A stretch of 61,859 bases of DNA from a virus (IMGVR_UViG_3300045120_000341:1-61859); one strand, 5' to 3'. Counted from the stretch's first letter, positions 1-61,859 are shown. A program made the numbers and translations. The notes: a model not told the origin generated them from the letters alone.

Positions 1-127
1 TGGTCGACGAATGGATCCCCGCCAGAGGCACCATGATATCCCCGCTGAGCGGCAGAAACAGAGTGCAGGCTCGGATTGGCCCAGAATGAAGAACAGGGAA
101 CCCACAACAGTATCACCCTCCTTGAAA
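1..127. repeat. Terminal direct repeat (circular assembly overlap), copy 1
   Basis: Bases 1-127 are identical to 61733-61859. 127 is a common assembler k-mer, and the repeat includes the 5' end of ORF 61216..61848. Confidence 0.95.
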
Positions 128-170
128 CCCATAAGTCGTAAGTAGTTGCGTCCAAATCAATCACCTTGTT

Positions 171-275
171 ACTGAATGAACTGAATGAAACTGATCGTAA
201 AAACCATTCCCCCCGTATAAAAAACAAGTAAGGCTTATATGGGGTCAGCCGTTCAGTTTCATTCAGTTATTCAGT
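171..275. other. Putative replication origin: inverted CTGAA iteron arms around an AT-rich core
   Basis: actgaatgaactgaatgaaactga (171-194) is the near-perfect reverse complement of tcagtttcattcagttattcagt (253-275). The spacer is AT-rich and the element lies immediately downstream of the primase-helicase. Confidence 0.6.
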
Positions 276-281
276 TACCTC

Positions 282-2522
282 TCACTCCGGAACTACGTCG
301 TCGATGGTCTTGGCGTCGCCCTTTATCAGCCGGATCCCGATCGCGACCATGCCGCCGTCGCTGGCACCGCGTTTGACTTCGTGGCCTAGGTTTCTGACCT
401 CGCCGGCGAATGCTCGGTTGGATCCGTACCGCTCGCCGTTCTCGTCGCACCATCCGACGTACGCCTTGTACAGTTCCTTTAATGCCACTCGCTCCCACGT
501 TTGACCGTTGGCCACCCGTTCCTCGAAGAATCGGCCGACTACGTTCTCGCCGCTCCGGTAGTCCTCGGTCTGGGTCTGAACCTCCGGCGGCGCACCCAAT
601 CCGTGTTTGAGGAACGCGACAGCCCCGCGGATGATCCAGGCGAGGATGCCAGGGGCCTCGGTCTGTAATTGATCGGGGAGTGCCTTATTCTGTCGCAGGT
701 GTTCCGGACCGACCTTTCCGGCGTCGGGATCCCAGAATTTGACCTCGAACGGTACAAGGGAAACCCGCCGCCAGATTCCGTCGTCGGTGTCGGGAATTCT
801 CGGCCGGTGGTTCGTGCAAAGAATTAAGGTGTGTGTGGCTTTGAACTGGAAGAAGTCCATCCTCATCCGGCGGGCCCGGATCGGTTCCCCGCCGGTGAGT
901 GATTTGACCAAGGCGGCGTCGAGTTTCTTTCCCTTTTCGGTTTCGGCCACGACGACCATTCGTTTTCCGTAAAGGTCGGCCAGTTCCGTCGGGTGGCTTT
1001 CGTGACTTTTGGACATGAGAAAATTGTTCGGTGCCTGCATGGCGTAGTCCGACCCGAGCACGTCCATCACGGTATTGAGGATTGTGCTTTTTCCGTTCGA
1101 TCCGTTGCCGTGGAAGATCGGTAGGACGGCCCGCGTATAGCCGGTCGCGGACAGGCCGATGAGTCTCTGTACATAATCGATCAGGGGCCGGTTACCACCC
1201 CTGGCGGGGTCCGAGGGGTCGGCCGGAAAAATCAGATTCAGCGTGTTATCCCATAGCGGGCAAGTTGCGTTCGGATCGTGAGGGGTCGGGCAGAGTTTTG
1301 TAATTAAATCTTTGCGATCGTGAGGCTTGATTACGCCGCTGTGAAGGTTGACGGTCCCATTCATGCAGTTCAAAAGTTCGTGGTGCGAGTCCATGTCATT
1401 GACGCCGACGACGATTGAAGGGTGTGCCGACGCGAGCTTGATAATTGCGGCGATCGACCGGGCCGACTCGCTGCGGATGGCGTGTTCGTAAACGGCCTTG
1501 CTGAGTGTGCGGTCTTCAATTTTCACTGCTTCTCCCCGAATGCTCCGGACCGTTTCGACGGTGAGCGGTTGTACTTTGTTGAGTTCGTCGTCCATAAATC
1601 GCCTACCTTCCCAGGCGTACCACTTGCCGATCGTCGGCGGGTATCGAAGATCTTTTCCGTATAGGTCGACGAGTCGTTCGGCGTTGCCTTGATCGGTCAG
1701 TGGTCGGCCGCCGGCCTGGAACTGGATGGAAGTCTCCGGCTTCGCCTCGGCGTGCGACTCGGCCAGCTTGAGCAACTGCTCCCGCGTGCCGCCGGCCGCG
1801 ATCCAGTCGGACACGTCTCCTTTTTCCGCCAGACCTGGGAGCAGCAGCGTTTTCACAGACGCCGCGACCCCCCGGAGTCTCACCGACACGTCAATAACGT
1901 GGAGTTTTCCGGCCTCGTCGTTGTCCTGGAGCACTATGACCGGCCGTCCGCCGAACGCTTTTTTCAACACCTCCTTTTTGATGAACTTCAATTTGCTGCT
2001 GCCGCCCGGGTTCGTCGTGGCGACCACCCCGAGTTTGACGAGGTTGTCGACGTCTTTTTCGCCTTCCGGATAGAAGATCACTTCGCCCGGCGGCGCCGCG
2101 ACGAGTTCCGGGTAGCGATAGGGAACCTTCGGCAGCCCTTTTACCTTCCACGTCCCATCCGCCGCCCGTTGTTTGAAGTCCTTCGGCGAGTGTAGCCGGA
2201 CCACCTGGTAGATCAGTTTCCCTTCGAGGTCGCGGTAGTCGTAAACCCGGTCGATCCGTCCTTCCGGTGCACCTTCACGCGGCGGCAGGATGTCCTTGAA
2301 CGTCAACCCGACGGCCCGGAGCACGTCCTTTGTCGGGCACTTCTGCGACCGGCAGACGATCAGGATCTTGTCGTCCTCTTTCAGCGTGACGAGGAGCGAC
2401 GGCGAATGATCGTTGTGGGCCGGGCAGAGTGCCAGCCATTCGCGTCCCGATGATCCTTCCGGCCGGACGGCCTGTAGCTTAGGCAACAGGCGGTCGAGGG
2501 CATCCATTCCGTGTGATGACAT
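282..2522 (-). CDS. Primase-helicase (Zn finger + TOPRIM + D5/P4-family SF3 helicase)
   Basis: CPAHND..C..C Zn finger; EGEKD and DND TOPRIM motifs; TDQGNAER D5_N; Walker A GNGSNGKS. Confidence 0.92.
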   Translation of the reverse strand: MSSHGMDALDRLLPKLQAVRPEGSSGREWLALCPAHNDHSPSLLVTLKEDDKILIVCRSQKCPTKDVLRAVGLTFKDILPPREGAPEGRIDRVYDYRDLEGKLIYQVVRLHSPKDFKQRAADGTWKVKGLPKVPYRYPELVAAPPGEVIFYPEGEKDVDNLVKLGVVATTNPGGSSKLKFIKKEVLKKAFGGRPVIVLQDNDEAGKLHVIDVSVRLRGVAASVKTLLLPGLAEKGDVSDWIAAGGTREQLLKLAESHAEAKPETSIQFQAGGRPLTDQGNAERLVDLYGKDLRYPPTIGKWYAWEGRRFMDDELNKVQPLTVETVRSIRGEAVKIEDRTLSKAVYEHAIRSESARSIAAIIKLASAHPSIVVGVNDMDSHHELLNCMNGTVNLHSGVIKPHDRKDLITKLCPTPHDPNATCPLWDNTLNLIFPADPSDPARGGNRPLIDYVQRLIGLSATGYTRAVLPIFHGNGSNGKSTILNTVMDVLGSDYAMQAPNNFLMSKSHESHPTELADLYGKRMVVVAETEKGKKLDAALVKSLTGGEPIRARRMRMDFFQFKATHTLILCTNHRPRIPDTDDGIWRRVSLVPFEVKFWDPDAGKVGPEHLRQNKALPDQLQTEAPGILAWIIRGAVAFLKHGLGAPPEVQTQTEDYRSGENVVGRFFEERVANGQTWERVALKELYKAYVGWCDENGERYGSNRAFAGEVRNLGHEVKRGASDGGMVAIGIRLIKGDAKTIDDVVPE

Positions 2523-4730
2523 CTATTTCGCTGCCCCCTCTCGCGTGGCAAAGACTCCGAGTATCGTCTGCCGGCGGTCCGTTTCAATCCGCGTCGCGGC
2601 GTTTCGGATCCCCTTGTCGTCCCCGATGACCACCGCCGTCCGCCTGGCCCGCGTCACGGCGGTGTAGAACAGGTTTCGGTGTTGCATGAATGCGTGGGCC
2701 TGCGGGCAGACGTAGACCATGCAGGGCCATTCCGAGCCTTGTGACTTGTGGACCGAGATGACGTAGCCGAGTTCGACTTCGCCGCGGTCCTCGGGTGTGT
2801 AGACCGCATTCTGTCCGTCCTCGAATTCGACGATCAGGACCGGGTCCGTGGCGACCACGATCCCCTGGTGGCCGTTCATGACGTTCAGCTTGTAGTTATT
2901 CTTCGTCTGAATGACCTTGTCGCCGACCAGAGGTTTGCCGCGTCGGTCGTCGGCGGGATCAGGGTCGGGCATATGCGGGTTCCTCATCTGCTGGATCACC
3001 TTGTTTAGGTAGATCGTGCCGAACGGCCCTTTATGTTTGGCCGTGAGGAATTGCGTGTCGGTCACCGGGTCGAACTTCCACGCGGGCAGATATTCTTCGA
3101 ACAGTCGCCGCACGGCCTTCTGGATCAGTTCGGGCGAGTCGAGTTGCCGGTGTACCAGCCACGGCGACGGCTCGTCTTCCACGGCGGACGGCTGGACCTT
3201 GCCTTCGAGGATCTTCGTGCAGTTCGTCTTCAGCGTCCCCGCCTGGCGGTGACACCCGACCAGTCGGGCGACGGGCGCGAGGTTGTGGACGAGGATGTCA
3301 CGGAGCACGGCCCCTGCGCCTACCGGTGAAAGTTGATTATCGTCGCCGATCAGGACAAGACACGTTCGCGGCCCGGCGGCCTTGCAGAGCTTGTACGCCA
3401 GCGAGGAGTCGACCATCGAGACCTCGTCGACGATGACCAGCCCTTCGGGTAGTACGCTGTCGGTCTCCCAGGACGATTCGATTCCCAGCCCGAGTAGACG
3501 GTGAATCGTGCTAGCCTTGCCGCCGGTGAGTTCTTCCAGGCGGCGGGCCGCTTTGCCAGTCGGGGCGGCGTAGGTCACGTCGATATCGATGTCCGAGAAG
3601 GACTTCGCGATGGCGCGGGCGACTAGGGTTTTCCCGGCCCCGGCGCCGCCGGTAACGACCGCGACTTTATGGCGGAGGCACGTCTCGACAGCGGCAAGTT
3701 GGCCGTCGTCGAGGGTAATGTTCTTACCCTTGGGACCAGACATGAGGCGGTACATTTTCGCCGTACGTTCGGCGTTCCCCGGCGGGATGAACGGGTTCGG
3801 CTGACGGCCTGCCTTGAAGAAGTTCCAGAGGAATTCTTCGTTCCGGTACGCCGGCGGCGTGGCGTAGTATTTCCAGCCGCACGCGGCGTCAGGCCCGGTG
3901 ATGATCTTCAGCCGCTTCTTCTCTTCCGCCTCGCCCGACGCCTTCTCGATATCCGCCTCGGTACACGTCCCGGCATCGTCCCGGATTCCGAGCTTTCCTA
4001 ACACCTCGTTGTGCGTCTCCCCGGCGTCCCGGCAGGTATGTCCGTCCTGTTGCGATTCCTTGACTGTCCACTCCACGGCAGCCCGGATCCGCCTTGGGTC
4101 GTAGTGGGCCAGCCCGACCTTCTTCGCGATCTCGTCGATCTTCGCCCAGCCCAGTCCGTCCACTTCGCCGAGCAGCATGTACGGGTCGTCCTTGAGTAAC
4201 GCCCCCGCAGTCCCCTTGAACCGATGCATGAGGATTTCAACCTGGTGGCGGGTCAGTCCGAGTGCCGCGAGTTCGGTCACGGCCGAAATCTTCTCCGCGT
4301 CTTCCTGCCAGAGTTTCGCGATCAGTTCGACGGTCGTCAGTGGCAGCCCGGCCTCGGCCGCGACGATCTCCGGTTCCGATCGGCACCGATCCGGGAGTTC
4401 CATACCGAACTCGTCGACCAGCCTGCCGGCCTTGACCGCCCCGACGCCGGATACGGTCCAGGTCAGCCAAATCTTCAGGCCGTCCGGGTCGGCTGGCACG
4501 ATTGCGATGGCCGTATCTGCGGCGAACTGCTTCCCGTACTTTTCGTGGATCTGCCACTCGCCGGTGAGCTGGATGTGATCGCCCTGGCGGACGTACCCAC
4601 GGACGCTGAACTTGACGCGAGACTTACCCGTCATGATCGTCCCGGCGGAGAACCGGGGCGACTGGTAGGCGAGGAACTCGACGCGGCCGGTGATCTCGGT
4701 AGTAGGCTTCGCGGTGGCGGGCATTGTCAT
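2523..4730 (-). CDS. recD2: RecD2-like SF1B helicase
   Basis: N-terminal OB and HhH region, GGAGAGKT, APTGKAA, TIHRLL, VDEVSM, GDDNQL, SVHKSQGSE, YTAVTRA. Confidence 0.92.
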   Translation of the reverse strand: MTMPATAKPTTEITGRVEFLAYQSPRFSAGTIMTGKSRVKFSVRGYVRQGDHIQLTGEWQIHEKYGKQFAADTAIAIVPADPDGLKIWLTWTVSGVGAVKAGRLVDEFGMELPDRCRSEPEIVAAEAGLPLTTVELIAKLWQEDAEKISAVTELAALGLTRHQVEILMHRFKGTAGALLKDDPYMLLGEVDGLGWAKIDEIAKKVGLAHYDPRRIRAAVEWTVKESQQDGHTCRDAGETHNEVLGKLGIRDDAGTCTEADIEKASGEAEEKKRLKIITGPDAACGWKYYATPPAYRNEEFLWNFFKAGRQPNPFIPPGNAERTAKMYRLMSGPKGKNITLDDGQLAAVETCLRHKVAVVTGGAGAGKTLVARAIAKSFSDIDIDVTYAAPTGKAARRLEELTGGKASTIHRLLGLGIESSWETDSVLPEGLVIVDEVSMVDSSLAYKLCKAAGPRTCLVLIGDDNQLSPVGAGAVLRDILVHNLAPVARLVGCHRQAGTLKTNCTKILEGKVQPSAVEDEPSPWLVHRQLDSPELIQKAVRRLFEEYLPAWKFDPVTDTQFLTAKHKGPFGTIYLNKVIQQMRNPHMPDPDPADDRRGKPLVGDKVIQTKNNYKLNVMNGHQGIVVATDPVLIVEFEDGQNAVYTPEDRGEVELGYVISVHKSQGSEWPCMVYVCPQAHAFMQHRNLFYTAVTRARRTAVVIGDDKGIRNAATRIETDRRQTILGVFATREGAAK

Positions 4731-4733
4731 CCT

Positions 4734-5201
4734 CTATCGAGTGGCGCATTCGGGCCCGAAGCCGATCTCGATCGACTCCGGCGTGGTGAGTAACCTGTTG
4801 CACCTCATACAGCGCTTAGCGACCCGCAGTTCATAGCCGTCGAGTTCTTCGCCGTGGGTCAAGTCCCAAAGGATCGCGGCGTACTGCTGTTGTTTGCTCG
4901 GACTGAACGGTCCCGACCGGAACCGCTGCCATACCCCGATCCCGTCGTCGTTCACGAAGGCGAACGATTCGTACTCGTCGGTGTTATCCGGTCCGATCAG
5001 CAGTCCGATCGTCCGGCGGCCCCGGAATGCGTTCTTGCGTTCGGTGCGGACCCGGAACGTCCGATGTTCGCCCGACGGGAATACCAGCGTGTACGTGCCG
5101 TTTGGCAGGTAGTCTTGCGGCATATCCGACGCACGGGGGAGCGCCGCCGGCGAGAGCAGCCGATCGGCCGCGTCGTCGAGTGCGTCGAGTGTGGTGGTCA
5201 T
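4734..5201 (-). CDS. DUF6011-like Zn-finger protein
   Basis: C-terminal CMRCNRLLTTPESIEIGFGPEC. Start placed at the ATG overlapping the upstream TGA (ATGA). Confidence 0.75.
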   Translation of the reverse strand: MTTTLDALDDAADRLLSPAALPRASDMPQDYLPNGTYTLVFPSGEHRTFRVRTERKNAFRGRRTIGLLIGPDNTDEYESFAFVNDDGIGVWQRFRSGPFSPSKQQQYAAILWDLTHGEELDGYELRVAKRCMRCNRLLTTPESIEIGFGPECATR

Positions 5202-5653
5202 GCCGCGACTCCGGGAAGGCTGTACTTCTTCACGGCCAAACTCAGAAACCGTTCCGCCCCTTTTTCGCAGAGCGACCGTTCGCCCCACCAGAGGACCGGG
5301 ATACCGTGATCGATCAGGCACGAATTGCATCGGCCCCATACAGAATTCGGGTCGGCGTCCGACTCGTACCGTTTCAGCCAAAGGTCGGTCACGTCGGCCT
5401 CGACCACAATCACGGCCAGATCGAAGCCGGCGAGACGATTCAGTTCCTTGCGGAACCGGATCCAGTCGTGAACCACGGTGTTGACTAAATCCCCTAGAGA
5501 CTTCCGTTCGATCCGGATTCGATCCTCCAGGCCGGCGATCGTGTAATCGCCGGCCCAGATGGTCGCGGTGGCGGTTTGGAACTTCTCCGGCGAGAACTTC
5601 CACGGCCGCTGCTCGCGCGTGTCAATCAGGATCGTCGGGAGCGTCCGTTCCAC
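5198..5653 (-). CDS. ERCC4-domain nuclease (probable junction resolvase)
   Basis: IDTREQ, GDY and IERKS ERCC4 motifs. Confidence 0.88.
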   Translation of the reverse strand: MERTLPTILIDTREQRPWKFSPEKFQTATATIWAGDYTIAGLEDRIRIERKSLGDLVNTVVHDWIRFRKELNRLAGFDLAVIVVEADVTDLWLKRYESDADPNSVWGRCNSCLIDHGIPVLWWGERSLCEKGAERFLSLAVKKYSLPGVAA

Positions 5654-5655
5654 CG

Positions 5656-6177
5656 TTACACCTTGAAGGGGGCCTGGGTGTCCGCCGAGGCGTTCAGTTC
5701 CGCGGCACCGATCTTGGCGGGCTTGCCGTCGGTCGCGATCCGCTCGTTCACATACAGGTTGGCGTAGCCGCCCTTGTTCGTGACCTTCTTGCCCTTGAAC
5801 CGCATCCCGCAGAGTGTCGCCGACGCCTTGACGAGTTCCTTGGAGAACGGGCGGCCGGCTTCCTTCTTCCAGTTTTCCTCGTCGAACCCGAGCGTTTTCA
5901 AATCCTTCCGCAGGATGCCGATCGCGACGTCGTTCGGCCCCTTGTCGTTCGTCAGGAAGTGCGGGACGTCGACCACCGTCCCGGCTGAGTTCCCGTCGAT
6001 GACTTCGAGTTCCATCTTGAACAGTTGCTGGCCGTTCTTGGTCGGGGCCAGCGACGCTCCGGTCACTTCGAACTGATAGTCCCCGTCGGGGAGGTTCTTC
6101 AGTTCCTTCGCCGCGTAGCCCGATCCGGCCGGCACGTCGTCGGCCCGGGTATCGAGTTCTTCAAGGGTCGTACTCAT
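5656..6177 (-). CDS. DUF669-like single-stranded DNA-binding protein
   Basis: LPDGDYQFEV motif, acidic/PF tail, adjacent to a Sak4-like ATPase. Confidence 0.65.
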   Translation of the reverse strand: MSTTLEELDTRADDVPAGSGYAAKELKNLPDGDYQFEVTGASLAPTKNGQQLFKMELEVIDGNSAGTVVDVPHFLTNDKGPNDVAIGILRKDLKTLGFDEENWKKEAGRPFSKELVKASATLCGMRFKGKKVTNKGGYANLYVNERIATDGKPAKIGAAELNASADTQAPFKV

Positions 6178-6300
6178 GACTTCTGTCCTACCTCTCGGGT
6201 TTGGAGAAAGGTCTTCACTCGTTCGCGTTCGTAGGCGTGAGTGATCCAGGTCGGCGGGTAGCCCAGAACGTCCAGGCCCGCCTTGTACCAGTCTGCGTAA

Positions 6301-7329
6301 CTAACTTTTCGAGCCTGCCGGGACGGACCCGGTGAATGCCGGATCCGTCGCCGGCAGGATTTGCTCCTTTCGCGTCTTGAACCTGCCGCCGAGGAAGGCG
6401 ACGTCGTCGGAGGAAATGTGTTTGTCGGCCACCGCTTTGTTGAGGGCATCTGCACAAATCTGAAGTTGCTCAAGGTTGAGCGCTTCGGCGATCATGTTCG
6501 AAAGGCTGAGGCGGCTCGGCTTGCCGTTCGTCTGGGTAGCGGGAGGTGGGTCTGCGGCCGGCGTCCCCTTCACGCCAGGCTCGTCCATCGCCCTTGGCGT
6601 CTCCGTCGCAGGCGTCGCTGACTTTAACCAGTCGAACATCGGCCGCCAGAACGCCGGTCCGGGCTTCATCCCCGTGGCGTCCTGCATCGCCGAACACCGG
6701 GACTTCGAAATCTTGATCTGGTGGGAAATGTCGACCGACCCGTACACGTCGAATTCGTACTCCATCCCTTCCCGTTGGATCGGGGCCGTGCCGATCTTCT
6801 TCGGCGCTTGTACTTCTTTCCCCGAACTGTTGACGACCGTCTCCATGACGTAGTCCGTCTTGGACCGCATTGTGGCGATGATGTGTGCCTTCGACTGGAT
6901 CATCCCGTCTATCAGCTTCCGGTGGATGGGCGTCGCGTCCTTCCAGGCCGTGAACTTACCGCCCTTGGCGTCGACGATATCCAGCACCCCGCCCTTGCCC
7001 TGCCAGGCGTGGGAGATCGAGTCGATCACGATCACGTCGTACCCCGACTGTTCGGCGGACTGGATCGCGGCGACGTACTGGTCGGGGTTGAACTGGTCGA
7101 GCTTCAGGGCGTCGAACTGCCACGGTTGACCGTCGGGCGATTCCCCGGCGTAGAGCGAGGCCGACCCGTTCTCGGTGTCGATCACCGCGAGCTTCGTGGC
7201 GAGCCCGGCGTCGATCAGCGAGAACCCGAGACGGAGTGCGGAGAATGTCTTCCCCGACCCGCTCGGGCCGTCGATCGCGGCCCGAAGTTTCTGTTGTGAT
7301 CGTTCGGCCTTCTTGAATGTAAATCTCAT
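6301..7329 (-). CDS. Sak4-like AAA recombinase
   Basis: GPSGSGKT, IDTENGS, VIDSISH, YEFD. Confidence 0.85.
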   Translation of the reverse strand: MRFTFKKAERSQQKLRAAIDGPSGSGKTFSALRLGFSLIDAGLATKLAVIDTENGSASLYAGESPDGQPWQFDALKLDQFNPDQYVAAIQSAEQSGYDVIVIDSISHAWQGKGGVLDIVDAKGGKFTAWKDATPIHRKLIDGMIQSKAHIIATMRSKTDYVMETVVNSSGKEVQAPKKIGTAPIQREGMEYEFDVYGSVDISHQIKISKSRCSAMQDATGMKPGPAFWRPMFDWLKSATPATETPRAMDEPGVKGTPAADPPPATQTNGKPSRLSLSNMIAEALNLEQLQICADALNKAVADKHISSDDVAFLGGRFKTRKEQILPATDPAFTGSVPAGSKS

Positions 7330-7371
7330 GTCACAGTCTCCAATCTTGCCCGGCCGGTTGGCCAAGGGCGG

Positions 7372-7557
7372 TTAGGGAACAAGAATCAGATTCGATTGCG
7401 TCTCGCACCGCGGGTCCGCGTCCCGGGCGTCGAGGGGGCGGTGGCAGAGAGAGCAGTTTGTCGCCCGCATCCCAATGGCCCAAGCGAGGTAGAACACGGC
7501 GACGGCGACCCACGAGGTCAGGACGAACGTCACCGGTATCCAGTACCACGCGACCAC
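7372..7557 (-). CDS. Small membrane protein
   Basis: One hydrophobic helix plus CxxC; packed in operon. Confidence 0.5.
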   Translation of the reverse strand: MVAWYWIPVTFVLTSWVAVAVFYLAWAIGMRATNCSLCHRPLDARDADPRCETQSNLILVP

Positions 7558-7559
7558 GG

Positions 7560-8003
7560 TCAGGCTCCCACTGGATTACCCTGCCGCTCCGCCCGGCTCC
7601 GGTGCGCTTTCTTCATCGCCTGTCGCGTCGGCTTGCCGTTCAAGTCCTTGTCTTCAACCCGCCGGTATCGACCCTCTTTGTCCGCCTTCATCACGGTCCG
7701 CATCGAACGGAGTTCCTTGCGAACCCAGCCGCCCGGTTCCTTTGACTCCTTCAACACCTCGTCGAGCGTCTTGCCCAACGCCAGCTCGTACAGGTCCACC
7801 CGGCGTATCCCGAGTTCCTGATGGGCCTCGGATTCCGGATCACGTTCCGGCGGCAATGGCGGTTCGTTGTCCACGATGCCCAGGTAAAACGCGGTCGTCC
7901 GCACGCTCTCCGGGTTGTGACCGATTGCGGCCAGTGCCGAGATAATTTCCCGACGGGTGTAGCCCTTGGCGGACAGGTCAAGGATCTGCTGGCGAATAGT
8001 CAT
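7560..8003 (-). CDS. Hypothetical protein, possible N-terminal HTH
   Basis: ATGA overlap with the upstream gene; IRQQILDLSAKGYTRREI is HTH-like. Confidence 0.55.
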   Translation of the reverse strand: MTIRQQILDLSAKGYTRREIISALAAIGHNPESVRTTAFYLGIVDNEPPLPPERDPESEAHQELGIRRVDLYELALGKTLDEVLKESKEPGGWVRKELRSMRTVMKADKEGRYRRVEDKDLNGKPTRQAMKKAHRSRAERQGNPVGA

Positions 8004-8780
8004 TCGTGCTCCATCAGGCGGCGTCCTATGAACTCGGCGACTTGGGGGACGACGGCGTTGCCGAGTCCGCTAAGTCTGTCCATCCGATTGGGAAGCCCAT
8101 CATCCACTCGTATTGCCAGGGACGGATCGACACATTCGCCATCGGCGTTCCACGGTAGGGATTCTTGCTCCCCCCAAGCTCTCGCCAGGTTCCCGCGTTG
8201 TTCCCGCCATGCGTGTTCGGCGTTGGCAACCAGCGCCGGCATCCAGGATGTTTCATCATTGACGGGGCAGTCTGATTTGCTGTTGATGTCGGAGTAGCCA
8301 ACCACGAACGTGCGGGCGCGGAGATGAGGCGCGCCAAAGAGTCCAGCCGGTAGAGTTTCCCATTCCGCATCGTACCCGCATTTGGATAAGTCCCCGAGAA
8401 CCTGTCCCAAGTCTCCATTAAGCAACGCTGCCACGTTCTCCACGACGATGAGGCGGGGTCGTACCAAGCGAACGATCCTCGAGAACTGACGCCAGAGCCC
8501 GGATTGCTCGCCACCGATGCCGACCTTTTTCCCGGCCGAGCTGATGTCCTGGCACGGGAACCCGCCGCAGATAACGTCCGGTCGCTCAAAGTCTTCCCCA
8601 GTAAAAGTTCGTACGTCGTCCCACTTCGGCACGTCTGGCCAGTGTTTCGTCAGCACCTTCCGGCAATACGGATCAATCTCCACTTGCCACACGCATCGCA
8701 TACCGGCCCGCTCAAAGCCGAGGTCAAAGCCGCCGATACCAGCAAAACAAACTGCCGAAGGTCAGAGACTTAACTGGCAT
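8000..8780 (-). pseudogene. C5 cytosine methyltransferase alpha chain with a 1-nt frameshift in motif I
   Basis: GGFPCQD, ENV, PHLR and GNAV motifs. The ATG at 8780 reads MPVKSLTFGSLF, but an extra T at 8744-8747 separates it from AGIGGFDLG. Confidence 0.75.
8026..8589 (-). CDS. C5 methyltransferase beta chain encoded in an overlapping frame
   Basis: The alternative frame inside alpha carries LPTP repeats and the motif IX-like EWMMGFPIGWT that is missing from alpha (M.EcoHK31I-type arrangement). Confidence 0.75.
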   Translation of the reverse strand: MSDRTLSAAGSRARTSARPGKRSASVASNPGSGVSSRGSFAWYDPASSSWRTWQRCLMETWDRFSGTYPNAGTMRNGKLYRLDSLARLISAPARSWLATPTSTANQTAPSMMKHPGCRRWLPTPNTHGGNNAGTWRELGGSKNPYRGTPMANVSIRPWQYEWMMGFPIGWTDLADSATPSSPKSPSS

Positions 8781-9225
8781 TTGGCACCTCCTTCTTCCGA
8801 AATCTTCCAGATGAATTCCGCTCCCGGGCGCCATTCAGTTTTCGATGGTGCGACGAATGCTCACCCGCAGACATCAATTGAAGGTTTTCAAGACGGTTGT
8901 CTTTCTTGTCGTGATTCTTGTGATGAACAACTTCAGTGCTAGACAGCCTCCGGCCAATGCTCAATTCCATAACGGCAACGTGTTCAAACACGTATCCAGC
9001 TCGTCTCGGCCACGGGTGGGCAGGGAGATAGAGCTTTACGTAGCCGTCCCTGTCTATTCGCCGTCCGCCGCGCCAAGCCGGGTGGTTTGCACCAGTGCGA
9101 CCCGACAGATGCTTGCCAGGAGTCGTGCATTTGCGGCAAAGCTCAGCGTAATAGTCCTTCCGCTTCCCGCACTGCGGGCAAGTTTGCTTGACTCTCGCCT
9201 TGTAGTTCTCAGGCCACCGCGGCAT
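8770..9225 (-). CDS. HNH endonuclease
   Basis: VHHKNHDKKDNRLENL; N-terminal CxxC..CxxC. Confidence 0.88.
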   Translation of the reverse strand: MPRWPENYKARVKQTCPQCGKRKDYYAELCRKCTTPGKHLSGRTGANHPAWRGGRRIDRDGYVKLYLPAHPWPRRAGYVFEHVAVMELSIGRRLSSTEVVHHKNHDKKDNRLENLQLMSAGEHSSHHRKLNGARERNSSGRFRKKEVPNAS

Positions 9226-9255
9226 TGAGGTAACTCCTGAACAGGCTGCCGAACG

Positions 9256-9453
9256 TCATGCCCGCACCCTCACCGGTTGCACTCCGTAGCACGCGGCGAA
9301 CCGCTCGACCTCGATCACGTCCGGGTCCTCCCAAGGTTCTGCGTCGTCGTCCGTGTCGTCATCCACCGGCGGCTTCGGCTGCTCCGGCGTCAGGTCGGAC
9401 AGCCACCTGAAGACGATGGCGAAGCAGATGGCGATGGGGACGAGGGCGGCCAT
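9256..9453 (-). CDS. Small membrane-anchored acidic protein
   Basis: N-terminal TM and acidic tail; in operon. Confidence 0.5.
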   Translation of the reverse strand: MAALVPIAICFAIVFRWLSDLTPEQPKPPVDDDTDDDAEPWEDPDVIEVERFAACYGVQPVRVRA

Positions 9454-9454
9454 G

Positions 9455-9760
9455 TCAGCGAACCTCCGCGGTCATGTCGAGTTTCCTGCGGTTGTACATG
9501 CCGAGCCGTTCGGCAATTCGCATCATCTGATTCGGTCGGTTACGCTTCTCGTTGAAGATCAGAGCACCGGCGCACGCCAGACTCTCAGCCGTGGCCGTGT
9601 AGCCGCTCCCGCCGTCCTCGTCGTCTCGAACCTCTGCCGTCTTGTGACAGGGGAAAGTCCCGTTGTCCGCGAACTGACGAAGCCGCCTCATCGGAAAGAA
9701 GTCCTTCATCTCAGCGAGAAAAGGACAGTCCTTACACGGCTTCGTCATCGTGAATTCCAT
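9455..9760 (-). CDS. Cys-rich phage protein (PCxxCPF..F.CH..CAG)
   Basis: KPCKDCPF, FPCHKT, CAG; RBS GAGGGAG before the ATG at 9760. Confidence 0.65.
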   Translation of the reverse strand: MEFTMTKPCKDCPFLAEMKDFFPMRRLRQFADNGTFPCHKTAEVRDDEDGGSGYTATAESLACAGALIFNEKRNRPNQMMRIAERLGMYNRRKLDMTAEVR

Positions 9761-9887
9761 TGTCTCCCTCGTGTCTCCAACCGCCGGCCGGTGGCCAGAT
9801 CGCCCTAATCCAGCACACTCGGCCGGCGTGGCTCCTTCCCCGTCACCGATCCTCAGTCTGGAACGTCCTGCTCCCCGGGGAATCTCG

Positions 9888-10085
9888 TCAGGCCGTGCCG
9901 CCGGCCTTTTGTTCGCAACGTTCACGAAGCTTGTCCAAATGGACGGACTTCCGGTCGATCACCACGTCCTTCGGGGCCTCGAACATCAGCCGAATCTGGC
10001 CCCGGCCAGCCTTGACGACGGTCATCACGATCCGGCCGTTGTCGATGTAAATCGAATCGCCAAGGTTTGCACTCAGCACAAGCAT
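9888..10085 (-). CDS. csrA: CsrA/RsmA-family RNA-binding regulator
   Basis: MLVLS..GDSIYI...I...V......IRL.FEAPKDVVIDR. Confidence 0.8.
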   Translation of the reverse strand: MLVLSANLGDSIYIDNGRIVMTVVKAGRGQIRLMFEAPKDVVIDRKSVHLDKLRERCEQKAGGTA

Positions 10086-10180
10086 CGAAGGCCCTCCGTG
10101 GTTGTGCTCCGGGGCGGCGGACATGCGTTCCGAATCCGCCGCCCCGATCCCCCGACGACGAGCCGGGGAATACGTGTTCG

Positions 10181-10459
10181 CTACCTTCTCCCCAACGCCA
10201 CTGCCTCTCGCGCCGCCGCCGCGTTCGACTTCCGCTTCTCCGCGACCGTCGGCACCACGTCCAATCGCTTGAGCAGTTCTTGGATTCTGAGGTAGTCCAT
10301 GACGGTCTGACCCCAGAACCTGTACGGCTTGTCTCTCGTGATCGGTTCCAACTTGCCGGACCGCACGCGGGCCTGAATCGTTTCGGGTGTGAATTTCATG
10401 ATGTCCGCAACGTCTTGCGTCGTGAGGATGTCGAGGGGTTTGAGTTCTGAGGCTTTCAT
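10181..10459 (-). CDS. Excisionase/MerR-like HTH protein
   Basis: LTTQDVADIMKFTPETIQARVRSGKL. Confidence 0.75.
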   Translation of the reverse strand: MKASELKPLDILTTQDVADIMKFTPETIQARVRSGKLEPITRDKPYRFWGQTVMDYLRIQELLKRLDVVPTVAEKRKSNAAAAREAVALGRR

Positions 10460-11013
10460 GCCACGTGCCTCCACCGCTTGCCGCGATAGGCCAGAGAAAT
10501 TGTTGAGGGATCGACTCCGAATTGCTTGGCTAACGCCTTACTCGAAACGCCCAGAGTCTTGAGCCTTCTGATTTCAAGAACCTGCGAAGACGTAAGCTTT
10601 GCCGTCTCGACCTGCTCGCCACGCTTCACATCAAATCCGCGATGCGTGCCCCGCGAGATCGCGTCCCTTTTTTTCTCGTACATGTCGCGGCAATTATCCG
10701 CACGAGTTCCGACGAACAGGTGGTAAGGATTGCAACAGGGTGGGTTGTCGCACCGATGAAGTAAGTCCAATCCTTCAGGAATAGAGGTCCTGAAAATCGA
10801 AAACGAAACCCGGTGAGTAAGAAAGCAAATCCCACCGATCCCGATTACTCCATAGCCGCCTCGACTCAGACATCCCGTCCATTCCCAGCACCCGCTCGGC
10901 TTTCTTGTCAGGCGATTGACGATTCTTTTTTCTGCCGACGTGCGGTAAGCCTCATTCGCCAGCATCAGGCCGAGATTGCTGGGGATACCTCGATATTTTC
11001 TGGCAATGGTCAT
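10456..11013 (-). CDS. HNH endonuclease with C-terminal HTH
   Basis: CWEW, HRVS, LHRCDNPPCCNPYHL, AKLT..HTH. Confidence 0.88.
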   Translation of the reverse strand: MTIARKYRGIPSNLGLMLANEAYRTSAEKRIVNRLTRKPSGCWEWTGCLSRGGYGVIGIGGICFLTHRVSFSIFRTSIPEGLDLLHRCDNPPCCNPYHLFVGTRADNCRDMYEKKRDAISRGTHRGFDVKRGEQVETAKLTSSQVLEIRRLKTLGVSSKALAKQFGVDPSTISLAYRGKRWRHVA

Positions 11014-11228
11014 CGAGCCTTCTCCCTCTCGGCGAGCATCGAGTCGGCGAGTGCGTAGGAGACTAGGGCGTGCTGTTCGTTGGTGGCTTGCATGGTCGGA
11101 CTGGCACACATTCCCATTAACGCCTGACCTGCGAACCAGTCGCGAATGGTCATTCCTGAATGCCCCACGCCGGCCTGTTCGTGGCTGTGCCAGTAAGGGA
11201 ACGCTGAGGGCACGTCTTCGGGCTTCAC
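11010..11228 (-). CDS. Small conserved phage protein (GMTxRDxFA family)
   Basis: AFP..GMTIRDWFAGQAL..YALADSML. Confidence 0.75.
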   Translation of the reverse strand: MKPEDVPSAFPYWHSHEQAGVGHSGMTIRDWFAGQALMGMCASPTMQATNEQHALVSYALADSMLAEREKAR

Positions 11229-11515
11229 TTCTTCTTCCCCTTCCGCTTGCGGTACGCGACGACGCCTTCAATCTTGCCGTCGAGGTAAGCCGCCACTTCC
11301 CCCGGGTCGAAGTGCCACTTCTTGTACCTGCCCTTGTGCGGCTTCGTCCGAATGCCCGGGTCAAATGCCGTAAGAACGCCCGACCGCATCAGCTCCCGGA
11401 CCTCTTCGAGTTCGAGGCCGAGAATCGCCGCCGTTGTCGAAAGCGAAAAAGGCTTCTTCGGGGTTCCTACCATATGCCACACCTCATGTGTGGTAGACCA
11501 TAGATGATTTGTCAT
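11225..11515 (-). CDS. HTH DNA-binding protein (excisionase-like)
   Basis: SLSTTAAILGLELEEVRELMRSGVL..WHF. Confidence 0.65.
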   Translation of the reverse strand: MTNHLWSTTHEVWHMVGTPKKPFSLSTTAAILGLELEEVRELMRSGVLTAFDPGIRTKPHKGRYKKWHFDPGEVAAYLDGKIEGVVAYRKRKGKKK

Positions 11516-11626
11516 TTGCGGTCAATAGAAAATTCTGCTACATTTTCGGAAGTGTTGGAAATCAAGTACCATCAACCATGTACGAAAGGTGCGAAAGTGA
11601 GCCTGTCCACGATTCTGGAGAACGTA

Positions 11627-11896
11627 ATGGGGAAGGCGCGGAGGGAAATCGAGGAACAGAGCAAGGGACAGCTCACGAGGGGAATCAACGTTTTCAAGGA
11701 CATAGCGGACTGGTGCGCGGACCTAGTTGCCGCCGGGGAAGCGGAGTCCGTGGCGCAACTCGTGGACCCCTATTTGCGGGGTCCACTGGAAACGCTGCAC
11801 AAGTCAAAGGGCAAAAAGGCCGAAATGATCCGGAAACTCAAGGACGAACTGCGTTCTTCAAAGGCATCGAAGCGGGACGCCAGTCGGCAGGGGTAG
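11627..11896 (+). CDS. Possible ribbon-helix-helix regulator at the early-region divergence
   Basis: RBS GGAG; strand-helix-helix pattern TRGINVFKDIADW..SVAQLVDPYL; divergent from the left operon. Confidence 0.45.
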   Translation: MGKARREIEEQSKGQLTRGINVFKDIADWCADLVAAGEAESVAQLVDPYLRGPLETLHKSKGKKAEMIRKLKDELRSSKASKRDASRQG

Positions 11897-12044
11897 CGAA
11901 GATGATGGTGTCGGGAATCCCCGTACCATGACGAATGATCAGGCTCGCGTACTCGCAATCCGGGTACGCGGCCCGCGCGAACCTCTCCACGCAGTCCAGT
12001 AGTTCCTTCATCGACGGGACGGTTGACGTGGGCGCGGCTGACAT
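11838..12044 (-). CDS. Hypothetical protein
   Basis: RBS GAGG and coding-like composition. Confidence 0.4.
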   Translation of the reverse strand: MSAAPTSTVPSMKELLDCVERFARAAYPDCEYASLIIRHGTGIPDTIIFATPADWRPASMPLKNAVRP

Positions 12045-12284
12045 GAGAACGCCTCGGGCAGATGATTCCGGACTAGCATCGTGCTTCTGGGTGTGTGTCC
12101 GTCCGGCAGAGTCTAACCGCGCGCAACCGTACAAAAAAGGTCAGCCGTCCGGATTGTCAAAAATGACGACGACTGTTGAGTTTTGCGCGACCGGCCGTCT
12201 AGAAACGGCCACACCGCCGGCGGAAATCTCCCGGCCGGCGGGGGCGGAAAACAAACGATAATCGAGGGGAACGGAGGGGTGAGA

Positions 12285-12491
12285 ATGACTATCGAAGAAC
12301 TGGCGCAAGAGTTGGCGACACTGCGCGAGCGCGTCGAACATCTGGAAGGAATGGCGGAAAATATGCTAGGCAGTTGCGATGACTGCGGTAAGCCCGGAGA
12401 GTACCGAGAGAATCCCGCCTGGAACGCACTCCCCGGTGCCATGATTTGGATTTGCGACGAATGTTACGATGACATCTGCCAATCCAACTGA
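12285..12491 (+). CDS. Small coiled-coil + Zn-finger protein
   Basis: Strong RBS GGAGG; CDDC..CDEC. Confidence 0.65.
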   Translation: MTIEELAQELATLRERVEHLEGMAENMLGSCDDCGKPGEYRENPAWNALPGAMIWICDECYDDICQSN

Positions 12492-12518
12492 TTCCCGCGT
12501 CAACCCATAGGAACGACG

Positions 12519-12737
12519 ATGAGCACCTTGACCCAATCCGATATCGACTCGGCGAAACGCTGGGCTGCGGCCCACAAGTGGAAGCCCGTGACCAGCCCCC
12601 AGGTTCCCGGTAGTCTGTACGTCTACGCCCCGCTCATCCACTCCTGCGTGGGGATCGCGGAGAACGAGACGCAGATGTGGGAAATGCTGGCCAAGGCGCT
12701 GAAGGACATGCGGGCTGAGGTGGCGGAAGTTGCTTAG
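12519..12737 (+). CDS. Hypothetical protein
   Basis: RBS AGGA; operon packing. Confidence 0.55.
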   Translation: MSTLTQSDIDSAKRWAAAHKWKPVTSPQVPGSLYVYAPLIHSCVGIAENETQMWEMLAKALKDMRAEVAEVA

Positions 12738-12747
12738 GGGGGAGAGC

Positions 12748-13320
12748 ATGGCGGAGATACTGGTGGAACTTCACGACGGATCGATGCCGACCTTCATGCT
12801 GAGATCGGCTGCGAAGAATCGAGAGCACGTCTACATCTACGGCGTTGAGTACCAGCCCGTCCCGGAAGGCGACTCCCCCGCCCACGCGCTCGCCCGTACG
12901 ATCCTGTCCTCGCCCACGGTCGATGGCGTGGTGCTGGCCGCGATGCTGGACGCATGCCAGGAACAACTTGACATGTGCGGGGACGCGGGGAGGGAACGGG
13001 AGAGGGTGCTGGCGGAGGTGAAGGCGGCGCCGTATTGGTGCAAGGATCATCCTCTGTTTAACAAGCTGCGAGAGTTGGGCTATGGGGAAGCCGTTGACGC
13101 GGCTTGTTCTCAGGGAACGACAGCATCGGTTTTGGGTGGCGACGCGGCCGATGAGTACCTGAAGCCGGCAATGACCGACACCTTTACCGGAACTTTTGGG
13201 GCCGCGTTGAACGCTCACACTGGCGATGCCGGAGGGTATTGGTCAACTTGGAACCCGCGCGATGGAATATCAGACTTCACGCTCAACCCGTCTCCGCCGC
13301 CACCCGCTCCGCGAGTTTGA
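12748..13320 (+). CDS. Hypothetical protein
   Basis: RBS GGAG; converges on the integrase. Confidence 0.55.
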   Translation: MAEILVELHDGSMPTFMLRSAAKNREHVYIYGVEYQPVPEGDSPAHALARTILSSPTVDGVVLAAMLDACQEQLDMCGDAGRERERVLAEVKAAPYWCKDHPLFNKLRELGYGEAVDAACSQGTTASVLGGDAADEYLKPAMTDTFTGTFGAALNAHTGDAGGYWSTWNPRDGISDFTLNPSPPPPAPRV

Positions 13321-14368
13321 AATCGGCTTGGGCGTAGACCTCGGTAGTCTTCAGGTTGGCATGTCCAAGCACCGAACTCGCCGCCTCGATTCCGTAGGCC
13401 GCGCGGATCTCAGTAGCCCGTGCATGGCGGCACTGATAAACCGTGAACCGCTCAATTCCCGCCCGCTTACAGGCCCGCTTCAAGACCAGACCCAACGAGT
13501 TTCGGTTGTAGACCGTGCCGCGGCGATGCAGGAAGTACGGCGCCTCGCCCTCGACTCCACATTCCGCCAGCACAGCCTGCGCCTTCGGCCCGAACAGTAC
13601 CGCCCTGCCCTTCCCCCGCCCCGCGGTCTTGTGCCTCGCCGGCCGGTACGCCCAAACCGCGCCCGATCGCTTCAGGTCGCACGGACGCAGCCCGAACAAC
13701 TCAGACGGCCGCGCGCCGGTCAGCCGGAGAACGCGCAGCAGGCGCGAAGCAGGGGCCGTTAGAAACGGTAGCACCTTCTCAAGAACGTCATCGGGTACTG
13801 GAAGAACTTCGCGTGGTTCCCGAGCCATACCGGGACGTAATCCTCTGACGGTCATGAGAGCCTGCAACTGGCCTGGCTCGATCCGTTCGACCGAGACGCC
13901 CCAGCGGAAGATGGCGCGGACGATGCGGACCAGTTTGGCGACGTAGGAGCGGGTGTAGAGCGGCGACCTTTCCCCTTCTTTGCGACCTTTGACGACCTTT
14001 TCGGTACTTTCCCTATCCGCGAGCCCCCTCTGCCACGCCCCCAGCGCCAGTGGCCCGAACTCGCCCACCGGCGTGTCCTGGTGCACTTCCAGTAGCAACG
14101 CGATCGCCCGGGTAATCTGCACCCGCTCCCCGTCGGGGTACGGCCTTGCTCGCTGGTACGCCAGGCACAGCTCCGCCACGCTCATCGCCGTGGTGTCGAG
14201 GATCTGCGCCGTCGGGTCATTCGCCCACGTCAGACACAACCGGCGGTGCTTGCGATCGGCCTCAGGCGTACCTGCCCGGCCGCAGTCGTGCCACTTGCCC
14301 TGCCACTTGACGCGGGCACGGCCGGCGTGTGTATGCAGCTTCGGCGGGAAGGTGGCCTTGCGTGGCAT
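13283..14368 (-). CDS. int: Tyrosine integrase
   Basis: TGARPSEL (R), HKT (K), YQCRH, LGH, TTEVY (Y). Confidence 0.93.
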   Translation of the reverse strand: MPRKATFPPKLHTHAGRARVKWQGKWHDCGRAGTPEADRKHRRLCLTWANDPTAQILDTTAMSVAELCLAYQRARPYPDGERVQITRAIALLLEVHQDTPVGEFGPLALGAWQRGLADRESTEKVVKGRKEGERSPLYTRSYVAKLVRIVRAIFRWGVSVERIEPGQLQALMTVRGLRPGMAREPREVLPVPDDVLEKVLPFLTAPASRLLRVLRLTGARPSELFGLRPCDLKRSGAVWAYRPARHKTAGRGKGRAVLFGPKAQAVLAECGVEGEAPYFLHRRGTVYNRNSLGLVLKRACKRAGIERFTVYQCRHARATEIRAAYGIEAASSVLGHANLKTTEVYAQADFKLAERVAAETG

Positions 14369-14412
14369 CCGTGCCGTCCGTAGCTTGAGCGTGAGATTGC
14401 TAGGGGCAAGTC

Positions 14413-14739
14413 ATGACGTTCAACAAGTGGTGGGCCGCTAGGCTTGAGGCATGTAATCCAGACCTAAGATCAGCTTTAAATGCAGCATTCTTCGATGCCG
14501 AAGAGGCTTGGGACGCCGCCACGGCCGCCGAGCGGGAACGGTGTGCAGAACTTTCCGACGAACTCGAAGCCACCTACGAAACATCCAAACCTAATCCCAA
14601 CCCGCCCGGCGGACAGATTTGCCAGATCCATGACTTTGCCGCCGCCATTCGGGGAGACGCCCTCCCTCTACCCCAGAAAACAGCGAGTGGTCAACCCCAA
14701 CCAGAAACAGCCATAACCATCGACAACGAAGGGACATAA
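14413..14739 (+). CDS. Hypothetical protein
   Basis: AERERCA..AAAIR motif common in small phage proteins; ends 9 nt before the tRNA fragment. Confidence 0.6.
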   Translation: MTFNKWWAARLEACNPDLRSALNAAFFDAEEAWDAATAAERERCAELSDELEATYETSKPNPNPPGGQICQIHDFAAAIRGDALPLPQKTASGQPQPETAITIDNEGT

Positions 14740-14748
14740 AACTTCACG

Positions 14749-14789
14749 GGTCGCTTAGCTCAGCGGTAGAGCGCTCGCTTTACACGCGA
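14749..14789 (+). other. attP core: 5' half of tRNA-Val(TAC), not a complete tRNA
   Basis: GGTCGCT-TA-GCTC-AGCGGTA-GAGC-G-CTCGC-TT-TAC-AC-GCGA gives the acceptor 5' strand, D-arm and anticodon arm. No T-arm or 3' acceptor follows. It lies about 380 nt from int. Confidence 0.85.
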
Positions 14790-15185
14790 TCAGGAACACG
14801 CGAAATTACTAGTAAAACCAAGGGAAACCGCAAAACAGCGCCGCAAAATTACCTCGGTCCACCTCGTGAAACGTCGGGCGATTCGGGGAGCGGCACGGCG
14901 TAGGGGGAGGAAGAGGGAGGAGTTGAAATCGTGCTAACAAGAATCCGCACGTGGTGGTACGTCTGGCGTCGGTTCCGAGTGTCACCGTGGCAGTGGGAAC
15001 GGGACAAGAAATTCCTGCGGCGATTCGCTGAGGCCAGGGCGGAGTCCGAGGTGGAACAGTGAGGGACACTTGCGCGCCGACCACTCGCGGGGTAGAGTCA
15101 AGATTACTTGACCCCACTCCCACGAGACGACTGCGATTAAGACCGACGTTCTCTCCGACGCGATCCGCTGTACCGCCATCACCGG

Positions 15186-15869
15186 ATGCCTGATCGTCGT
15201 CGCCGTATGTCTGATCCTGGCACGCGGTGCCGTCTGCGAGAAGATCGAGGCCGACAACGAAGCACCGAACCCGGAATGGCAGTACCGGTAGGCGGAAACC
15301 CATCGGGGACGGTTCCCCCGAATGGTGCGAAGATAGGACGGCCGGCGGGAGGTATTGAACTGCAACTCTGGGAACAACAGAAAGACGAGCCATACGACGA
15401 TTACGGATGCTTTCTCCTCTACCGTAATCTTGGACCGGGACGTACCTTACAACTCGCCTACCTTGAATATCGGCTCACATTCAAGAATGCTGATCGAGAG
15501 GCACTGGAAAGCGAAGAAAAGCTACCGCCAGTCCCAGGATCGTGGGCCACCATCTCTTCCAAGTGGGACTGGGTCAGACGGTCCGACGCGTGGGACGTTC
15601 ACGTCTTCGAGCTCTACGGCGAACGGGCTGTCATTAAATTCGTCAACGCCCTAGAAAAGATAGCTGAAAAGTCCTGTCAGGCACTCGCCCGTCCGAACAT
15701 GAAGCCGAAGACGTGGCACGACGTGCTCGAAGCGTTGGCTATCATTCAACAGTATGCCCAACCCGGCAGCGTCAACGCGTTACGAGAGCGGAAGGCAGAT
15801 CCTAGAGAAAGTGCTGGGGATCGGCCCCGCGAGCTCGTCGGCGTCGGAACAGACGACGGCGTCACGTGA
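15186..15869 (+). CDS. terS: Terminase small subunit-like protein (true start probably near 15360)
   Basis: WEQQKDE..F.LYRNLGPGR..W....DW..R..AWD pattern; upstream of TerL; GGAGGT at 15348 follows a late-promoter motif. Confidence 0.7.
   Translation: MPDRRRRMSDPGTRCRLREDRGRQRSTEPGMAVPVGGNPSGTVPPNGAKIGRPAGGIELQLWEQQKDEPYDDYGCFLLYRNLGPGRTLQLAYLEYRLTFKNADREALESEEKLPPVPGSWATISSKWDWVRRSDAWDVHVFELYGERAVIKFVNALEKIAEKSCQALARPNMKPKTWHDVLEALAIIQQYAQPGSVNALRERKADPRESAGDRPRELVGVGTDDGVT
15312..15334 (+). promoter_or_regulatory. Late promoter motif (terS)
   Basis: GTTCCCCC-N9-GAAGAT. Confidence 0.65.
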
Positions 15870-17217
15870 TCGCGACCGCGAACGGCGCGGCTTCACCCCG
15901 TGGCTGAAAGCCGTCTCGCCCGAACTGAATTGGGACTTCGCGCACCTAGAATACGTCCGGAAGCAACTCGCCCGCGTCACCCGCGGCGAACTGAAAAAGC
16001 TGCTCATCTCGTGGCCGCCGCAACATTACAAAACGTGGTCGACGACGGTCCGCTATCCACTCTATCGGATGCTCCGCAACCCGGGCCTACGGGTCGGTAT
16101 CGGCACCTACAACCAGCGGTACGCGAACAAAGTCAGCCGGTGGACGTCCCGGATCGTCGACTCGCTCGGCCTGGCGTACGGCGACAAGCAAGCCGTCGAG
16201 GAGTGGAACCTGTCGAACGGGTCGAGTTACATCGCCCGTGGCGCCGGGGTGGGTATTGCCGGCGAGCCGGTCGACCTCTGGATCTGCGACGACCCGTTCA
16301 AGAACCGGGAGGAGGCCGATTCCCCGGCGGTGCAGGAGAACGTGTGGGAATGGCACATGGACGACATCACCCCGCGTATCCAGCAGGGCGGCGCCGCGGT
16401 CGTTATCCACGCCCGATGGAATCCCGGGGACCTCATTGGACGGATACTTGATAGCCCGGACGGTCCGAACTGGGAATACATTCGATTGCCGGCACTCGCC
16501 GAAGAAAATGATCCGATCGGCCGGGCCGTGGGTGAGGCGCTCTGCCGTCACGCGTTCAACGAGGAGTCGTTAGCGGACAAAGAGCGGATTATGGGCATTG
16601 GGTTCCAAGGCCTGTACCGGCTCAACCCGATCCCACGCGGTGGGACCTTCTTCCGCCGAGACTGGTTTGGCCTGCCAGTTGACAAGACGCCAGCTGAAAC
16701 GACGTGGGTGCGGTATTGGGACCTGGCGTCCAGTCGGTTGGACTCGGCGTGCTACACGTCCGGGGTTCTCATGGGCCGGCACGGCAAGGGCGCGGACGCC
16801 AGGTTCCCGGTCGGTGATGTTATTCGCGGCCGGTGGTCGCCGGCCGACCGCGACGACATGATCTTGCAGACGGCGATTGCCGATCGGAAGCGGCCCGGGT
16901 TCGACCGAACCTACTTCGAGTCGCCGGTATTCGATAAGGACGGCGCGGCCCGCCGCGGCCTGATCGCCAAACTCGCCGGGCATATCATCGAAGCCGACGA
17001 CGTCGGCGGGAAGGGATCGAAGGAACTGCGGGCCGAACCGGTAGCGAGTGCCGCGAAGGGTGGCTTGGTCTACCTCGTGGCCGGCTCATGGAACGGGGCG
17101 TACCTGACGGAGTTGGAAGGGTTCCCGGCCGGAAACTATAAGGACCAAGTGGACAGTACGTCGGGTGCGTTCAACAAGCTGACGACGCCCGACGTGACGG
17201 TGTCGTTCAACTGGTAG
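15754..17217 (+). CDS. terL: Terminase large subunit
   Basis: PPQHYKT Walker A variant, ICDDP Walker B, WDLA nuclease motif, DQVD. Confidence 0.92.
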   Translation: MPNPAASTRYESGRQILEKVLGIGPASSSASEQTTASRDRDRERRGFTPWLKAVSPELNWDFAHLEYVRKQLARVTRGELKKLLISWPPQHYKTWSTTVRYPLYRMLRNPGLRVGIGTYNQRYANKVSRWTSRIVDSLGLAYGDKQAVEEWNLSNGSSYIARGAGVGIAGEPVDLWICDDPFKNREEADSPAVQENVWEWHMDDITPRIQQGGAAVVIHARWNPGDLIGRILDSPDGPNWEYIRLPALAEENDPIGRAVGEALCRHAFNEESLADKERIMGIGFQGLYRLNPIPRGGTFFRRDWFGLPVDKTPAETTWVRYWDLASSRLDSACYTSGVLMGRHGKGADARFPVGDVIRGRWSPADRDDMILQTAIADRKRPGFDRTYFESPVFDKDGAARRGLIAKLAGHIIEADDVGGKGSKELRAEPVASAAKGGLVYLVAGSWNGAYLTELEGFPAGNYKDQVDSTSGAFNKLTTPDVTVSFNW

Positions 17218-17455
17218 TGGTCGGACGTTTTCTCTTCTTGATTTTCCGATCCAGTTTTCGCCACGAGTCGGCACCGACGTATACCATCGCGTTGCCCTTA
17301 CGGGTATAGCGGTGCGCGTTATCGGTCATCCACTCCGGGAACAGGATGTCACCTTCGGGGAATGGCTTTCGCATAATCATTCCGTCGCGTGGCCCGCCGC
17401 GGAAAACATATGTGTTCGCTCTGAGCTTGATTCGTTCAGGCCACAGGTCTTTCAT
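17207..17455 (-). CDS. Small GGPxDG-motif protein
   Basis: VFRGGPRDG; antisense insert between terL and portal. Confidence 0.6.
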   Translation of the reverse strand: MKDLWPERIKLRANTYVFRGGPRDGMIMRKPFPEGDILFPEWMTDNAHRYTRKGNAMVYVGADSWRKLDRKIKKRKRPTTTS

Positions 17456-17745
17456 CGGCGCCTCTTCGCGGGTTCGGCGGGCAGGTCGCGGACGAGTAAC
17501 GAAATGAGGTCACGGGGATTCTCGCCCGACAGTTGCAGCAGCCCCCGCCGGAGCAGGTCGCGGCAGACCCGGCAGAGTTCGATCGGTCCATTGGTGCAAT
17601 CCCAGACGTCCCCGCGGTCGGACGTCGACACCTCGGCGACGCACACCGCCGGCCGTTGGTAGCACTGCGAGCAGGTCACGGGGTTCCCCCGGCGAACTCG
17701 GGTGATACACTGGGATACTTGTAGTTGTGGGTCTTGTTGAGCCAC
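17452..17745 (-). CDS. Small Zn-finger protein
   Basis: CSQC..CRVC; ATGA overlap with the next gene. Confidence 0.5.
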   Translation of the reverse strand: MAQQDPQLQVSQCITRVRRGNPVTCSQCYQRPAVCVAEVSTSDRGDVWDCTNGPIELCRVCRDLLRRGLLQLSGENPRDLISLLVRDLPAEPAKRRR

Positions 17746-18029
17746 TTCTTGATGGCGGCCATCAGTTCTTCGTTGTCTGCGCAGCCGTATTCCAAACTGT
17801 TTTTCAGAGCAAGGGCCAACAATTCTTCGGAATCGGAGACGTTACCATGATGGATTGCCACGTCCTGTAGGACCATGTCAATGGCGAGAGTGATTGCGGT
17901 GGTTTTGGCGAGTTCGTTTTCCTCATCAGCGTAGTTGTTCGTGTATCGGACGTGAGTAATTGAACAGGCTATCCGCCCATCCTCGTCTCCGAGTTCGCAC
18001 GTGACCTTCGCGTAGCTCTTGTCGCTCAT
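17676..18029 (-). CDS. Hypothetical protein (lower GC)
   Basis: RBS-like GGGGGAA; globular composition. Confidence 0.55.
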   Translation of the reverse strand: MSDKSYAKVTCELGDEDGRIACSITHVRYTNNYADEENELAKTTAITLAIDMVLQDVAIHHGNVSDSEELLALALKNSLEYGCADNEELMAAIKKWLNKTHNYKYPSVSPEFAGGTP

Positions 18030-18031
18030 TG

Positions 18032-18054
18032 GTTCCCCCCGCCGGCCCGACAAT
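18032..18054 (+). promoter_or_regulatory. Late promoter motif (portal, leaderless)
   Basis: GTTCCCCC-N9-GACAAT-7nt-ATG. Confidence 0.7.
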
Positions 18055-18061
18055 CCCCGTC

Positions 18062-19651
18062 ATGCTGGCGACATTGTACAAGGACCGCGGCAAGGCGGTT
18101 CCCCTGACCGACGCCGAGGAGGCGGCCCGGCGTGCGAACGCGCCGGCCGTCCGGCTACTCACCAGCACGTTCCGCCGCGACCCGCCCGGCCCCGCGACCG
18201 ATAACCGGCTCGCCCAGTCGCAGCACTTCACCGGCGTCCTGTACCTGGCGAACTGCGCCGTCGGCACGGCGATGGCGGGCTCGACTTTGCGGGTGATGAA
18301 GCGGAACCAGCAGCCGGTATTCAAGTCGAAGAAGGCCCGGCGGCTGGCTCGGATCGTCCGCAAGTCGAAGGGCCCGCTGGCGAATACGGAACACCACGAC
18401 GACGATCTGATCGAGGCCCCGCGCACCGATCGGTTCGTGCAGCTCTTCGACCACGTCAATGAGACGGAGACCATCTCGGACTTACTCACGGCTTGGGTGA
18501 TCCAGCAGGGCCAGACTGGCACGGCGTTCCTGTGGTGCCGGCCGAGCCAGTTGGGGTATGCGGCCCCGCCGTCGGAGTTCTACGTGCTGCCGACGGCGCT
18601 CATGTCGCCGATGTACGAGGGCGCGAGTCTGAACCCGGAAGGTGCGTATCCCTACGGCGCGTGGCGGCTGGCCCCGTACTATCCCGGCGGCGCGTTCGCG
18701 GACGTTCTCGGCCTGGGTGGCGGCTCGAATCTCGGCGTCATCCTGGACGGCCGGGAGATCAAACGACACCGGCTCTATCACCCCCTGTACCGGTGGGATG
18801 GCTATTCGCCGCTGACGGCGGCCGGCGTGGAGTTCGACGTCGTCGAGGCGATTTCGCAGTCGTGGAAGGCGGCGATGGACCATGGGTTCCGGCCCGACGG
18901 CATCGCGACGATCAAGGGCGCGAGTCCGGAGGTGCTCGAAACCATCTCGGCGAAGTTCCAGCAGGACTTTTCGGGCAGCCGGAACGCGAACCGGCTCGCG
19001 TTCACGAACGGCGAGGGCGTGCAGTTCGACAAGTTCTTCACCGAGCCGCGGCAGATGGATTACGACAAGGCGTGGGACCAGATGGTCAAGTTCGCACTGG
19101 CGGTCCTGGGGGTTCCCCCCGCCGTGGCGGGCATCGTCGAGGCGAGCAGCTATTCGCAGTTGTTCGCGAGTCTCAAGCAGTTCTACACGAACACGCTCGG
19201 CCCGAAGGCGCGGAGTATCTCGCAATTCCTGACGAAGCAGGTCGTGTACCCGTACGAGAAGGACACGCTTGTCCAGATCAGTGTGCCGGAGATCGATGAC
19301 AAGGATTTCGACCTGAAGAAGCAGGATTTACTGGCCAAGTATTCCGCCGTGACGGTGAACGAGTTGCGCGGCTGGGCGGGCAAGGACGACGTCGAGGGCG
19401 GCGACGAGCTGATCGGTAAGGAGGCGATGCAGCCGGGCGGCGACGCCGAGTCGCAGATGGCGGAACTGCTCGGACAGGGCGGCGGCCCGGGTGGCGTGGA
19501 CGGTGGCGCCGGGGCAGGTGGGAGTGCTGGCGGCATGGGACAGTCGCAAGCGCCCGGCGGCCCGTCGAAGCCGGGGAACGCGGCGGGTCAGGGGAGTCTG
19601 CCGGGGAAGTTGTCGAAGTCACTTCGTGCCCTTGTCGAATCGCTGGGGTAA
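18062..19651 (+). CDS. Portal protein (HK97-type)
   Basis: G.SPL, LGVPP, TVNELR..GGD motifs. Leaderless ATG lies 7 nt after the -10 of a late-promoter motif. Confidence 0.9.
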   Translation: MLATLYKDRGKAVPLTDAEEAARRANAPAVRLLTSTFRRDPPGPATDNRLAQSQHFTGVLYLANCAVGTAMAGSTLRVMKRNQQPVFKSKKARRLARIVRKSKGPLANTEHHDDDLIEAPRTDRFVQLFDHVNETETISDLLTAWVIQQGQTGTAFLWCRPSQLGYAAPPSEFYVLPTALMSPMYEGASLNPEGAYPYGAWRLAPYYPGGAFADVLGLGGGSNLGVILDGREIKRHRLYHPLYRWDGYSPLTAAGVEFDVVEAISQSWKAAMDHGFRPDGIATIKGASPEVLETISAKFQQDFSGSRNANRLAFTNGEGVQFDKFFTEPRQMDYDKAWDQMVKFALAVLGVPPAVAGIVEASSYSQLFASLKQFYTNTLGPKARSISQFLTKQVVYPYEKDTLVQISVPEIDDKDFDLKKQDLLAKYSAVTVNELRGWAGKDDVEGGDELIGKEAMQPGGDAESQMAELLGQGGGPGGVDGGAGAGGSAGGMGQSQAPGGPSKPGNAAGQGSLPGKLSKSLRALVESLG

Positions 19652-19654
19652 CGC

Positions 19655-19807
19655 ATGGACATCGAACCGACGACGTACGCCGAACTAGAGCAGCTTTACG
19701 ACATGAAGGTCGTGGAGCTTGAGGAAATGAATCGCCGGTTCAATCTTGGCGAGGCGGATGTGAACGAAGTCCGAGTCTTCCTCGGCTTGTCTCCATTGCC
19801 GGGGTAG
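19655..19807 (+). CDS. 50-aa protein resembling the portal C-terminal motif
   Basis: MDIEPTTY...DVNEVRVFLGLSPLPG fills the gap between portal and the large gene exactly. Confidence 0.55.
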   Translation: MDIEPTTYAELEQLYDMKVVELEEMNRRFNLGEADVNEVRVFLGLSPLPG

Positions 19808-19810
19808 CCC

Positions 19811-22800
19811 ATGTCCAGCCCCGATGTCCTCGACGAGATCGAGCGGGCCGTCCGCGACGCTTATGCGAAGGGCCGGCGGGACGCCGTGGTCGGCCTGAAG
19901 ATCGCGGCGGAATTGAACGGTTCGCTGCCGTCGGTCTTGTCGGCCGTGGTCGACCCGTCCCGCGAAGAGCGAATCAACAAGGCGTACATCGAGTCGCAGC
20001 ATCCCCGCGACCGCACGGGACGATGGATCGACAAGGCGGACATTGACCGGCTCGCGCACTCGCCGGAAGGGGTCCAGCACCTGCTCGCCATTACCCGGCC
20101 GTCGGACCGGATGGCGATGGTGCGGGCGATCCAGGGCGCGCAGCAGTCGAAGCAGCACGGGATGCCGAACGTCGCGCAGCCGCGGAGCCCGGAGTCGGAG
20201 CACGTCGACGAACAGGGCGCGCCGGGTGAGCGTGGTTCGCCACAACTGGCGAAGACGATCGAGACAGTGGCCCAGGCCCAGAAGCTGATCGCGAACGTGA
20301 AGGAAGGGGCGATGCCGGGCGACCCGGCGCGTCTGGAGCGGATGCTCTCGAAGTTCTTCGAGGGCTTGCCGCCGAAGGTCGTGGACGAGTTCCGGCGTCA
20401 TGCGGGTACGCACGGCGGACATACGCCGGCGAGTCTGGCGAAGTGGGTCGCGGGCGGCGGCGATGTCGCGGGGCCGCCGAAGCCTGCGGCGTTGCCGAAG
20501 AAGCAGAAGGAAGACCCGTTCGGGATGAAGCCGGTCGCTGAGCGTGACAAGCCGTCGGGCAAGCCTGGTGACATGCGGCCGAACGAGGCGCTGGACGACT
20601 TTTTCAGCCGGCCGGCGGAGGCGGCGAAACCGAAAGATCAGCCCCTGCGGCATTCGCCCGACCTCGATGCGGCGATGGGCATGGGATCATCTCCCGCGGC
20701 TACGGGCAAGCCATCGAGTGAGGCGGAGCAGATCAAGGAGCGTGCTGCGGCGTGGCGAAAGAAACAGGCGGAAGAGGAAGCGGCGAAGACGCCCGCGGGG
20801 GCGGAGAAGCCGGCCCCGGAACCGCCGGCGGAAGAGGATAAGCCGAAGCCGACGCGGAAGCCGGTCGAGTTCGGCCCGTGGTCGCCGGACGACCTGCTCG
20901 AAGCCGCGAAGCCGTTGCGGAAAGAGATGGAGGATACGGCGCACGATCCGGAGTCGTTCGTGCGGGCGGCTCACGAGTACGGGACGTGGCTGAAGCAGTT
21001 CTCGCCGGATGAGTTGGATGGGCTGGCGAAGACGCTGGGTGTGGACGGTGCGAAGGGTCCCTTGGCGGTCCTGTCGTCGCGGCTGGCGGTGAAGGCGCTG
21101 GGCCGTGAGCATCCGGGCGAAGGGCATACTGGACTGGTTCGGACGGCGGACGGCGCGGAGACGAAGTATCAGGACGGCGCGGTCGTCACGCACACACCGG
21201 CGGGCGAAGAGAAGCCGGCCCCGACCCCGGAGCAGGCGCCGGCGGACAAGACGGCGGCACTCGACAAGGTCGTGCCGGCCGAACCGCCGCGGGGCGACGA
21301 GGGTTCGCCGGTCGGTGAGATCTCGAAGCACCTGCTGAACCCGAATTCGGCGATGCGGGATCAGGCGGCGGTACGGCAGCGATTGGCGACTCGGTTGAGC
21401 GATCCGGAGCACCTGGCGGCGGTGGCGAAGAAGGTGCTGGGTCGCAACGTCGCGGAACATCTGCCGGTGACGGAACAGCGGGACGTGTTGCTGGACAAGC
21501 TGGCTCGGTTCGCATCGGCGAAGGCGGAGGGGATTCACGGGAAGGTGGCGAAGCCGGCCCCGACCCCGCGTGAGGTGGCGGAACGGCTGAAGGAAGGCCA
21601 CGAGCGGCAGTCGCGTTGGTTGCGTGAATCGCAGGAGGGCAAAGGCCCGTTCGCGGGCAGCAACTTCAGCCAGAACGCGCTCGCTCAGAAGAACAACCGG
21701 GAGAGTCGGGCGTGGTTCGGCAAGCAGATGAAGGAGCACCTGAAGAAGAACCCGGAACTGGCGGCGGACTACGGGAAGTACGCGGGTGCGGAAGACGCGA
21801 ACCCGCCGGCGGCGAAGGAGACCGTAGAGCCGACCGCAAAGCGCCCGGTTCCGGGCCACAACGTCACGCAAACGCATATCGATGCGTGGAAGAAGCAGAT
21901 GCTGGATTTCAATTACTCCCCGGCGGAGGTGGACGAAGCAGAACGGATGGCAAAGAAGCGCGGCATTGATCCGACACGATCCGACGACCTTGAATCGCTC
22001 GATGCCTACATGACGTCGATTGAGAATTCCGCGAAGGAAGACCACGGGATGACGGACGCGGAGATCGAAGCGCATCCACAGTTGGAAACGCATGTCAAGC
22101 AGAAGGACGAAGAAGCTCGGCAGCGGGAGAAAGCGGCCGAGTCGAATCCCGCACCAACACCTCCCGCCCGCGAGCCCGGCGACGAGACCCCGGAATCCCT
22201 CGTCGGGCAACCTGACGAACCGAAACCATCTGGCGGCGTCACACTCGGCAAGGGCGAACCGGGCGGCAAGCGGATCGACGGTCGCCAACTGACGAAGCAC
22301 GTCATCTACGGCCCCGACGGCAAGGAGGGCGGGCACGTCAACGTCCACCAGTCCGGCGGGACGCTGCACGTCGACTGGGGCGGTCTGAAGGGCGCGGGGG
22401 CGACGGACAAGGAGGCGAAGGGCGCGGCGGGCGCGAAGAACGTCATCGGGGCGATTACGGCGCTGGCAAAGGAGTACCCGGACGCGGTGGCCGCGACGTG
22501 GACGCCGGCAGAGGGCCGGCTGAACGCGGGCGAAGCAAAATGGATGGACCTGGAGAAAGTGCGGCAGCGGGCCGCACGGGGTCAGGAACCGCCGGTGCCG
22601 TCGGAAGTCTCGCCGACCGCGGCTACGGAAGAGCACGCGCCGGGCGGTGAAGCTCCCGGCGTGACGGATACCGGGACACTGAAGCCGCGTCGGGGCGAGG
22701 GTGCGCTGACGGCCCGTCGGCAAGGCAAGAAGTTCGCGGTCCAGTGGGAGACGCCGGAGGGCGAGTTAAGGCACTCGCTGCACACGTCGGAGGAGGACGC

Positions 22801-24184
22801 GAAGCTCCAGCATGAAATCATGTCCCGTGATAAGGACGTCGCGCCGGGGACAGCGAAGATTATCAAGCCGGGCGAACTTAAGACCCCGCAGAAGAAGCGT
22901 GAGTACCTGTCGAAGAACCCGAAGATCCGGGCCGGTACGCTGGCCGACGCGGTCCGGCGGTACGGCGGTCTGGACCCAGACGCCTACGAGCGTACGTTCG
23001 GGTCGGTGAAGGAGGCGATCGAGAACGGGGTGCCGGCGAGCGTATTCAAGAACAAGCAGGGGAGCAAGGGGAATCAGCACCTCGATACGCTGGCAAAGGA
23101 ACTGAAGGAGACGGGCGATTTGTCGCAGCACGGCGACGACGTCCACGAGCATTATCACTTGATGGACGAGTTGACGGCGGGTAAATTAACACCGGAAGGT
23201 GCGGCGAGGCATCACGAGCAGTTGTTGCGGGACTTTGAACGGGAGCAGCAGGCGGCCCATGTCGAAGAACAGCGACGGAAAGACGAAGGACTCGACGTAC
23301 ACTCCCCCGCCGAGATTGGCGAGGCTGCATCTGGCGGCGAAGCGGCTGAAGGCGTTCGAGGCGAAGTTGGCGGCGCACCGGAAGGCGAAGGCGGAAAGCA
23401 AGTAGAGTCGGACACGTCCGGCGGTCAGAAGAATCTCCTCGTCGAAACACTCCCCAAGACGTTCACCGCGAACCGTGGCACTCAGTTGTCGCTCGACGAC
23501 GCGCACCGCGAGCGGGACCGTACGGGCGAGCCGCAGCCGGAGATGGGCACGGCGGCGGACATGGGGGCGGAAGACAAGGGGACGCTGTTCGCGCCGGAGA
23601 ACGCGGCACCGACTCCGGCCCTCGAACCTTGGCAACAAACCAAAGAGGAGTACGCCAAGACGTCCGGCAAGCGGCTCCCCGAGACGTTCAGCCACTTCCC
23701 CGAGCACCGTGAGTCGATCGCGGACGCGCTCAAGGCCGGCAAGCCGGTCCCGACGGAGGTCCGCACGCAATACCTGAAGGAACTCGCGCAGGAGGGCGCG
23801 AACGTACACGGCGGGACGCGCGGCAAGCCGCTCATGTCCGGGAGCGAGTTGCCGTCTGCTTCGGGGCCCGGCCCATCGCCCGGCCCGTACAACCTCAACC
23901 CGCGTCCCTTGTCGCCGCACCTGCTCATGGGCGAGGACACGCGGACGGCTCTAAGGGGGCTGGTCGACCCGCACGAGGTGAGCGGGAACCTGTTCCCGTA
24001 CAAGCAGGAGTTGCGTGACCTAGGTGGCCGGTACGACCGCAAGCGGCGGGTGTGGTACATACCGGGCGAGAGTGTGCCGAAGCTGACGGGCAAGGTCGCG
24101 GTGCGGCCTGTGTATGGGAAGCCGGACGTGGCGAAGTCCTTCGCGGCCGGCTATGCTGATCAGGTGGAGGCACTGACCGTATGA
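19811..24184 (+). CDS. Large polyvalent / internal virion protein (MuF position)
   Basis: 1457 aa between portal and protease; ESQHPRDRTGRW, PWQQTKEEY..GKPVP, GNAT-like segment, DUF5710-like C-terminus. Confidence 0.75.
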   Translation: MSSPDVLDEIERAVRDAYAKGRRDAVVGLKIAAELNGSLPSVLSAVVDPSREERINKAYIESQHPRDRTGRWIDKADIDRLAHSPEGVQHLLAITRPSDRMAMVRAIQGAQQSKQHGMPNVAQPRSPESEHVDEQGAPGERGSPQLAKTIETVAQAQKLIANVKEGAMPGDPARLERMLSKFFEGLPPKVVDEFRRHAGTHGGHTPASLAKWVAGGGDVAGPPKPAALPKKQKEDPFGMKPVAERDKPSGKPGDMRPNEALDDFFSRPAEAAKPKDQPLRHSPDLDAAMGMGSSPAATGKPSSEAEQIKERAAAWRKKQAEEEAAKTPAGAEKPAPEPPAEEDKPKPTRKPVEFGPWSPDDLLEAAKPLRKEMEDTAHDPESFVRAAHEYGTWLKQFSPDELDGLAKTLGVDGAKGPLAVLSSRLAVKALGREHPGEGHTGLVRTADGAETKYQDGAVVTHTPAGEEKPAPTPEQAPADKTAALDKVVPAEPPRGDEGSPVGEISKHLLNPNSAMRDQAAVRQRLATRLSDPEHLAAVAKKVLGRNVAEHLPVTEQRDVLLDKLARFASAKAEGIHGKVAKPAPTPREVAERLKEGHERQSRWLRESQEGKGPFAGSNFSQNALAQKNNRESRAWFGKQMKEHLKKNPELAADYGKYAGAEDANPPAAKETVEPTAKRPVPGHNVTQTHIDAWKKQMLDFNYSPAEVDEAERMAKKRGIDPTRSDDLESLDAYMTSIENSAKEDHGMTDAEIEAHPQLETHVKQKDEEARQREKAAESNPAPTPPAREPGDETPESLVGQPDEPKPSGGVTLGKGEPGGKRIDGRQLTKHVIYGPDGKEGGHVNVHQSGGTLHVDWGGLKGAGATDKEAKGAAGAKNVIGAITALAKEYPDAVAATWTPAEGRLNAGEAKWMDLEKVRQRAARGQEPPVPSEVSPTAATEEHAPGGEAPGVTDTGTLKPRRGEGALTARRQGKKFAVQWETPEGELRHSLHTSEEDAKLQHEIMSRDKDVAPGTAKIIKPGELKTPQKKREYLSKNPKIRAGTLADAVRRYGGLDPDAYERTFGSVKEAIENGVPASVFKNKQGSKGNQHLDTLAKELKETGDLSQHGDDVHEHYHLMDELTAGKLTPEGAARHHEQLLRDFEREQQAAHVEEQRRKDEGLDVHSPAEIGEAASGGEAAEGVRGEVGGAPEGEGGKQVESDTSGGQKNLLVETLPKTFTANRGTQLSLDDAHRERDRTGEPQPEMGTAADMGAEDKGTLFAPENAAPTPALEPWQQTKEEYAKTSGKRLPETFSHFPEHRESIADALKAGKPVPTEVRTQYLKELAQEGANVHGGTRGKPLMSGSELPSASGPGPSPGPYNLNPRPLSPHLLMGEDTRTALRGLVDPHEVSGNLFPYKQELRDLGGRYDRKRRVWYIPGESVPKLTGKVAVRPVYGKPDVAKSFAAGYADQVEALTV

Positions 24185-24312
24185 TGACAGTGAATTGGAA
24201 TCCGCCTCGTCCTAGTCTTGGCGAATGGCTTTTGATCAACGTCGTGTTTCCGGCGGCGATAGGCGGTTTTGTTGGGGCATTCTTGTCTCCGTGGATCAGG
24301 AGCCATTTATGA
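24181..24312 (+). CDS. 43-aa membrane protein
   Basis: ATGA overlaps at both ends; one TM helix. Confidence 0.5.
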   Translation: MMTVNWNPPRPSLGEWLLINVVFPAAIGGFVGAFLSPWIRSHL

Positions 24313-24485
24313 CCCCCGTCGAGAAAGCCCGTGTCGTCGAACTCGCGATACTGGACACGGCCCGGTACGGCGAACCGGGCGACGTGGAGAAACTGATTCA
24401 GCATCTGAGGGATAACCCGAACGCGGTGGAGGAGCTGGCGAAGGAGCAGGACGAAAAATCAGGGGGCGACAATGGAACCACTTGA
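24309..24485 (+). CDS. Small protein with N-terminal VEKA motif
   Basis: RBS AGGAG; ATGA overlap. Confidence 0.55.
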   Translation: MTPVEKARVVELAILDTARYGEPGDVEKLIQHLRDNPNAVEELAKEQDEKSGGDNGTT

Positions 24486-24711
24486 ATTCAATGGCGGCCC
24501 GCTTGACGGCCTGAAGCTACTTCTTCCGCCGACAGAAGAAATCGTTCCCGCCGAGATACAAGACTTGTTGACTGGCGAGAGTCACACGGTATTTGAGGAC
24601 CAATTACCGGACGGACGGACGGTGTATCGGCATTATCACACCAAGCCCGGCGAAGAAATGAAGTACGAACGCACATCGTTCATTCACCCCGACGAAGATC
24701 CGGGCATTTAA
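24472..24711 (+). CDS. Small GGPxDG-motif protein
   Basis: LEFNGGPLDG. Confidence 0.65.
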   Translation: MEPLEFNGGPLDGLKLLLPPTEEIVPAEIQDLLTGESHTVFEDQLPDGRTVYRHYHTKPGEEMKYERTSFIHPDEDPGI

Positions 24712-24715
24712 GGTA

Positions 24716-24738
24716 GTTCCCCCCTCCGCCCCCATTCT
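24716..24738 (+). promoter_or_regulatory. Late promoter motif (protease, leaderless)
   Basis: GTTCCCCC-N9-CATTCT-6nt-ATG. Confidence 0.7.
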
Positions 24739-24744
24739 GGGGGC

Positions 24745-26052
24745 ATGGCGGATTCGCTCCCCCCGACGTGGTCTGAAGAACTCAAGGCGACCAAAGCCGA
24801 CGCGCACGGCGCCCGGCTCTACTCATCCTTCGGCGGCGTCGCGGTCCAGTTCGGCACGGTCCGGAAGGCCGTGGCGTGCGACCCGAAGACGCTCAAGATT
24901 ACGCACGTCATCTGCACGGCGCTTGAAGACAAGCAACAGGATGTCATCGAGCCGGGCGGGGCCGACCTTTCCTATCACCGCGATCACCCGTTCGTCTACT
25001 ACGACCACGGGCAGGGCGATTACACGCTCCCCGTGGCCAAGTCCACCGACCCGGGCGGGAATTACTCCGTCCGCATGGTCGGCGACCGACTCCTGGCCGA
25101 CACGTTCTTCGCCCCGACGAAGATGGGCGAGGACCTGTTCCGCCTGTACGAGTCGGACATTCTGAACGGCTGGTCCGTGGGCATGGTGCCGCGGAACGAG
25201 CCCGGCGCGTATTCGCCGCTCGGGCCGGTGAGCAAGAGTCTCGGCCGGCCGCCGATGCACTTCCGTGACTGGCAGCTCCTCGAATACTCCGCGACGCCGG
25301 CGCCGGTCAACCCGGAAGCCCTGACCATTCTCGTCGAGAAGGGGCGGCTGGCCGGCGTGCCACTCGACCCCGTCATCCTCAAGTCACTTCGGCCGTTCGC
25401 GGCCTTGAACCGCACGGCTTCCGTCGTGGTTCCCCCGAACCCGCTCATCATCACGCCATCGCGGGGAGTAACGAAGGCCATGTCCGCAGCAAACATGATG
25501 TCGCAGAACATGGGGCCGGACTCGGACGCGGCCCAGACCGGCCCATCGATGCCGACTCCGACCGCCAAGCACTCCTACGACGGTGCGCAGGGCGTCTCCG
25601 ACATTGCGGACCACATCGAACAGGGCCTGTCGCAGTGCGAGCACGCGAAGGGCAAGAAGCGGCTCAAGAAGATCCTCGACGACCTCCGGGCGGCGGTGAA
25701 CGAGCTGAAGGCCAACGGCGACATGGTCGGCGCCGACCTCGACGACAAGCCCGACGAGCAGGACGCGATGGTCGACGAGCCGGAGCCGGTCTCCAAGTCC
25801 GAAACCGGACTCATCCTCATCACGAAGGCCAGCTACGCGCCGAAGCGCTGGACCACGCGGGACGTGGCCGAAGCGCTCGCGGCCGACGGCGTCTCGACCA
25901 ACCCGAACACGCCCCCGGCTTCGGAGATTCGCAAGGGCCGCAAGGAGCGGGAGGCGGAGAAGGAAGAAGCGCGGCGGGCGAAGGCGCTCGCCGAGTACCA
26001 GGAGAACGTGCGGAAGTTCCCGCAGTTGTTCCCCGCGCTGACCAAGGTTTAG
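24745..26052 (+). CDS. Prohead protease (HK97/S78-like) fused to scaffold-like region
   Basis: D..D.I, YDH, SVG, LLEYSATPAPVNPEA. Confidence 0.88.
   Translation: MADSLPPTWSEELKATKADAHGARLYSSFGGVAVQFGTVRKAVACDPKTLKITHVICTALEDKQQDVIEPGGADLSYHRDHPFVYYDHGQGDYTLPVAKSTDPGGNYSVRMVGDRLLADTFFAPTKMGEDLFRLYESDILNGWSVGMVPRNEPGAYSPLGPVSKSLGRPPMHFRDWQLLEYSATPAPVNPEALTILVEKGRLAGVPLDPVILKSLRPFAALNRTASVVVPPNPLIITPSRGVTKAMSAANMMSQNMGPDSDAAQTGPSMPTPTAKHSYDGAQGVSDIADHIEQGLSQCEHAKGKKRLKKILDDLRAAVNELKANGDMVGADLDDKPDEQDAMVDEPEPVSKSETGLILITKASYAPKRWTTRDVAEALAADGVSTNPNTPPASEIRKGRKEREAEKEEARRAKALAEYQENVRKFPQLFPALTKV
25429..25451 (+). promoter_or_regulatory. Late promoter motif inside the protease gene
   Basis: GTTCCCCC-N9-CATCAT. 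Confidence 0.6.
25480..26052 (+). CDS. Nested in-frame scaffolding protein (proposed)
   Basis: In-frame ATG preceded by GGGGAG/GAAGG and by an internal GTTCCCCC-N9-CATCAT promoter motif. Confidence 0.55.
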   Translation: MSAANMMSQNMGPDSDAAQTGPSMPTPTAKHSYDGAQGVSDIADHIEQGLSQCEHAKGKKRLKKILDDLRAAVNELKANGDMVGADLDDKPDEQDAMVDEPEPVSKSETGLILITKASYAPKRWTTRDVAEALAADGVSTNPNTPPASEIRKGRKEREAEKEEARRAKALAEYQENVRKFPQLFPALTKV

Positions 26053-26074
26053 CCGTCCACACGGAGATTTTGAA

Positions 26075-27514
26075 ATGCCTGCCGTAGCTGACCCGCTCGC
26101 CGCCGTTCCGACGGACGACCTCGTCGCCACGAACGCGGCCATCCGCAAGATGGCGGAAACCCCGGCGGGCACGCTGCCGGCCAGCCTGAACGGGTTCCCC
26201 GCGCAGGGCGGCCCCGGCTCGGGCCGCGGCGAACAAGTCATGAAGTCACGGCCGTTCCGGCTGTCGAAGCTCCTTGGCGTCCTGACGGGCGCCATCGACC
26301 CGGCGGAAGCCAAGTTGGAACTGGAAGTGACCAAGGCGTTCCGGCGCGGCCTGGCGGACACGCAGGGCCTGCACTCGGAAGTCGGGGCCGGGTTCCTGAT
26401 GCCGGTCGCCAAGTCGTTCCTGAAGGACGAGAGCGCCCACCACGAAGCGACCGAAAAGTATTGCGACGTGCTGGCGGCCTCGTTCGGCGAAACGGCGGAC
26501 CGGGACGAGATCGAGTGGAACGCGAAGAACAACGCGAGCGGGACGGTCCGCAAGGCCGCCATGTCGTACCTGAACGACACGATCGGCGGTACGCTGGTCG
26601 CGCCCCCGACGATGGGCGACCTGATCCCGTTGATCCGCAACAAGTCGGCCGTGAACCGGGCCGGCGCGACTCAGGTTCCGCTGCCCCCGAGCGGCAAGTG
26701 GGTCGCCCCGCGGGTGACCGGGCCGAGCACGGGCTACTGGATCACGGAAAACACGGCGATCACCGAGTCGAACCCGACGACCGGCGAAGTGACGATGCAG
26801 GCGAAGAAGAACGCTGTCCTGATCCGCGTGCCGAACGAACTATTCCGGTTCGCCACGGCGTTCTCCGACGCCTTGCTCCGCAACGACATCGTCAAGACGG
26901 TCGCTCTCAACTTCGATTACGACTGCCTGTACGGGCCCGGCGGCGGGCGTCCGAAAGGCATCATCCAGTACACGGGTTCGACCGAACTGTACGACTACGC
27001 GGTCGGGCCGCCGATCCCGTCGGGCGTGGCGACGAACGGCAACGTCCTAAACCCGGAAGACGGCTACCGGATGGCGGCGGCGATCGAGGACCGGTCGTTC
27101 GACATTGAAGGTTTCAAGTGGATCATGCGTGGCAAGATGAAGGGCGCCATCCTGTCCCGGCGTGCGGACGCGGTCACGGCGGCGGACAACAAAGGTCCGT
27201 TCGTCCAGTCGCTGACCAGGGGCGTCGAATATCCGCTCGGCGAGAACTGGTGCGGCTACCCGCTCATCACCTCTTCGCAGGTGCGGAACAACCAGGTCAA
27301 GGGTTCCTCGGGCGCGACGCTCACCGAAGTCTTCGGCGGTGCCTGGGAGCACTTCTTCCAGGGCATTTACGGGGCGATGGAGTTCGCCACGGCCAACCAG
27401 GGCGATACGGCGTTCGCGGCGGACCAGACGCTGGTGCGGGGCATTCTGTTCTGCGACTGCGTGCCGCGATACCCCGGTGCGTTCACGTACTACAAGCAGC
27501 TTCTAATGAGCTGA
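26075..27514 (+). CDS. Major capsid protein (HK97 fold)
   Basis: GGTLVAP, W.TE...I.E, S.ELL-like PNELF, GYP, G.W; N-terminal delta domain ending at VRKA. Confidence 0.92.
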   Translation: MPAVADPLAAVPTDDLVATNAAIRKMAETPAGTLPASLNGFPAQGGPGSGRGEQVMKSRPFRLSKLLGVLTGAIDPAEAKLELEVTKAFRRGLADTQGLHSEVGAGFLMPVAKSFLKDESAHHEATEKYCDVLAASFGETADRDEIEWNAKNNASGTVRKAAMSYLNDTIGGTLVAPPTMGDLIPLIRNKSAVNRAGATQVPLPPSGKWVAPRVTGPSTGYWITENTAITESNPTTGEVTMQAKKNAVLIRVPNELFRFATAFSDALLRNDIVKTVALNFDYDCLYGPGGGRPKGIIQYTGSTELYDYAVGPPIPSGVATNGNVLNPEDGYRMAAAIEDRSFDIEGFKWIMRGKMKGAILSRRADAVTAADNKGPFVQSLTRGVEYPLGENWCGYPLITSSQVRNNQVKGSSGATLTEVFGGAWEHFFQGIYGAMEFATANQGDTAFAADQTLVRGILFCDCVPRYPGAFTYYKQLLMS

Positions 27515-27557
27515 TTCTTGCGGCGGCCCGTCCGCCTGACTTTTACAGGAGACTGGT

Positions 27558-27977
27558 ATGTCTGTGGGAATTCTGCTCGACGTTGGCAGCAATGCGATTA
27601 TCGGTCCCGGAAATACGTTCGCGACCCCCGTCTCCGCGACGGGCGGTCTGACGGCCGTGGACCTCGTCGATGCCGACGCCAAGATGGCGACCGCCATCGT
27701 GACGTCCTCGGCGGTCGCCGGTGCCGGTACGGCCGCGATCAAGATGCAGGAGTCGGCGGACAACTCGGTCTGGGTGGACATTCCATTGGCGGTGTTCACG
27801 ACCATTTCCGCGGCCGAGTCGTTGCAGTTGATCTCGTTCAACGTGATGCGGCGGTACGTCCGCGGCTTCGCGACCGTCACCGGGACGAGCGTGACGCTTT
27901 CGCTGGCGATCTTCGCCCAGCGGCACGCGGTGCCGGTCAACAAGGGCGGCTGGGTGAACGAGCAGGGCGGAAGCTGA
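27558..27977 (+). CDS. Head decoration/cement protein
   Basis: VDL..QESADNSVWVDI..RRYVR pattern directly after the MCP. Confidence 0.7.
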   Translation: MSVGILLDVGSNAIIGPGNTFATPVSATGGLTAVDLVDADAKMATAIVTSSAVAGAGTAAIKMQESADNSVWVDIPLAVFTTISAAESLQLISFNVMRRYVRGFATVTGTSVTLSLAIFAQRHAVPVNKGGWVNEQGGS

Positions 27978-28001
27978 TCCGGGTCGGTCGTCGGACATTC
28001 C

Positions 28002-28040
28002 ACGGGCGGCGGCGAGTACGAACGCCGTTGCCCGTTTTTG
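28002..28040 (+). terminator. Intrinsic terminator after capsid genes
   Basis: acgggcggcggcg / cgccgttgcccgt stem followed by a T run. Confidence 0.7.
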
Positions 28041-28053
28041 TTGGGGGACGCCG

Positions 28054-28779
28054 GTGGTGCTCAACTGGACGAACCTGACGTTCCTCAAAGGCCGGTTGGG
28101 GATTTCCACCTGCACGGACGACGCAACGCTGGTTCAGATTCTGGCCGGGGTCGAGACGACGATCCAGAACGCGATCAGGTCGCCGGTGAAGTTGAAGCTA
28201 ATCGCGGACGAGTGGCGGGCGCCGGTGGACGACTACCGGCTGTTGCTCAAGTGGCGGCCGGTGAACGTGCTGAACGTGCCGGCCGGCACGGCGGACCCGG
28301 TGGTTCTGTCCTGCGAGCAGCCGTACGCGACCAGTGCGGGCACGCCGCTCACATACGGGACGGACTTCCTGGTCTATGACCTCGACCAGGACGGCCGGTT
28401 CGGGCTGGCCCCAATGCTCGAAGCGATCAACGGGCCGTGGTCGGTCTGGTGCGGCCGGTGGTCGAGGCCCCCGACGCGGCTTGCGAACACGCGGCAGGCG
28501 GACCGGGGTCGGCTGAAGGTGACCTACTGGGCCGGCTGGCCGGCGGACGCGATCCCGCCGGTGCTGGCGGACGCGGCGTACCTCGAAGCGGCGGCCCAGT
28601 GGCAGATCCGGAAGTACGGGCGGATTCTGTCGAGCGAAAGTCTGAACGGTTACTCGTACCAGACGGCGGCGATCATGGCGCCGCCCACATGGGCGTCGGC
28701 AAGGTTCGTGTCGCCGTTCGTGGCCGGGATGCTGTCCGAGTACATCATGCCGGCCGTGGCCGGCGCGGGCCCGTGGTGA
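28054..28779 (+). CDS. Head-tail connector (gp6/gp15-like)
   Basis: LK..LGI..DD..L, VTYWAGW..IP, SESLNGYSY. Confidence 0.8.
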   Translation: MVLNWTNLTFLKGRLGISTCTDDATLVQILAGVETTIQNAIRSPVKLKLIADEWRAPVDDYRLLLKWRPVNVLNVPAGTADPVVLSCEQPYATSAGTPLTYGTDFLVYDLDQDGRFGLAPMLEAINGPWSVWCGRWSRPPTRLANTRQADRGRLKVTYWAGWPADAIPPVLADAAYLEAAAQWQIRKYGRILSSESLNGYSYQTAAIMAPPTWASARFVSPFVAGMLSEYIMPAVAGAGPW

Positions 28780-28783
28780 GTTT

Positions 28784-29128
28784 ATGGCGTTTGCGGACCT
28801 TCTCCAGCACACGGCGACCGTCTACCGGCAGGTCAACTCGATTGACGCTTCCGGCGGATCGGTGCGGACGTGGATCGCGCGGACCTCGGGGACAGTGCCA
28901 TGTCTCATCCGGGGCATGAGCGGTCAGGAGCAGGCGGTCTACGCCCAGCGGAACATCTTCGTGACCCACATTATTTATCTGCTCGCGAACGCGGCCCAGA
29001 CGGGCGACAAGGTCATCGACGCGAACGGAAACACTTACATGCTGGACTCGATCCAGATTCAGCAGGGGGTCGGGAACATCGACACCTTTTACTTCTGGAT
29101 CGGCCGGGAATTCCTGCCGGGGGACTGA
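28784..29128 (+). CDS. Head closure protein
   Basis: Position; D.SGG..W, PC, GD.V motifs. Confidence 0.7.
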   Translation: MAFADLLQHTATVYRQVNSIDASGGSVRTWIARTSGTVPCLIRGMSGQEQAVYAQRNIFVTHIIYLLANAAQTGDKVIDANGNTYMLDSIQIQQGVGNIDTFYFWIGREFLPGD

Positions 29129-29131
29129 CGT

Positions 29132-29584
29132 TTGGTCCAGTCGGTCATTGCCGCCGTCATCGCCCGTTACGCCGCCATCACCATGACGGGCGTGACGAAG
29201 CCGAACATCTGGTTCGACGGGGTCCCGCAGACGGACGCGGGCGGTCTGACGCAGGAACTGCCATACGTGAACCTAGTGGACGAGGGGACCACGCCGGAGT
29301 TCGACTTCGAGTACAACCCGATCGAAACGACCCGGTTCCGGCTCGAAGTGTGGGCGAACACTCTGACGACGGTGGACCTGCTCCTGATCGGGCTCAAGTA
29401 CGGTTCGACGGGCGCGACGGCCGGCGGCGGATACGACTTCGCGACGTTCACGATCACCGGTCAGCAGGAGATGGAGTGCCGGCGGACGGAGGAGCGGCGG
29501 AGCCAGGCCCCGCAGGTCGATGCGGAGGGCAAGCAGGCGTACATGGGGACGCTGAATTACGAGGTTCAGGCAAAGGTGAACTAA
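29132..29584 (+). CDS. Tail terminator/completion protein
   Basis: Position; P....PY.., VWA pattern. Confidence 0.65.
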   Translation: MVQSVIAAVIARYAAITMTGVTKPNIWFDGVPQTDAGGLTQELPYVNLVDEGTTPEFDFEYNPIETTRFRLEVWANTLTTVDLLLIGLKYGSTGATAGGGYDFATFTITGQQEMECRRTEERRSQAPQVDAEGKQAYMGTLNYEVQAKVN

Positions 29585-30139
29585 GTGGCGACGTCGATGA
29601 CGGTCACGAAATTCGCGGCCGGCCTGACGATCCAGGCGTCGGCGACGTGGCCCGTCCCGGCGCTACTGGTCGGCGCGAGTGCTTCGCCGAACCGGTTCGC
29701 GCAGCAGATCCAGATGCTGTCGAGCCTGACGAACGGGACGGGTACGGGCAAGGCCGACTCGACGATCTACGACATCCGGCAACTGGCGGCTGCCGGGACC
29801 GAGACACTGAACTTCTTCGACGGGTCGGTCCTGCTCGTGGACGGGTCGGCGACGGGGCTGCAAACGGTGAAGCAGCTCATCATTTACCAGATCGCTAACC
29901 CGGACGGGACGACGGCCGCGAGTTCGTTCACGGTCGGCAACGCCGCGGCGACGCAACTGGTCCTGAACCTCGGGGCCGCGGCGCAGACGTGGACGGGTTA
30001 CATGGACTCCGTGCCGTTCTGGGCGGGCCGGAAGACCGGGTACACGGTCGACGCATCGAACAAGTCGTTGAAGATCCTCAACAACGACGGGGCCAACAAG
30101 CTGACGTACGTGCTGTTGGTCGAAGGGAACCACGTGTAG
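29585..30139 (+). CDS. Virion structural protein
   Basis: Thr/Ala-rich beta protein in the neck-tail region. Confidence 0.6.
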   Translation: MATSMTVTKFAAGLTIQASATWPVPALLVGASASPNRFAQQIQMLSSLTNGTGTGKADSTIYDIRQLAAAGTETLNFFDGSVLLVDGSATGLQTVKQLIIYQIANPDGTTAASSFTVGNAAATQLVLNLGAAAQTWTGYMDSVPFWAGRKTGYTVDASNKSLKILNNDGANKLTYVLLVEGNHV

Positions 30140-30149
30140 GAGGTTTACA

Positions 30150-30575
30150 GTGGCATTCACACCAGCTGCCGGAAGCTCGGGACGCATCCGTAACGGGGTC
30201 GGCAATACCATCATCGGCGGCCTCACGGCGTGGGACGCCACGAAGGCCCTCGAAGTCCTGAAGGTGACGAACTTCGAGTCGCCGCAGGACTCGAACCTTG
30301 TCATCTGGGAGGAGAAAATATCCTCCAACATCGCCGACGGCAAGATCACGGTCTCCGGCTGGATCGACCTGGGGACGCCGACGGGAGAGTCGTTTTTCAA
30401 CATCGGCACGTCGGCCCTGTTCGACTTCCTGTTTACCAAGACGGGTACACTGGGCTACCACAACGTCTTGTGCATCGTCTCGAATTACAAGCCCGGCGTG
30501 AAGCTCCGGGAAGCCCAGTCGTTCACGGCCGAACTCGAAGTCAACGGCATCATGCCGTACCAGACCGCGTCTTAA
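30150..30575 (+). CDS. Major tail tube protein
   Basis: Upstream of the chaperones; G..G.I, W, VTNFES, F....NG pattern. Confidence 0.75.
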   Translation: MAFTPAAGSSGRIRNGVGNTIIGGLTAWDATKALEVLKVTNFESPQDSNLVIWEEKISSNIADGKITVSGWIDLGTPTGESFFNIGTSALFDFLFTKTGTLGYHNVLCIVSNYKPGVKLREAQSFTAELEVNGIMPYQTAS

Positions 30576-30589
30576 CCTCGTGAGGTGTT

Positions 30590-31147
30590 ATGTCCGAACC
30601 GACTGCGGCCACGGCGCCGGCTCCGTCCCTTCAGCAGCAACTCGGCATTCCGTCCGATATTCACGCCTTGGGCAAGGTGTGGAAGTTCGGGCCGCCGAAC
30701 CAGAACGCCAAGGCGATCCTCGAAGAGTTGTACGCGGTCGACGCGATCCTGGAGAACCAGAAGCTTTCGGCCCATTTACCGCCCGAAGCCCGGCAGCAGA
30801 TGCACCGGGCATTCATGGCCCGGCTGGACTCCGGGGCGTATGCGACGGGCGGCGAAGGCTGGGTATCGAAGCTCACGAACCCGGCGTGCCACCCGCTCTT
30901 TCTCCTGAGCCTGTTCCGGGTCAATCACCCGGACCTGACGCGGGACGAGATGATGAAGATCGTCGAGGCGTCGCAGGACGAGATGGAGGCGGCTTTGATC
31001 CGGCAGGTGCCGGGTTTTTTCGCCGAAGCGTTCCCGGGCACCACGCCGGAACAGCGGGAACGACTGGAAACCATGTTCCGGGAAGCGATCCAACGCCTGC
31101 GGCCCTCGCCTTCCGACAGCTCGCCCCCGAATGGTACGGCGCTCTGA
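30590..31147 (+). CDS. Tail assembly chaperone (gpG-like)
   Basis: Between tail tube and tape measure; contains a G GGT TTT heptamer at 31012-31018. Confidence 0.7.
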   Translation: MSEPTAATAPAPSLQQQLGIPSDIHALGKVWKFGPPNQNAKAILEELYAVDAILENQKLSAHLPPEARQQMHRAFMARLDSGAYATGGEGWVSKLTNPACHPLFLLSLFRVNHPDLTRDEMMKIVEASQDEMEAALIRQVPGFFAEAFPGTTPEQRERLETMFREAIQRLRPSPSDSSPPNGTAL

Positions 31148-31422
31148 CGGGCGAGCCGTGGTGCCTCATGCCGTGGGACATCGGGCGATTGACGGACTGG
31201 CAGATTGAAAAACTGATCTTCGAGCCGGCATTGAAGAAGGCGAAGGACATGGACCCGAACGCGATCCAGGAACCAGTAGCGCCGCCGGAAGATACTTGGA
31301 CGATGCCGACGGAAGACGAGTACGTGAAGGGCGCGATCAGGTTCGCGGGCGGTACGGAAGAGCATTGGCGGGCGGAGTACCGGAAGTGCGTGGCGGAGGA
31401 CGCGAAGCGTGGCAACGCCTAG
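31012..31422 (+). CDS. -1 frame extension of the chaperone (gpT-like)
   Basis: The open -1 frame contains PWDIGRLTDWQI and ends at the tape-measure start. Confidence 0.6.
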   Translation, partial: GFFRRSVPGHHAGTAGTTGNHVPGSDPTPAALAFRQLAPEWYGALTGEPWCLMPWDIGRLTDWQIEKLIFEPALKKAKDMDPNAIQEPVAPPEDTWTMPTEDEYVKGAIRFAGGTEEHWRAEYRKCVAEDAKRGNA

Positions 31423-32467
31423 GCAGGGCTCGACGATTCTTCCGCAGGGGTCGTACTCGTCCGACCTGGCCCAAGTCGTCCGGCAACTGAATCAGGTCGC
31501 GGCTGCGTCTCAGGGAGTGTTCTCGGCCCTCCGGGCGGGTATCGGCGCGGTCCAATCGCAGATTGTGTCTTTTGTCGAGAAGGCGAACCCGGCGGCGGTC
31601 CAGAAATTCAAGTTCGCCGTGGACGACTTGACGGGCGTGATCGGCCGGGCACTGACGCCGGTGCTGGTCAACATGACGGCACTGATTCAGAAGCTGGCGG
31701 ACTACTTCTATGCGTTGGGACCTGGTGCGAAGGTCCTGTTAGCGGGCCTCACCGCGGCGGCGGTCGGATTCACGGTGGTTGCGGTTGGTGTGTGGGGATT
31801 GAACGCGGCGTTCTCAACGCTCACCGGCGGCCTGTCGACGATCCTCGGTGCGATCGGGGCAATGGCGGTCGGCGTCATGTTCGCGGCGAGCGGTACGGAC
31901 TCTCTGAAAGGCGCCCTCGATGCAATGATGGGCCCGCTCTCGTCCGTCCTCGACATTATCGGGGAAATTGTAAGTGACATCGTCAGTGCGCTAGCTCCCG
32001 TCGTCGAGACGGTTTTTGCGATCATGGCGGCCGGCATGAGAATGGTAGCGGATGCGTTGAAAGAGGCGTTGCCGTATCTGCAAAAGGTCGTCGCATGGTT
32101 CCGAGCCATCGCCGAGTTCGCTGCGGAAATTCTCGGCATTCAGTTAGCGGCCGGCGGAGGTCCTCCGAAGGCGCCCGCCGCCGTTCGTCAGGCCCAAATC
32201 GGTGGGCTGAATGACTTCATTAACAGACAGATGGTGAATGCGCTTCAATCGCCGGCCAAGCAACAAGACCCCATCGAAATCGGGAGAGGGATCGCAAAGG
32301 ATGTGGCGGAATGCCGGGCGTGGCTTGAGAAAATCTTCAACAAACCCGAAGCGATCCGGGCCGGACTACAAGGTATTGCGCCGGTCATCCGAAACGTGGC
32401 CGAGGGCGGGGCGTTCGGCCCGATGGGCGTGGCTGCGGAGATCGCCATGCGGATCGTCGGCAAGTAA
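31409..32467 (+). CDS. Short tape measure protein
   Basis: Ala/Gly-rich amphipathic helices with a central hydrophobic region; position. Confidence 0.75.
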   Translation: MATPRQGSTILPQGSYSSDLAQVVRQLNQVAAASQGVFSALRAGIGAVQSQIVSFVEKANPAAVQKFKFAVDDLTGVIGRALTPVLVNMTALIQKLADYFYALGPGAKVLLAGLTAAAVGFTVVAVGVWGLNAAFSTLTGGLSTILGAIGAMAVGVMFAASGTDSLKGALDAMMGPLSSVLDIIGEIVSDIVSALAPVVETVFAIMAAGMRMVADALKEALPYLQKVVAWFRAIAEFAAEILGIQLAAGGGPPKAPAAVRQAQIGGLNDFINRQMVNALQSPAKQQDPIEIGRGIAKDVAECRAWLEKIFNKPEAIRAGLQGIAPVIRNVAEGGAFGPMGVAAEIAMRIVGK

Positions 32468-32470
32468 CTG

Positions 32471-32863
32471 CTACGGCCGCTTGATACTTTTCAGCAACAC
32501 CGGCTCTTTGACCCCGCGCACCTCGAACACCAAGTCGGCCTCTTCCAGACGGGTGATGTTCGGGTAGTTCAGGTCTGGCGGCAACTCGACGATAATTGAG
32601 ATGTCAACCGAACTCCCAGTCGCGATGGATGACGTGCTCCGGCTGAAGAATGCCTTGTTGCCGATCCAGTCCCTGAGCTCGCCGTTCGTTGAATACCGGA
32701 ATCTCCCCCTCAGCGTCTTCCCGACGAACGCGCCGGGGTCGTCCTTGTACCGGATGAACTCGGTGTCCGTCGTCGTCTTGTCGGCTTTCTCGGGTTCCGT
32801 GGGGGGTGTGGGCTGAACGCCGCACCCGGCCACGAACAGTAAGCACAGAATAGCAAAACGCAT
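32471..32863 (-). CDS. Lipoprotein moron (superinfection-exclusion candidate)
   Basis: MRFAILCLLFVAG-C lipobox; RBS GAGGAG; antisense inside the tail operon. Confidence 0.7.
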   Translation of the reverse strand: MRFAILCLLFVAGCGVQPTPPTEPEKADKTTTDTEFIRYKDDPGAFVGKTLRGRFRYSTNGELRDWIGNKAFFSRSTSSIATGSSVDISIIVELPPDLNYPNITRLEEADLVFEVRGVKEPVLLKSIKRP

Positions 32864-32943
32864 GGGCGACTCCTCGACGGGGCGCTTATCCCATCGCGCG
32901 CAGCAGTTTGTGTCAATCCTGACTGCCCGTTCACGCCGGCGTA

Positions 32944-32966
32944 GTTCCCCCGGTTCCCCCGAAAAT
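32944..32966 (+). promoter_or_regulatory. Late promoter motif (tail tip, leaderless)
   Basis: GTTCCCCC-N9-GAAAAT-8nt-ATG. Confidence 0.7.
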
Positions 32967-32974
32967 CGGGGGTT

Positions 32975-34063
32975 ATGCCGCCTCCCTTAGACAATACCGA
33001 CGCCAATATTCTCCTCGAACCCGCCCCGTTCACCCGCGACGATTGGCTGGAAGCCGTCCAGCCGTATGCACCGGGCGGCGGCGATGTGTTCAGCCTGGAG
33101 AACTCGGAAGCGGTCATTGTCGGCTACATCCCGTTCGCGAAACGGTGGAGTTTCATTCGGTATGTCCTCGGTACGGCGTTCGTGGCCGCCGACGACTTCA
33201 ACGACTACTCGACCTACTTCCTCTCGCGGACTCCGCCACTCGAACACCCGTGGTTCGGGTGGATGCAGGCGCACTCGGTTCACCTGCAATACTTCGCGCC
33301 AGACGGGACCGAACTGAAGATCAACGCCTTCGACCCGGACCTGTCATTCGACTTCGCCAATTACATCGAGGTGATGGCGACGATCAGGTTCCGGCAACTG
33401 CCGTGGGTCTGGGCGGCCGACAACGAGATCGACTTTGAATTTGAACGCATGTGCTTCGACCCGGACCGGACGGGCAATCTCGACATTCTTTCGCAGGCGG
33501 CTGGCGAGCAACTGACGTTCGCCGAAACGAGTCCGGCGGCAGGTCTCGTCAAGGCGGGCCCGCCGGCCGGAACAAAGTTCCCCACGGAGATCGGCCTGCC
33601 GATTTACAAGGAACAATTCAACTTCAAGTGGATGTACGTACCGAAGGACTACATCATGTCCTCGGTGGACGTGGATTCAACTCTAGTCTTCTTCGACATT
33701 GGGTTCTCGGCCAAGAAAATCACGCCGCGTCTCGGCACGCTCAACGACGCCTCGTTCCTGGGATTCGCGGCTGGTACGCTGCTTCTGGCCGGCGTTACGT
33801 ACGAACGGTTCATGTGGCCACTGCGGAGTGTCGACGACGCGCCGTACGGGTACAACGTCACGTTTCACTTCCAGTCGTTCGATCCGGTGAAGGGCAAGGT
33901 GAACTTCCCACTTGGAGCTTCGCCGTTCCGCGGGCACAACCTACAGCCGTGGCGGGACAACGGCCGGTTCTATTACGCGACGTATGACGGTACGCTGACC
34001 GGTCAACCGTTTTTGAATTCGTCCAGCTTCCCGCAGTTGTTTACGTACGTGGACGCGCCCTGA
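32975..34063 (+). CDS. Tail tip/baseplate protein
   Basis: First gene after the TMP; aromatic beta-rich; leaderless after a late motif. Confidence 0.65.
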   Translation: MPPPLDNTDANILLEPAPFTRDDWLEAVQPYAPGGGDVFSLENSEAVIVGYIPFAKRWSFIRYVLGTAFVAADDFNDYSTYFLSRTPPLEHPWFGWMQAHSVHLQYFAPDGTELKINAFDPDLSFDFANYIEVMATIRFRQLPWVWAADNEIDFEFERMCFDPDRTGNLDILSQAAGEQLTFAETSPAAGLVKAGPPAGTKFPTEIGLPIYKEQFNFKWMYVPKDYIMSSVDVDSTLVFFDIGFSAKKITPRLGTLNDASFLGFAAGTLLLAGVTYERFMWPLRSVDDAPYGYNVTFHFQSFDPVKGKVNFPLGASPFRGHNLQPWRDNGRFYYATYDGTLTGQPFLNSSSFPQLFTYVDAP

Positions 34064-34524
34064 TGATGCACTTCAAGCCTGGTATGCTGTCGAACGCGGA
34101 AGCGGCCGAGCTGAACAAGCTCGTGGCGGAAGTGGAACGGCTGAAGAATCTTCGGGTCGCTGGCCCCGCACTCCGGATCAGCCGCAGCCCGGCGAACATC
34201 GTCATCGAATGCACGGCCGACCCCGGGCGACCGAAACTCATGTCCTACGGCACTCCGCAGGACGTCTCGCGCGTCACGTTCCACGTCGATTTGAACCCAC
34301 GATGCTCCGGCGGAATGATTGTCTATGACCGGACGTGGATCACTCACGCGCTTGTGAACGGCCAGCTCGTCCAGACATTCAGCGACGAAAACCCGGACGT
34401 ACCGGTGTTCACGGACCCGTGGTGGTGCGTGGATGGCGATTGTTATCAGAGTCACGACGCGCCCGAAGGCTACTCCGACGGTCCGTTCGCGTCGCTCGAA
34501 GAGTGTGAAGGCGGATGCTTCTAG
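34063..34524 (+). CDS. Minor tail protein with Cys-rich C-terminus
   Basis: A.ELN.L..V..L..L N-terminus; WWC..C..GPF...EC..C. Confidence 0.6.
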   Translation: MMHFKPGMLSNAEAAELNKLVAEVERLKNLRVAGPALRISRSPANIVIECTADPGRPKLMSYGTPQDVSRVTFHVDLNPRCSGGMIVYDRTWITHALVNGQLVQTFSDENPDVPVFTDPWWCVDGDCYQSHDAPEGYSDGPFASLEECEGGCF

Positions 34525-35138
34525 CGTGCCTGCTACTCGCCGTACTCGTCCAGCTCGCCGGACTCATTGTCACCGGCGGCCCCTGTTCGTGCTGCAATCC
34601 GTACTACGCCTACGTGTATTACTCGTACTACGCCGCTTTTGCCGGCGGTGGCGCGACCCCGACCGTTTCCGTGTGCTGCTGCGAGGGTCGGCTGATCCCG
34701 ACCGTCTTGCACGTCACGATTAATGTTATCTCGGCGGCGGGGTGTACGTTCGGCATCAACGGCGTGACATTTCCGATTGTCTGGGACGGCATCGATTCGT
34801 GGTACGGAGAAATCGACACGGTCGGTTGTACGAGTTGCAAGAAATTCTTTGCCCGGCTCCAGTGCATTGTGGACAGCCCGTGTGTGTGGCTATTCACTAT
34901 GAGTTTTTTCGGGGACGCGCCGAACCCATCTCCACCGCCCGCCACTCTGCCTTGCTTCAATCCCACGCCGCCGCCGATACCTGCCTGTACCGGTTCGGCC
35001 ATCCCGTTCGATTGTGATGCCCTGACGGCCCAGATCACGAATAAATACACTGTCGTTGATCAGAATTTTTCTCCGTTCTGCTGTGAGGCGACGCCGGGCG
35101 AGCAGTGTTTCACCATCATCGGCACGTTGACCATCTGA
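34515..35138 (+). CDS. Cys-rich minor tail protein
   Basis: Hydrophobic leader then CSCC, CCC and further Cys. Confidence 0.6.
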   Translation: MLLACLLLAVLVQLAGLIVTGGPCSCCNPYYAYVYYSYYAAFAGGGATPTVSVCCCEGRLIPTVLHVTINVISAAGCTFGINGVTFPIVWDGIDSWYGEIDTVGCTSCKKFFARLQCIVDSPCVWLFTMSFFGDAPNPSPPPATLPCFNPTPPPIPACTGSAIPFDCDALTAQITNKYTVVDQNFSPFCCEATPGEQCFTIIGTLTI

Positions 35139-35145
35139 GGACACC

Positions 35146-36237
35146 GTGGTCTCGATCAAACCGGCCTGCGGCCCGTGCGGCAAGTACAAGCCGGGCGAAG
35201 CGTATGACCCGAGCCAATGCTATATTTGCTGGCTTTCGGCCCACAATCCAACCTACCGAAAGGTATTCGGCGGCAAGCCCAACGCCAGCCCTGTCCAGCT
35301 CGCTCGGGACGTGACCAAATGCCGACATCACATCGATGTGATTTCGCACACGGACGTTAACGGCCAGCCATGCGCCTGTACCGGCAAATGGCTCCGTGAG
35401 TGTCGGGTCCACGGGAAATGCACTTGGGAAGTACACCGGCCGGGCGTGGTGGACTGCCGGTCGTGCGTGGCCTACTCGGTGGCCGAGAGGAACTGGCCGG
35501 ACGACCCGAAGTGTGCCATTGCCATCGGGCACTACAACATGCCGGGGATTATTGAACTCCAGGCGAAGATGATCCGGGCGACCTGCGGGGATATTCCGAT
35601 ACTGGTCTCCGACGACCATACCGAAGACGCTGGCGAACACGGGCCGGCGAACAAGAAGCGACTACTGGCCATCTGCGAGGAGTACGGTCTGCACTACCGG
35701 GACACGGCGGCAGAGCGGATCGGTCACGCCGGTGGTGACCTGGGCTCATTCTGGCACGGCCTGCACTACGCGAAAGAGAACGGCTGTCGGGTACTCTGCA
35801 AACTCTCGCAACGGTTCCTGATCGATTACCCTCGATGGCTACCGGACGTGGCTAAGAAGATGCTGGCGGCGAACCAGCCGACGTGTGGCCGGGCGGCGAT
35901 GTACGGTCCCGCTTACGTGTTCAATTTGCGTACAGAGTGCGTCCTGATGGACGTTGAGAAGTGGACGAGGCCGGACATCCTTGCGCAGCTTCGGCCTCGG
36001 TTATTGCACGTCGCGGCCGAAGCGATCGTCTGGAACTGTGCCCACGCCCTCGGCGGTACGATGTGGGGAAATCCGCTGTTCACAAACGACCGGGCGAAGA
36101 AACATCGGCTCATCACCTGGCATGACGCCGACGGGACCGAGCGGTACGCCTACATGGCCGACAAGTACGGAGTGGACCTCGGGAACGGCTACCACGCCGG
36201 TGGTTCGCACCTGAGTCCGGCTTACAGGATTGGATGA
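35146..36237 (+). CDS. Cys-rich domain fused to a GT-A-like glycosyltransferase
   Basis: N-terminal ~110 aa Cys-rich; IAIGHYN..ILVSDD GT2-like motifs. Confidence 0.6.
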   Translation: MVSIKPACGPCGKYKPGEAYDPSQCYICWLSAHNPTYRKVFGGKPNASPVQLARDVTKCRHHIDVISHTDVNGQPCACTGKWLRECRVHGKCTWEVHRPGVVDCRSCVAYSVAERNWPDDPKCAIAIGHYNMPGIIELQAKMIRATCGDIPILVSDDHTEDAGEHGPANKKRLLAICEEYGLHYRDTAAERIGHAGGDLGSFWHGLHYAKENGCRVLCKLSQRFLIDYPRWLPDVAKKMLAANQPTCGRAAMYGPAYVFNLRTECVLMDVEKWTRPDILAQLRPRLLHVAAEAIVWNCAHALGGTMWGNPLFTNDRAKKHRLITWHDADGTERYAYMADKYGVDLGNGYHAGGSHLSPAYRIG

Positions 36238-36749
36238 TGCACCAAGCCGCCCGCGACTGGATCGACAAGGCCCGCGCGAACCTCTCCGTGTGCGAGTTGG
36301 GTTCCTACGACGTGAACGGTGGCATCCGCGATCTGTTCCCGGGCTGGTCGTACGTCGGAGTCGATTCGCGTCCGGGCAAGGGCGTTCACGTCGTGGCCGA
36401 CGCGGCGACATGGGACGGGGACGGCCGAAAGTTCGACGTGGTGGTGTGTTGTGAGGTATTTGAGCACTGCCCGACATGGATGCAGGTGTGTCGGAATGCC
36501 TATCGTCTTCTCAAGCCGGGCGGCTGGTTTTTCGTGACGGCAGCCGGGCCGGGCCGGCAGGCACACTCATGTGACGCGGCTCTGATGGTTGAACCATACC
36601 CGGAGTGGTACGGGAATGTCGATCCGCGTGAATTGGAGGATCGACTGGATGAAGTCGGATTTACATCAGTCTTGGTGAATGTCCAGACCGACGACGTGCG
36701 GGCGTCAGCACGCAAGCCGTTCGGTTCCCCCGGTCCGCTGAAGGATTAA
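36234..36749 (+). CDS. Class I SAM-dependent methyltransferase
   Basis: ELGS..VNG, YVGVD, FDVVVCCEVFEH, LKPGG. Confidence 0.85.
   Translation: MMHQAARDWIDKARANLSVCELGSYDVNGGIRDLFPGWSYVGVDSRPGKGVHVVADAATWDGDGRKFDVVVCCEVFEHCPTWMQVCRNAYRLLKPGGWFFVTAAGPGRQAHSCDAALMVEPYPEWYGNVDPRELEDRLDEVGFTSVLVNVQTDDVRASARKPFGSPGPLKD
36724..36746 (+). promoter_or_regulatory. Late promoter motif (AP2-like gene)
   Basis: GTTCCCCC-N9-AAGGAT. Confidence 0.6.
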
Positions 36750-36856
36750 ACGAACCGACCCGGGGCAGCCGCGCAGCCACCCCGGGTCATCTGCCCGCCT
36801 AGGCCCTGGTCAAGCCCGGCATCTGCAATCTACCGCTGGTCGCGGCGGATAACAAG

Positions 36857-37513
36857 ATGCCGGTGCTTTGCGTCCCCGACGTCGCCCCCGTCTCGCAAGC
36901 CGAACTCGACCATCTCGCCAGTCTCAAGCCAGACAACAAGGCCAGTGGGTACAAGGGCGTCTTCCCGTCGACTCACGCCGACGGATGGCGGGTCCGGGTC
37001 AAGACCGGAGGCGTCCTGCACTCGCTCCCCAGGATCTACCGACACCCGCGTGACGCGGCGAAGGCGATGGTCCGGTTCTACCGGCACAAGTGCGGGCCCG
37101 AATGGACGAAGCTGATCAAGCCCGGGTACAACCCGCCGAAGGAGAGGGGCCCGATTCTGCACCGTCGGGCCGGGTACGGGTTCCTCATCCACGAACAGGC
37201 GCCGGGCGAGTGGGTCATTACGGCGGTCGTGTTCGGCAAGCAGACGATGATCGACAAGCCCGGCCGGCGCGTCTGGTTCCACACTTACAACGCGGCGAAG
37301 ATCTACCTCGGCATGTGGTGCCGGAATCAATTCCCTTTGCTCGGTCTGTTGGTGCTCCTGCCGAACGATCCGGTCGAGGTGGAAGAGCCGACCGAAGAGT
37401 ACCCGTGGCCGCTGGCCGACGAGTGGCGCCGGCAAGCCAAAATCCGTCCGAAGCGTCCGCGGTGGTGCAAAGCCCGGTTTTCTACGCCGCCCTTCCCGGC
37501 GTGCGTGGAATAG
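36857..37513 (+). CDS. AP2-like DNA-binding protein
   Basis: SGYKGV..W.VRV......L.....P.DAAKA; no HNH motif seen. Confidence 0.6.
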   Translation: MPVLCVPDVAPVSQAELDHLASLKPDNKASGYKGVFPSTHADGWRVRVKTGGVLHSLPRIYRHPRDAAKAMVRFYRHKCGPEWTKLIKPGYNPPKERGPILHRRAGYGFLIHEQAPGEWVITAVVFGKQTMIDKPGRRVWFHTYNAAKIYLGMWCRNQFPLLGLLVLLPNDPVEVEEPTEEYPWPLADEWRRQAKIRPKRPRWCKARFSTPPFPACVE

Positions 37514-37514
37514 G

Positions 37515-37537
37515 GTTCCCCCGGTTCCCCCGAAACT
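37515..37537 (+). promoter_or_regulatory. Late promoter motif (fibre/spike operon)
   Basis: GTTCCCCC-N9-GAAACT. Confidence 0.7.
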
Positions 37538-37591
37538 AACGGGAAGTTGGGCGGGTGACAGTGTCCCGAACGTCTCACGCGGGGGTGGTAG

Positions 37592-37768
37592 GTGGTCATC
37601 CTAAGCGGCGGCAATCTGGGCGTTAGCGGCATCGCGACGGGCGGGAGCCTGACGCCGACGCCATCGACGAGTCCGCCGCCACCGCCGACAAGTTTTGTGC
37701 TGATGGAAGACGGTACGTCAAAGGTGCTGATGGAGGACGGGTCGTCGAAGATTCTTCTGGAGGCGTAG
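37592..37768 (+). CDS. 58-aa LMEDG-repeat protein, paralogue of the next gene
   Basis: MVILSGGNLG..VLMEDGTSKVLMEDGSSKILLEA. Confidence 0.65.
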   Translation: MVILSGGNLGVSGIATGGSLTPTPSTSPPPPPTSFVLMEDGTSKVLMEDGSSKILLEA

Positions 37769-37771
37769 CGA

Positions 37772-38032
37772 GTGGGCATCCTGACGGGCGGAAGTTTGGG
37801 TGCCTTCGGACTGCGGACCGGCGGGGGAATGACGCCGCCCCAGTCGTCGGGCGGCGGCGGAGGCGCGGACCGGATTCTGATGGAGGACTCGAGCTTCATT
37901 CTGATGGAAGACGGGTCGTCGAAAATTCTCATGGAAGGCGGCGCGACTCCGGGCGTGTCAAACTTCCAACTGATGACAGGCGATCAGTTGCTGCTGATGA
38001 CGGGCGATAACTTCCTGCTCATGGGACCGTAG
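37772..38032 (+). CDS. LMEDG/LMTGD-repeat protein
   Basis: MGILTGGSLG..ILMEDSSFILMEDGSSKILME..LMTGD x2. Confidence 0.7.
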   Translation: MGILTGGSLGAFGLRTGGGMTPPQSSGGGGGADRILMEDSSFILMEDGSSKILMEGGATPGVSNFQLMTGDQLLLMTGDNFLLMGP

Positions 38033-38035
38033 TGC

Positions 38036-39403
38036 ATGGCCGCCGGCAACGTCACCGATCAGACCGCCATCCCGGCCATCCTGCCGACTGACACACTGTA
38101 CGTCGTTCGTAGTGCTGCCGACCGCAAGACGACTGGCGCTGGCGCCGTACCGGACATCTTCAACGTCAAGGCTTACGGGGCACTCGGCGACGGGACAACG
38201 GACGACGCGGCCAATGTTCAGAGTGCAGTCACGGCGTGTGCCGCGGCCGGGGGCGGTGACGTGTACTTCCCGAAGGGGAGCTACCGGATCGGCACGACGA
38301 TCACAAACGCCACTTCAAACGTCCGCGTGCGCGGGTGTGGGGAGGGTTCGATCCTCCTGCACAACATCACGGCCGGAGACCTGTTCTCGTGGCAACCGTC
38401 CAGTCCACCGGCGAACTCCGACGGCGCCGGACTCGAAGGGATCGTGTTCTCGGACCTTTACATCGAAGGGTACAGCACAACTCAGCACTCCGCCGGCCGG
38501 GCGATTTACGCCACTTACACAAAGGGTATGCGGATCGAGCGGGTTCGCTTCGGGACGCAGCAGGCGACGAGTGGTGCCGGTACGTCCGGGAACCTGCTGC
38601 TGTGGGAAGCCATCGGCCTCGCGTTCCAGTCGGCGTGCTGGATACAGGACTGCCGCATTTTCGCCATCCGCAAGGGGATCACGCTGACGGGACTGGGGTT
38701 CTCGTCCGGCACGCTGGGTCCGAGCGGCTTCCCGTACTACGGCTACGACGGCGTGATCCGCGGCAACATCATTTACAACAAGTGGCTTTCGTCGTCGGTC
38801 GGCGTCCACCTGGCGGGCGGGACGGGCGGCGTGATGATCGACGGGACGGACATCGGAGGGTGGGAGACGGGATTACTGATCGACAAGACGGGGCAGGCGG
38901 AAATCAATCGGGAAGTGTTCCTCGGAGTCGGCTGCTTCCTCGATTCGTCCGGCATCCACGGCTGTAACATCGCGGCGTCGAGCCTCCAGAAGTTCCACGC
39001 CACGGACTTTTGGAGTGCCGGCGGCGGCCACATGTCCACCGGCCACGGCCTCAACATGAACGGCACGCAGGACTCCGACTTCCGGGGCATCATCCACGGC
39101 GGCCGGGTCTACGCGAACTCAGGCGACGGCCTGAACCTCGCCGCGGGTAGGTGGACGGTGACGGGGCTGGACGTCCACACGAACACCGGCGCGGGCATCA
39201 ATATGTCGGGCGGGTCGAGTCTGGGCGACTGCACCATCGTGGGCAACAAGGTCACGGGCAATACCGGGACGGGGATGCTGACGAGCACGGGGCAGAACAA
39301 CTACGTCATCGTGGGCAACACGATTCGCTCGAACACGGCGGCGCAACTGACTGACACGGCGGCGGGCGCGAACAAGGTTGTGGCGAACAACCTGACCGCG
39401 TAG
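38036..39403 (+). CDS. Tailspike / pectate-lyase-like beta-helix
   Basis: FNVKAYGALGDGTTDD..GG.VYFPKGSY; N-terminated beta-helix repeats. Confidence 0.85.
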   Translation: MAAGNVTDQTAIPAILPTDTLYVVRSAADRKTTGAGAVPDIFNVKAYGALGDGTTDDAANVQSAVTACAAAGGGDVYFPKGSYRIGTTITNATSNVRVRGCGEGSILLHNITAGDLFSWQPSSPPANSDGAGLEGIVFSDLYIEGYSTTQHSAGRAIYATYTKGMRIERVRFGTQQATSGAGTSGNLLLWEAIGLAFQSACWIQDCRIFAIRKGITLTGLGFSSGTLGPSGFPYYGYDGVIRGNIIYNKWLSSSVGVHLAGGTGGVMIDGTDIGGWETGLLIDKTGQAEINREVFLGVGCFLDSSGIHGCNIAASSLQKFHATDFWSAGGGHMSTGHGLNMNGTQDSDFRGIIHGGRVYANSGDGLNLAAGRWTVTGLDVHTNTGAGINMSGGSSLGDCTIVGNKVTGNTGTGMLTSTGQNNYVIVGNTIRSNTAAQLTDTAAGANKVVANNLTA

Positions 39404-39413
39404 GAGGTGGCGA

Positions 39414-40292
39414 TTGGCCGATACCAAGGAATCTGCGTTTACGGCCGGCACGCCCGCGCTGGGTCAGACGTTCACGTTCCTGAACGGGACGCCGCTCAAC
39501 CGGTTGGCGACGTTCGCCAACGGCATCGGTATGGCCGACATGCTCGGCACGCTCACGGCCTCGGAAGTCGCGGTCACGGGTGCAGTCACGGCGACGATCT
39601 CCAAGTGGCACGTCTGCACCGGCACGAGCGCGGACTACACGGTGACACTCCCGGCGGCGAGCGGGAACACGGGCAAGTTCATCGGCTTCCGCATGGGGTC
39701 CGCGTCGGCACTCACGAAGATGGTCACCCTCGACGGCAACGCCAGCGAGACCATCGACGGGGCGCTGACGCGGATCATGTGGGCTTATGAAACGTGCGTC
39801 CTCAAGTGCGACGGGTCGAACTGGCACAAGGTCGCGGGCCGGTCGATCCCCATGTCCGCCGAGATGGTCCGGAACACGGCCCAGTCAATCACGACCGCGA
39901 CGGTGACTCAGGTATTACTTAACAACATCATCTTCGACATGTCCGGGCAGTTGGCGGACACCACGAATAACCGCATCAACATCAAGCGGCCCGCCAATTA
40001 TTCCACGGCCGTGAGCTGGTCGCTCAATGCCGCGCTGACGACCGCCCAGCTGGTTCAGGCGCGAACACACGCCGGCACGCCGGGCAGCACGACCGAACGG
40101 AAGACGGCGCTGGTCGGCGGGACCGGCGGACCCACGCCCGCCTACCTGCCGTACATCGGCGCGGTCCTCGCTCTGGTGGCGGGCGATTGCGTCGAGTTCC
40201 ACGTCTACCAGACGTCGGGCGGTTCCGTGAACACCGTGACGACCTCCGGGGCGTGGCCGGTCCTGACCGTGGTCGAAAACCCGGAGTGGTAG
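39414..40292 (+). CDS. Tail fibre-like protein with C1q-like tip
   Basis: TVTLPAA..ETIDG..DGSNW module followed by a C1q-like sandwich. Confidence 0.7.
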   Translation: MADTKESAFTAGTPALGQTFTFLNGTPLNRLATFANGIGMADMLGTLTASEVAVTGAVTATISKWHVCTGTSADYTVTLPAASGNTGKFIGFRMGSASALTKMVTLDGNASETIDGALTRIMWAYETCVLKCDGSNWHKVAGRSIPMSAEMVRNTAQSITTATVTQVLLNNIIFDMSGQLADTTNNRINIKRPANYSTAVSWSLNAALTTAQLVQARTHAGTPGSTTERKTALVGGTGGPTPAYLPYIGAVLALVAGDCVEFHVYQTSGGSVNTVTTSGAWPVLTVVENPEW

Positions 40293-40301
40293 GAGAACGC
40301 C

Positions 40302-41798
40302 GTGGCGAACCCGAATCTAGTGGGCGGAATTGATGTACGCCAGACGGGGACCGCCCTCGTTATCGACGCCTTGTTACAGGACTCGTCGGGCGTCATCGTC
40401 ACCACGGGCACGACCACGGCCAAGCTGTACGAGGTGCAGTCTGATGGGACGCTGAAGAGTTTCGATTGGAGCGATTTTACTTTTAAGACGACGACCCTGA
40501 CCACCGAGACGCAGGCCCTGACGGTCCGTACGGGCAACAACGGGGCGACGAATACCGGCTACTGGTCCTTCGCCCTGACGACGCTCACCGGGTTCACCGT
40601 CAAGGCGACCTACCTCATACTCGTGGCCAATTCGGGAGCGTTCCCGCCGACGCAGATGCGCAAGTTCCAGTACGGCTCGGCGGAAGGCGACTTGGCGACC
40701 ACGGCGGTGTCTACGGGCGTGGCGGACATCAAAGCGGATGTAACCCTGCTCCTCGGGAACGTCTCAGGACTAACCGGGCTCTCCGCAATTGGTCTCGATT
40801 ACGGAAATCTCGGTTACTTGTCCGGGCCACCGGGATTCAATCCGCTCCGCACCAACACAGCAACGGCTGGCGGTGCCACCAGCATCACACTAGACGCCGC
40901 CTCCTCGGCCGTGACGGATTTCTATAAGGGTTGTCTGGTCTTCGTCACAAGCGGCACCGGCTCGGGGCAGTACCGGATTATCACGGCTTACAACGGGACG
41001 ACGAAGGTTGCGACCGTCTCTCCGGCGTGGGCGGTGAATCCGGCGAACGGAAGCGGATTTGCCGTCTTGCCTAGCGGCTTGACGGACACGGCATCTATCA
41101 ATGGCGTCTCGACCTCCTCCGTTACCGTGGTTGCGGCCAATCTCGGGACGACTCAGCCGGTGAACTTCACGGGGACTGGGTCCAGTGCGATGGTGAAGTC
41201 CGATATGCAGGTCGCGGGTGGCGATGTCAACTCGGGGATTGGATTGGCGAACCTGGGGAATGACTATTTTGCTGACGGACACGTCAATGCTGACCTGAAT
41301 TTTATTGTCGGCACCGCCCTCACCGAAGGCGTCGCCGGCCAACTCGCGGGCGGGTTCGTCCATTGGTTCGACGTTGCTTCCCCGTCCGGCACGGTCAACA
41401 GCTTGCCGAATGCGCCGCCCGCCCAGTCGAACGGTCTCCTGACGATGGGTATCAACAGCGGGAATATCCAGTTCTCGGGGACGTGGACTCAGGTCGGGAT
41501 TCAGACAATCGGGGCGCTTACTGTCACCGGGGCGGTTACCGCGAGCAATGCCCTGAACGCTATCGCTGTCGGCACGACCGAACGGACCGCGATCGCCGCC
41601 GCGTGGGGCGCGTCGATCATCGGCAACAGCCGGACGCGGGATATGTTCCTGCAAGGGCTGACGAACAAGATCGCTTTCGACGTGCCGGGCATTGGCCAGT
41701 ACACGCTGTTTTCAACCGACGATACGACGCCCTTAAAAATCGGCACGTACACGGCGAGCGTCGGCGCATCGCCCGTGATTGTCCTCGACCCGAGTTAG
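40302..41798 (+). CDS. Virion fibre/structural protein
   Basis: Thr/Gly-rich; DFYKG..GTGSGQYR.I..Y.G.TK.AT module. Confidence 0.65.
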   Translation: MANPNLVGGIDVRQTGTALVIDALLQDSSGVIVTTGTTTAKLYEVQSDGTLKSFDWSDFTFKTTTLTTETQALTVRTGNNGATNTGYWSFALTTLTGFTVKATYLILVANSGAFPPTQMRKFQYGSAEGDLATTAVSTGVADIKADVTLLLGNVSGLTGLSAIGLDYGNLGYLSGPPGFNPLRTNTATAGGATSITLDAASSAVTDFYKGCLVFVTSGTGSGQYRIITAYNGTTKVATVSPAWAVNPANGSGFAVLPSGLTDTASINGVSTSSVTVVAANLGTTQPVNFTGTGSSAMVKSDMQVAGGDVNSGIGLANLGNDYFADGHVNADLNFIVGTALTEGVAGQLAGGFVHWFDVASPSGTVNSLPNAPPAQSNGLLTMGINSGNIQFSGTWTQVGIQTIGALTVTGAVTASNALNAIAVGTTERTAIAAAWGASIIGNSRTRDMFLQGLTNKIAFDVPGIGQYTLFSTDDTTPLKIGTYTASVGASPVIVLDPS

Positions 41799-41805
41799 GT
41801 GACTC

Positions 41806-41943
41806 ATGTTTCGCTGGATGGCTTATCGGCTGCTGTTGATGTTCGGCGGTGGAGGTGGCAGTCCACCGCCCACGAACGCCGTCTGTGCCGACGCCGGTCT
41901 GATAGGCCGTGTCGACGCGACCGCCGGACTCCTGGAGTGTTAG
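41806..41943 (+). CDS. 45-aa hypothetical virion protein
   Basis: RBS AGGTGA; fills the gap between neighbours. Confidence 0.45.
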   Translation: MFRWMAYRLLLMFGGGGGSPPPTNAVCADAGLIGRVDATAGLLEC

Positions 41944-41944
41944 C

Positions 41945-42253
41945 GTGAACCTGTGGATTGGTGCGGACCGGACGGTGTTCTACACGGGTGCCCGCGACGC
42001 CGTGACACAGATCGTATTGGCCACGGGAACGTGTAGTTGGACCCTCAAGGATTCGGGCGGCAACTCGCTCGGGACGGGCGCCATGTCCGACGCCGTGACG
42101 GGCGGCGACTACTACGGAACGATCGATGCCGCGCTGACGACGACACTCACCGAGTTTGCGGCGTACACGGTGGAGATCACGTTCGCGTACATGACTTACA
42201 ACGATTTCCGGGTGCTGGAGTGCATCGCCGTTTACCGGGGGGCGACGTGCTGA
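41945..42253 (+). CDS. Ig-like (BppU-like) structural protein
   Basis: Beta-sandwich pattern G.Y.G.I..Y.VEITF. Confidence 0.55.
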   Translation: MNLWIGADRTVFYTGARDAVTQIVLATGTCSWTLKDSGGNSLGTGAMSDAVTGGDYYGTIDAALTTTLTEFAAYTVEITFAYMTYNDFRVLECIAVYRGATC

Positions 42254-42492
42254 CCGAATACCAGCCAGAGGAAAGATTCACGGTCAAGGACGGGGAACTG
42301 ATTGCCTGTGTGCTCTGCTGGGCGGCGATATTCGTGTTGGTGATGTTGGCGAGCGGTCCTGAACTGCCGGACATGATGACGCTGGCGGAATAGGGGGAGG
42401 ACATGGCCGAGAAAACCGTGGAGCTGTATGGCGGCCCGCGGCTTTGCACGAGAATCGGGGGTTGAACGAAAATCCCCGATCCTGAACGAAAA

Positions 42493-42999
42493 TTACTCTT
42501 TCTTCGGATCGACTTGCTGCGTTGGCTGAGCCTTTGGCTTTTCTCTGACGAGAAAGGGGAAATGCTGCCGCCAAGGCCACTCCTCCTGACCGGCTCTTCT
42601 CAATCTGGCTTCAATGACGTGAGATCCTAGCTCGGTGAATCCGGGCAGATCAACCTCTGGAATATAGAGTCTGTGAAGCTGCTTGTCGCCGAACGAAAAA
42701 GGGAATACGGGCGTGTGAAAGAGGCGTGCTCCATTTGGAGTTTCACAAACAACTTCTGTTTCAAATAGGTCGTCGTCCGCCTCGCCATCCTCTCTCATCC
42801 ACGTAGCTACTAAGCGATATGGATTTGTCTTTCTCACGATAACTGGATTGGGGGTCTGGGAGATATCCTCGCTCTTCCCGGTAATTTCGGCGGCTTTTAA
42901 TACGTCGATTGATTCCAAAATGTCGAACATGCTTACTTTATTTGTGTGCTGGTCAACAGACCCAGATTCTGCGAATAGGACGTAAACAGGGCGGGCCAT
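42493..42999 (-). CDS. DUF6941-like beta-sandwich protein, third gene of the TA operon
   Basis: LFAE..SVD..TNKVS.FDI..E and L..F...G.H.I..L pattern; 1 nt from the antitoxin stop. Confidence 0.6.
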   Translation of the reverse strand: MARPVYVLFAESGSVDQHTNKVSMFDILESIDVLKAAEITGKSEDISQTPNPVIVRKTNPYRLVATWMREDGEADDDLFETEVVCETPNGARLFHTPVFPFSFGDKQLHRLYIPEVDLPGFTELGSHVIEARLRRAGQEEWPWRQHFPFLVREKPKAQPTQQVDPKKE

Positions 43000-43000
43000 A

Positions 43001-43612
43001 TCACAGACCCCCATTTGCGGCGACCAGTAAGATATCCGACGATTCGGGGCCTGGAAATCTTGTGACCTGCGGCATTGCTGGCTGAATCGCGATACTAGAC
43101 GCTCCTGTGAGCGTGTATGTCGGCTGATCTACGTTTACCGGGTCGAAGATCACAAAGGCGCTCGTCATTGTCTTCTCAGGCTGCTCGGTCGCGCCAAGAG
43201 GATTGGCTAGGAATCTTCTAAACTCCGGCACTCGGAAGAACGCTCGAAGCATCCGATCCAAGTGCAGTTGCTGAATCTGCTTTCCGGTCTCCCATCGAGA
43301 GATAGTTTCGGATGCAATCCCAAGATCTCTTGCAAGCTTCTCTTGCGTAAGACCAAGAGCATCCCGCCCATTGCGGATCTCGCTAGGCAACAGCAGACCA
43401 ACAACGATCCTAAATTCGCGATAAACTCGCGTCATTGACTCATCGGGTACAACAAGCGCACCGCAACTTTGGCACTTGAGAACCGACAAGTCCTTGACTT
43501 CAACAGGATAAGACTTGCCGTCATGCTCCATCTCAGTGCGATAGTCAATTACGACAGGATTTAGAGCCTGCTGACCGCATTGACGGCATTTGCGTGGGAA
43601 AGGTTTAGCCAC
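43001..43612 (-). CDS. mqsA: MqsA-like antitoxin (Zn ribbon + XRE HTH) with C-terminal extension
   Basis: CRQC..CQSC, LLLPSEIR..R..LGLTQ..LA..LG....ISRWETG..Q; about 65 aa extra tail. Confidence 0.85.
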   Translation of the reverse strand: MAKPFPRKCRQCGQQALNPVVIDYRTEMEHDGKSYPVEVKDLSVLKCQSCGALVVPDESMTRVYREFRIVVGLLLPSEIRNGRDALGLTQEKLARDLGIASETISRWETGKQIQQLHLDRMLRAFFRVPEFRRFLANPLGATEQPEKTMTSAFVIFDPVNVDQPTYTLTGASSIAIQPAMPQVTRFPGPESSDILLVAANGGL

Positions 43613-43634
43613 CGTTATGTCCTTTTATTGCTCA

Positions 43635-44018
43635 TCAAGGGATATGAGGGTGAGCATTTAAAAGGCTTACTTCAGGCTCGTCTTCATCCGGGTTAGAAAT
43701 CTCCATGTAAACGTAGAGGCCGTCCCTGAACTCTCTCAGACCGGTAATAGTGATGTCGTAGTGCTTGTGCCTCTTATCTCGCCAGTTAGGTCGCGTTTCG
43801 TCCACACACTTGATTCTTCCACCGGTGTTTATCCATTCCCTCGCGAGATCGAGTATGAGTCCAGATGTAAAACCTTGATTAGCTGGGTTGGTGGTTACTA
43901 ACTGTGCAGCCTCAGGTGAAACCCAGTCAAAGTCGGTGCGACACCAAGAGGCTGCTGCCTTTACAATCAAGTCCTCCCGGCAATCGGGAGTATCAACCTT
44001 GTCTGTCGAATGAGGCAC
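43635..44018 (-). CDS. MqsR/RelE-like toxin
   Basis: Directly upstream of the MqsA-like gene; C-terminal LYVY....V.LLNAH. Confidence 0.6.
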   Translation of the reverse strand: MPHSTDKVDTPDCREDLIVKAAASWCRTDFDWVSPEAAQLVTTNPANQGFTSGLILDLAREWINTGGRIKCVDETRPNWRDKRHKHYDITITGLREFRDGLYVYMEISNPDEDEPEVSLLNAHPHIP

Positions 44019-44182
44019 CCGAACATCCTAAATAATACCCACAAACTGACTTACGTCAAGACGTCTAGATTGAATGGCACAAGTTGTCTGAGCATAGGGT
44101 TTTATATCAAGCAAAAATAGGCGCGAACCCTTTCTAGATTGCTTGTGTCCGTCTCCGTTCGGTCATTCTGGCGGCAATTAGA

Positions 44183-44401
44183 TTAAGAAGTTATCAGGAA
44201 GGAAACGGGGCGGCCAACGCGCTCTAGTTCTTCGCGCGAGACCCTCCGCAACCGATCCCTGATCCATTCACTCGTCTTCTTGCCATCCATCTCGGCCGCG
44301 CTCTGGAATGCTTCCTTTTCCGCAGAGTTAAGGCGGATTTGAATGGTTTCGAGTTTCTTCGCCGCGGCAGCCTTTCGAGGCCGTCCAATTTTCTTCCTCA
44401 T
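44183..44401 (-). CDS. Ribbon-helix-helix regulator
   Basis: GRP..IQIRLN..EK..F..AA...G...SEWIR; divergent from the transposase. Confidence 0.8.
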   Translation of the reverse strand: MRKKIGRPRKAAAAKKLETIQIRLNSAEKEAFQSAAEMDGKKTSEWIRDRLRRVSREELERVGRPVSFLITS

Positions 44402-44407
44402 AACGGG

Positions 44408-44478
44408 AGGATACCCGTGAAATATTTTCCGTCAAGACAAAAACCATACTTGACAGTGCGAGTTATTGTCATTACATT
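44408..44478. promoter_or_regulatory. Divergent sigma70-type promoters for the RHH gene and transposase
   Basis: Plus strand TTGACA(44450)-17-TACATT; minus strand TTGACG(44435)-16-TATCCT, 6 nt before the RHH ATG. Confidence 0.65.
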
Positions 44479-44501
44479 AAACGTACCTAAAGAGGTACGC
44501 A

Positions 44502-45746
44502 ATGAACACCCGAGAAGAACGCGGAATCGTGATCGCGGCACTGTCCAAGCTGACTTTCCAGAACGGGACCTGGGTCGTGCCGAGTCAGTCGGGCGACAAG
44601 AAGTACGTTGTTGATCCGGGGAAGAAAACCTGCACCTGTCCGGACCACAAGGAAACAGGGTTTGTTTGCAAGCATCAATTTGCGGTTCAGTTCGTACTGA
44701 AACGCGAAGAGTCATCGGATGGCACTGTGAGAGAACAGCGGACGTTCACCTTCACTGAGAAGAAGGTCTATAAGCGGAACTGGTCGGCCTACAACGAAGG
44801 CCAAGCCACTGAGAAAGCGCGCTTTCAAGAATTGCTATGCGATCTCTGCCGGGGCGTTGAGGAACCGGCCCCGAAGAACGACAGACCCCGCCGCCCTCCG
44901 ATACCGCTGGCCGACCGCGTGTTCGGCGTTACGTTCAAAGCGTATTCGACCCTCAGTTCCCGCCGGTTCGCCACCGACCTGAACGAAGCCCATGACAAAG
45001 GCTATCTGTCGCGGCCGATGCACTACAGCAACCTGAACGCCTTCCTAGAAAAAGAAGACATTACTCCGGTTCTGAAATCGCTGATCGCCCGGAGTGCGGC
45101 CCCGCTCCGTTCGCTCGAATCGACTTTCGCCGTCGATAGTTCCGGCTTCACGGCTTCCAAGTTCGTCCGCTGGTACGACATGAAGTACGGCCGGGACCGG
45201 ACCGAACACGATTGGGTTAAGGTCCACGTCGCCACCGGGACGAAGACGAACATTGTGACCGCCGCAGCGATCTACGGCCGGGACGCGGCCGACGCCCCGA
45301 TCCTGCCGGAACTGGTGAACGAGACGAACAAAACGTTTGCGATGACCGAAGTGTCCGCAGACAAGGGATACCTGTCAGTCGAGAACGTGGAAACGATCTT
45401 CGCCGTGGGCGCTACGCCGTTCATTGCTTTCAAATCGAACAGCACCGGGGCGTCGGGCGGTTTGTTCCAGAAGATGTTCCACTACTACCAGTTCAACCAG
45501 AAGGAGTACATGGACCGTTATCACAAGCGGTCGAACGTCGAAAGCACGTTCTCGATGGTCAAACGGAAATTCGGCGACTCGCTTCGGGCGAAGACGAAAA
45601 CTGCGATGGTTAATGAAGTGTACTGCAAGCTGCTTGCACACAACCTCTGCCAAGTCATCCAGAGCCAAACCGAACTCGGGATCGAATCAGTTTTCTGGCC
45701 GGAAGCGTCTGGACCGGCTCGGCAACTCAGCCTTCACCATGCCTAG
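44502..45746 (+). CDS. tnp: SWIM Zn finger + DDE transposase (IS5/IS4-like)
   Basis: CTCPD..CKH SWIM; AVDSSG, KVH, ADKGY, YHKRSNVE. Confidence 0.9.
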   Translation: MNTREERGIVIAALSKLTFQNGTWVVPSQSGDKKYVVDPGKKTCTCPDHKETGFVCKHQFAVQFVLKREESSDGTVREQRTFTFTEKKVYKRNWSAYNEGQATEKARFQELLCDLCRGVEEPAPKNDRPRRPPIPLADRVFGVTFKAYSTLSSRRFATDLNEAHDKGYLSRPMHYSNLNAFLEKEDITPVLKSLIARSAAPLRSLESTFAVDSSGFTASKFVRWYDMKYGRDRTEHDWVKVHVATGTKTNIVTAAAIYGRDAADAPILPELVNETNKTFAMTEVSADKGYLSVENVETIFAVGATPFIAFKSNSTGASGGLFQKMFHYYQFNQKEYMDRYHKRSNVESTFSMVKRKFGDSLRAKTKTAMVNEVYCKLLAHNLCQVIQSQTELGIESVFWPEASGPARQLSLHHA

Positions 45747-45928
45747 CTTGCATAGATGGATGTGCAGGTATAAAACAAAGGGGACCGGCTCCGCCAAGAG
45801 TACCGGTCCCCTGAATGCGAGTGATGCTGAACGCGGTAATTTTACCGCTCCGTACCCGGTGCGTCAACGCCCCGGTGGCCGGGCATGCCTCGCGTTGGAC
45901 CCTTTCTGGTTCAAGGAGGTATTGCTCA

Positions 45929-46192
45929 ATGTCTGACAAAGCAGGGGAGAACGCCCCATCGACACCGCCTCCAACGCCAATCTCAGTGCCGCCACCAGTA
46001 CCGCACCCGACTCCAACGGAACAGCGCCCACTGAGGGAACACTTCCAAGCCGAACACCCACCGTTACCGTTTCAGGTGGACCCTGCTCAAATCATCCCGA
46101 TCACTCCAGTGGACCCGATAGGGCCAGTAAGGAAATCAGGCACGAGCCCACCACCTCCGGACATGCCACCGATAGGGAAGAAGAGGTTCTGA
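45929..46192 (+). CDS. Proline-rich small protein
   Basis: RBS AAGGAGGT before the ATG; Pro-rich and likely disordered. Confidence 0.55.
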   Translation: MSDKAGENAPSTPPPTPISVPPPVPHPTPTEQRPLREHFQAEHPPLPFQVDPAQIIPITPVDPIGPVRKSGTSPPPPDMPPIGKKRF

Positions 46193-46203
46193 ACCTTGCG
46201 CAT

Positions 46204-46869
46204 TTGTCAGAAGAGTGGCGGGAAGCAATTACTACTGACGAGGGGTGCAGGGCGGCCTATAGGTTTCTGTTAACCTTCACGCCTCAGTACGGAGTCGAAT
46301 ACGATTGGGTAATCAAGCACGCCAAGGAGCAGTACGCGGTTGCTGATACGACGTTCAAGGGGATCGACGATAAGGCCCTGACAATTATCAACTATTTAGG
46401 AGGCGGCGCAGGCCTCCTAACGCTTGGTTCAGTTGCGGGACTGGCCGTCGATAAAGTTAGCGAGTGGGTTGTTCTGTCCACACTTCCGTCTTTTGTGGCT
46501 GCTGTTATTGCAATTGTCTACGCTAAGAAGGTGCGAAATCCGTGCTGCTTCGGCTATCCGCCAACGGTCTCTACGGCCTGTCGAGCAACGAGAGAGTTTG
46601 TTGACGCGAAATGCGCTGAAGCATCTACGATTAGACAGTGGGAGCTGTCCTCGGCGATGATTCGCAAAGCAGTAAACGACAAGCAAAGGCTGCTCCGAAA
46701 TGCAACTATGGCTTTGATGTGGGCGATCATTCTTTTGGCGGGGCCAATGTTGGCCGGTGTCATTGAGAAATTTTGCACGTCACCACCAGAGGCAAGACCA
46801 GTACAACTCGCACCAATCGAAGTCAAACGCCTGCCCGTTGAACTCGAAATCAAACCCTTTACTCGCTAA
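46204..46869 (+). CDS. 3-TM protein resembling the Pycsar effector (PycTM) architecture
   Basis: IDDKA+TM1, TM2+P, K...L..A+TM3. Confidence 0.55.
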   Translation: MSEEWREAITTDEGCRAAYRFLLTFTPQYGVEYDWVIKHAKEQYAVADTTFKGIDDKALTIINYLGGGAGLLTLGSVAGLAVDKVSEWVVLSTLPSFVAAVIAIVYAKKVRNPCCFGYPPTVSTACRATREFVDAKCAEASTIRQWELSSAMIRKAVNDKQRLLRNATMALMWAIILLAGPMLAGVIEKFCTSPPEARPVQLAPIEVKRLPVELEIKPFTR

Positions 46870-47113
46870 ACGAGAATCCCCTTGGCTGAACGAGAATCAC
46901 CCAGTTTCGGTCGATTTTCGTGCAAAGCCGGCGGCCCGCTGGACGGCGAGAAGCGGCCCCGGACGCCATATCTGAACCGCGGATACACCGGTCCGTGGCG
47001 AAGCAGGCAGGAGTTCTACATCTTCGACGGCGAAGACCGCTTTGTCTGGTCCGGCACGCTGGAGGGGCATCTGATACAGGCGGAAGTCGAATCCAAAAAA
47101 CGGGGAGGGGCTA

Positions 47114-47240
47114 ATGGGTGAAAAGATCGCGAGTCTGGTTCTTTCGCTGCTCGCGGGTGTGGCACTCGCGGCCGACCCGCCGGGCCTATCTGTCGCCGGC
47201 AGCGAACCGCAAGTCGCACAAGTCGCGGGCGGTCTAAACG
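47114..47240 (+). pseudogene. Orphaned original 5' end of gene 47905..48711
   Basis: Signal peptide + ADPPGLSVAGSEPQVAQ versus ADTPGLMVAGSEPQAAQ downstream. Confidence 0.75.
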
Positions 47241-47791
47241 ACATGCGCCCACTTTTTCCTCTCAATGGCATCGGTGATTGTTTTGCGAGTCACGCCATAG
47301 AGACGGGCAAGGCGCGAAGTGCATTGTCGGGTGCCCATGTGCATGGCACGAATCTCCCGCACCTTATCGTCATTCAATTTGGCTCTCCCGCTTCGAGTTC
47401 CGTGGCAGATAGTGCCGTGAACGATTCTGTCGGCAGAGTTTTCTTTAAGGGTTCCCCATTGCAGATTTTCAACCCGATTATTGGAGGGGTTACGATCCGG
47501 ATAGTGTCGGCAAATCATTCCCTCTGGACACGGACCAACGAACGCCAAGAGAACGAGTTGATGAACGAGGTGGCCTTTCCTGTCGGTGGAAAGCTCTACT
47601 TTCATGTAACCGTCTCGGTCTCTGCGAGGATTCAATCTTTTCCATTTAGTTCCAATAACGGTACGAGCCCCTTTGTGGAATCCGCGACTCGCTTTAGCCA
47701 AACAAGACCACACGCTGCCATCGTCGCCGACGCTGTAGCCGGGGAATCCCGGGATGTCTCGGTACTCAACAGTAGAATCGAATTCGGGCAT
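47234..47791 (-). CDS. NUMOD4-HNH homing endonuclease
   Basis: RDIPGFPGYSV..G.V.S; VHQLV..AF.GP..CRH..NPSNNRVENL.W; AKL HTH. Confidence 0.9.
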   Translation of the reverse strand: MPEFDSTVEYRDIPGFPGYSVGDDGSVWSCLAKASRGFHKGARTVIGTKWKRLNPRRDRDGYMKVELSTDRKGHLVHQLVLLAFVGPCPEGMICRHYPDRNPSNNRVENLQWGTLKENSADRIVHGTICHGTRSGRAKLNDDKVREIRAMHMGTRQCTSRLARLYGVTRKTITDAIERKKWAHVV

Positions 47792-47793
47792 GA

Positions 47794-47868
47794 CCTGCGC
47801 CTCCAACGCGGGTTGTGTCAAGAGCGGAGTGAGGGCGTAGGAACCCTCACTCCGCTTGCATTTTAACA
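47794..47868 (-). promoter_or_regulatory. Extended -10 plus two hairpins in the HNH leader
   Basis: TGTTAAAAT; perfect 13-bp stem 47823-35/47844-56; second stem with GGAGG in its loop. Confidence 0.65.
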
Positions 47869-47904
47869 GGGGTACATTTGCGCGCAAGACTTACGGAGGG
47901 CAGA

Positions 47905-48711
47905 ATGAAGAAGATGATTTTCCTTTTCTGTCTTGTGATGGTTTCGAGAGCTTCCGGTGCGGATACGCCGGGTCTAATGGTGGCCGGTTCTGAGCCGCAG
48001 GCGGCACAGGCAGCAACCGGCGTGACAGTGAGTGCCGGCCGATTCGTTCCGTTGACCATCGCTCAGGGGAAGCCTGCTTTAGTTCTTGGCAACGACGCCG
48101 GCCTCTTGGAGATGTTTCAACTTCCCGCCGGCCATTCCATCATTGGCGTTCTCTACTCGGAACCGGCCGGCGCAAAATCTAAGCGCTACGTTTTTCCAAG
48201 TGGGCCGGTCACGATTGCGATTGCCGGTGACGTGGGTGGGGTCGTGAAGCTGTCGGCCGTGGTGAACGGTGCCAGTGCGGCGGACGCGCCGACGGTGGCC
48301 GGGACGCTGGTGGTGACGCTGACGGCTCCGTTGCCGCCGCCCGGACCTGGACCCGGACCGGACCCGCCTCCACCGCCGCCGCCGGTTGTCAAGTCGTTCC
48401 GGGTTATCTGGGTCACGGAATCGGCGACGACTCTGACCGCTCAGCAGAATTCAGTCATCGGGGCGAAGGCGATCCGGGACTACCTGACGGCGAAGACGAC
48501 GCCCGAAAACAACGTGGCCGGTTGGCGACACTTCGACCCGCAGACAGTGCCGAGCGGACAGCCGACCATGACGGCACTTTGGGCTGCAGCAAAACCGAAG
48601 ATCACAACGGTTCCCTGTCTCGTCGTCGAAGTGAACGGCAAGGCGGAAATTCTACCGTTCCCGGCAAACGCAGTGGAAGCTTTGGCGACCCTCAAAACTT
48701 ACGGAGGCTGA
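47905..48711 (+). CDS. Secreted protein with Pro linker and thioredoxin-like C-domain
   Basis: Signal peptide, PPPGPGPGPDPPPPPP linker, VPCLVV..LPFP. Confidence 0.7.
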   Translation: MKKMIFLFCLVMVSRASGADTPGLMVAGSEPQAAQAATGVTVSAGRFVPLTIAQGKPALVLGNDAGLLEMFQLPAGHSIIGVLYSEPAGAKSKRYVFPSGPVTIAIAGDVGGVVKLSAVVNGASAADAPTVAGTLVVTLTAPLPPPGPGPGPDPPPPPPPVVKSFRVIWVTESATTLTAQQNSVIGAKAIRDYLTAKTTPENNVAGWRHFDPQTVPSGQPTMTALWAAAKPKITTVPCLVVEVNGKAEILPFPANAVEALATLKTYGG

Positions 48712-48712
48712 T

Positions 48713-49543
48713 GTGGCCGACTTTTATAAGGGCACGATTCCGATTCTCGACTCCGACGGTCCGACGACCGACGTCACGCATCCGACAGGCGTCAAGTTCG
48801 GTCTCGTTGCGCGGGACTATGCCAAGTATCCGGCGACGATGTTCGCGCAGCCGAGTGAGCTTCAGGTCATTCCCGAAAGCGAATGGGACGCCAGGTACGA
48901 CGAACAAGAGGCGACGCAATCGAGCCTTGAACACATATATCTGTCCGGCCCGAACGGCGAGCCGGCGTTCGTGAATCTGGATCAGGACGGCGACGGCCAC
49001 TGTTGGTGCTACTCGACCGGCCATTCCATCATGCTTGACCGGCTAAGGCGGAATCTGCCGCCCGTCCGTCTGAACCCGCACTGTATTGCCGCGATCATGA
49101 AGGAGCTACAAGGCGGATGGTGCGGCGCGTCCGCAAAGTTCGCACGGGCCAACGGCGTCGCGGTCGAAGGGAATGGGCCGGGCCAGTGGCCGAAGTGGTC
49201 GAACAACACGAAGTACGACACGCCCGAATGCCGGGCGGAAATGGCCCTTTACAAGATCGAAGAGGACTGGGTTGACCTGACGAAACAGGTCTACGATCAG
49301 AACCTCACGCGGGGACAGGTAGCGACCTGCGGATTCACGAACACCCCGGTTCCGAGCGACTTCAATTTTTGGTCACATAGTGTTTGTCAGGTTCGTTGGG
49401 TGCGAATCGAAAAGGGTTCTTGGGGACCGCTGATCCTGAATAGCTGGCTCAACTGGGGACGTCACGGTCTCGGCGTGCTGCGTGGAAAACAGGCAACGTG
49501 CAACGGGGCCGTCGCTACCCGACTCACCACGGCGTCAGGCTGA
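48713..49543 (+). CDS. Papain-like (C1) cysteine peptidase
   Basis: DQDGDGHCW (Q..C), WSHSV (H), LNSW..WG..G (N). Confidence 0.82.
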   Translation: MADFYKGTIPILDSDGPTTDVTHPTGVKFGLVARDYAKYPATMFAQPSELQVIPESEWDARYDEQEATQSSLEHIYLSGPNGEPAFVNLDQDGDGHCWCYSTGHSIMLDRLRRNLPPVRLNPHCIAAIMKELQGGWCGASAKFARANGVAVEGNGPGQWPKWSNNTKYDTPECRAEMALYKIEEDWVDLTKQVYDQNLTRGQVATCGFTNTPVPSDFNFWSHSVCQVRWVRIEKGSWGPLILNSWLNWGRHGLGVLRGKQATCNGAVATRLTTASG

Positions 49544-49555
49544 TAGGAGTCTGTC

Positions 49556-49903
49556 ATGATCGCGTTCCTGATTCTCTCTCTCGGTGCCGGTCCGACCTTC
49601 GAGGTCGTCAATAAATGTCCGTCGTTTGTAGTGACAAATAAATGTCCTGCGCCCGCACCGGCCGCGAAGCCAGTCAAGTTTACGAACGGCTTCAACTGCG
49701 GTGCCTCGTTCTGTGGGGCTAACGGCGGCGGCGGGTGTCCGCAGTGCCCCAACGTGAACGGTACGTGTGCCTGCGGGGCGAAGGCCGCACCCGTCGCCGC
49801 GGCCCCGGTCCAGTACACCCTGCCGCAGGCGACCTCAAGCTGTCCGAACGGCAACTGCCCGCAGGCCCAGTCCTACACCCCGTTGTTCCGCTTTCGGAGG
49901 TAG
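49556..49903 (+). CDS. Secreted Cys-rich protein
   Basis: Signal-like N-terminus, FxVxNKCP x2, CPNGNCP. Confidence 0.7.
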   Translation: MIAFLILSLGAGPTFEVVNKCPSFVVTNKCPAPAPAAKPVKFTNGFNCGASFCGANGGGGCPQCPNVNGTCACGAKAAPVAAAPVQYTLPQATSSCPNGNCPQAQSYTPLFRFRR

Positions 49904-49906
49904 GTC

Positions 49907-50101
49907 GTGAACGTTCTCGGCGTCCCATTCGAGGTGAAGGAAGTGGCTTACCTGCCCGACCGCTACCAGTTGCCGGTTGTGACCTGGCAGCGGCCCGACG
50001 GAGTTGCGGGCTGGTTGAGAATTGAGGGTCCGATGGCGGACGAAATGAAGGTCGGCAAGACATACAAGATCGTGGAGTGCGAACCTACTAACGGAGGCTA
50101 A
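49907..50101 (+). CDS. Small beta protein
   Basis: RBS GGAGG; operon packing. Confidence 0.55.
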   Translation: MNVLGVPFEVKEVAYLPDRYQLPVVTWQRPDGVAGWLRIEGPMADEMKVGKTYKIVECEPTNGG

Positions 50102-50102
50102 C

Positions 50103-50402
50103 GTGTCGAACGGAAATGGTAACGGAGACAACGGCAATTCAGGTTGGACGACCGAGCGATTCATCGCCATTATCGGCGCGATCTTCGCCGGCCTGTCCCT
50201 GCTCATCTCGACGTGGAACAACTCCAAACTTCACACGGTCGAGGACCGGCAGGTGATGAACTCTCAGAAGATCGACTTCGGATTGGAGAATCAGGCCGAA
50301 GTGAAGAAGGATCTCGCCGTCCAGAACGCCGCCGTGGAGAAGACCGCAGAGAAGATGAACGAGGTCCACAAGGCCGTGAAGGCTAAGGGCGGGGACAAGT
50401 GA
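50103..50402 (+). CDS. 1-TM + coiled-coil protein (holin/spanin candidate)
   Basis: Single TM followed by heptads. Confidence 0.6.
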   Translation: MSNGNGNGDNGNSGWTTERFIAIIGAIFAGLSLLISTWNNSKLHTVEDRQVMNSQKIDFGLENQAEVKKDLAVQNAAVEKTAEKMNEVHKAVKAKGGDK

Positions 50403-50575
50403 TACTCAAAGCAGTCCTCAAAAAACTGAGTGAACTACCCAACACCGACGGGGGCAAGGACGTCATCGTGGTCATCAAGGGCAGCGAGATGCCTTATCCC
50501 GATGTCACTGGCGTGAGCGTGAACGAGGACACGGTCGTCCTTGAAGCCGAAGTGTTCGATGACCAGACGCCGTGA
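50399..50575 (+). CDS. 58-aa hypothetical protein
   Basis: GTGA overlap; MILKAVLKKL.. Confidence 0.45.
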   Translation: MILKAVLKKLSELPNTDGGKDVIVVIKGSEMPYPDVTGVSVNEDTVVLEAEVFDDQTP

Positions 50576-50971
50576 GCCTCCTCTGGCGATACCTGACCCG
50601 CCAGCGACTCACGGGCTTCGAGGAGGACCAAATATCGGTGTGGATGCTGGTGGCGGTCGTCGCCGTTCTGTCGTCCGGCGCGACGTGCCTGACACTGTTG
50701 GCGTTCGGAGCATTCTGACGGGAACGGGATTTGCGCGTGTCCAGTAGTGGTGAAGGGAGGACCGAAATCGTGCTGCGAATTCACAACGATGTGACCTTGC
50801 ACGTTGACGACGAGCTGAAGGAGATCCTGAAAGAGATGGCGGCAGCACTGACGAAGATTGCCGCATCCGAGTTGTTCTCGCCGCCGAAACCGGAAGTTAC
50901 CGGCATCGGCGCAACCTTCGAGTCAACGGACCCGAAGTAACGACGTTTCCGTTTCTCAGGAGTTTTTCCAA

Positions 50972-51373
50972 ATGGCAAAGTTCAAATGTAACCTGGCCCG
51001 CAAGGGCGCGAAGATGGCCGGCGCCGTGGCCGCGAAGGGTGCGAAGGCGACCGGCGACCTGTTCACCATTACCGACCTCGGGGGCGGCACGCTGTCCGTC
51101 ACGGGTCACGACGCGGCCGGTGCCGGCGGGATCGACATCTCCAATGTCGCGACCCTGACCGTAACCACGACCGACGGGACCGTCTCGGTAGACCCGCCGG
51201 TGGGTATGACGTGTACCGTCCACGGCGTGAAGCCGGGCACCGCGACGCTGACGGTCACGGCGACCTGGAACGACGGGAGTATTGGGCCTTTCTCGATCGC
51301 CGTTACGGCGACGATTACCACGAGTGCGGTGACGGGTCTGGACGTCGTGTTCACCGACGCTCAGCCGCAGTAG
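50972..51373 (+). CDS. Ig-like (Big2-like) protein
   Basis: RBS AGGAG; V.GVKPGTATLTVTA. Confidence 0.65.
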   Translation: MAKFKCNLARKGAKMAGAVAAKGAKATGDLFTITDLGGGTLSVTGHDAAGAGGIDISNVATLTVTTTDGTVSVDPPVGMTCTVHGVKPGTATLTVTATWNDGSIGPFSIAVTATITTSAVTGLDVVFTDAQPQ

Positions 51374-51431
51374 GTTCCCCGCGGGGCCGGTCAATCCGCC
51401 GGTCCCGCATCCTCGCACCAGAGAGGTGCAA

Positions 51432-51648
51432 CATGACAGCAGCCTTATTCGCAGTGTTCGCCCCGTGGGGCCTGTCCGTGGTGGAGCTGGCCATCTACGT
51501 CGTGGTCGTTGCGGCTATCGTGGCGTTGGTCTACGTCGCACTCAGACAGATGGGGGTTGAAATACCGGCGTGGATCAAGCAAGTGTGTTGGATCGTAGTC
51601 GTGGCATTCGTCGTCATCATGGCAATCAAACTGGTAGCGGGAATGTAG
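51432..51648 (+). CDS. Small multi-TM protein (holin candidate)
   Basis: Two or three hydrophobic helices separated by IP.W. Confidence 0.65.
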
Positions 51649-51663
51649 CCGGGAGGCAGATCG

Positions 51664-52209
51664 ATGGTTCTACTCGGCGAGATATCGTTTACGAACGAGG
51701 GAGCGGCCGTCATCGGCATTTTGATGTCGGCCCTCGCCGGTGCCATTGGCATCTTGTGGAAAAAGAATGACGCCGGTCACGAACGGGAACTTACCGACGT
51801 CAAGTTGCAACGAGACAAGGAACTGGCGGACATGAAGGCACAGCGTGACTCGTACAAGGAGATCGGTCACGAGGCAGTAACGAATCTCGGACTCGTCCGT
51901 GCTTTGCATCCGGAAGCCATCGTCCCGACGATGATCCCCCGGCTGGTTCCGGTCATCCCCGAACACAACTCACCGACCACGCAGGTACAGCGGGACGCGG
52001 CCGAGCTCCAGACGATGCGGGCGCAACTGGTCGCCGAGACATTGCGGTTGGGTCTGCCGGCCCGCAAGGAAGCGCCGATGGCCGAAGAGAAGAAGACCGA
52101 AGAAGAGAAACCGCCTGACAAGGATGTTACTGCGGTCAAGATCGTGGAGATCACGCCGGACGCGGTCACGAAGATTGCCGACGAGGTGGCAGCAAAGACG
52201 AAGCCGTAA
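51664..52209 (+). CDS. 1-TM + coiled-coil protein
   Basis: TM ending WKK followed by heptads. Confidence 0.6.
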   Translation: MVLLGEISFTNEGAAVIGILMSALAGAIGILWKKNDAGHERELTDVKLQRDKELADMKAQRDSYKEIGHEAVTNLGLVRALHPEAIVPTMIPRLVPVIPEHNSPTTQVQRDAAELQTMRAQLVAETLRLGLPARKEAPMAEEKKTEEEKPPDKDVTAVKIVEITPDAVTKIADEVAAKTKP

Positions 52210-52239
52210 CACCGGTGCCAACGGGCGGAGGCGACAAGT

Positions 52240-52644
52240 GTGGGAGAAACCTTAACCGTGATACTCTCGTCCATCCCCGGCGTACTTACCGCAATCGTCG
52301 GCAGTCTGCTCATCTACCGCAAACAGAAGGCGGAACTGACCGCCGCAGATCGCAAGGCCGAGTTCGAGGTCAACAGCGAGGAACGCGACGACGTGATCGG
52401 CCACATGCGGAAGCTCATGGGCGACCGGGCGGCGGCGCACCGGAAGGACATCGAACGGGTGGACGCTCAGCTCGGCATGGTCGTTCACAAGCTCTCCGAA
52501 TGCGAGGACAAGCACAAGCGGTCGGAGATCATCAATGCCCGGCTCATTGAGTTCATGCGGGTGCGCGACCTAATGACGGAGACGCAGGAACACCAGTTGT
52601 TCCGTGAGAGCGAAGCCGGGGAGGGCGGACATGACGCAACCTGA
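52240..52644 (+). CDS. 1-TM + coiled-coil protein
   Basis: TM ending YRK followed by heptads. Confidence 0.6.
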   Translation: MGETLTVILSSIPGVLTAIVGSLLIYRKQKAELTAADRKAEFEVNSEERDDVIGHMRKLMGDRAAAHRKDIERVDAQLGMVVHKLSECEDKHKRSEIINARLIEFMRVRDLMTETQEHQLFRESEAGEGGHDAT

Positions 52645-53248
52645 CATGATCTCCGTCCCCCGCGAATACCACGACTCGATGGTCGGCGGCCTGCACTCGC
52701 TCAAATCGCTCGGCATCGACGTCCGCGAGAAGGCGGAACGGCTCATCGAACGGGCACTAGCCGTCTCCCCACCTCCCGCCGTGGTCCCGCTCACGGCCCC
52801 GTCCGGCGGCGGCCTGATTCCTAAACTGTGCCTCGCCCTCGTCGCGTGCCTGGCCACGGGCAGCGTGGGGGCGCATTCCACACGGGAGGTTCCGCCAGTG
52901 GTCAAATTCCCCAACCGGTTCGCCAACGGGTTCAAACTGATGGAGGCGGGCAACTGGACGAAGGCGGCGGCGGAGTTCGCCAGCGTCAGCGAGAACGGCG
53001 GACCCGATCACCCGGCGGCGATGGCACGCGAAGCCGAGTGCCTGTTTTACAAGAAGGAGTACACCCTTGCGGTCCGGGCCGCGAACGACCTTGAAGCGAT
53101 GCAGCAGTCCCACCCGGCAGCGCCGTACATTCGCGGGCTGGTGTTTGAGGCGCAAGGGAAGAAAGAGAAGGCGGCTGCGGAGTACCAGATGGCTGAGTTC
53201 CTCGGACATCCGCTGGCCGGCGAACGGCTCGCCGCGGTGAGGAGGTAG
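52631..53248 (+). CDS. Membrane-anchored TPR protein
   Basis: Internal TM followed by TPR repeats (YIRGLVFEAQGKKEKAAAEY). Confidence 0.7.
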   Translation: MTQPDMISVPREYHDSMVGGLHSLKSLGIDVREKAERLIERALAVSPPPAVVPLTAPSGGGLIPKLCLALVACLATGSVGAHSTREVPPVVKFPNRFANGFKLMEAGNWTKAAAEFASVSENGGPDHPAAMAREAECLFYKKEYTLAVRAANDLEAMQQSHPAAPYIRGLVFEAQGKKEKAAAEYQMAEFLGHPLAGERLAAVRR

Positions 53249-53251
53249 CCC

Positions 53252-53431
53252 ATGCCAAAGAAAGTTGCCGACCCGCACCCGAACCACGTTTGTACATGGG
53301 TCTGGGACGGCATCGCGTGGCAGGGAAGCAGGAGCGGGTGCAGTATCGAGGAATCCTGCGCACCGCCGCCGCAGAATGGCTTCTTCATCGGGCAGACGGC
53401 GGAGACGGACTGCGGCGTGGACGACGGATAA
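53252..53431 (+). CDS. 59-aa Cys/Trp miniprotein
   Basis: RBS GGAGG; CTWVWDG..W..C..C.PP..G..C. Confidence 0.6.
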   Translation: MPKKVADPHPNHVCTWVWDGIAWQGSRSGCSIEESCAPPPQNGFFIGQTAETDCGVDDG

Positions 53432-53581
53432 GCAGAGTCTTGCGCGCCGCAAGGATGTAGGTACACTGACGATGCGTCGGGGCGGGAAACCGCAGGGCAC
53501 GGATAAAGCGATTCCAACGGTCAAGCACCGTGTACGTTGGCCCGACGCTTTTCCTTTCACTCGCGCTTGGAGGCCCCTACC

Positions 53582-53971
53582 ATTTACAGCTTAATTCTCA
53601 CCGCCGCCTTAGTCTCCGGCCCAGACGTCCCCGCGTCCCATCGTGCGGGCTGTTCCGGGGCGCAGGTCACGAGCCGGGCGGGATGTTCCGGCACCAGAGC
53701 GGCCCCCGCGGCGACAGGCTGCCACGGCGCGCTATTCGAGCGTAGCCGCACCCGGACGGTAACCCACACCCGTACCGCCAGCGTCGCCGTGCCCGCCCCA
53801 GTCGCGGCCGTAGCGCCGGTAATCGCCCCTGTGGCCCCGCCGGTGCCGATGACTGTCGCCGTGCAGGCCAATCCGCCGGTGTTCGCCGTGGGGCGGGGTG
53901 TTTGTGCCAATGGAAACTGCGGAATGGGTTTCTTCACCGGTACGGTCCGCCGACTGGCGTTCTGGAGGTAG
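53582..53971 (+). CDS. Secreted GCxG-repeat protein with apparent ATT start
   Basis: GGAGG-8nt-ATT gives (M)YSLILTAAL; GCSG, GCSG, GCHG, CANGNC. Confidence 0.55.
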   Translation: MYSLILTAALVSGPDVPASHRAGCSGAQVTSRAGCSGTRAAPAATGCHGALFERSRTRTVTHTRTASVAVPAPVAAVAPVIAPVAPPVPMTVAVQANPPVFAVGRGVCANGNCGMGFFTGTVRRLAFWR

Positions 53972-54059
53972 CGATCGACCCGGCGGCGGACCTTCAACCC
54001 TCGTTGGTGTTGGAAGGGCGAGCCGCCGCCGGGGTTTTCAACTCGTTAGGGGGTGACTC

Positions 54060-54353
54060 GTGGCAGTGGCAAAGGGTAGGGGACATCCAATTCTGAATGC
54101 GGTCATTCGTCGGCGGCTGATTGTGGAATTGCACAAGACGCACGGCTACAGCATGGCGGACGCCCGGGAGCTGGCCGGAGAACTTGACGACGACACGATC
54201 AACAACGGTATCAAGCAGACCGAAGGTGCGACCGAAGCGGTTGGGGCACTGGGAGACGGTTCTTTCCTCCAGAAGATTTTGGACTTCCTCGCAAGCCCAC
54301 AGGGCCAAGCCATGATAGCCTTGCTCATCAAGATCCTGCTCGGCGGAATGTAG
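54060..54353 (+). CDS. Small protein with C-terminal amphipathic/TM helix
   Basis: RBS AGGGGG; followed by a terminator. Confidence 0.6.
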   Translation: MAVAKGRGHPILNAVIRRRLIVELHKTHGYSMADARELAGELDDDTINNGIKQTEGATEAVGALGDGSFLQKILDFLASPQGQAMIALLIKILLGGM

Positions 54354-54361
54354 TCACCTCG

Positions 54362-54382
54362 CCCCGCTCCGGCGGGGTTTTT
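54362..54382 (+). terminator. Intrinsic terminator
   Basis: ccccgc-tccg-gcgggg-ttttt. Confidence 0.75.
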
Positions 54383-54404
54383 CATCTCACAACGGAGCAC
54401 GTCA

Positions 54405-56243
54405 ATGGCAACCCTCGACGATCGGGTGACGGCCCTCGAAGGGCAACAGCAGCGGACGACGAAGGCACTGATTGACCATGAGAACCGGATCGCGAAGCTG
54501 GAGGGGATTACCCCGGTTCCGCCGCCGGCCAGTGTCGGCACTCTTGACAGCGGGTTTGCCGAGCCGGCCCTGCCTGACAAGACATTCAAGTACGCTCCGA
54601 CGGACGCCAAGTGGCAGTTCGTAGGCGGTGCGGGCCTATCAACGAACGGCTCCGAATTCACGAACGGCAATCCGCCGGCCTTTGAGGGCACACAAGTAGC
54701 GTTCATTCAGAATGACGGCAGCATCGGTCAGTCGGTCGGATTCGTTGCAGGCGATTACCGGATTACATTCCGGGCGGCCCAGCGGGACAATTTCAATTCC
54801 TCGGTTGGGGTTTTTAGGGTCGATGTGGACGGGGTATCCGTCGGCACGATCCAGCCGGTAAGCAAGGATTACGAGGCCTATCACACCGAAGTCTTTACGG
54901 CCGGCACGGGCTTCCACACGATCACGCTGAAGGGTTTAGCCGCACCCGGCGGGGACAACACGGTTTTCCTAGACATCGTGAGCGTCATACCGAAGTCCGA
55001 ACCGGTGCCGCCGAATCCCTCGCCGCCCAGTCCGCCGCCCGTACCGATCCCACCGCCTTCGCCCCCGCCGCCGCCGGTCGATCCGACCGCGCACCCCGGC
55101 TACGACACGTTCGGCTGGACGGAACAGCGGCACGTCCCGGACAGCATCTTGGTCAACTTGAACCCGCAGCCGGACAACCCGGCCCTGCCTGTCCTGCCGC
55201 AGCGGAAGCGGAAGCTGCTCGCCGAGTTTGATTTACCCGACTGCCCCGGCGGCACGGACGGTGGCATGGCGTGTGACTTCGAGACGAATTGGGGTGAGAT
55301 GCTCATCGCCGGATTTACCGTGAGAGGCAGGCTGGCGAAGTTCAAGATTCCCAAGCCGGAGAACTGGAATCCGGAAATCGTCCAGACGTTGCCGAAGATC
55401 GCAGACGTAGAGCCGTGGTTCCATCCGACGGACGCACAGTGGGCGCAGGTTGAGGGCATGTACTCGGGTGCCCTGTTGCGATACGAGGGGGTTTGGTGGG
55501 CGACGATGATCCCGTTTTACGGGCACCCGGGCCCGATGGGGATTCACGGGTCGGACGGTCGGGTTCTTCACCCGGAGAACGACAGCAGCAACTTCACGGC
55601 GTTCTACAAAATCGGACCAGGGGTCAAGCCCTACCGCGGTGCGGGTAACGCGAGTTTCACATCCGACAACCGGTGCGGGCTGGAGATTGCCACATGGGAA
55701 GGCGAGATACTGGCGGACTATCCGCAGAGTACCGAACCCGACTTCTCGAAGCGAATGGTCCGCAACCCGAACTACTGGCTGTGGGGCGATTACAAGGACG
55801 ACATCTATGCGTGGATGTGGTGTCCGCCTGCCGCGAACGGTGTCGGGTTTCTTACGGGCCACATCAATCGCGGGGGCGTCTACGACCCGAAGGAAAAGAT
55901 TTTCCACGTGTGGCCGTTACTTCCCCACGGTCCGTTGTGTTACAAGTGGCCTAGCGGACTGATCGACTCGACCGGCGGGAATCAGGATTTACTATCGCTG
56001 TACGAGCTTTACTACACGTGGGAGTATGAGTTAAACGGGCCGGGGTTCGCGGGTCCGCCGGCCGTTCCGGGTGGGCTGAGTTCGAGCGAGCCGTACAAGT
56101 TGCGAGGATTCTCCAAGTGGGCGTATCGGCGTGTATTGAACCACGAGGTGGACGAAAAAGGACGGCTGTACGAATTCAGTTGTAGTGCGTGGAATGGCCC
56201 GCCGTACAAGCTGCGGGTTTACGACTCGGTGGCTGGTACTTGA
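54405..56243 (+). CDS. Coiled coil + carbohydrate-binding-like domain + Pro linker + large beta domain
   Basis: RVTALE/RIAKLE heptads; jelly-roll pattern EGTQVAFIQ..G.Y.I.F.AAQR. Confidence 0.65.
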   Translation: MATLDDRVTALEGQQQRTTKALIDHENRIAKLEGITPVPPPASVGTLDSGFAEPALPDKTFKYAPTDAKWQFVGGAGLSTNGSEFTNGNPPAFEGTQVAFIQNDGSIGQSVGFVAGDYRITFRAAQRDNFNSSVGVFRVDVDGVSVGTIQPVSKDYEAYHTEVFTAGTGFHTITLKGLAAPGGDNTVFLDIVSVIPKSEPVPPNPSPPSPPPVPIPPPSPPPPPVDPTAHPGYDTFGWTEQRHVPDSILVNLNPQPDNPALPVLPQRKRKLLAEFDLPDCPGGTDGGMACDFETNWGEMLIAGFTVRGRLAKFKIPKPENWNPEIVQTLPKIADVEPWFHPTDAQWAQVEGMYSGALLRYEGVWWATMIPFYGHPGPMGIHGSDGRVLHPENDSSNFTAFYKIGPGVKPYRGAGNASFTSDNRCGLEIATWEGEILADYPQSTEPDFSKRMVRNPNYWLWGDYKDDIYAWMWCPPAANGVGFLTGHINRGGVYDPKEKIFHVWPLLPHGPLCYKWPSGLIDSTGGNQDLLSLYELYYTWEYELNGPGFAGPPAVPGGLSSSEPYKLRGFSKWAYRRVLNHEVDEKGRLYEFSCSAWNGPPYKLRVYDSVAGT

Positions 56244-56262
56244 CCTTAAGAAGGACCCGCCG

Positions 56263-56466
56263 TCACTGGGGCGGCGGGGGCGGGTCGGGCAGCGGCATCC
56301 AATGGGTAGGGTCGAAGAGCAACGCACCAAGACCATAAGTGTCCCATCGAGCCGGCTTGCGTTGCCCCGCCTGACTCCAGTGTGCCATCCAAACGTGACC
56401 GCCTATACGAGTTAGCAAAACAGCAGTTCCGTCCTTCGGAGCCGTCTCTATCGGTTGCCAGTTCAT
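56263..56466 (-). CDS. DUF551-like protein
   Basis: WQPIETAPKDGT..PTHWMPLP.PP. Confidence 0.85.
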   Translation of the reverse strand: MNWQPIETAPKDGTAVLLTRIGGHVWMAHWSQAGQRKPARWDTYGLGALLFDPTHWMPLPDPPPPPQ

Positions 56467-56469
56467 CCT

Positions 56470-56575
56470 TCACCTCGGTCCTTGCGTAAGTGTCGCGAAC
56501 AGAAACGACCACGTACCCGTCACGGGCGCGGGAGAGACCAGCGGCACGAGGTCGCAGGTTCGGCCGACGGCGCGG
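56470..56575 (-). pseudogene. Relic duplicate of the 3' end of gene 56811..58142
   Basis: GRT...L..PAPV....SF.FATL..GPR* is shared with the intact gene. Confidence 0.7.
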
Positions 56576-56576
56576 T

Positions 56577-56807
56577 TCAGCTGTTTTCCTTGGCATGACA
56601 CACAGTAGCCTTGTTGGGATCGCCGAGTAGTCGGAATAGCTTCGCCGGGTCGCAAGAGGGGCAACCCTTCTCGGCGAGTCGTGCCGCGTGTTCATGCCAC
56701 TGGCGCAGGAACTCGGCCTTCTTCGCGTCATGGTATTTTCCCCACTCCGCAGACTGACCGGCTTCCTGAATCTTCTCCCATGCGGCTTCGGCAGATTTAT
56801 TGTCCAT
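56577..56807 (-). CDS. Small hypothetical protein
   Basis: RBS GAGGTG; CPSC. Confidence 0.55.
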   Translation of the reverse strand: MDNKSAEAAWEKIQEAGQSAEWGKYHDAKKAEFLRQWHEHAARLAEKGCPSCDPAKLFRLLGDPNKATVCHAKENS

Positions 56808-56810
56808 ACT

Positions 56811-58142
56811 TCACCTCGGTCCTGTCGCTAGGGTAGCAAACACAAACGAACCGACAGCCGATACCGGCGCGGGTTCGGTCAACTTCGCCACCGTCGCCGT
56901 CCGGCCTGCCACGCTCGCCACGTACCACGTCGCCAGCGTCTGGTCGTCCTGCACCAGGTCGCCCGGCTTCAGCATCGTCGTCAGAGCCACCGGCATGGTA
57001 ATCCGCGTTCCGTCGAAGGCACACAACCTCTTCTCCAGCGACCAGACGCGGCGTGCCGGCTGCGGACCCGCGTAGCCGGTCTGGAGGTCCTGCCCGACGC
57101 TGGGGAACCATGCGGTGGTCTGCGGCAGCCACGGCCGCTTGGCCCAGTCGGAGAGCCGGGGGATCGGGCCGCAGGCGAGGTTCGCGGCTATTTTGCGGGC
57201 TTGCGGGATCGGGCCGGCTTGCGTTTCGTACCAGAGAGGGCGGAAGCGGGTGGAGCGGATTTCGCAAGATGAACCGATGACACAGATGTCAGGGGTTTCG
57301 ATACTCCCGCCCTCAAGTAGTAGAGATCCCCCATCTGATAAAAGTCCACGTACCACACATCGCCAAACGCAGTCTCTAAAAGCAGTCTGCACTGCTGAGC
57401 GAGCAGACCCGTCGTAGAACCTACCGAGGGTTCCAATGACCTCCCCGTAGCAATTTTGGAACGTAACAACCCCCGCGTACCCTTGGTTGACATCGCATAT
57501 CCTTTCGATCTGGTTGAAGTGGCTGGAAATCTGTGCGTCCATGAAGCCCTGCTGCTTCCCGTGGACGGTGTTGACGAACGCCGTATGCAGGCTCAGGAAG
57601 TCACAGGCGTAGACCTTCAGCTGCCGGTTCTGCGTGTGCGAGATGCTGATTCCATAGGTACAAAACGCGATGCGGCAGTGGTCCAAGGTGATGAACTCGC
57701 TCTGGCCGTCGGACCCGTCGGGGCAGGTCACGAGGCCGACCGCGCAGCCGGCGATATCGACGTTGCGGATCTGGACGCCGGATGACATATCCGACACTTC
57801 GATGCCAGCCGTGGGGCTATACCGAACGTTCCACCCGGGCCACTCCTCAAGGTGCGGGCCTTGCGGCTTCCAAAGCAGGTCGTCGTAGTAATCTCCCACA
57901 ATCGACAGGTCTTCGATAATCGCATCGCGGACATCCATGACGTAGACAACCGGCTCGCCTGTGAATCTGGCCCGCAGGATCGTCGCCCCCTCCGTCGGTG
58001 CCCCGAACGGTGCCCGGCCCGATCCCCGCAGCCGCGGCGTGGTCAACTGGCCCGGCGTGCCAAGTACCAGGGGTTCGGTCAGAATGTGGACGCCCGGCGC
58101 GATCCTGCCGTCGTCGGTGGTGGGGAGGTCGTGGGCGGTCAC
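56811..58142 (-). CDS. Pectin-lyase-like beta-helix protein
   Basis: I.PG.H.L..PL, LRGSG..T.L, IEDLSI.G, repeated beta-helix turns. Confidence 0.65.
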   Translation of the reverse strand: MTAHDLPTTDDGRIAPGVHILTEPLVLGTPGQLTTPRLRGSGRAPFGAPTEGATILRARFTGEPVVYVMDVRDAIIEDLSIVGDYYDDLLWKPQGPHLEEWPGWNVRYSPTAGIEVSDMSSGVQIRNVDIAGCAVGLVTCPDGSDGQSEFITLDHCRIAFCTYGISISHTQNRQLKVYACDFLSLHTAFVNTVHGKQQGFMDAQISSHFNQIERICDVNQGYAGVVTFQNCYGEVIGTLGRFYDGSARSAVQTAFRDCVWRCVVRGLLSDGGSLLLEGGSIETPDICVIGSSCEIRSTRFRPLWYETQAGPIPQARKIAANLACGPIPRLSDWAKRPWLPQTTAWFPSVGQDLQTGYAGPQPARRVWSLEKRLCAFDGTRITMPVALTTMLKPGDLVQDDQTLATWYVASVAGRTATVAKLTEPAPVSAVGSFVFATLATGPR

Positions 58143-58390
58143 GAACGCCCCTTGTACGTCGGGTCATTCTTTCGCGCCTGCTCTACGCCACGTCGCTTGT
58201 TGCACGTCCGGCAGGCTATCGCCAGATTGTCCATGTCGTTCGTTCCGCCGTCGCATTGGGGTGTAATGTGTTCCAGCGTTGCTTTCGTGTGATGCAGTTT
58301 CCTCTTGCACCAGTGGCACACGCCGAGCTTGGCATTGCCGAACAGGTCCGCCCACAACCGCAGCCGGCGTTCTCGCATCGACAGCGTCAT
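58139..58390 (-). CDS. Small HNH nuclease
   Basis: CHWC..TLEHITP..GG..DNL..AC..CN. Confidence 0.88.
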   Translation of the reverse strand: MTLSMRERRLRLWADLFGNAKLGVCHWCKRKLHHTKATLEHITPQCDGGTNDMDNLAIACRTCNKRRGVEQARKNDPTYKGRS

Positions 58391-58411
58391 CTTCGTCTCC
58401 TCGTGTCGGGG

Positions 58412-58825
58412 TCAGGTCAGTGCCGGCGGGTCTGCGAGTTGGAGGATGAAGCGGGCCATCATGTCCCTGTCTCGCTCAAAGTCAACGAATGTTTTTGAGA
58501 CAACTAATTGGCTTACTTCGCGCTCCGAATGTACCGGTTCCCAATCCACTCCGTTGAGGTGTCTGCGCACACCACGCGGGTACGGCTCGCACGCATACAC
58601 GCTGCTTCTACATTCACCGCCAAGAACGCGATTAACCCGCTTCGCAGCGGCCAGCACGTCCTCAGGCACCCCGGTCGGCGGGGCTGGCGTGGCGATGAGG
58701 GCAAGCATCTGTGATACCAGCGGCTCGAAGCCGGGGCACTGGTCCGGGTCGCGGAAGTGCGGCAGTTCGGTCAACTCGCCACATATCTCCCGAACACGTT
58801 CGAGCCGGTCGGCAAGGTCACTCAT
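58412..58825 (-). CDS. Hypothetical protein
   Basis: Operon packing. Confidence 0.5.
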   Translation of the reverse strand: MSDLADRLERVREICGELTELPHFRDPDQCPGFEPLVSQMLALIATPAPPTGVPEDVLAAAKRVNRVLGGECRSSVYACEPYPRGVRRHLNGVDWEPVHSEREVSQLVVSKTFVDFERDRDMMARFILQLADPPALT

Positions 58826-58978
58826 GGGCAGCCTCCGTCCAGCCGCGACCGCAGCCGCTGGAACTCTTGCAGTTCCGAGTCTGGCGGGTACAGGAAGTCG
58901 CCGAGCGTGAGGCGAACCTGGTACATGAGGGCGAGTACGTTCCAGAACATCGGAGGTCTCCTGGGGCGGCGGGCGGGG

Positions 58979-59206
58979 TTAAAACGCCCGCTCTACAATG
59001 GCGATAGCTGTCTTCAGGTCTTGAAGCTCCCGAAGAATCCACTGACGGTTCGTCTCTCTTTCCGTTTCAGGCAATTCGGGATTGTAACTGTCCAGACCCC
59101 ATCGGATAGTTTTGCCAACGGCGGCAAGAACTTCTCCGCACTCCTCGGCCAGATAGCCAAGTTTTTGAACGTCGGTTTTCGGGTAGTATTTGTGTTGAGG
59201 CAGCAT
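58979..59206 (-). CDS. MazG-like nucleotide pyrophosphohydrolase
   Basis: LAEECGEV...GK..RWG..ELQDL. Confidence 0.7.
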   Translation of the reverse strand: MLPQHKYYPKTDVQKLGYLAEECGEVLAAVGKTIRWGLDSYNPELPETERETNRQWILRELQDLKTAIAIVERAF

Positions 59207-59209
59207 CTG

Positions 59210-59476
59210 TCATCCTCCCTCGTTGGTTGGACCGGCGGCCAGTCTGTCGATGAGCACCATTGCCCACGCCTTGAACTGGTCGCGGTTGCACTCGCCGCGC
59301 AAGAGCCGCCGACGCCACTCCGCCAGTTCACGCAAGGTGGGGTCTAGCCGCACGCGGTCGGCGGCGAGGATGTAGATCGCCTCAGAACAGTCGTCCGGGA
59401 AGCTACACGCGAAGCCGCCGGAGTTGTTCCATCGCTCAATCGCATCGGCTATCGCGGCCTCGACTTCAATCGGCAT
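59210..59476 (-). CDS. Hypothetical protein
   Basis: RBS GAGGTG; operon packing. Confidence 0.5.
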   Translation of the reverse strand: MPIEVEAAIADAIERWNNSGGFACSFPDDCSEAIYILAADRVRLDPTLRELAEWRRRLLRGECNRDQFKAWAMVLIDRLAAGPTNEGG

Positions 59477-60071
59477 GGGGCACCTCGGGAGAGGGGGAAG
59501 GGCCGCGACGGATGCGAGCGGCCAGTGTGCGGAAGTCGTCCTTTTGTCCGTGGTGGTACGCCACGTTTGCGGCCCACATCAGCGTGTTCAGTTCGGTTGC
59601 CTTCACGTCGGCGAGCAATTCGTCACGCTCCAAGGTCAACTCCGCGAGTGCGGCCCGCAGCCGGTCGCGGTCGGCCTCGGCATCGTGGAACGCCTTTCGC
59701 ATTCCCTTATACGCTTCGGTGTTCCACTGCCCCTCTCGCGTCAGCCGCTCCACTTCCCCCGCGAGGCGGGCGGACTCGGCTTCGGCCTTACCAGCCCGGA
59801 TGGTGAACGCCGCGACAATCTCCCGTTGCAACTTCGGTTCGGTCTGGTCCCAACGGGCGAGCAGGAAGTCCAGCTTGCTTGGGTCCAGTTTCAAGTCGGC
59901 CAACTCCCGGCACCCGGCGACGAGGGCGCGGACGGTCGCGACATCGAGGCCGGCGTTCATGTAGCCGGGGCAATTCAGGCTCTGCTCCAGTTCGTCCAGC
60001 CGCTCGGGCGGCAGTGGGTCAGGCGGGGGCATTGGGTGTCTCCTTGTGGGCGTCGGCGATGGCCTTGGCAA
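59466..60071 (-). CDS. Coiled-coil hypothetical protein
   Basis: Heptad-rich; the start may be the ATG of MPPPDPL. Confidence 0.55.
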   Translation of the reverse strand: MPRPSPTPTRRHPMPPPDPLPPERLDELEQSLNCPGYMNAGLDVATVRALVAGCRELADLKLDPSKLDFLLARWDQTEPKLQREIVAAFTIRAGKAEAESARLAGEVERLTREGQWNTEAYKGMRKAFHDAEADRDRLRAALAELTLERDELLADVKATELNTLMWAANVAYHHGQKDDFRTLAARIRRGPSPSPEVPHAD

Positions 60072-60293
60072 AGATTGCCTTCATCGCCTTGCGAGCGCTG
60101 CGTACGAGTTCTTTTTCGTTCTTTGCCGCCGTCTTACTCCGAGCCTTTGCCTGCTCGAATACGTCCCCGATGGCGATAGAAACACGACCCTTGCCGCCGT
60201 CCGGTTCTTCGGAAACCATCACAATAAAACCATGCATCCCCGTCCCCCTTCGTGTTTCCCGGTCACCCACGGCACCCCGGCGGGTGTCGTTGA

Positions 60294-60482
60294 TTACAAC
60301 CCTTCGTTTTCACAGAACCATTCCGCAACCTCGATCTCGATCTCCTCGTCCCCGACGTCTACCTCACCGGGATCCTCGATTACACTCTTCGGCACCCATC
60401 GATCGTCGCCGTCAACCGACAGCAGGAACGCCAAGTCGGTCTGAGCGACAACGCGATCGACGGCGACGGTTCTGTATCGCAT
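60294..60482 (-). CDS. Small acidic beta protein
   Basis: T..A.L......WVPKS.I..EWF pattern. Confidence 0.65.
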   Translation of the reverse strand: MRYRTVAVDRVVAQTDLAFLLSVDGDDRWVPKSVIEDPGEVDVGDEEIEIEVAEWFCENEGL

Positions 60483-60485
60483 GAA

Positions 60486-61130
60486 TTACTTCCTCGCCTT
60501 CCTTGCTTTCTTCGTGGCCTTCGCCGTGCCCTTCTCCTTTTCCTTCCCGTTCGTCACCCCCACGTCCGGTTCCCGGTCCGGGTTCTTCTCCGCGTCCGTC
60601 GGCGGATCAATCCCGTCCAACAGACTCGGCTTTCGAGCCGCGGCCGATTTCGCCCGCGTGAAAGCTTTCTCCGCCATCAGGAACTCGACCGCGAAATTGC
60701 CGTGCCGCTCGACCACCTCGGCGAACCCTTCACCGCCGGTCCAATCGCCTTTCTGAGTTTTCAACTTCGGCCGGCCAAGGTCGTCGTACTTCACCTCGCC
60801 CGACTTCTTCTCCTTCACGATAACCAGATGCGTCAGCATGTGATCACACAGCGCCTTCCGGTGCTCCTTCTTCATCGTGTTCCACTCACGCTCGTCGATC
60901 AGTAGCTCCGCGTCATACCCCTTCGTGACTCGGTCCTTGAGTGGGACCACTCGGATCGACGCCAGGGCCGGGTAGCCGTTGTGGCGGACGCCGGGCCCGT
61001 CGAGGTTCTGGGCCACAAGGACTCCGAGCTTGAGTTTCACCGAACGGAGCCGCTTGTGGAACGAGTCGATCGTTTCGTCCACGACATCGGTGATCTTGTC
61101 GTCCGCGGTCTGGTAAGCAGTCGTCATCAA
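60486..61130 (-). CDS. Phage metallopeptidase-like protein with degenerate HExxH
   Basis: W......ALCDHMLTH..D..GF.EVVERHG. Confidence 0.65.
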   Translation of the reverse strand: MMTTAYQTADDKITDVVDETIDSFHKRLRSVKLKLGVLVAQNLDGPGVRHNGYPALASIRVVPLKDRVTKGYDAELLIDEREWNTMKKEHRKALCDHMLTHLVIVKEKKSGEVKYDDLGRPKLKTQKGDWTGGEGFAEVVERHGNFAVEFLMAEKAFTRAKSAAARKPSLLDGIDPPTDAEKNPDREPDVGVTNGKEKEKGTAKATKKARKARK

Positions 61131-61215
61131 AGCCTCCTGGTAAGGTTAAAAATCAGTACGTTCCTTCCACGCCAATCGGGCCAGCCGATCGCCCGCCACC
61201 GATACTTTGACACGC

Positions 61216-61848
61216 TCAGAAGGGTAGCGCCTGCGTCGTTCGATTACGAACGATCGGGAGGGAAGGTACTCCCGAGTTTCCGCCGGTAGTGGGTCTTCTG
61301 AGCAATGTCTGTGGCCCGCACCCGTCGTCGGACACGAAACGAATCGGCCCCGGTTCGGGGGACGTGCAACCGCCGGGGGCGGATAACTCCGCCTCGGCGG
61401 CCTTCGCGTCCTCTTCCCCGAGCTTCGCCGCGTCCTTCTCCCAGTCGAGCCACTTGGGGATCATGCCGAACCGCGCCATATCGACGCAGCACGGGTCGAA
61501 CGCCGGGAGAGTCACAGGTCCGGCCTTCGCCAGCCTGTCGGCCTCTTCGACGCCCTGGGGGCCTTTCTGGGCCACCCAAGCCAAAGCCGCGGTGATCCCC
61601 GCCGCGGCCCACGGGAAGGTGACTGTGAGGGCTTTGTTCGCCAGGGTCTGGGCACGAAGAAGACGAGCTAATGACGGAGGACCCATCCGCCAGAACCAGT
61701 CGACGCCGGGAGTTGCATACCCGGCGCAGATTTGGTCGACGAATGGATCCCCGCCAGAGGCACCATGATATCCCCGCTGAGCGGCAGAAACAGAGTGCAG
61801 GCTCGGATTGGCCCAGAATGAAGAACAGGGAACCCACAACAGTATCAC
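61216..61848 (-). CDS. Hypothetical protein
   Basis: AAGGAGG near the start; first gene downstream of the putative ori. Confidence 0.5.
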   Translation of the reverse strand: MILLWVPCSSFWANPSLHSVSAAQRGYHGASGGDPFVDQICAGYATPGVDWFWRMGPPSLARLLRAQTLANKALTVTFPWAAAGITAALAWVAQKGPQGVEEADRLAKAGPVTLPAFDPCCVDMARFGMIPKWLDWEKDAAKLGEEDAKAAEAELSAPGGCTSPEPGPIRFVSDDGCGPQTLLRRPTTGGNSGVPSLPIVRNRTTQALPF

Positions 61849-61859
61849 CCTCCTTGAAA
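61733..61859. repeat. Terminal direct repeat (circular assembly overlap), copy 2
   Basis: Identical to 1-127. Confidence 0.95.

Follow-up and report, generated by a model that had tools for sequence, protein, structure and literature searches.

The window analysed here, the whole stretch of 61,859 nucleotides, is a virus record containing genes for a primase, a helicase, a large terminase, a portal protein, a major head protein, and a tail spike, together with a tyrosine integrase at 13283–14368 (Phage_integrase, 44.1 bits against a cut-off of 27.1). With genes for virion structure, packaging, and integration, the record has the gene content of a temperate tailed phage, here one from soil, and the integrase gene is in line with the temperate lifestyle named in the initial annotation. 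An element of 4,490 bp occupies positions 42440–46929, as delimited by a pair of ends, a flanking duplication, and the reconstruction of an interrupted ORF:

42404–42439, plus strand: 5' part of the interrupted phage ORF, 12 codons, running from an ATG at 42404 in frame into the left duplication
42430–42439: left copy of the target-site duplication, 10 bp (GGCGGCCCGC, read directly)
42440–42457, plus strand: left terminal inverted repeat, IRL (GGCTTTGCACGAGAATCG)
46912–46929, minus strand: right terminal inverted repeat, IRR (reverse complement GGCTTTGCACGAAAATCG)
46930–46939: right copy of the target-site duplication, identical to the left copy (10/10)
46940–47121, plus strand: 3' part of the interrupted phage ORF, its frame continuing from the right duplication copy

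IRL and IRR match at 17 of 18 positions, both begin with GGCTTTG, and their pair ranked first among the 83 inverted pairs found by a repeat search (25 nt, 88%). The duplication is 10 bp long, or 8 bp if a C/G pair is added to each arm of the terminal inverted repeat (TIR). In silico excision of the element with one copy of the duplication restores a single 72-codon phage ORF; for its 3' part, searches of INPHARED and IMG/VR gave no relative. The GC content of the element is 53.0% (left bay, 49.9%; transposase, 56.8%; right bay, 54.4%, the bays being the regions between the ends and the transposase block), compared with 62.2% for the remainder of the record. In the probable source run, a single contig with an even depth of 18 spans the region from end to end, with no joints and no loose ends at the element boundaries. 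The initial annotation had described GGCTTTG repeats, a perfect flanking duplication, a reconstructable split gene, and passengers of lower GC around a single transposase; each of these holds, and the TIRs, the duplication, and the repair of the ORF agree on a TIR-bounded cargo element that was cleanly inserted. It had also proposed a search for empty-site relatives of the phage; neither an empty site nor an insertion-free relative was found in that search, and consequently the term 'recent' for the insertion draws solely on the perfect duplication. A composite transposon was rejected, since the record has a single transposase gene and contains the element only once (no flanking IS pair). The insertion site lies in the late/accessory region of the phage, past the tail-fibre-like genes and adjoining a gene for an HNH endonuclease.

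Transposase, regulator, and element ends

The central block of the element and the repeats within its ends consist of the following features:

44502–45746, plus strand: transposase, 414 aa, SWIM and DDE_Tnp_1 (Pfam domains and motif conservation)
44183–44401, minus strand: small RHH (CopG/RelB-type) protein, divergent from the transposase gene (DUF6290, 28.1 bits against 27)
44408–44478: back-to-back promoter-like sites in the 100-bp intergenic region between the RHH and transposase genes (consensus match only)
42462–42495, plus strand: two subterminal direct copies of the terminal 12-nt word at the left end (TTGAACGAAAATC and CTGAACGAAAATT)
46869–46900, plus strand: two subterminal word copies at the right end, in the orientation opposite to that of the terminus (plus strand reading AACGAGAATC in both cases)

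The transposase matched DDE_Tnp_1 (PF01609) with 75.7 bits (cut-off, 23; E = 5.5e-21) and carries the catalytic signature Y340-x2-R343-x3-E347-x6-K354, in which Y, R, E, and K are invariant among 28 homologues. Its N-terminal SWIM zinc finger (CxC-x9-CxH, residues 44–58) scored 18.6 bits in Pfam, just below the cut-off of 19.6; C44, C46, and H58 are invariant and C56 is at least 90% conserved in the same 28 homologues, and PF04434 (SWIM) is present in many homologues, so that the SWIM-DDE assignment made at the outset stands. The best NCBIfam model was IS5_2 (NF033579), with 111.7 bits under the curated cut-off of 140. More than 6,672 relatives of the transposase were found. The nearest annotated ones among 72,556 plasmids are IS5-family transposases, mostly ISRhba5-like, with 25–27% identity to the window transposase over residues 93–381; ISRhba5 itself is ~37% identical to IS903, and these plasmid relatives are ISs of the IS903 type.

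The divergent RHH protein is probably a regulator. The promoter-like site on the minus strand (44435–44408) agrees with the consensus at 9 of 12 positions, and that on the plus strand (44450–44478; TTGACA-17-TACATT) at 10 of 12; the RHH protein would repress both of these back-to-back promoters. An HMM built from the window RHH protein located a divergent homologue 20–180 bp upstream of the transposase gene in 26 of 78 genome loci, with a patchy distribution across the transposase tree, other subgroups carrying HTH_3 proteins or small ORFs without known family. The constant RHH-transposase core that had been postulated is thus not a general property of the family.

Each end of the window element is composed of the terminal repeat and two more copies of one element-specific 12-nt word, spaced ~20 bp apart, the extra copies having the orientation of the terminus at the left end and the reverse orientation at the right. 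This asymmetric three-site layout is conserved across the relatives: at the left end the direct copies start at position 23 in 36 of 52 elements and at position 43 in 27 of 52, and at the right end the inverted copies start at positions 33 and 53, against a background of 3.7e-4 per position. Judging from this arrangement, the subterminal copies of the left end are probably additional transposase-binding sites. Presumably, all three words of an end are bound by the transposase, for which the SWIM finger is a candidate word-recognition domain, and the transposase would assemble an asymmetric complex that moves everything lying between the ends.

Passenger genes of the two bays

The left bay contains three overlapping or adjacent genes on the minus strand, oriented toward the left end, and the right bay one membrane-type protein gene and one doubtful ORF:

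44032–44059, minus strand: promoter-like site upstream of the operon (TTGACG-16-TATTAT, consensus match only)
43635–44018, minus strand: p127, operon gene 1, candidate cognate toxin (position upstream of the antitoxin gene, complex model)
43001–43612, minus strand: MqsA-family antitoxin-like protein, operon gene 2 (CxxC...CxxC zinc ribbon and HTH_3)
42493–43014, minus strand: p173, operon gene 3, overlapping the antitoxin gene by 14 nt
45815–46192, plus strand: Pro-rich ORF, 125 aa (87 aa if started at the ATG at 45929), of doubtful coding status
46204–46869, plus strand: p221, 221 aa, all-helical membrane-type protein, pointing to the right end

The promoter-like site of the operon is a near-repeat of the one preceding the RHH gene. 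The MqsA-like protein scored 66.6 bits with TIGR03830 (cut-off, 61.8), 31.2 with Pfam MqsA_antitoxin (PF15731; cut-off, 30), and 38.2 with HTH_3; C9, C12, C47, and C50 are invariant in three copies, and the protein has an extra C-terminal tail of ~70 aa. The whole operon is conserved in three elements, and its recurrences are found in elements of bacterial chromosomes (L060 and L071), not in phage contexts. In the L060 element the operon sits at the same place as in the window, and both L060 and the second L071 element have a p173 counterpart of 31–38% identity in the corresponding position. p173 itself had no match in Pfam, NCBIfam, or PADLOC and no relatives in a word-index search. No direct family match was obtained for p127 in Pfam, NCBIfam, PADLOC, or PDB sequences, including PF15723 (MqsR) at E ≤ 0.1. 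A genome search with PF15723 gave no match anywhere, not even in the controls, and so carries no information on this point; an Atlas feature leading to an MqsR cluster (rank 12; score, 0.89) is the sole MqsR signal.

In mqsRA, the toxin gene lies upstream of the antitoxin gene, and the structure of the MqsR–MqsA complex has been solved. The modelled complex of p127 with the MqsA-like protein, obtained from self-made 3-row alignments, reached 0.84 as compared with 0.26 for the best control (of 80 solved complexes 58 attain this mark, as do 2 of 110 mismatched pairs), with the runs agreeing in at least 92% of contacts and a partner pLDDT of at least 82. Because the MqsR–MqsA complex is a solved structure, this pass may reflect a resemblance to it. 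Based on the model, p127 is predicted to bind the MqsA-like protein and is a candidate for its cognate toxin, and the operon is read as a toxin–antitoxin-type module. The three-gene toxin–antitoxin operon of the initial annotation has a confirmed MqsA-family antitoxin and no match to the MqsR toxin family.

As for the right bay, the codon-position GC of the Pro-rich ORF is flat (0.60/0.58/0.60), which makes its coding status doubtful, and the ORF had no family match in Pfam, NCBIfam, or PADLOC. For p221, 340 relatives were collected at E ≤ 0.001, and none of 116 family members matched Pfam PycTM directly. When the p221 family was aligned by hhalign with 17 PF18967 proteins, however, a match over 150 columns was obtained (probability, 94.2%; E = 1.1e-7; score, 54.1), in which conserved D-x-K-A, R, and K positions of both families are aligned, with reversed or shuffled controls scoring at most 16.9. 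The AF2 model of p221 (pLDDT, 94.4) had no fold match, including among the phage structures in BFVD. No pyrimidine cyclase (PycC, class III cyclase fold; PF00211) was detected at E ≤ 0.01 in the 61.9-kb record, with 4 of 14 control genomes matched. None of the PADLOC models matched p221, and for the payload proteins as a whole PADLOC gave nothing beyond generic HTH matches. The profile match suggests that p221 is a remote PycTM relative without a nearby cyclase; its earlier designation as PycTM-like accordingly holds at the level of remote homology, but the record has no cyclase to complete a Pycsar system. Two of the 116 p221 relatives also showed weak matches to Phage_holin_3_6 (best E, 0.0026).

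Relatives of the element and role of the payload

Eighty genome loci with a related transposase were surveyed (78 for the RHH count). A TIR pair with GGCTTTG ends and an 8–10 bp duplication delimits units of 2,327–6,173 bp in 51 of them, with duplications of 9 bp in 39, 10 bp in 11, and 8 bp in one. The other 29 loci gave no duplication-supported call: in 17, most of them at contig ends, a TIR pair was lacking, and in 12 the TIR pair was not accompanied by a duplication. Of 22 IMG/VR loci, 14 have both the TIR pair and the duplication, and family members occur on 13 distinct further IMG/VR contigs. TIRs fitting tightly around the transposase gene, which the initial annotation had regarded as evidence against a cargo family, were seen in none of the 51 duplication-supported genome elements, the smallest left flank being 634 bp, and this objection accordingly falls away. 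Likewise, neither the window nor any of these 51 elements has an inner left end close to the transposase gene, and no left end was found within 190–570 bp of the transposase start in short metagenome contigs.

Whole cargo-laden units are duplicated within one genome, where four copies agree to 99.9–100% along 3,414 bp, with the TIRs as the limits of the identity. Three sister pairs (L076/L080, L042/L051, and L060/L071) have only their ends (47–108 bp, 80–98% identity) and the transposase block (85–88%) in common, and the bays between them hold unrelated genes. With 166 of 186 cargo clusters being singletons as well, the suggestion of exchangeable cargo is supported. Elements residing in the same genome may exchange cargo by recombining in their conserved ends and transposase block; alternatively, a more distal end may come into use. 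In L063 and L064, a second, more distal left end extends the unit by 431 bp, which indicates that end-switching happens in the family. Altogether, the family is large, with swappable passengers in every delimited member, and apparently undescribed so far. The nameable cargo of the relatives is dominated by restriction-modification and toxin–antitoxin genes, whereas most cargo has no assignable family and part of it, such as arsenic-resistance-type genes, a kinase, and a lectin, clearly lies outside defence; these cargo counts are approximate because the ORFs of the relatives were called by a home-made GC-frame heuristic. Of the proposed defence cargo, the leading place of restriction-modification and toxin–antitoxin genes among what can be named is retained, but the enrichment itself is at best partly supported.

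That the payload of the window element serves defence is a tentative reading, to which we give somewhat less than even odds. The operon and the PycTM-like protein would most likely have abortive-infection/exclusion-type functions or stabilize the element in the lysogen; the arming of the phage suggested in the initial annotation is likewise conjectural. Less likely, in our estimation, is a purely selfish payload, in which the operon would be an addiction module stabilizing the transposon or prophage and p221 would have an unrelated membrane role. It is consistent with the generic HTH as the extent of PADLOC recognition, with a PycTM-like protein devoid of a cyclase partner, and with the presence of one and the same operon beside related transposases in three elements, as co-selection of operon and element would predict; toxin–antitoxin pairs are recognized transposon passengers (PMC9330008), and for those of Tn3-family transposons a stabilizing, addiction-type role has been proposed. 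Nevertheless, the nameable cargo of the relatives is mostly restriction-modification, that is, defence and not addiction in the narrow sense, the PycTM family is presented as a known family of defence effectors (PMC13069673), and stabilization and abortive infection can coexist.

A payload acquired in the manner of a moron and serving the phage itself, with p221 working as a membrane protein in superinfection exclusion or in the manner of a holin and with phage regulation as the task of the HTH/zinc-ribbon protein, is improbable: the marginal holin matches of two p221 relatives, an insertion next to the HNH endonuclease gene in the late/accessory region, and the family members on 13 further IMG/VR contigs would agree with it, but the genes lie inside transposon ends with GC below that of the phage, the left operon recurs in the chromosomal L060 and L071 elements and not in phages, and the p221 model matched no phage structure in BFVD. 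We consider it very improbable that the whole is an accident, either a small IS that once mobilized neighbouring DNA via a fortuitous outer end or an assembly chimera. Metagenome assemblies can be chimeric and the distal left end of L063 and L064 attests to end-switching, yet the single contig of even depth spans the region without boundary joints or loose ends, the duplication is perfect with the ORF restored, all three word positions are present at either end and share one element-specific word, an inner left end close to the transposase gene is missing from the window as well as from the 51 elements, and the left operon occupies the same place in L060. We read 42440–46929 as one cargo transposon, which may be called a transporter IS or a small unit transposon, with a single SWIM and DDE transposase from an IS903-like branch of the IS5 family that is both large and distant, and assign to this structural reading as a whole a probability of about 0.8.

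A broader proposal, possible but short of an even chance, is that the SWIM-DDE elements are unrecognized, phylum-spanning, minimal cargo-bay transposons with an IS903-like transposase, asymmetric ends of three element-specific words, and two freely exchangeable bays. If this is true, they would be a main shuttle for restriction-modification, toxin–antitoxin, and effector genes among soil bacteria and their phages, with soil Planctomycetota, Acidobacteriota, Verrucomicrobiota, and Alphaproteobacteria as hosts, and the SWIM finger would read a word code that prevents cross-mobilization of co-resident elements.

Comparison with known systems

Among the passengers, the window antitoxin resembles MqsA in its zinc ribbon and HTH, and the MqsR/MqsA pair in having a candidate toxin gene upstream and a predicted binding partner; it differs in that p127 falls outside the MqsR family, that a third, translationally overlapping gene (p173) is present, and that the antitoxin has the tail of ~70 aa. 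Similarly, p221 is like PycTM (PF18967) as a helical membrane protein of comparable size with a profile–profile match, but unlike Pycsar, of which the typical system is described as PycTM with the cyclase PycC (PMC13069673), it has no direct Pfam or PADLOC match and no cyclase, adjacent or record-wide. With regard to the transposase, the SWIM finger is shared with eukaryotic MULE transposases. In MULE proteins, the finger is located elsewhere, and PIF/Harbinger is the eukaryotic relative of IS5; both of these groups are eukaryotic, and the likeness here is that of the SWIM motif.

The closest resemblance in the catalytic machinery is to IS903, which likewise has one DDE_Tnp_1 transposase with Y-x2-R-x3-E-x6-K and GGCTTTG ends. 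An annotated IS903-family copy (1,057 bp; TIR, 18/18; 9-bp duplication; ends GGCTTTGTTGAATAAATC) confirmed the similarity of ends that had been noted earlier, and its 9-bp duplication is that of most relatives, the window copy having instead 10 bp (or 8 bp). In contrast to IS903, however, the window transposase has only 22–25% identity, limited to the catalytic region, lies below the NCBIfam IS5_2 cut-off, and belongs to a family with an extra N-terminal region of ~90–130 aa bearing the SWIM finger. Furthermore, the family spans 2.3–6.2 kb with passengers, as against 1,057 bp for IS903 and ~1,056 bp for ISRhba5, the window element of 4,490 bp containing 5–6 ORFs besides the transposase where IS903 has the transposase alone, and its ends consist of three asymmetric word copies instead of the plain 18-bp repeat of IS903.

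In its organization, the element corresponds to the transporter ISs (tIS), described as one transposase and TIRs with ORFs unrelated to transposition (PMC10132070, PMC9330008) and exemplified in the IS1202 family by tISKpn21, tISKpn65, and tISRel10: one transposase, TIRs, and a duplication bound passengers not needed for transposition, and units are copied whole. Whereas the tIS are occasional members, with a single extra ORF, of otherwise plain IS families, the SWIM-DDE family has cargo in every delimited member, two bays, and turnover between close relatives. The family is like the Tn7-like transposons, which have been reported to carry defence cargo (Benler et al. 2021, PMC8649781), in offering a platform to cargo that varies greatly and comprises defence systems. 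The several repeats in asymmetric layout at the SWIM-DDE ends also recall the Tn7 ends. On the other hand, while the family employs one IS5-type transposase for units of 2–6 kb, the Tn7-like machinery comprises TnsA/B/C and targeting proteins, and the elements are much larger; Tn7 ends themselves contain several transposase-binding repeats, likewise arranged asymmetrically.

The insertion and its phage context

The insertion and the genes within it are laid out as follows, in window coordinates.

42430–42439 and 46930–46939: target duplication, GGCGGCCCGC on either side of the element
42440: left end of the element, starting GGCTTTGCACGAGAATCG by direct reading
46929: right end of the element, the reverse complement of GGCTTTGCACGAAAATCG, with a 17/18 match to the left end
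42493–43014 (-): p173, left bay
43001–43612 (-): MqsA-family antitoxin-like protein, left bay
43635–44018 (-): p127, left bay
44183–44401 (-): small RHH gene, divergent from the transposase
44502–45746 (+): SWIM and DDE_Tnp_1 transposase
45815–46192 (+): Pro-rich ORF
46204–46869 (+): p221, right bay

A repeat search within 41500–48000 returned, as the top inverted repeat, 42433–42457 paired with 46912–46936. The frame opening at ATG 42404 runs to the left copy of the duplication and that ending at 47121 resumes from the right copy; the two frames join across the duplication, showing that one 72-codon ORF was split by the insertion. The GC content is 53.0% for the element versus 62.2% for the remaining record. 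The features listed in the initial annotation are all present, with the exception of the Pro-rich ORF as a gene, which shows no codon-position GC signal and, given this absence, may not be a gene. The gap separating RHH from the transposase gene contains back-to-back promoter-like sites, and the left operon is preceded by a similar one, all of them consensus matches only. A 28-nt near-repeat (44035–44062 and 44411–44438, 71% identity) is located just upstream of the p127 operon and of RHH, each copy overlapping a promoter-like site; from this sequence likeness, a common promoter or operator may serve the two units.

Two other origins of this arrangement were weighed. A composite transposon is ruled out by the presence of only one transposase, and an assembly chimera by the contigs of the probable source run, which show no joints; in this run, the only one containing the stretch, the contigs, which drop rare variants, show the occupied form alone. 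The insertion-free phage relatives that the initial annotation had proposed to look for were not found, either with the neighbouring proteins (41909–42253 and 47878–48711), with the 3' portion of the interrupted ORF against INPHARED and IMG/VR, or with the large terminase, for which the best matches were partial (26–44% identity).

The window is an entire IMG/VR virus record. Among its genes are those for primase, helicase, large terminase, portal, major head, and tail spike; a tyrosine integrase gene is also present, and the insertion site is adjoined by an HNH endonuclease gene. Because structural, packaging, and replication genes occur together with the integrase, a temperate tailed phage is a fair reading of its gene content. 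The endonuclease gene, of the HNH_3/NUMOD4 homing type (47234–47887, minus strand, ~300 bp from the insertion site), lies in a stretch of 52–54% GC versus 62%, and may be a second mobile gene of the same accessory region. Between the portal and head genes, a 1,457-aa ORF (19811–24184, plus strand) gave no match in PHROG at E ≤ 0.001. The two ends of the record carry a terminal repeat of exactly 127 bp (1–127 and 61733–61859), and the contig of the source run has 61,762 bases, ~97 fewer than the record; these lengths fit an overlap left by the assembler on a circular sequence, as opposed to physical terminal repeats. In the transposase tree, the window falls inside a well-supported clade of 20 Planctomycetota rows, and the phage host is probably a planctomycete, judging from this tree and the GC content.

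A family of delimited cargo elements

The 414-aa transposase matches DDE_Tnp_1 with 75.7 bits and the SWIM finger with 18.6 bits, slightly below the cut-off; the top NCBIfam model, IS5_2, likewise stays below its cut-off (111.7 versus 140). Across 28 homologues, Cys44, Cys46, and His58 are invariant and Cys56 is conserved in at least 90%, while Asp212, Asp287, Tyr340, Arg343, Glu347, and Lys354 are also invariant, giving the signatures CxC...CxH and Y-x2-R-x3-E-x6-K. A protein collection contained more than 6,672 relatives (the closest 76% identical), for which the naming in the source stops at "transposase". Among 72,556 plasmids, the nearest proteins are IS5-family transposases, mostly ISRhba5-like, with 25–27% identity over residues 93–381 only, and 50,697 phage records gave distant IS5 matches alone, in Vibrio phages.

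The alignment of the 28 homologues led to 80 genome loci, in which ends were called as GGCTTTG-type arms flanking the transposase gene (core with at most one mismatch, arms matching each other at 13/18 or better), with a duplication of 8–10 bp and at most one mismatch. A pair of terminal inverted repeats (TIRs) with a duplication was obtained for 51 of the 80 loci, a pair without duplication for 12, and no pair for 17, mostly at contig ends. The 51 duplications measure 9 bp (39), 10 bp (11), or 8 bp (1), and 48 are perfect. These elements are 2,327–6,173 bp long (median, 3,776 bp); the left end lies 634–3,860 bp before the start of the transposase gene, and the right end follows the stop by no more than 150 bp in 19 elements and by as much as 2,757 bp in others. 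None of the 51 is thus tight around the transposase, which upholds the proposal that the window element belongs to a family of single-transposase cargo elements. In short metagenome contigs, no left end was present within 190–570 bp upstream of the transposase, and right ends, where present, were mostly 50–110 bp past the stop.

Four copies in one genome are 99.9–100% identical over 3,414 bp, with the identity stopping exactly at the TIRs. Two of them (L063 and L064, 3472–3902 in both loci) share an extra 431 bp that opens with a second left-end-like sequence, GACTTTGCACCATGAAAG, and in L063 the longer unit is flanked by a 9-bp duplication. Cargo-laden units therefore move whole, and a distal end is usable; the extension in L063 is a live example of a mobile unit enlarged via its distal end. 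In a 9.1-Mb planctomycete genome (G001, the source of locus L060), roughly a dozen family transposase genes of full length were found, with identical scores at three places, which points to recent multiplication. At locus L071, a second family element (~9872–13218) directly follows the first, and its left end lacks an exact GGCTTTGC motif.

The IMG/VR collection, whose contigs may contain host flanks, gave no matches to the window transposase as a single protein, and 22 loci to the transposase alignment; 14 of the 22 yielded duplication-supported elements (2.0–4.4 kb), 13 of them distinct. Two matches of a TIR-pattern scan of IMG/VR (L002 and L003) were dismissed as chance, having no homology to the element. 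One of the duplication-supported IMG/VR elements (L147, 5872–7886) is 2,015 bp long, its TIRs match at 17/18 positions, and its 9-bp duplication is perfect; all that it contains is an 81-aa transposase remnant and two cargo ORFs, and from these contents it looks like a non-autonomous cargo carrier.

The three pairs of elements with close transposases that were compared (L076/L080, L042/L051, and L060/L071) share three DNA blocks only, and the DNA between the blocks is unrelated, so that the family has two cargo bays.

DNA blocks shared by three pairs of elements with close transposases (block; length; identity)
Left end; 50–108 bp; 80–98%
Transposase block; 1.2–1.35 kb; 85–88%
Right end; 47–69 bp; 85–98%

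Within the ends themselves, a 12-nt word at end positions 5–16 recurs further inside. At the left end, direct copies start at position 23 in 36 of 52 elements and at position 43 in 27; at the right end, inverted copies start at position 33 in 26 of 52 (plus six one base off) and at position 53 in 15 of 52 (plus eight within two bases), against a background of 3.7e-4 per position and orientation. The word varies among elements, its copies inside an element co-vary, and the window fits the layout. These words are putative transposase-binding sites that would make the two ends functionally distinct. In L039 and L069, the direct/inverted layout is reversed relative to the transposase gene, which suggests that the core may be able to sit either way round between the ends.

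An HMM grown from the window RHH protein detected a divergently oriented homologue immediately before the transposase gene in 26 of the 78 genome loci having enough upstream sequence, and the trait requires at least six changes on the tree; the constant RHH core expected at the outset is therefore rejected. In the same slot, other subgroups carry an HTH_3 protein or small ORFs that match no family. A small-regulator slot may be general across the family; RHH itself is not.

Variable cargo and the two bays of the window element

Transposases aside, heuristic gene calls gave 225 ORFs of 55 aa or longer in the 51 elements and the window element; with the transposases included, they fall into 186 clusters, 166 of them singletons. 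With the unrelated bays of the close-transposase pairs, this agrees with the exchangeable cargo predicted by the initial annotation. Families were sought in 150 of 219 cargo ORFs of the genome elements (all that reach 90 aa, with one near-duplicate left out), and 45 Pfam families were matched at E ≤ 1e-4.

Some of the 45 Pfam families matched among 150 cargo ORFs (family; members)
N6_Mtase; 4
HTH_3; 4
Eco57I; 2
SocA_Panacea; 2
DNA_methylase; 1
NotI; 1
MethyltransfD12; 1
HSDR_N_2; 1
PIN; 1
Peptidase_M78; 1

Arsenic-resistance-type cargo was also matched (HTH_5 (ArsR), LMWPc, and SBF, each 1/150, in a pooled tally that does not distinguish the carrier elements), as were a protein kinase, LRAT, a C-type lectin, and an ISL3 transposase, the last of which could be a nested IS. 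PADLOC matched 216 models in the cargo, led by type I, II, and IIG methyltransferases and endonucleases (4–5 members each), these being single-model matches and not system calls. The flanks contain 383 ORFs of 90 aa or longer, and a random 150 of these matched 217 Pfam families, chiefly housekeeping ones, and 129 PADLOC models, which mainly describe kinases and ATPases; as a comparison of lists and not a test, this contrast is suggestive of a defence-enriched cargo. Among 35 cargo ORFs (at least 75 aa) of the 13 distinct IMG/VR elements, we found BglII endonuclease, N6_N4_Mtase (2), N6_Mtase (3), Eco57I (2), HSDR_N_2 (2), Mrr_cat, Gp49, and HTH domains. On these Pfam and PADLOC matches in genome and IMG/VR elements, the predicted cargo is variable, its nameable part is rich in restriction-modification and toxin-antitoxin genes, and most of it is dark.

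In the left bay of the window element, the product of the middle gene exceeds the cut-off of the MqsA-family model (66.6 bits versus 61.8) and combines a zinc ribbon with an HTH domain. Counterparts of all three genes, arranged and oriented as in the window, lie beside the left end in the L060 element and in the second L071 element, with identities of 28–42% for p127, 36–40% for the antitoxin-like protein, and 31–38% for p173. Family searches with p127 gave no match, PDB sequence matches were all above E 0.9, and relatives occur in only two of 401 Planctomycetota genomes. A genome search with PF15723 matched nothing anywhere, its controls being equally unmatched, and an Atlas feature search placed an MqsR cluster at rank 12 (score 0.89), as a lead only. 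For p173, a word-index search found no relative, and no family was matched. The structure of an MqsR–MqsA complex has been solved. The complex model of residues 1–140 of the MqsA-like protein with p127 scored 0.84 versus 0.26 for the best control, a mark that 58 of the 80 solved complexes and two of the 110 mismatched pairs also reach; at least 92% of contacts agree between runs, partner pLDDT is at least 82, and the predicted interface takes in chain 1 residues 26–31, 52–64, and 100–115. The model used our own three-row alignments, and likeness to the solved complex could lift its score. It supports a predicted binding of p127 to the MqsA-like protein, and the left operon is read as a toxin-antitoxin-type module with p173 as a third component.

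The right-bay protein p221 has 340 relatives at E ≤ 0.001. None of the 116 family members scanned matches Pfam PycTM, and 7 of 30 matches in an Atlas feature search belonged to PycTM clusters (score 0.92). Profile–profile comparison of the p221 family with PF18967, represented by 17 proteins from 16 of 401 Planctomycetota genomes, gave a probability of 94.2%, an E-value of 1.1e-7, and a score of 54.1 over 150 columns, versus at most 16.9 for reversed and shuffled profiles, with the conserved D-x-K-A, R, and K positions lining up; the PycTM-like assignment thus holds as remote homology. The alignment-based model of p221 is all-helical (pLDDT 94.4; single-sequence fold, 41), with no PDB or BFVD match at E ≤ 0.001, and a word-index search returned only p221 itself. 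As described in PMC13069673, Pycsar typically pairs PycTM with the cyclase PycC. Because the window record has no class III cyclase, p221 is predicted to be a stand-alone distant PycTM relative and not a Pycsar system.

Relation to known mobile elements

Single-transposase ISs are usually regarded as cargo-free, and the mobility of defence genes is credited mainly to large elements such as Tn7-like transposons, ICEs, prophages, and satellites. The present family is a small IS5-type element with cargo as the rule, in which the cargo turns over between near-identical transposases, and defence-type genes (restriction-modification, toxin-antitoxin, and a PycTM-like effector) recur in bacterial chromosomes and in no fewer than 13 additional, distinct viral contigs. 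Provided that these functions hold, the family would offer a simple route for host-type immunity genes into phages of poorly studied soil phyla. With ends of ~60 bp each and one protein, it would be an attractive minimal cargo-delivery system for study, and the co-varying word triplets provide a handle on how an IS5-type transposase discriminates left from right and self from non-self.

Passages in PMC9330008 and PMC10132070 treat transporter ISs as a recognised category, and PMC8649781 and PMC9330008 describe defence cargo on Tn7-like elements and toxin-antitoxin passengers on Tn3-family transposons, respectively, as established. A literature search, with ISfinder, TnCentral, and supplementary files outside its scope, returned no described IS5/IS903-type family joining a SWIM transposase, obligatory cargo, two bays, and triple-word asymmetric ends. 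ISRhba5 is a tight 1.05-kb IS, ~37% identical to IS903, and an annotated IS903-family copy (1,057 bp, with a 9-bp duplication) has 18/18 ends GGCTTTGTTGAATAAATC, bearing out the noted likeness of the window ends to those of IS903. Because of its catalytic domain and end sequence, and of the 9-bp duplication in most relatives (10 bp in the window), the window element is classified, at the level of sequence, as an IS903-like relative, which, in contrast to IS903-type compact ISs, falls outside the compact-IS definition.
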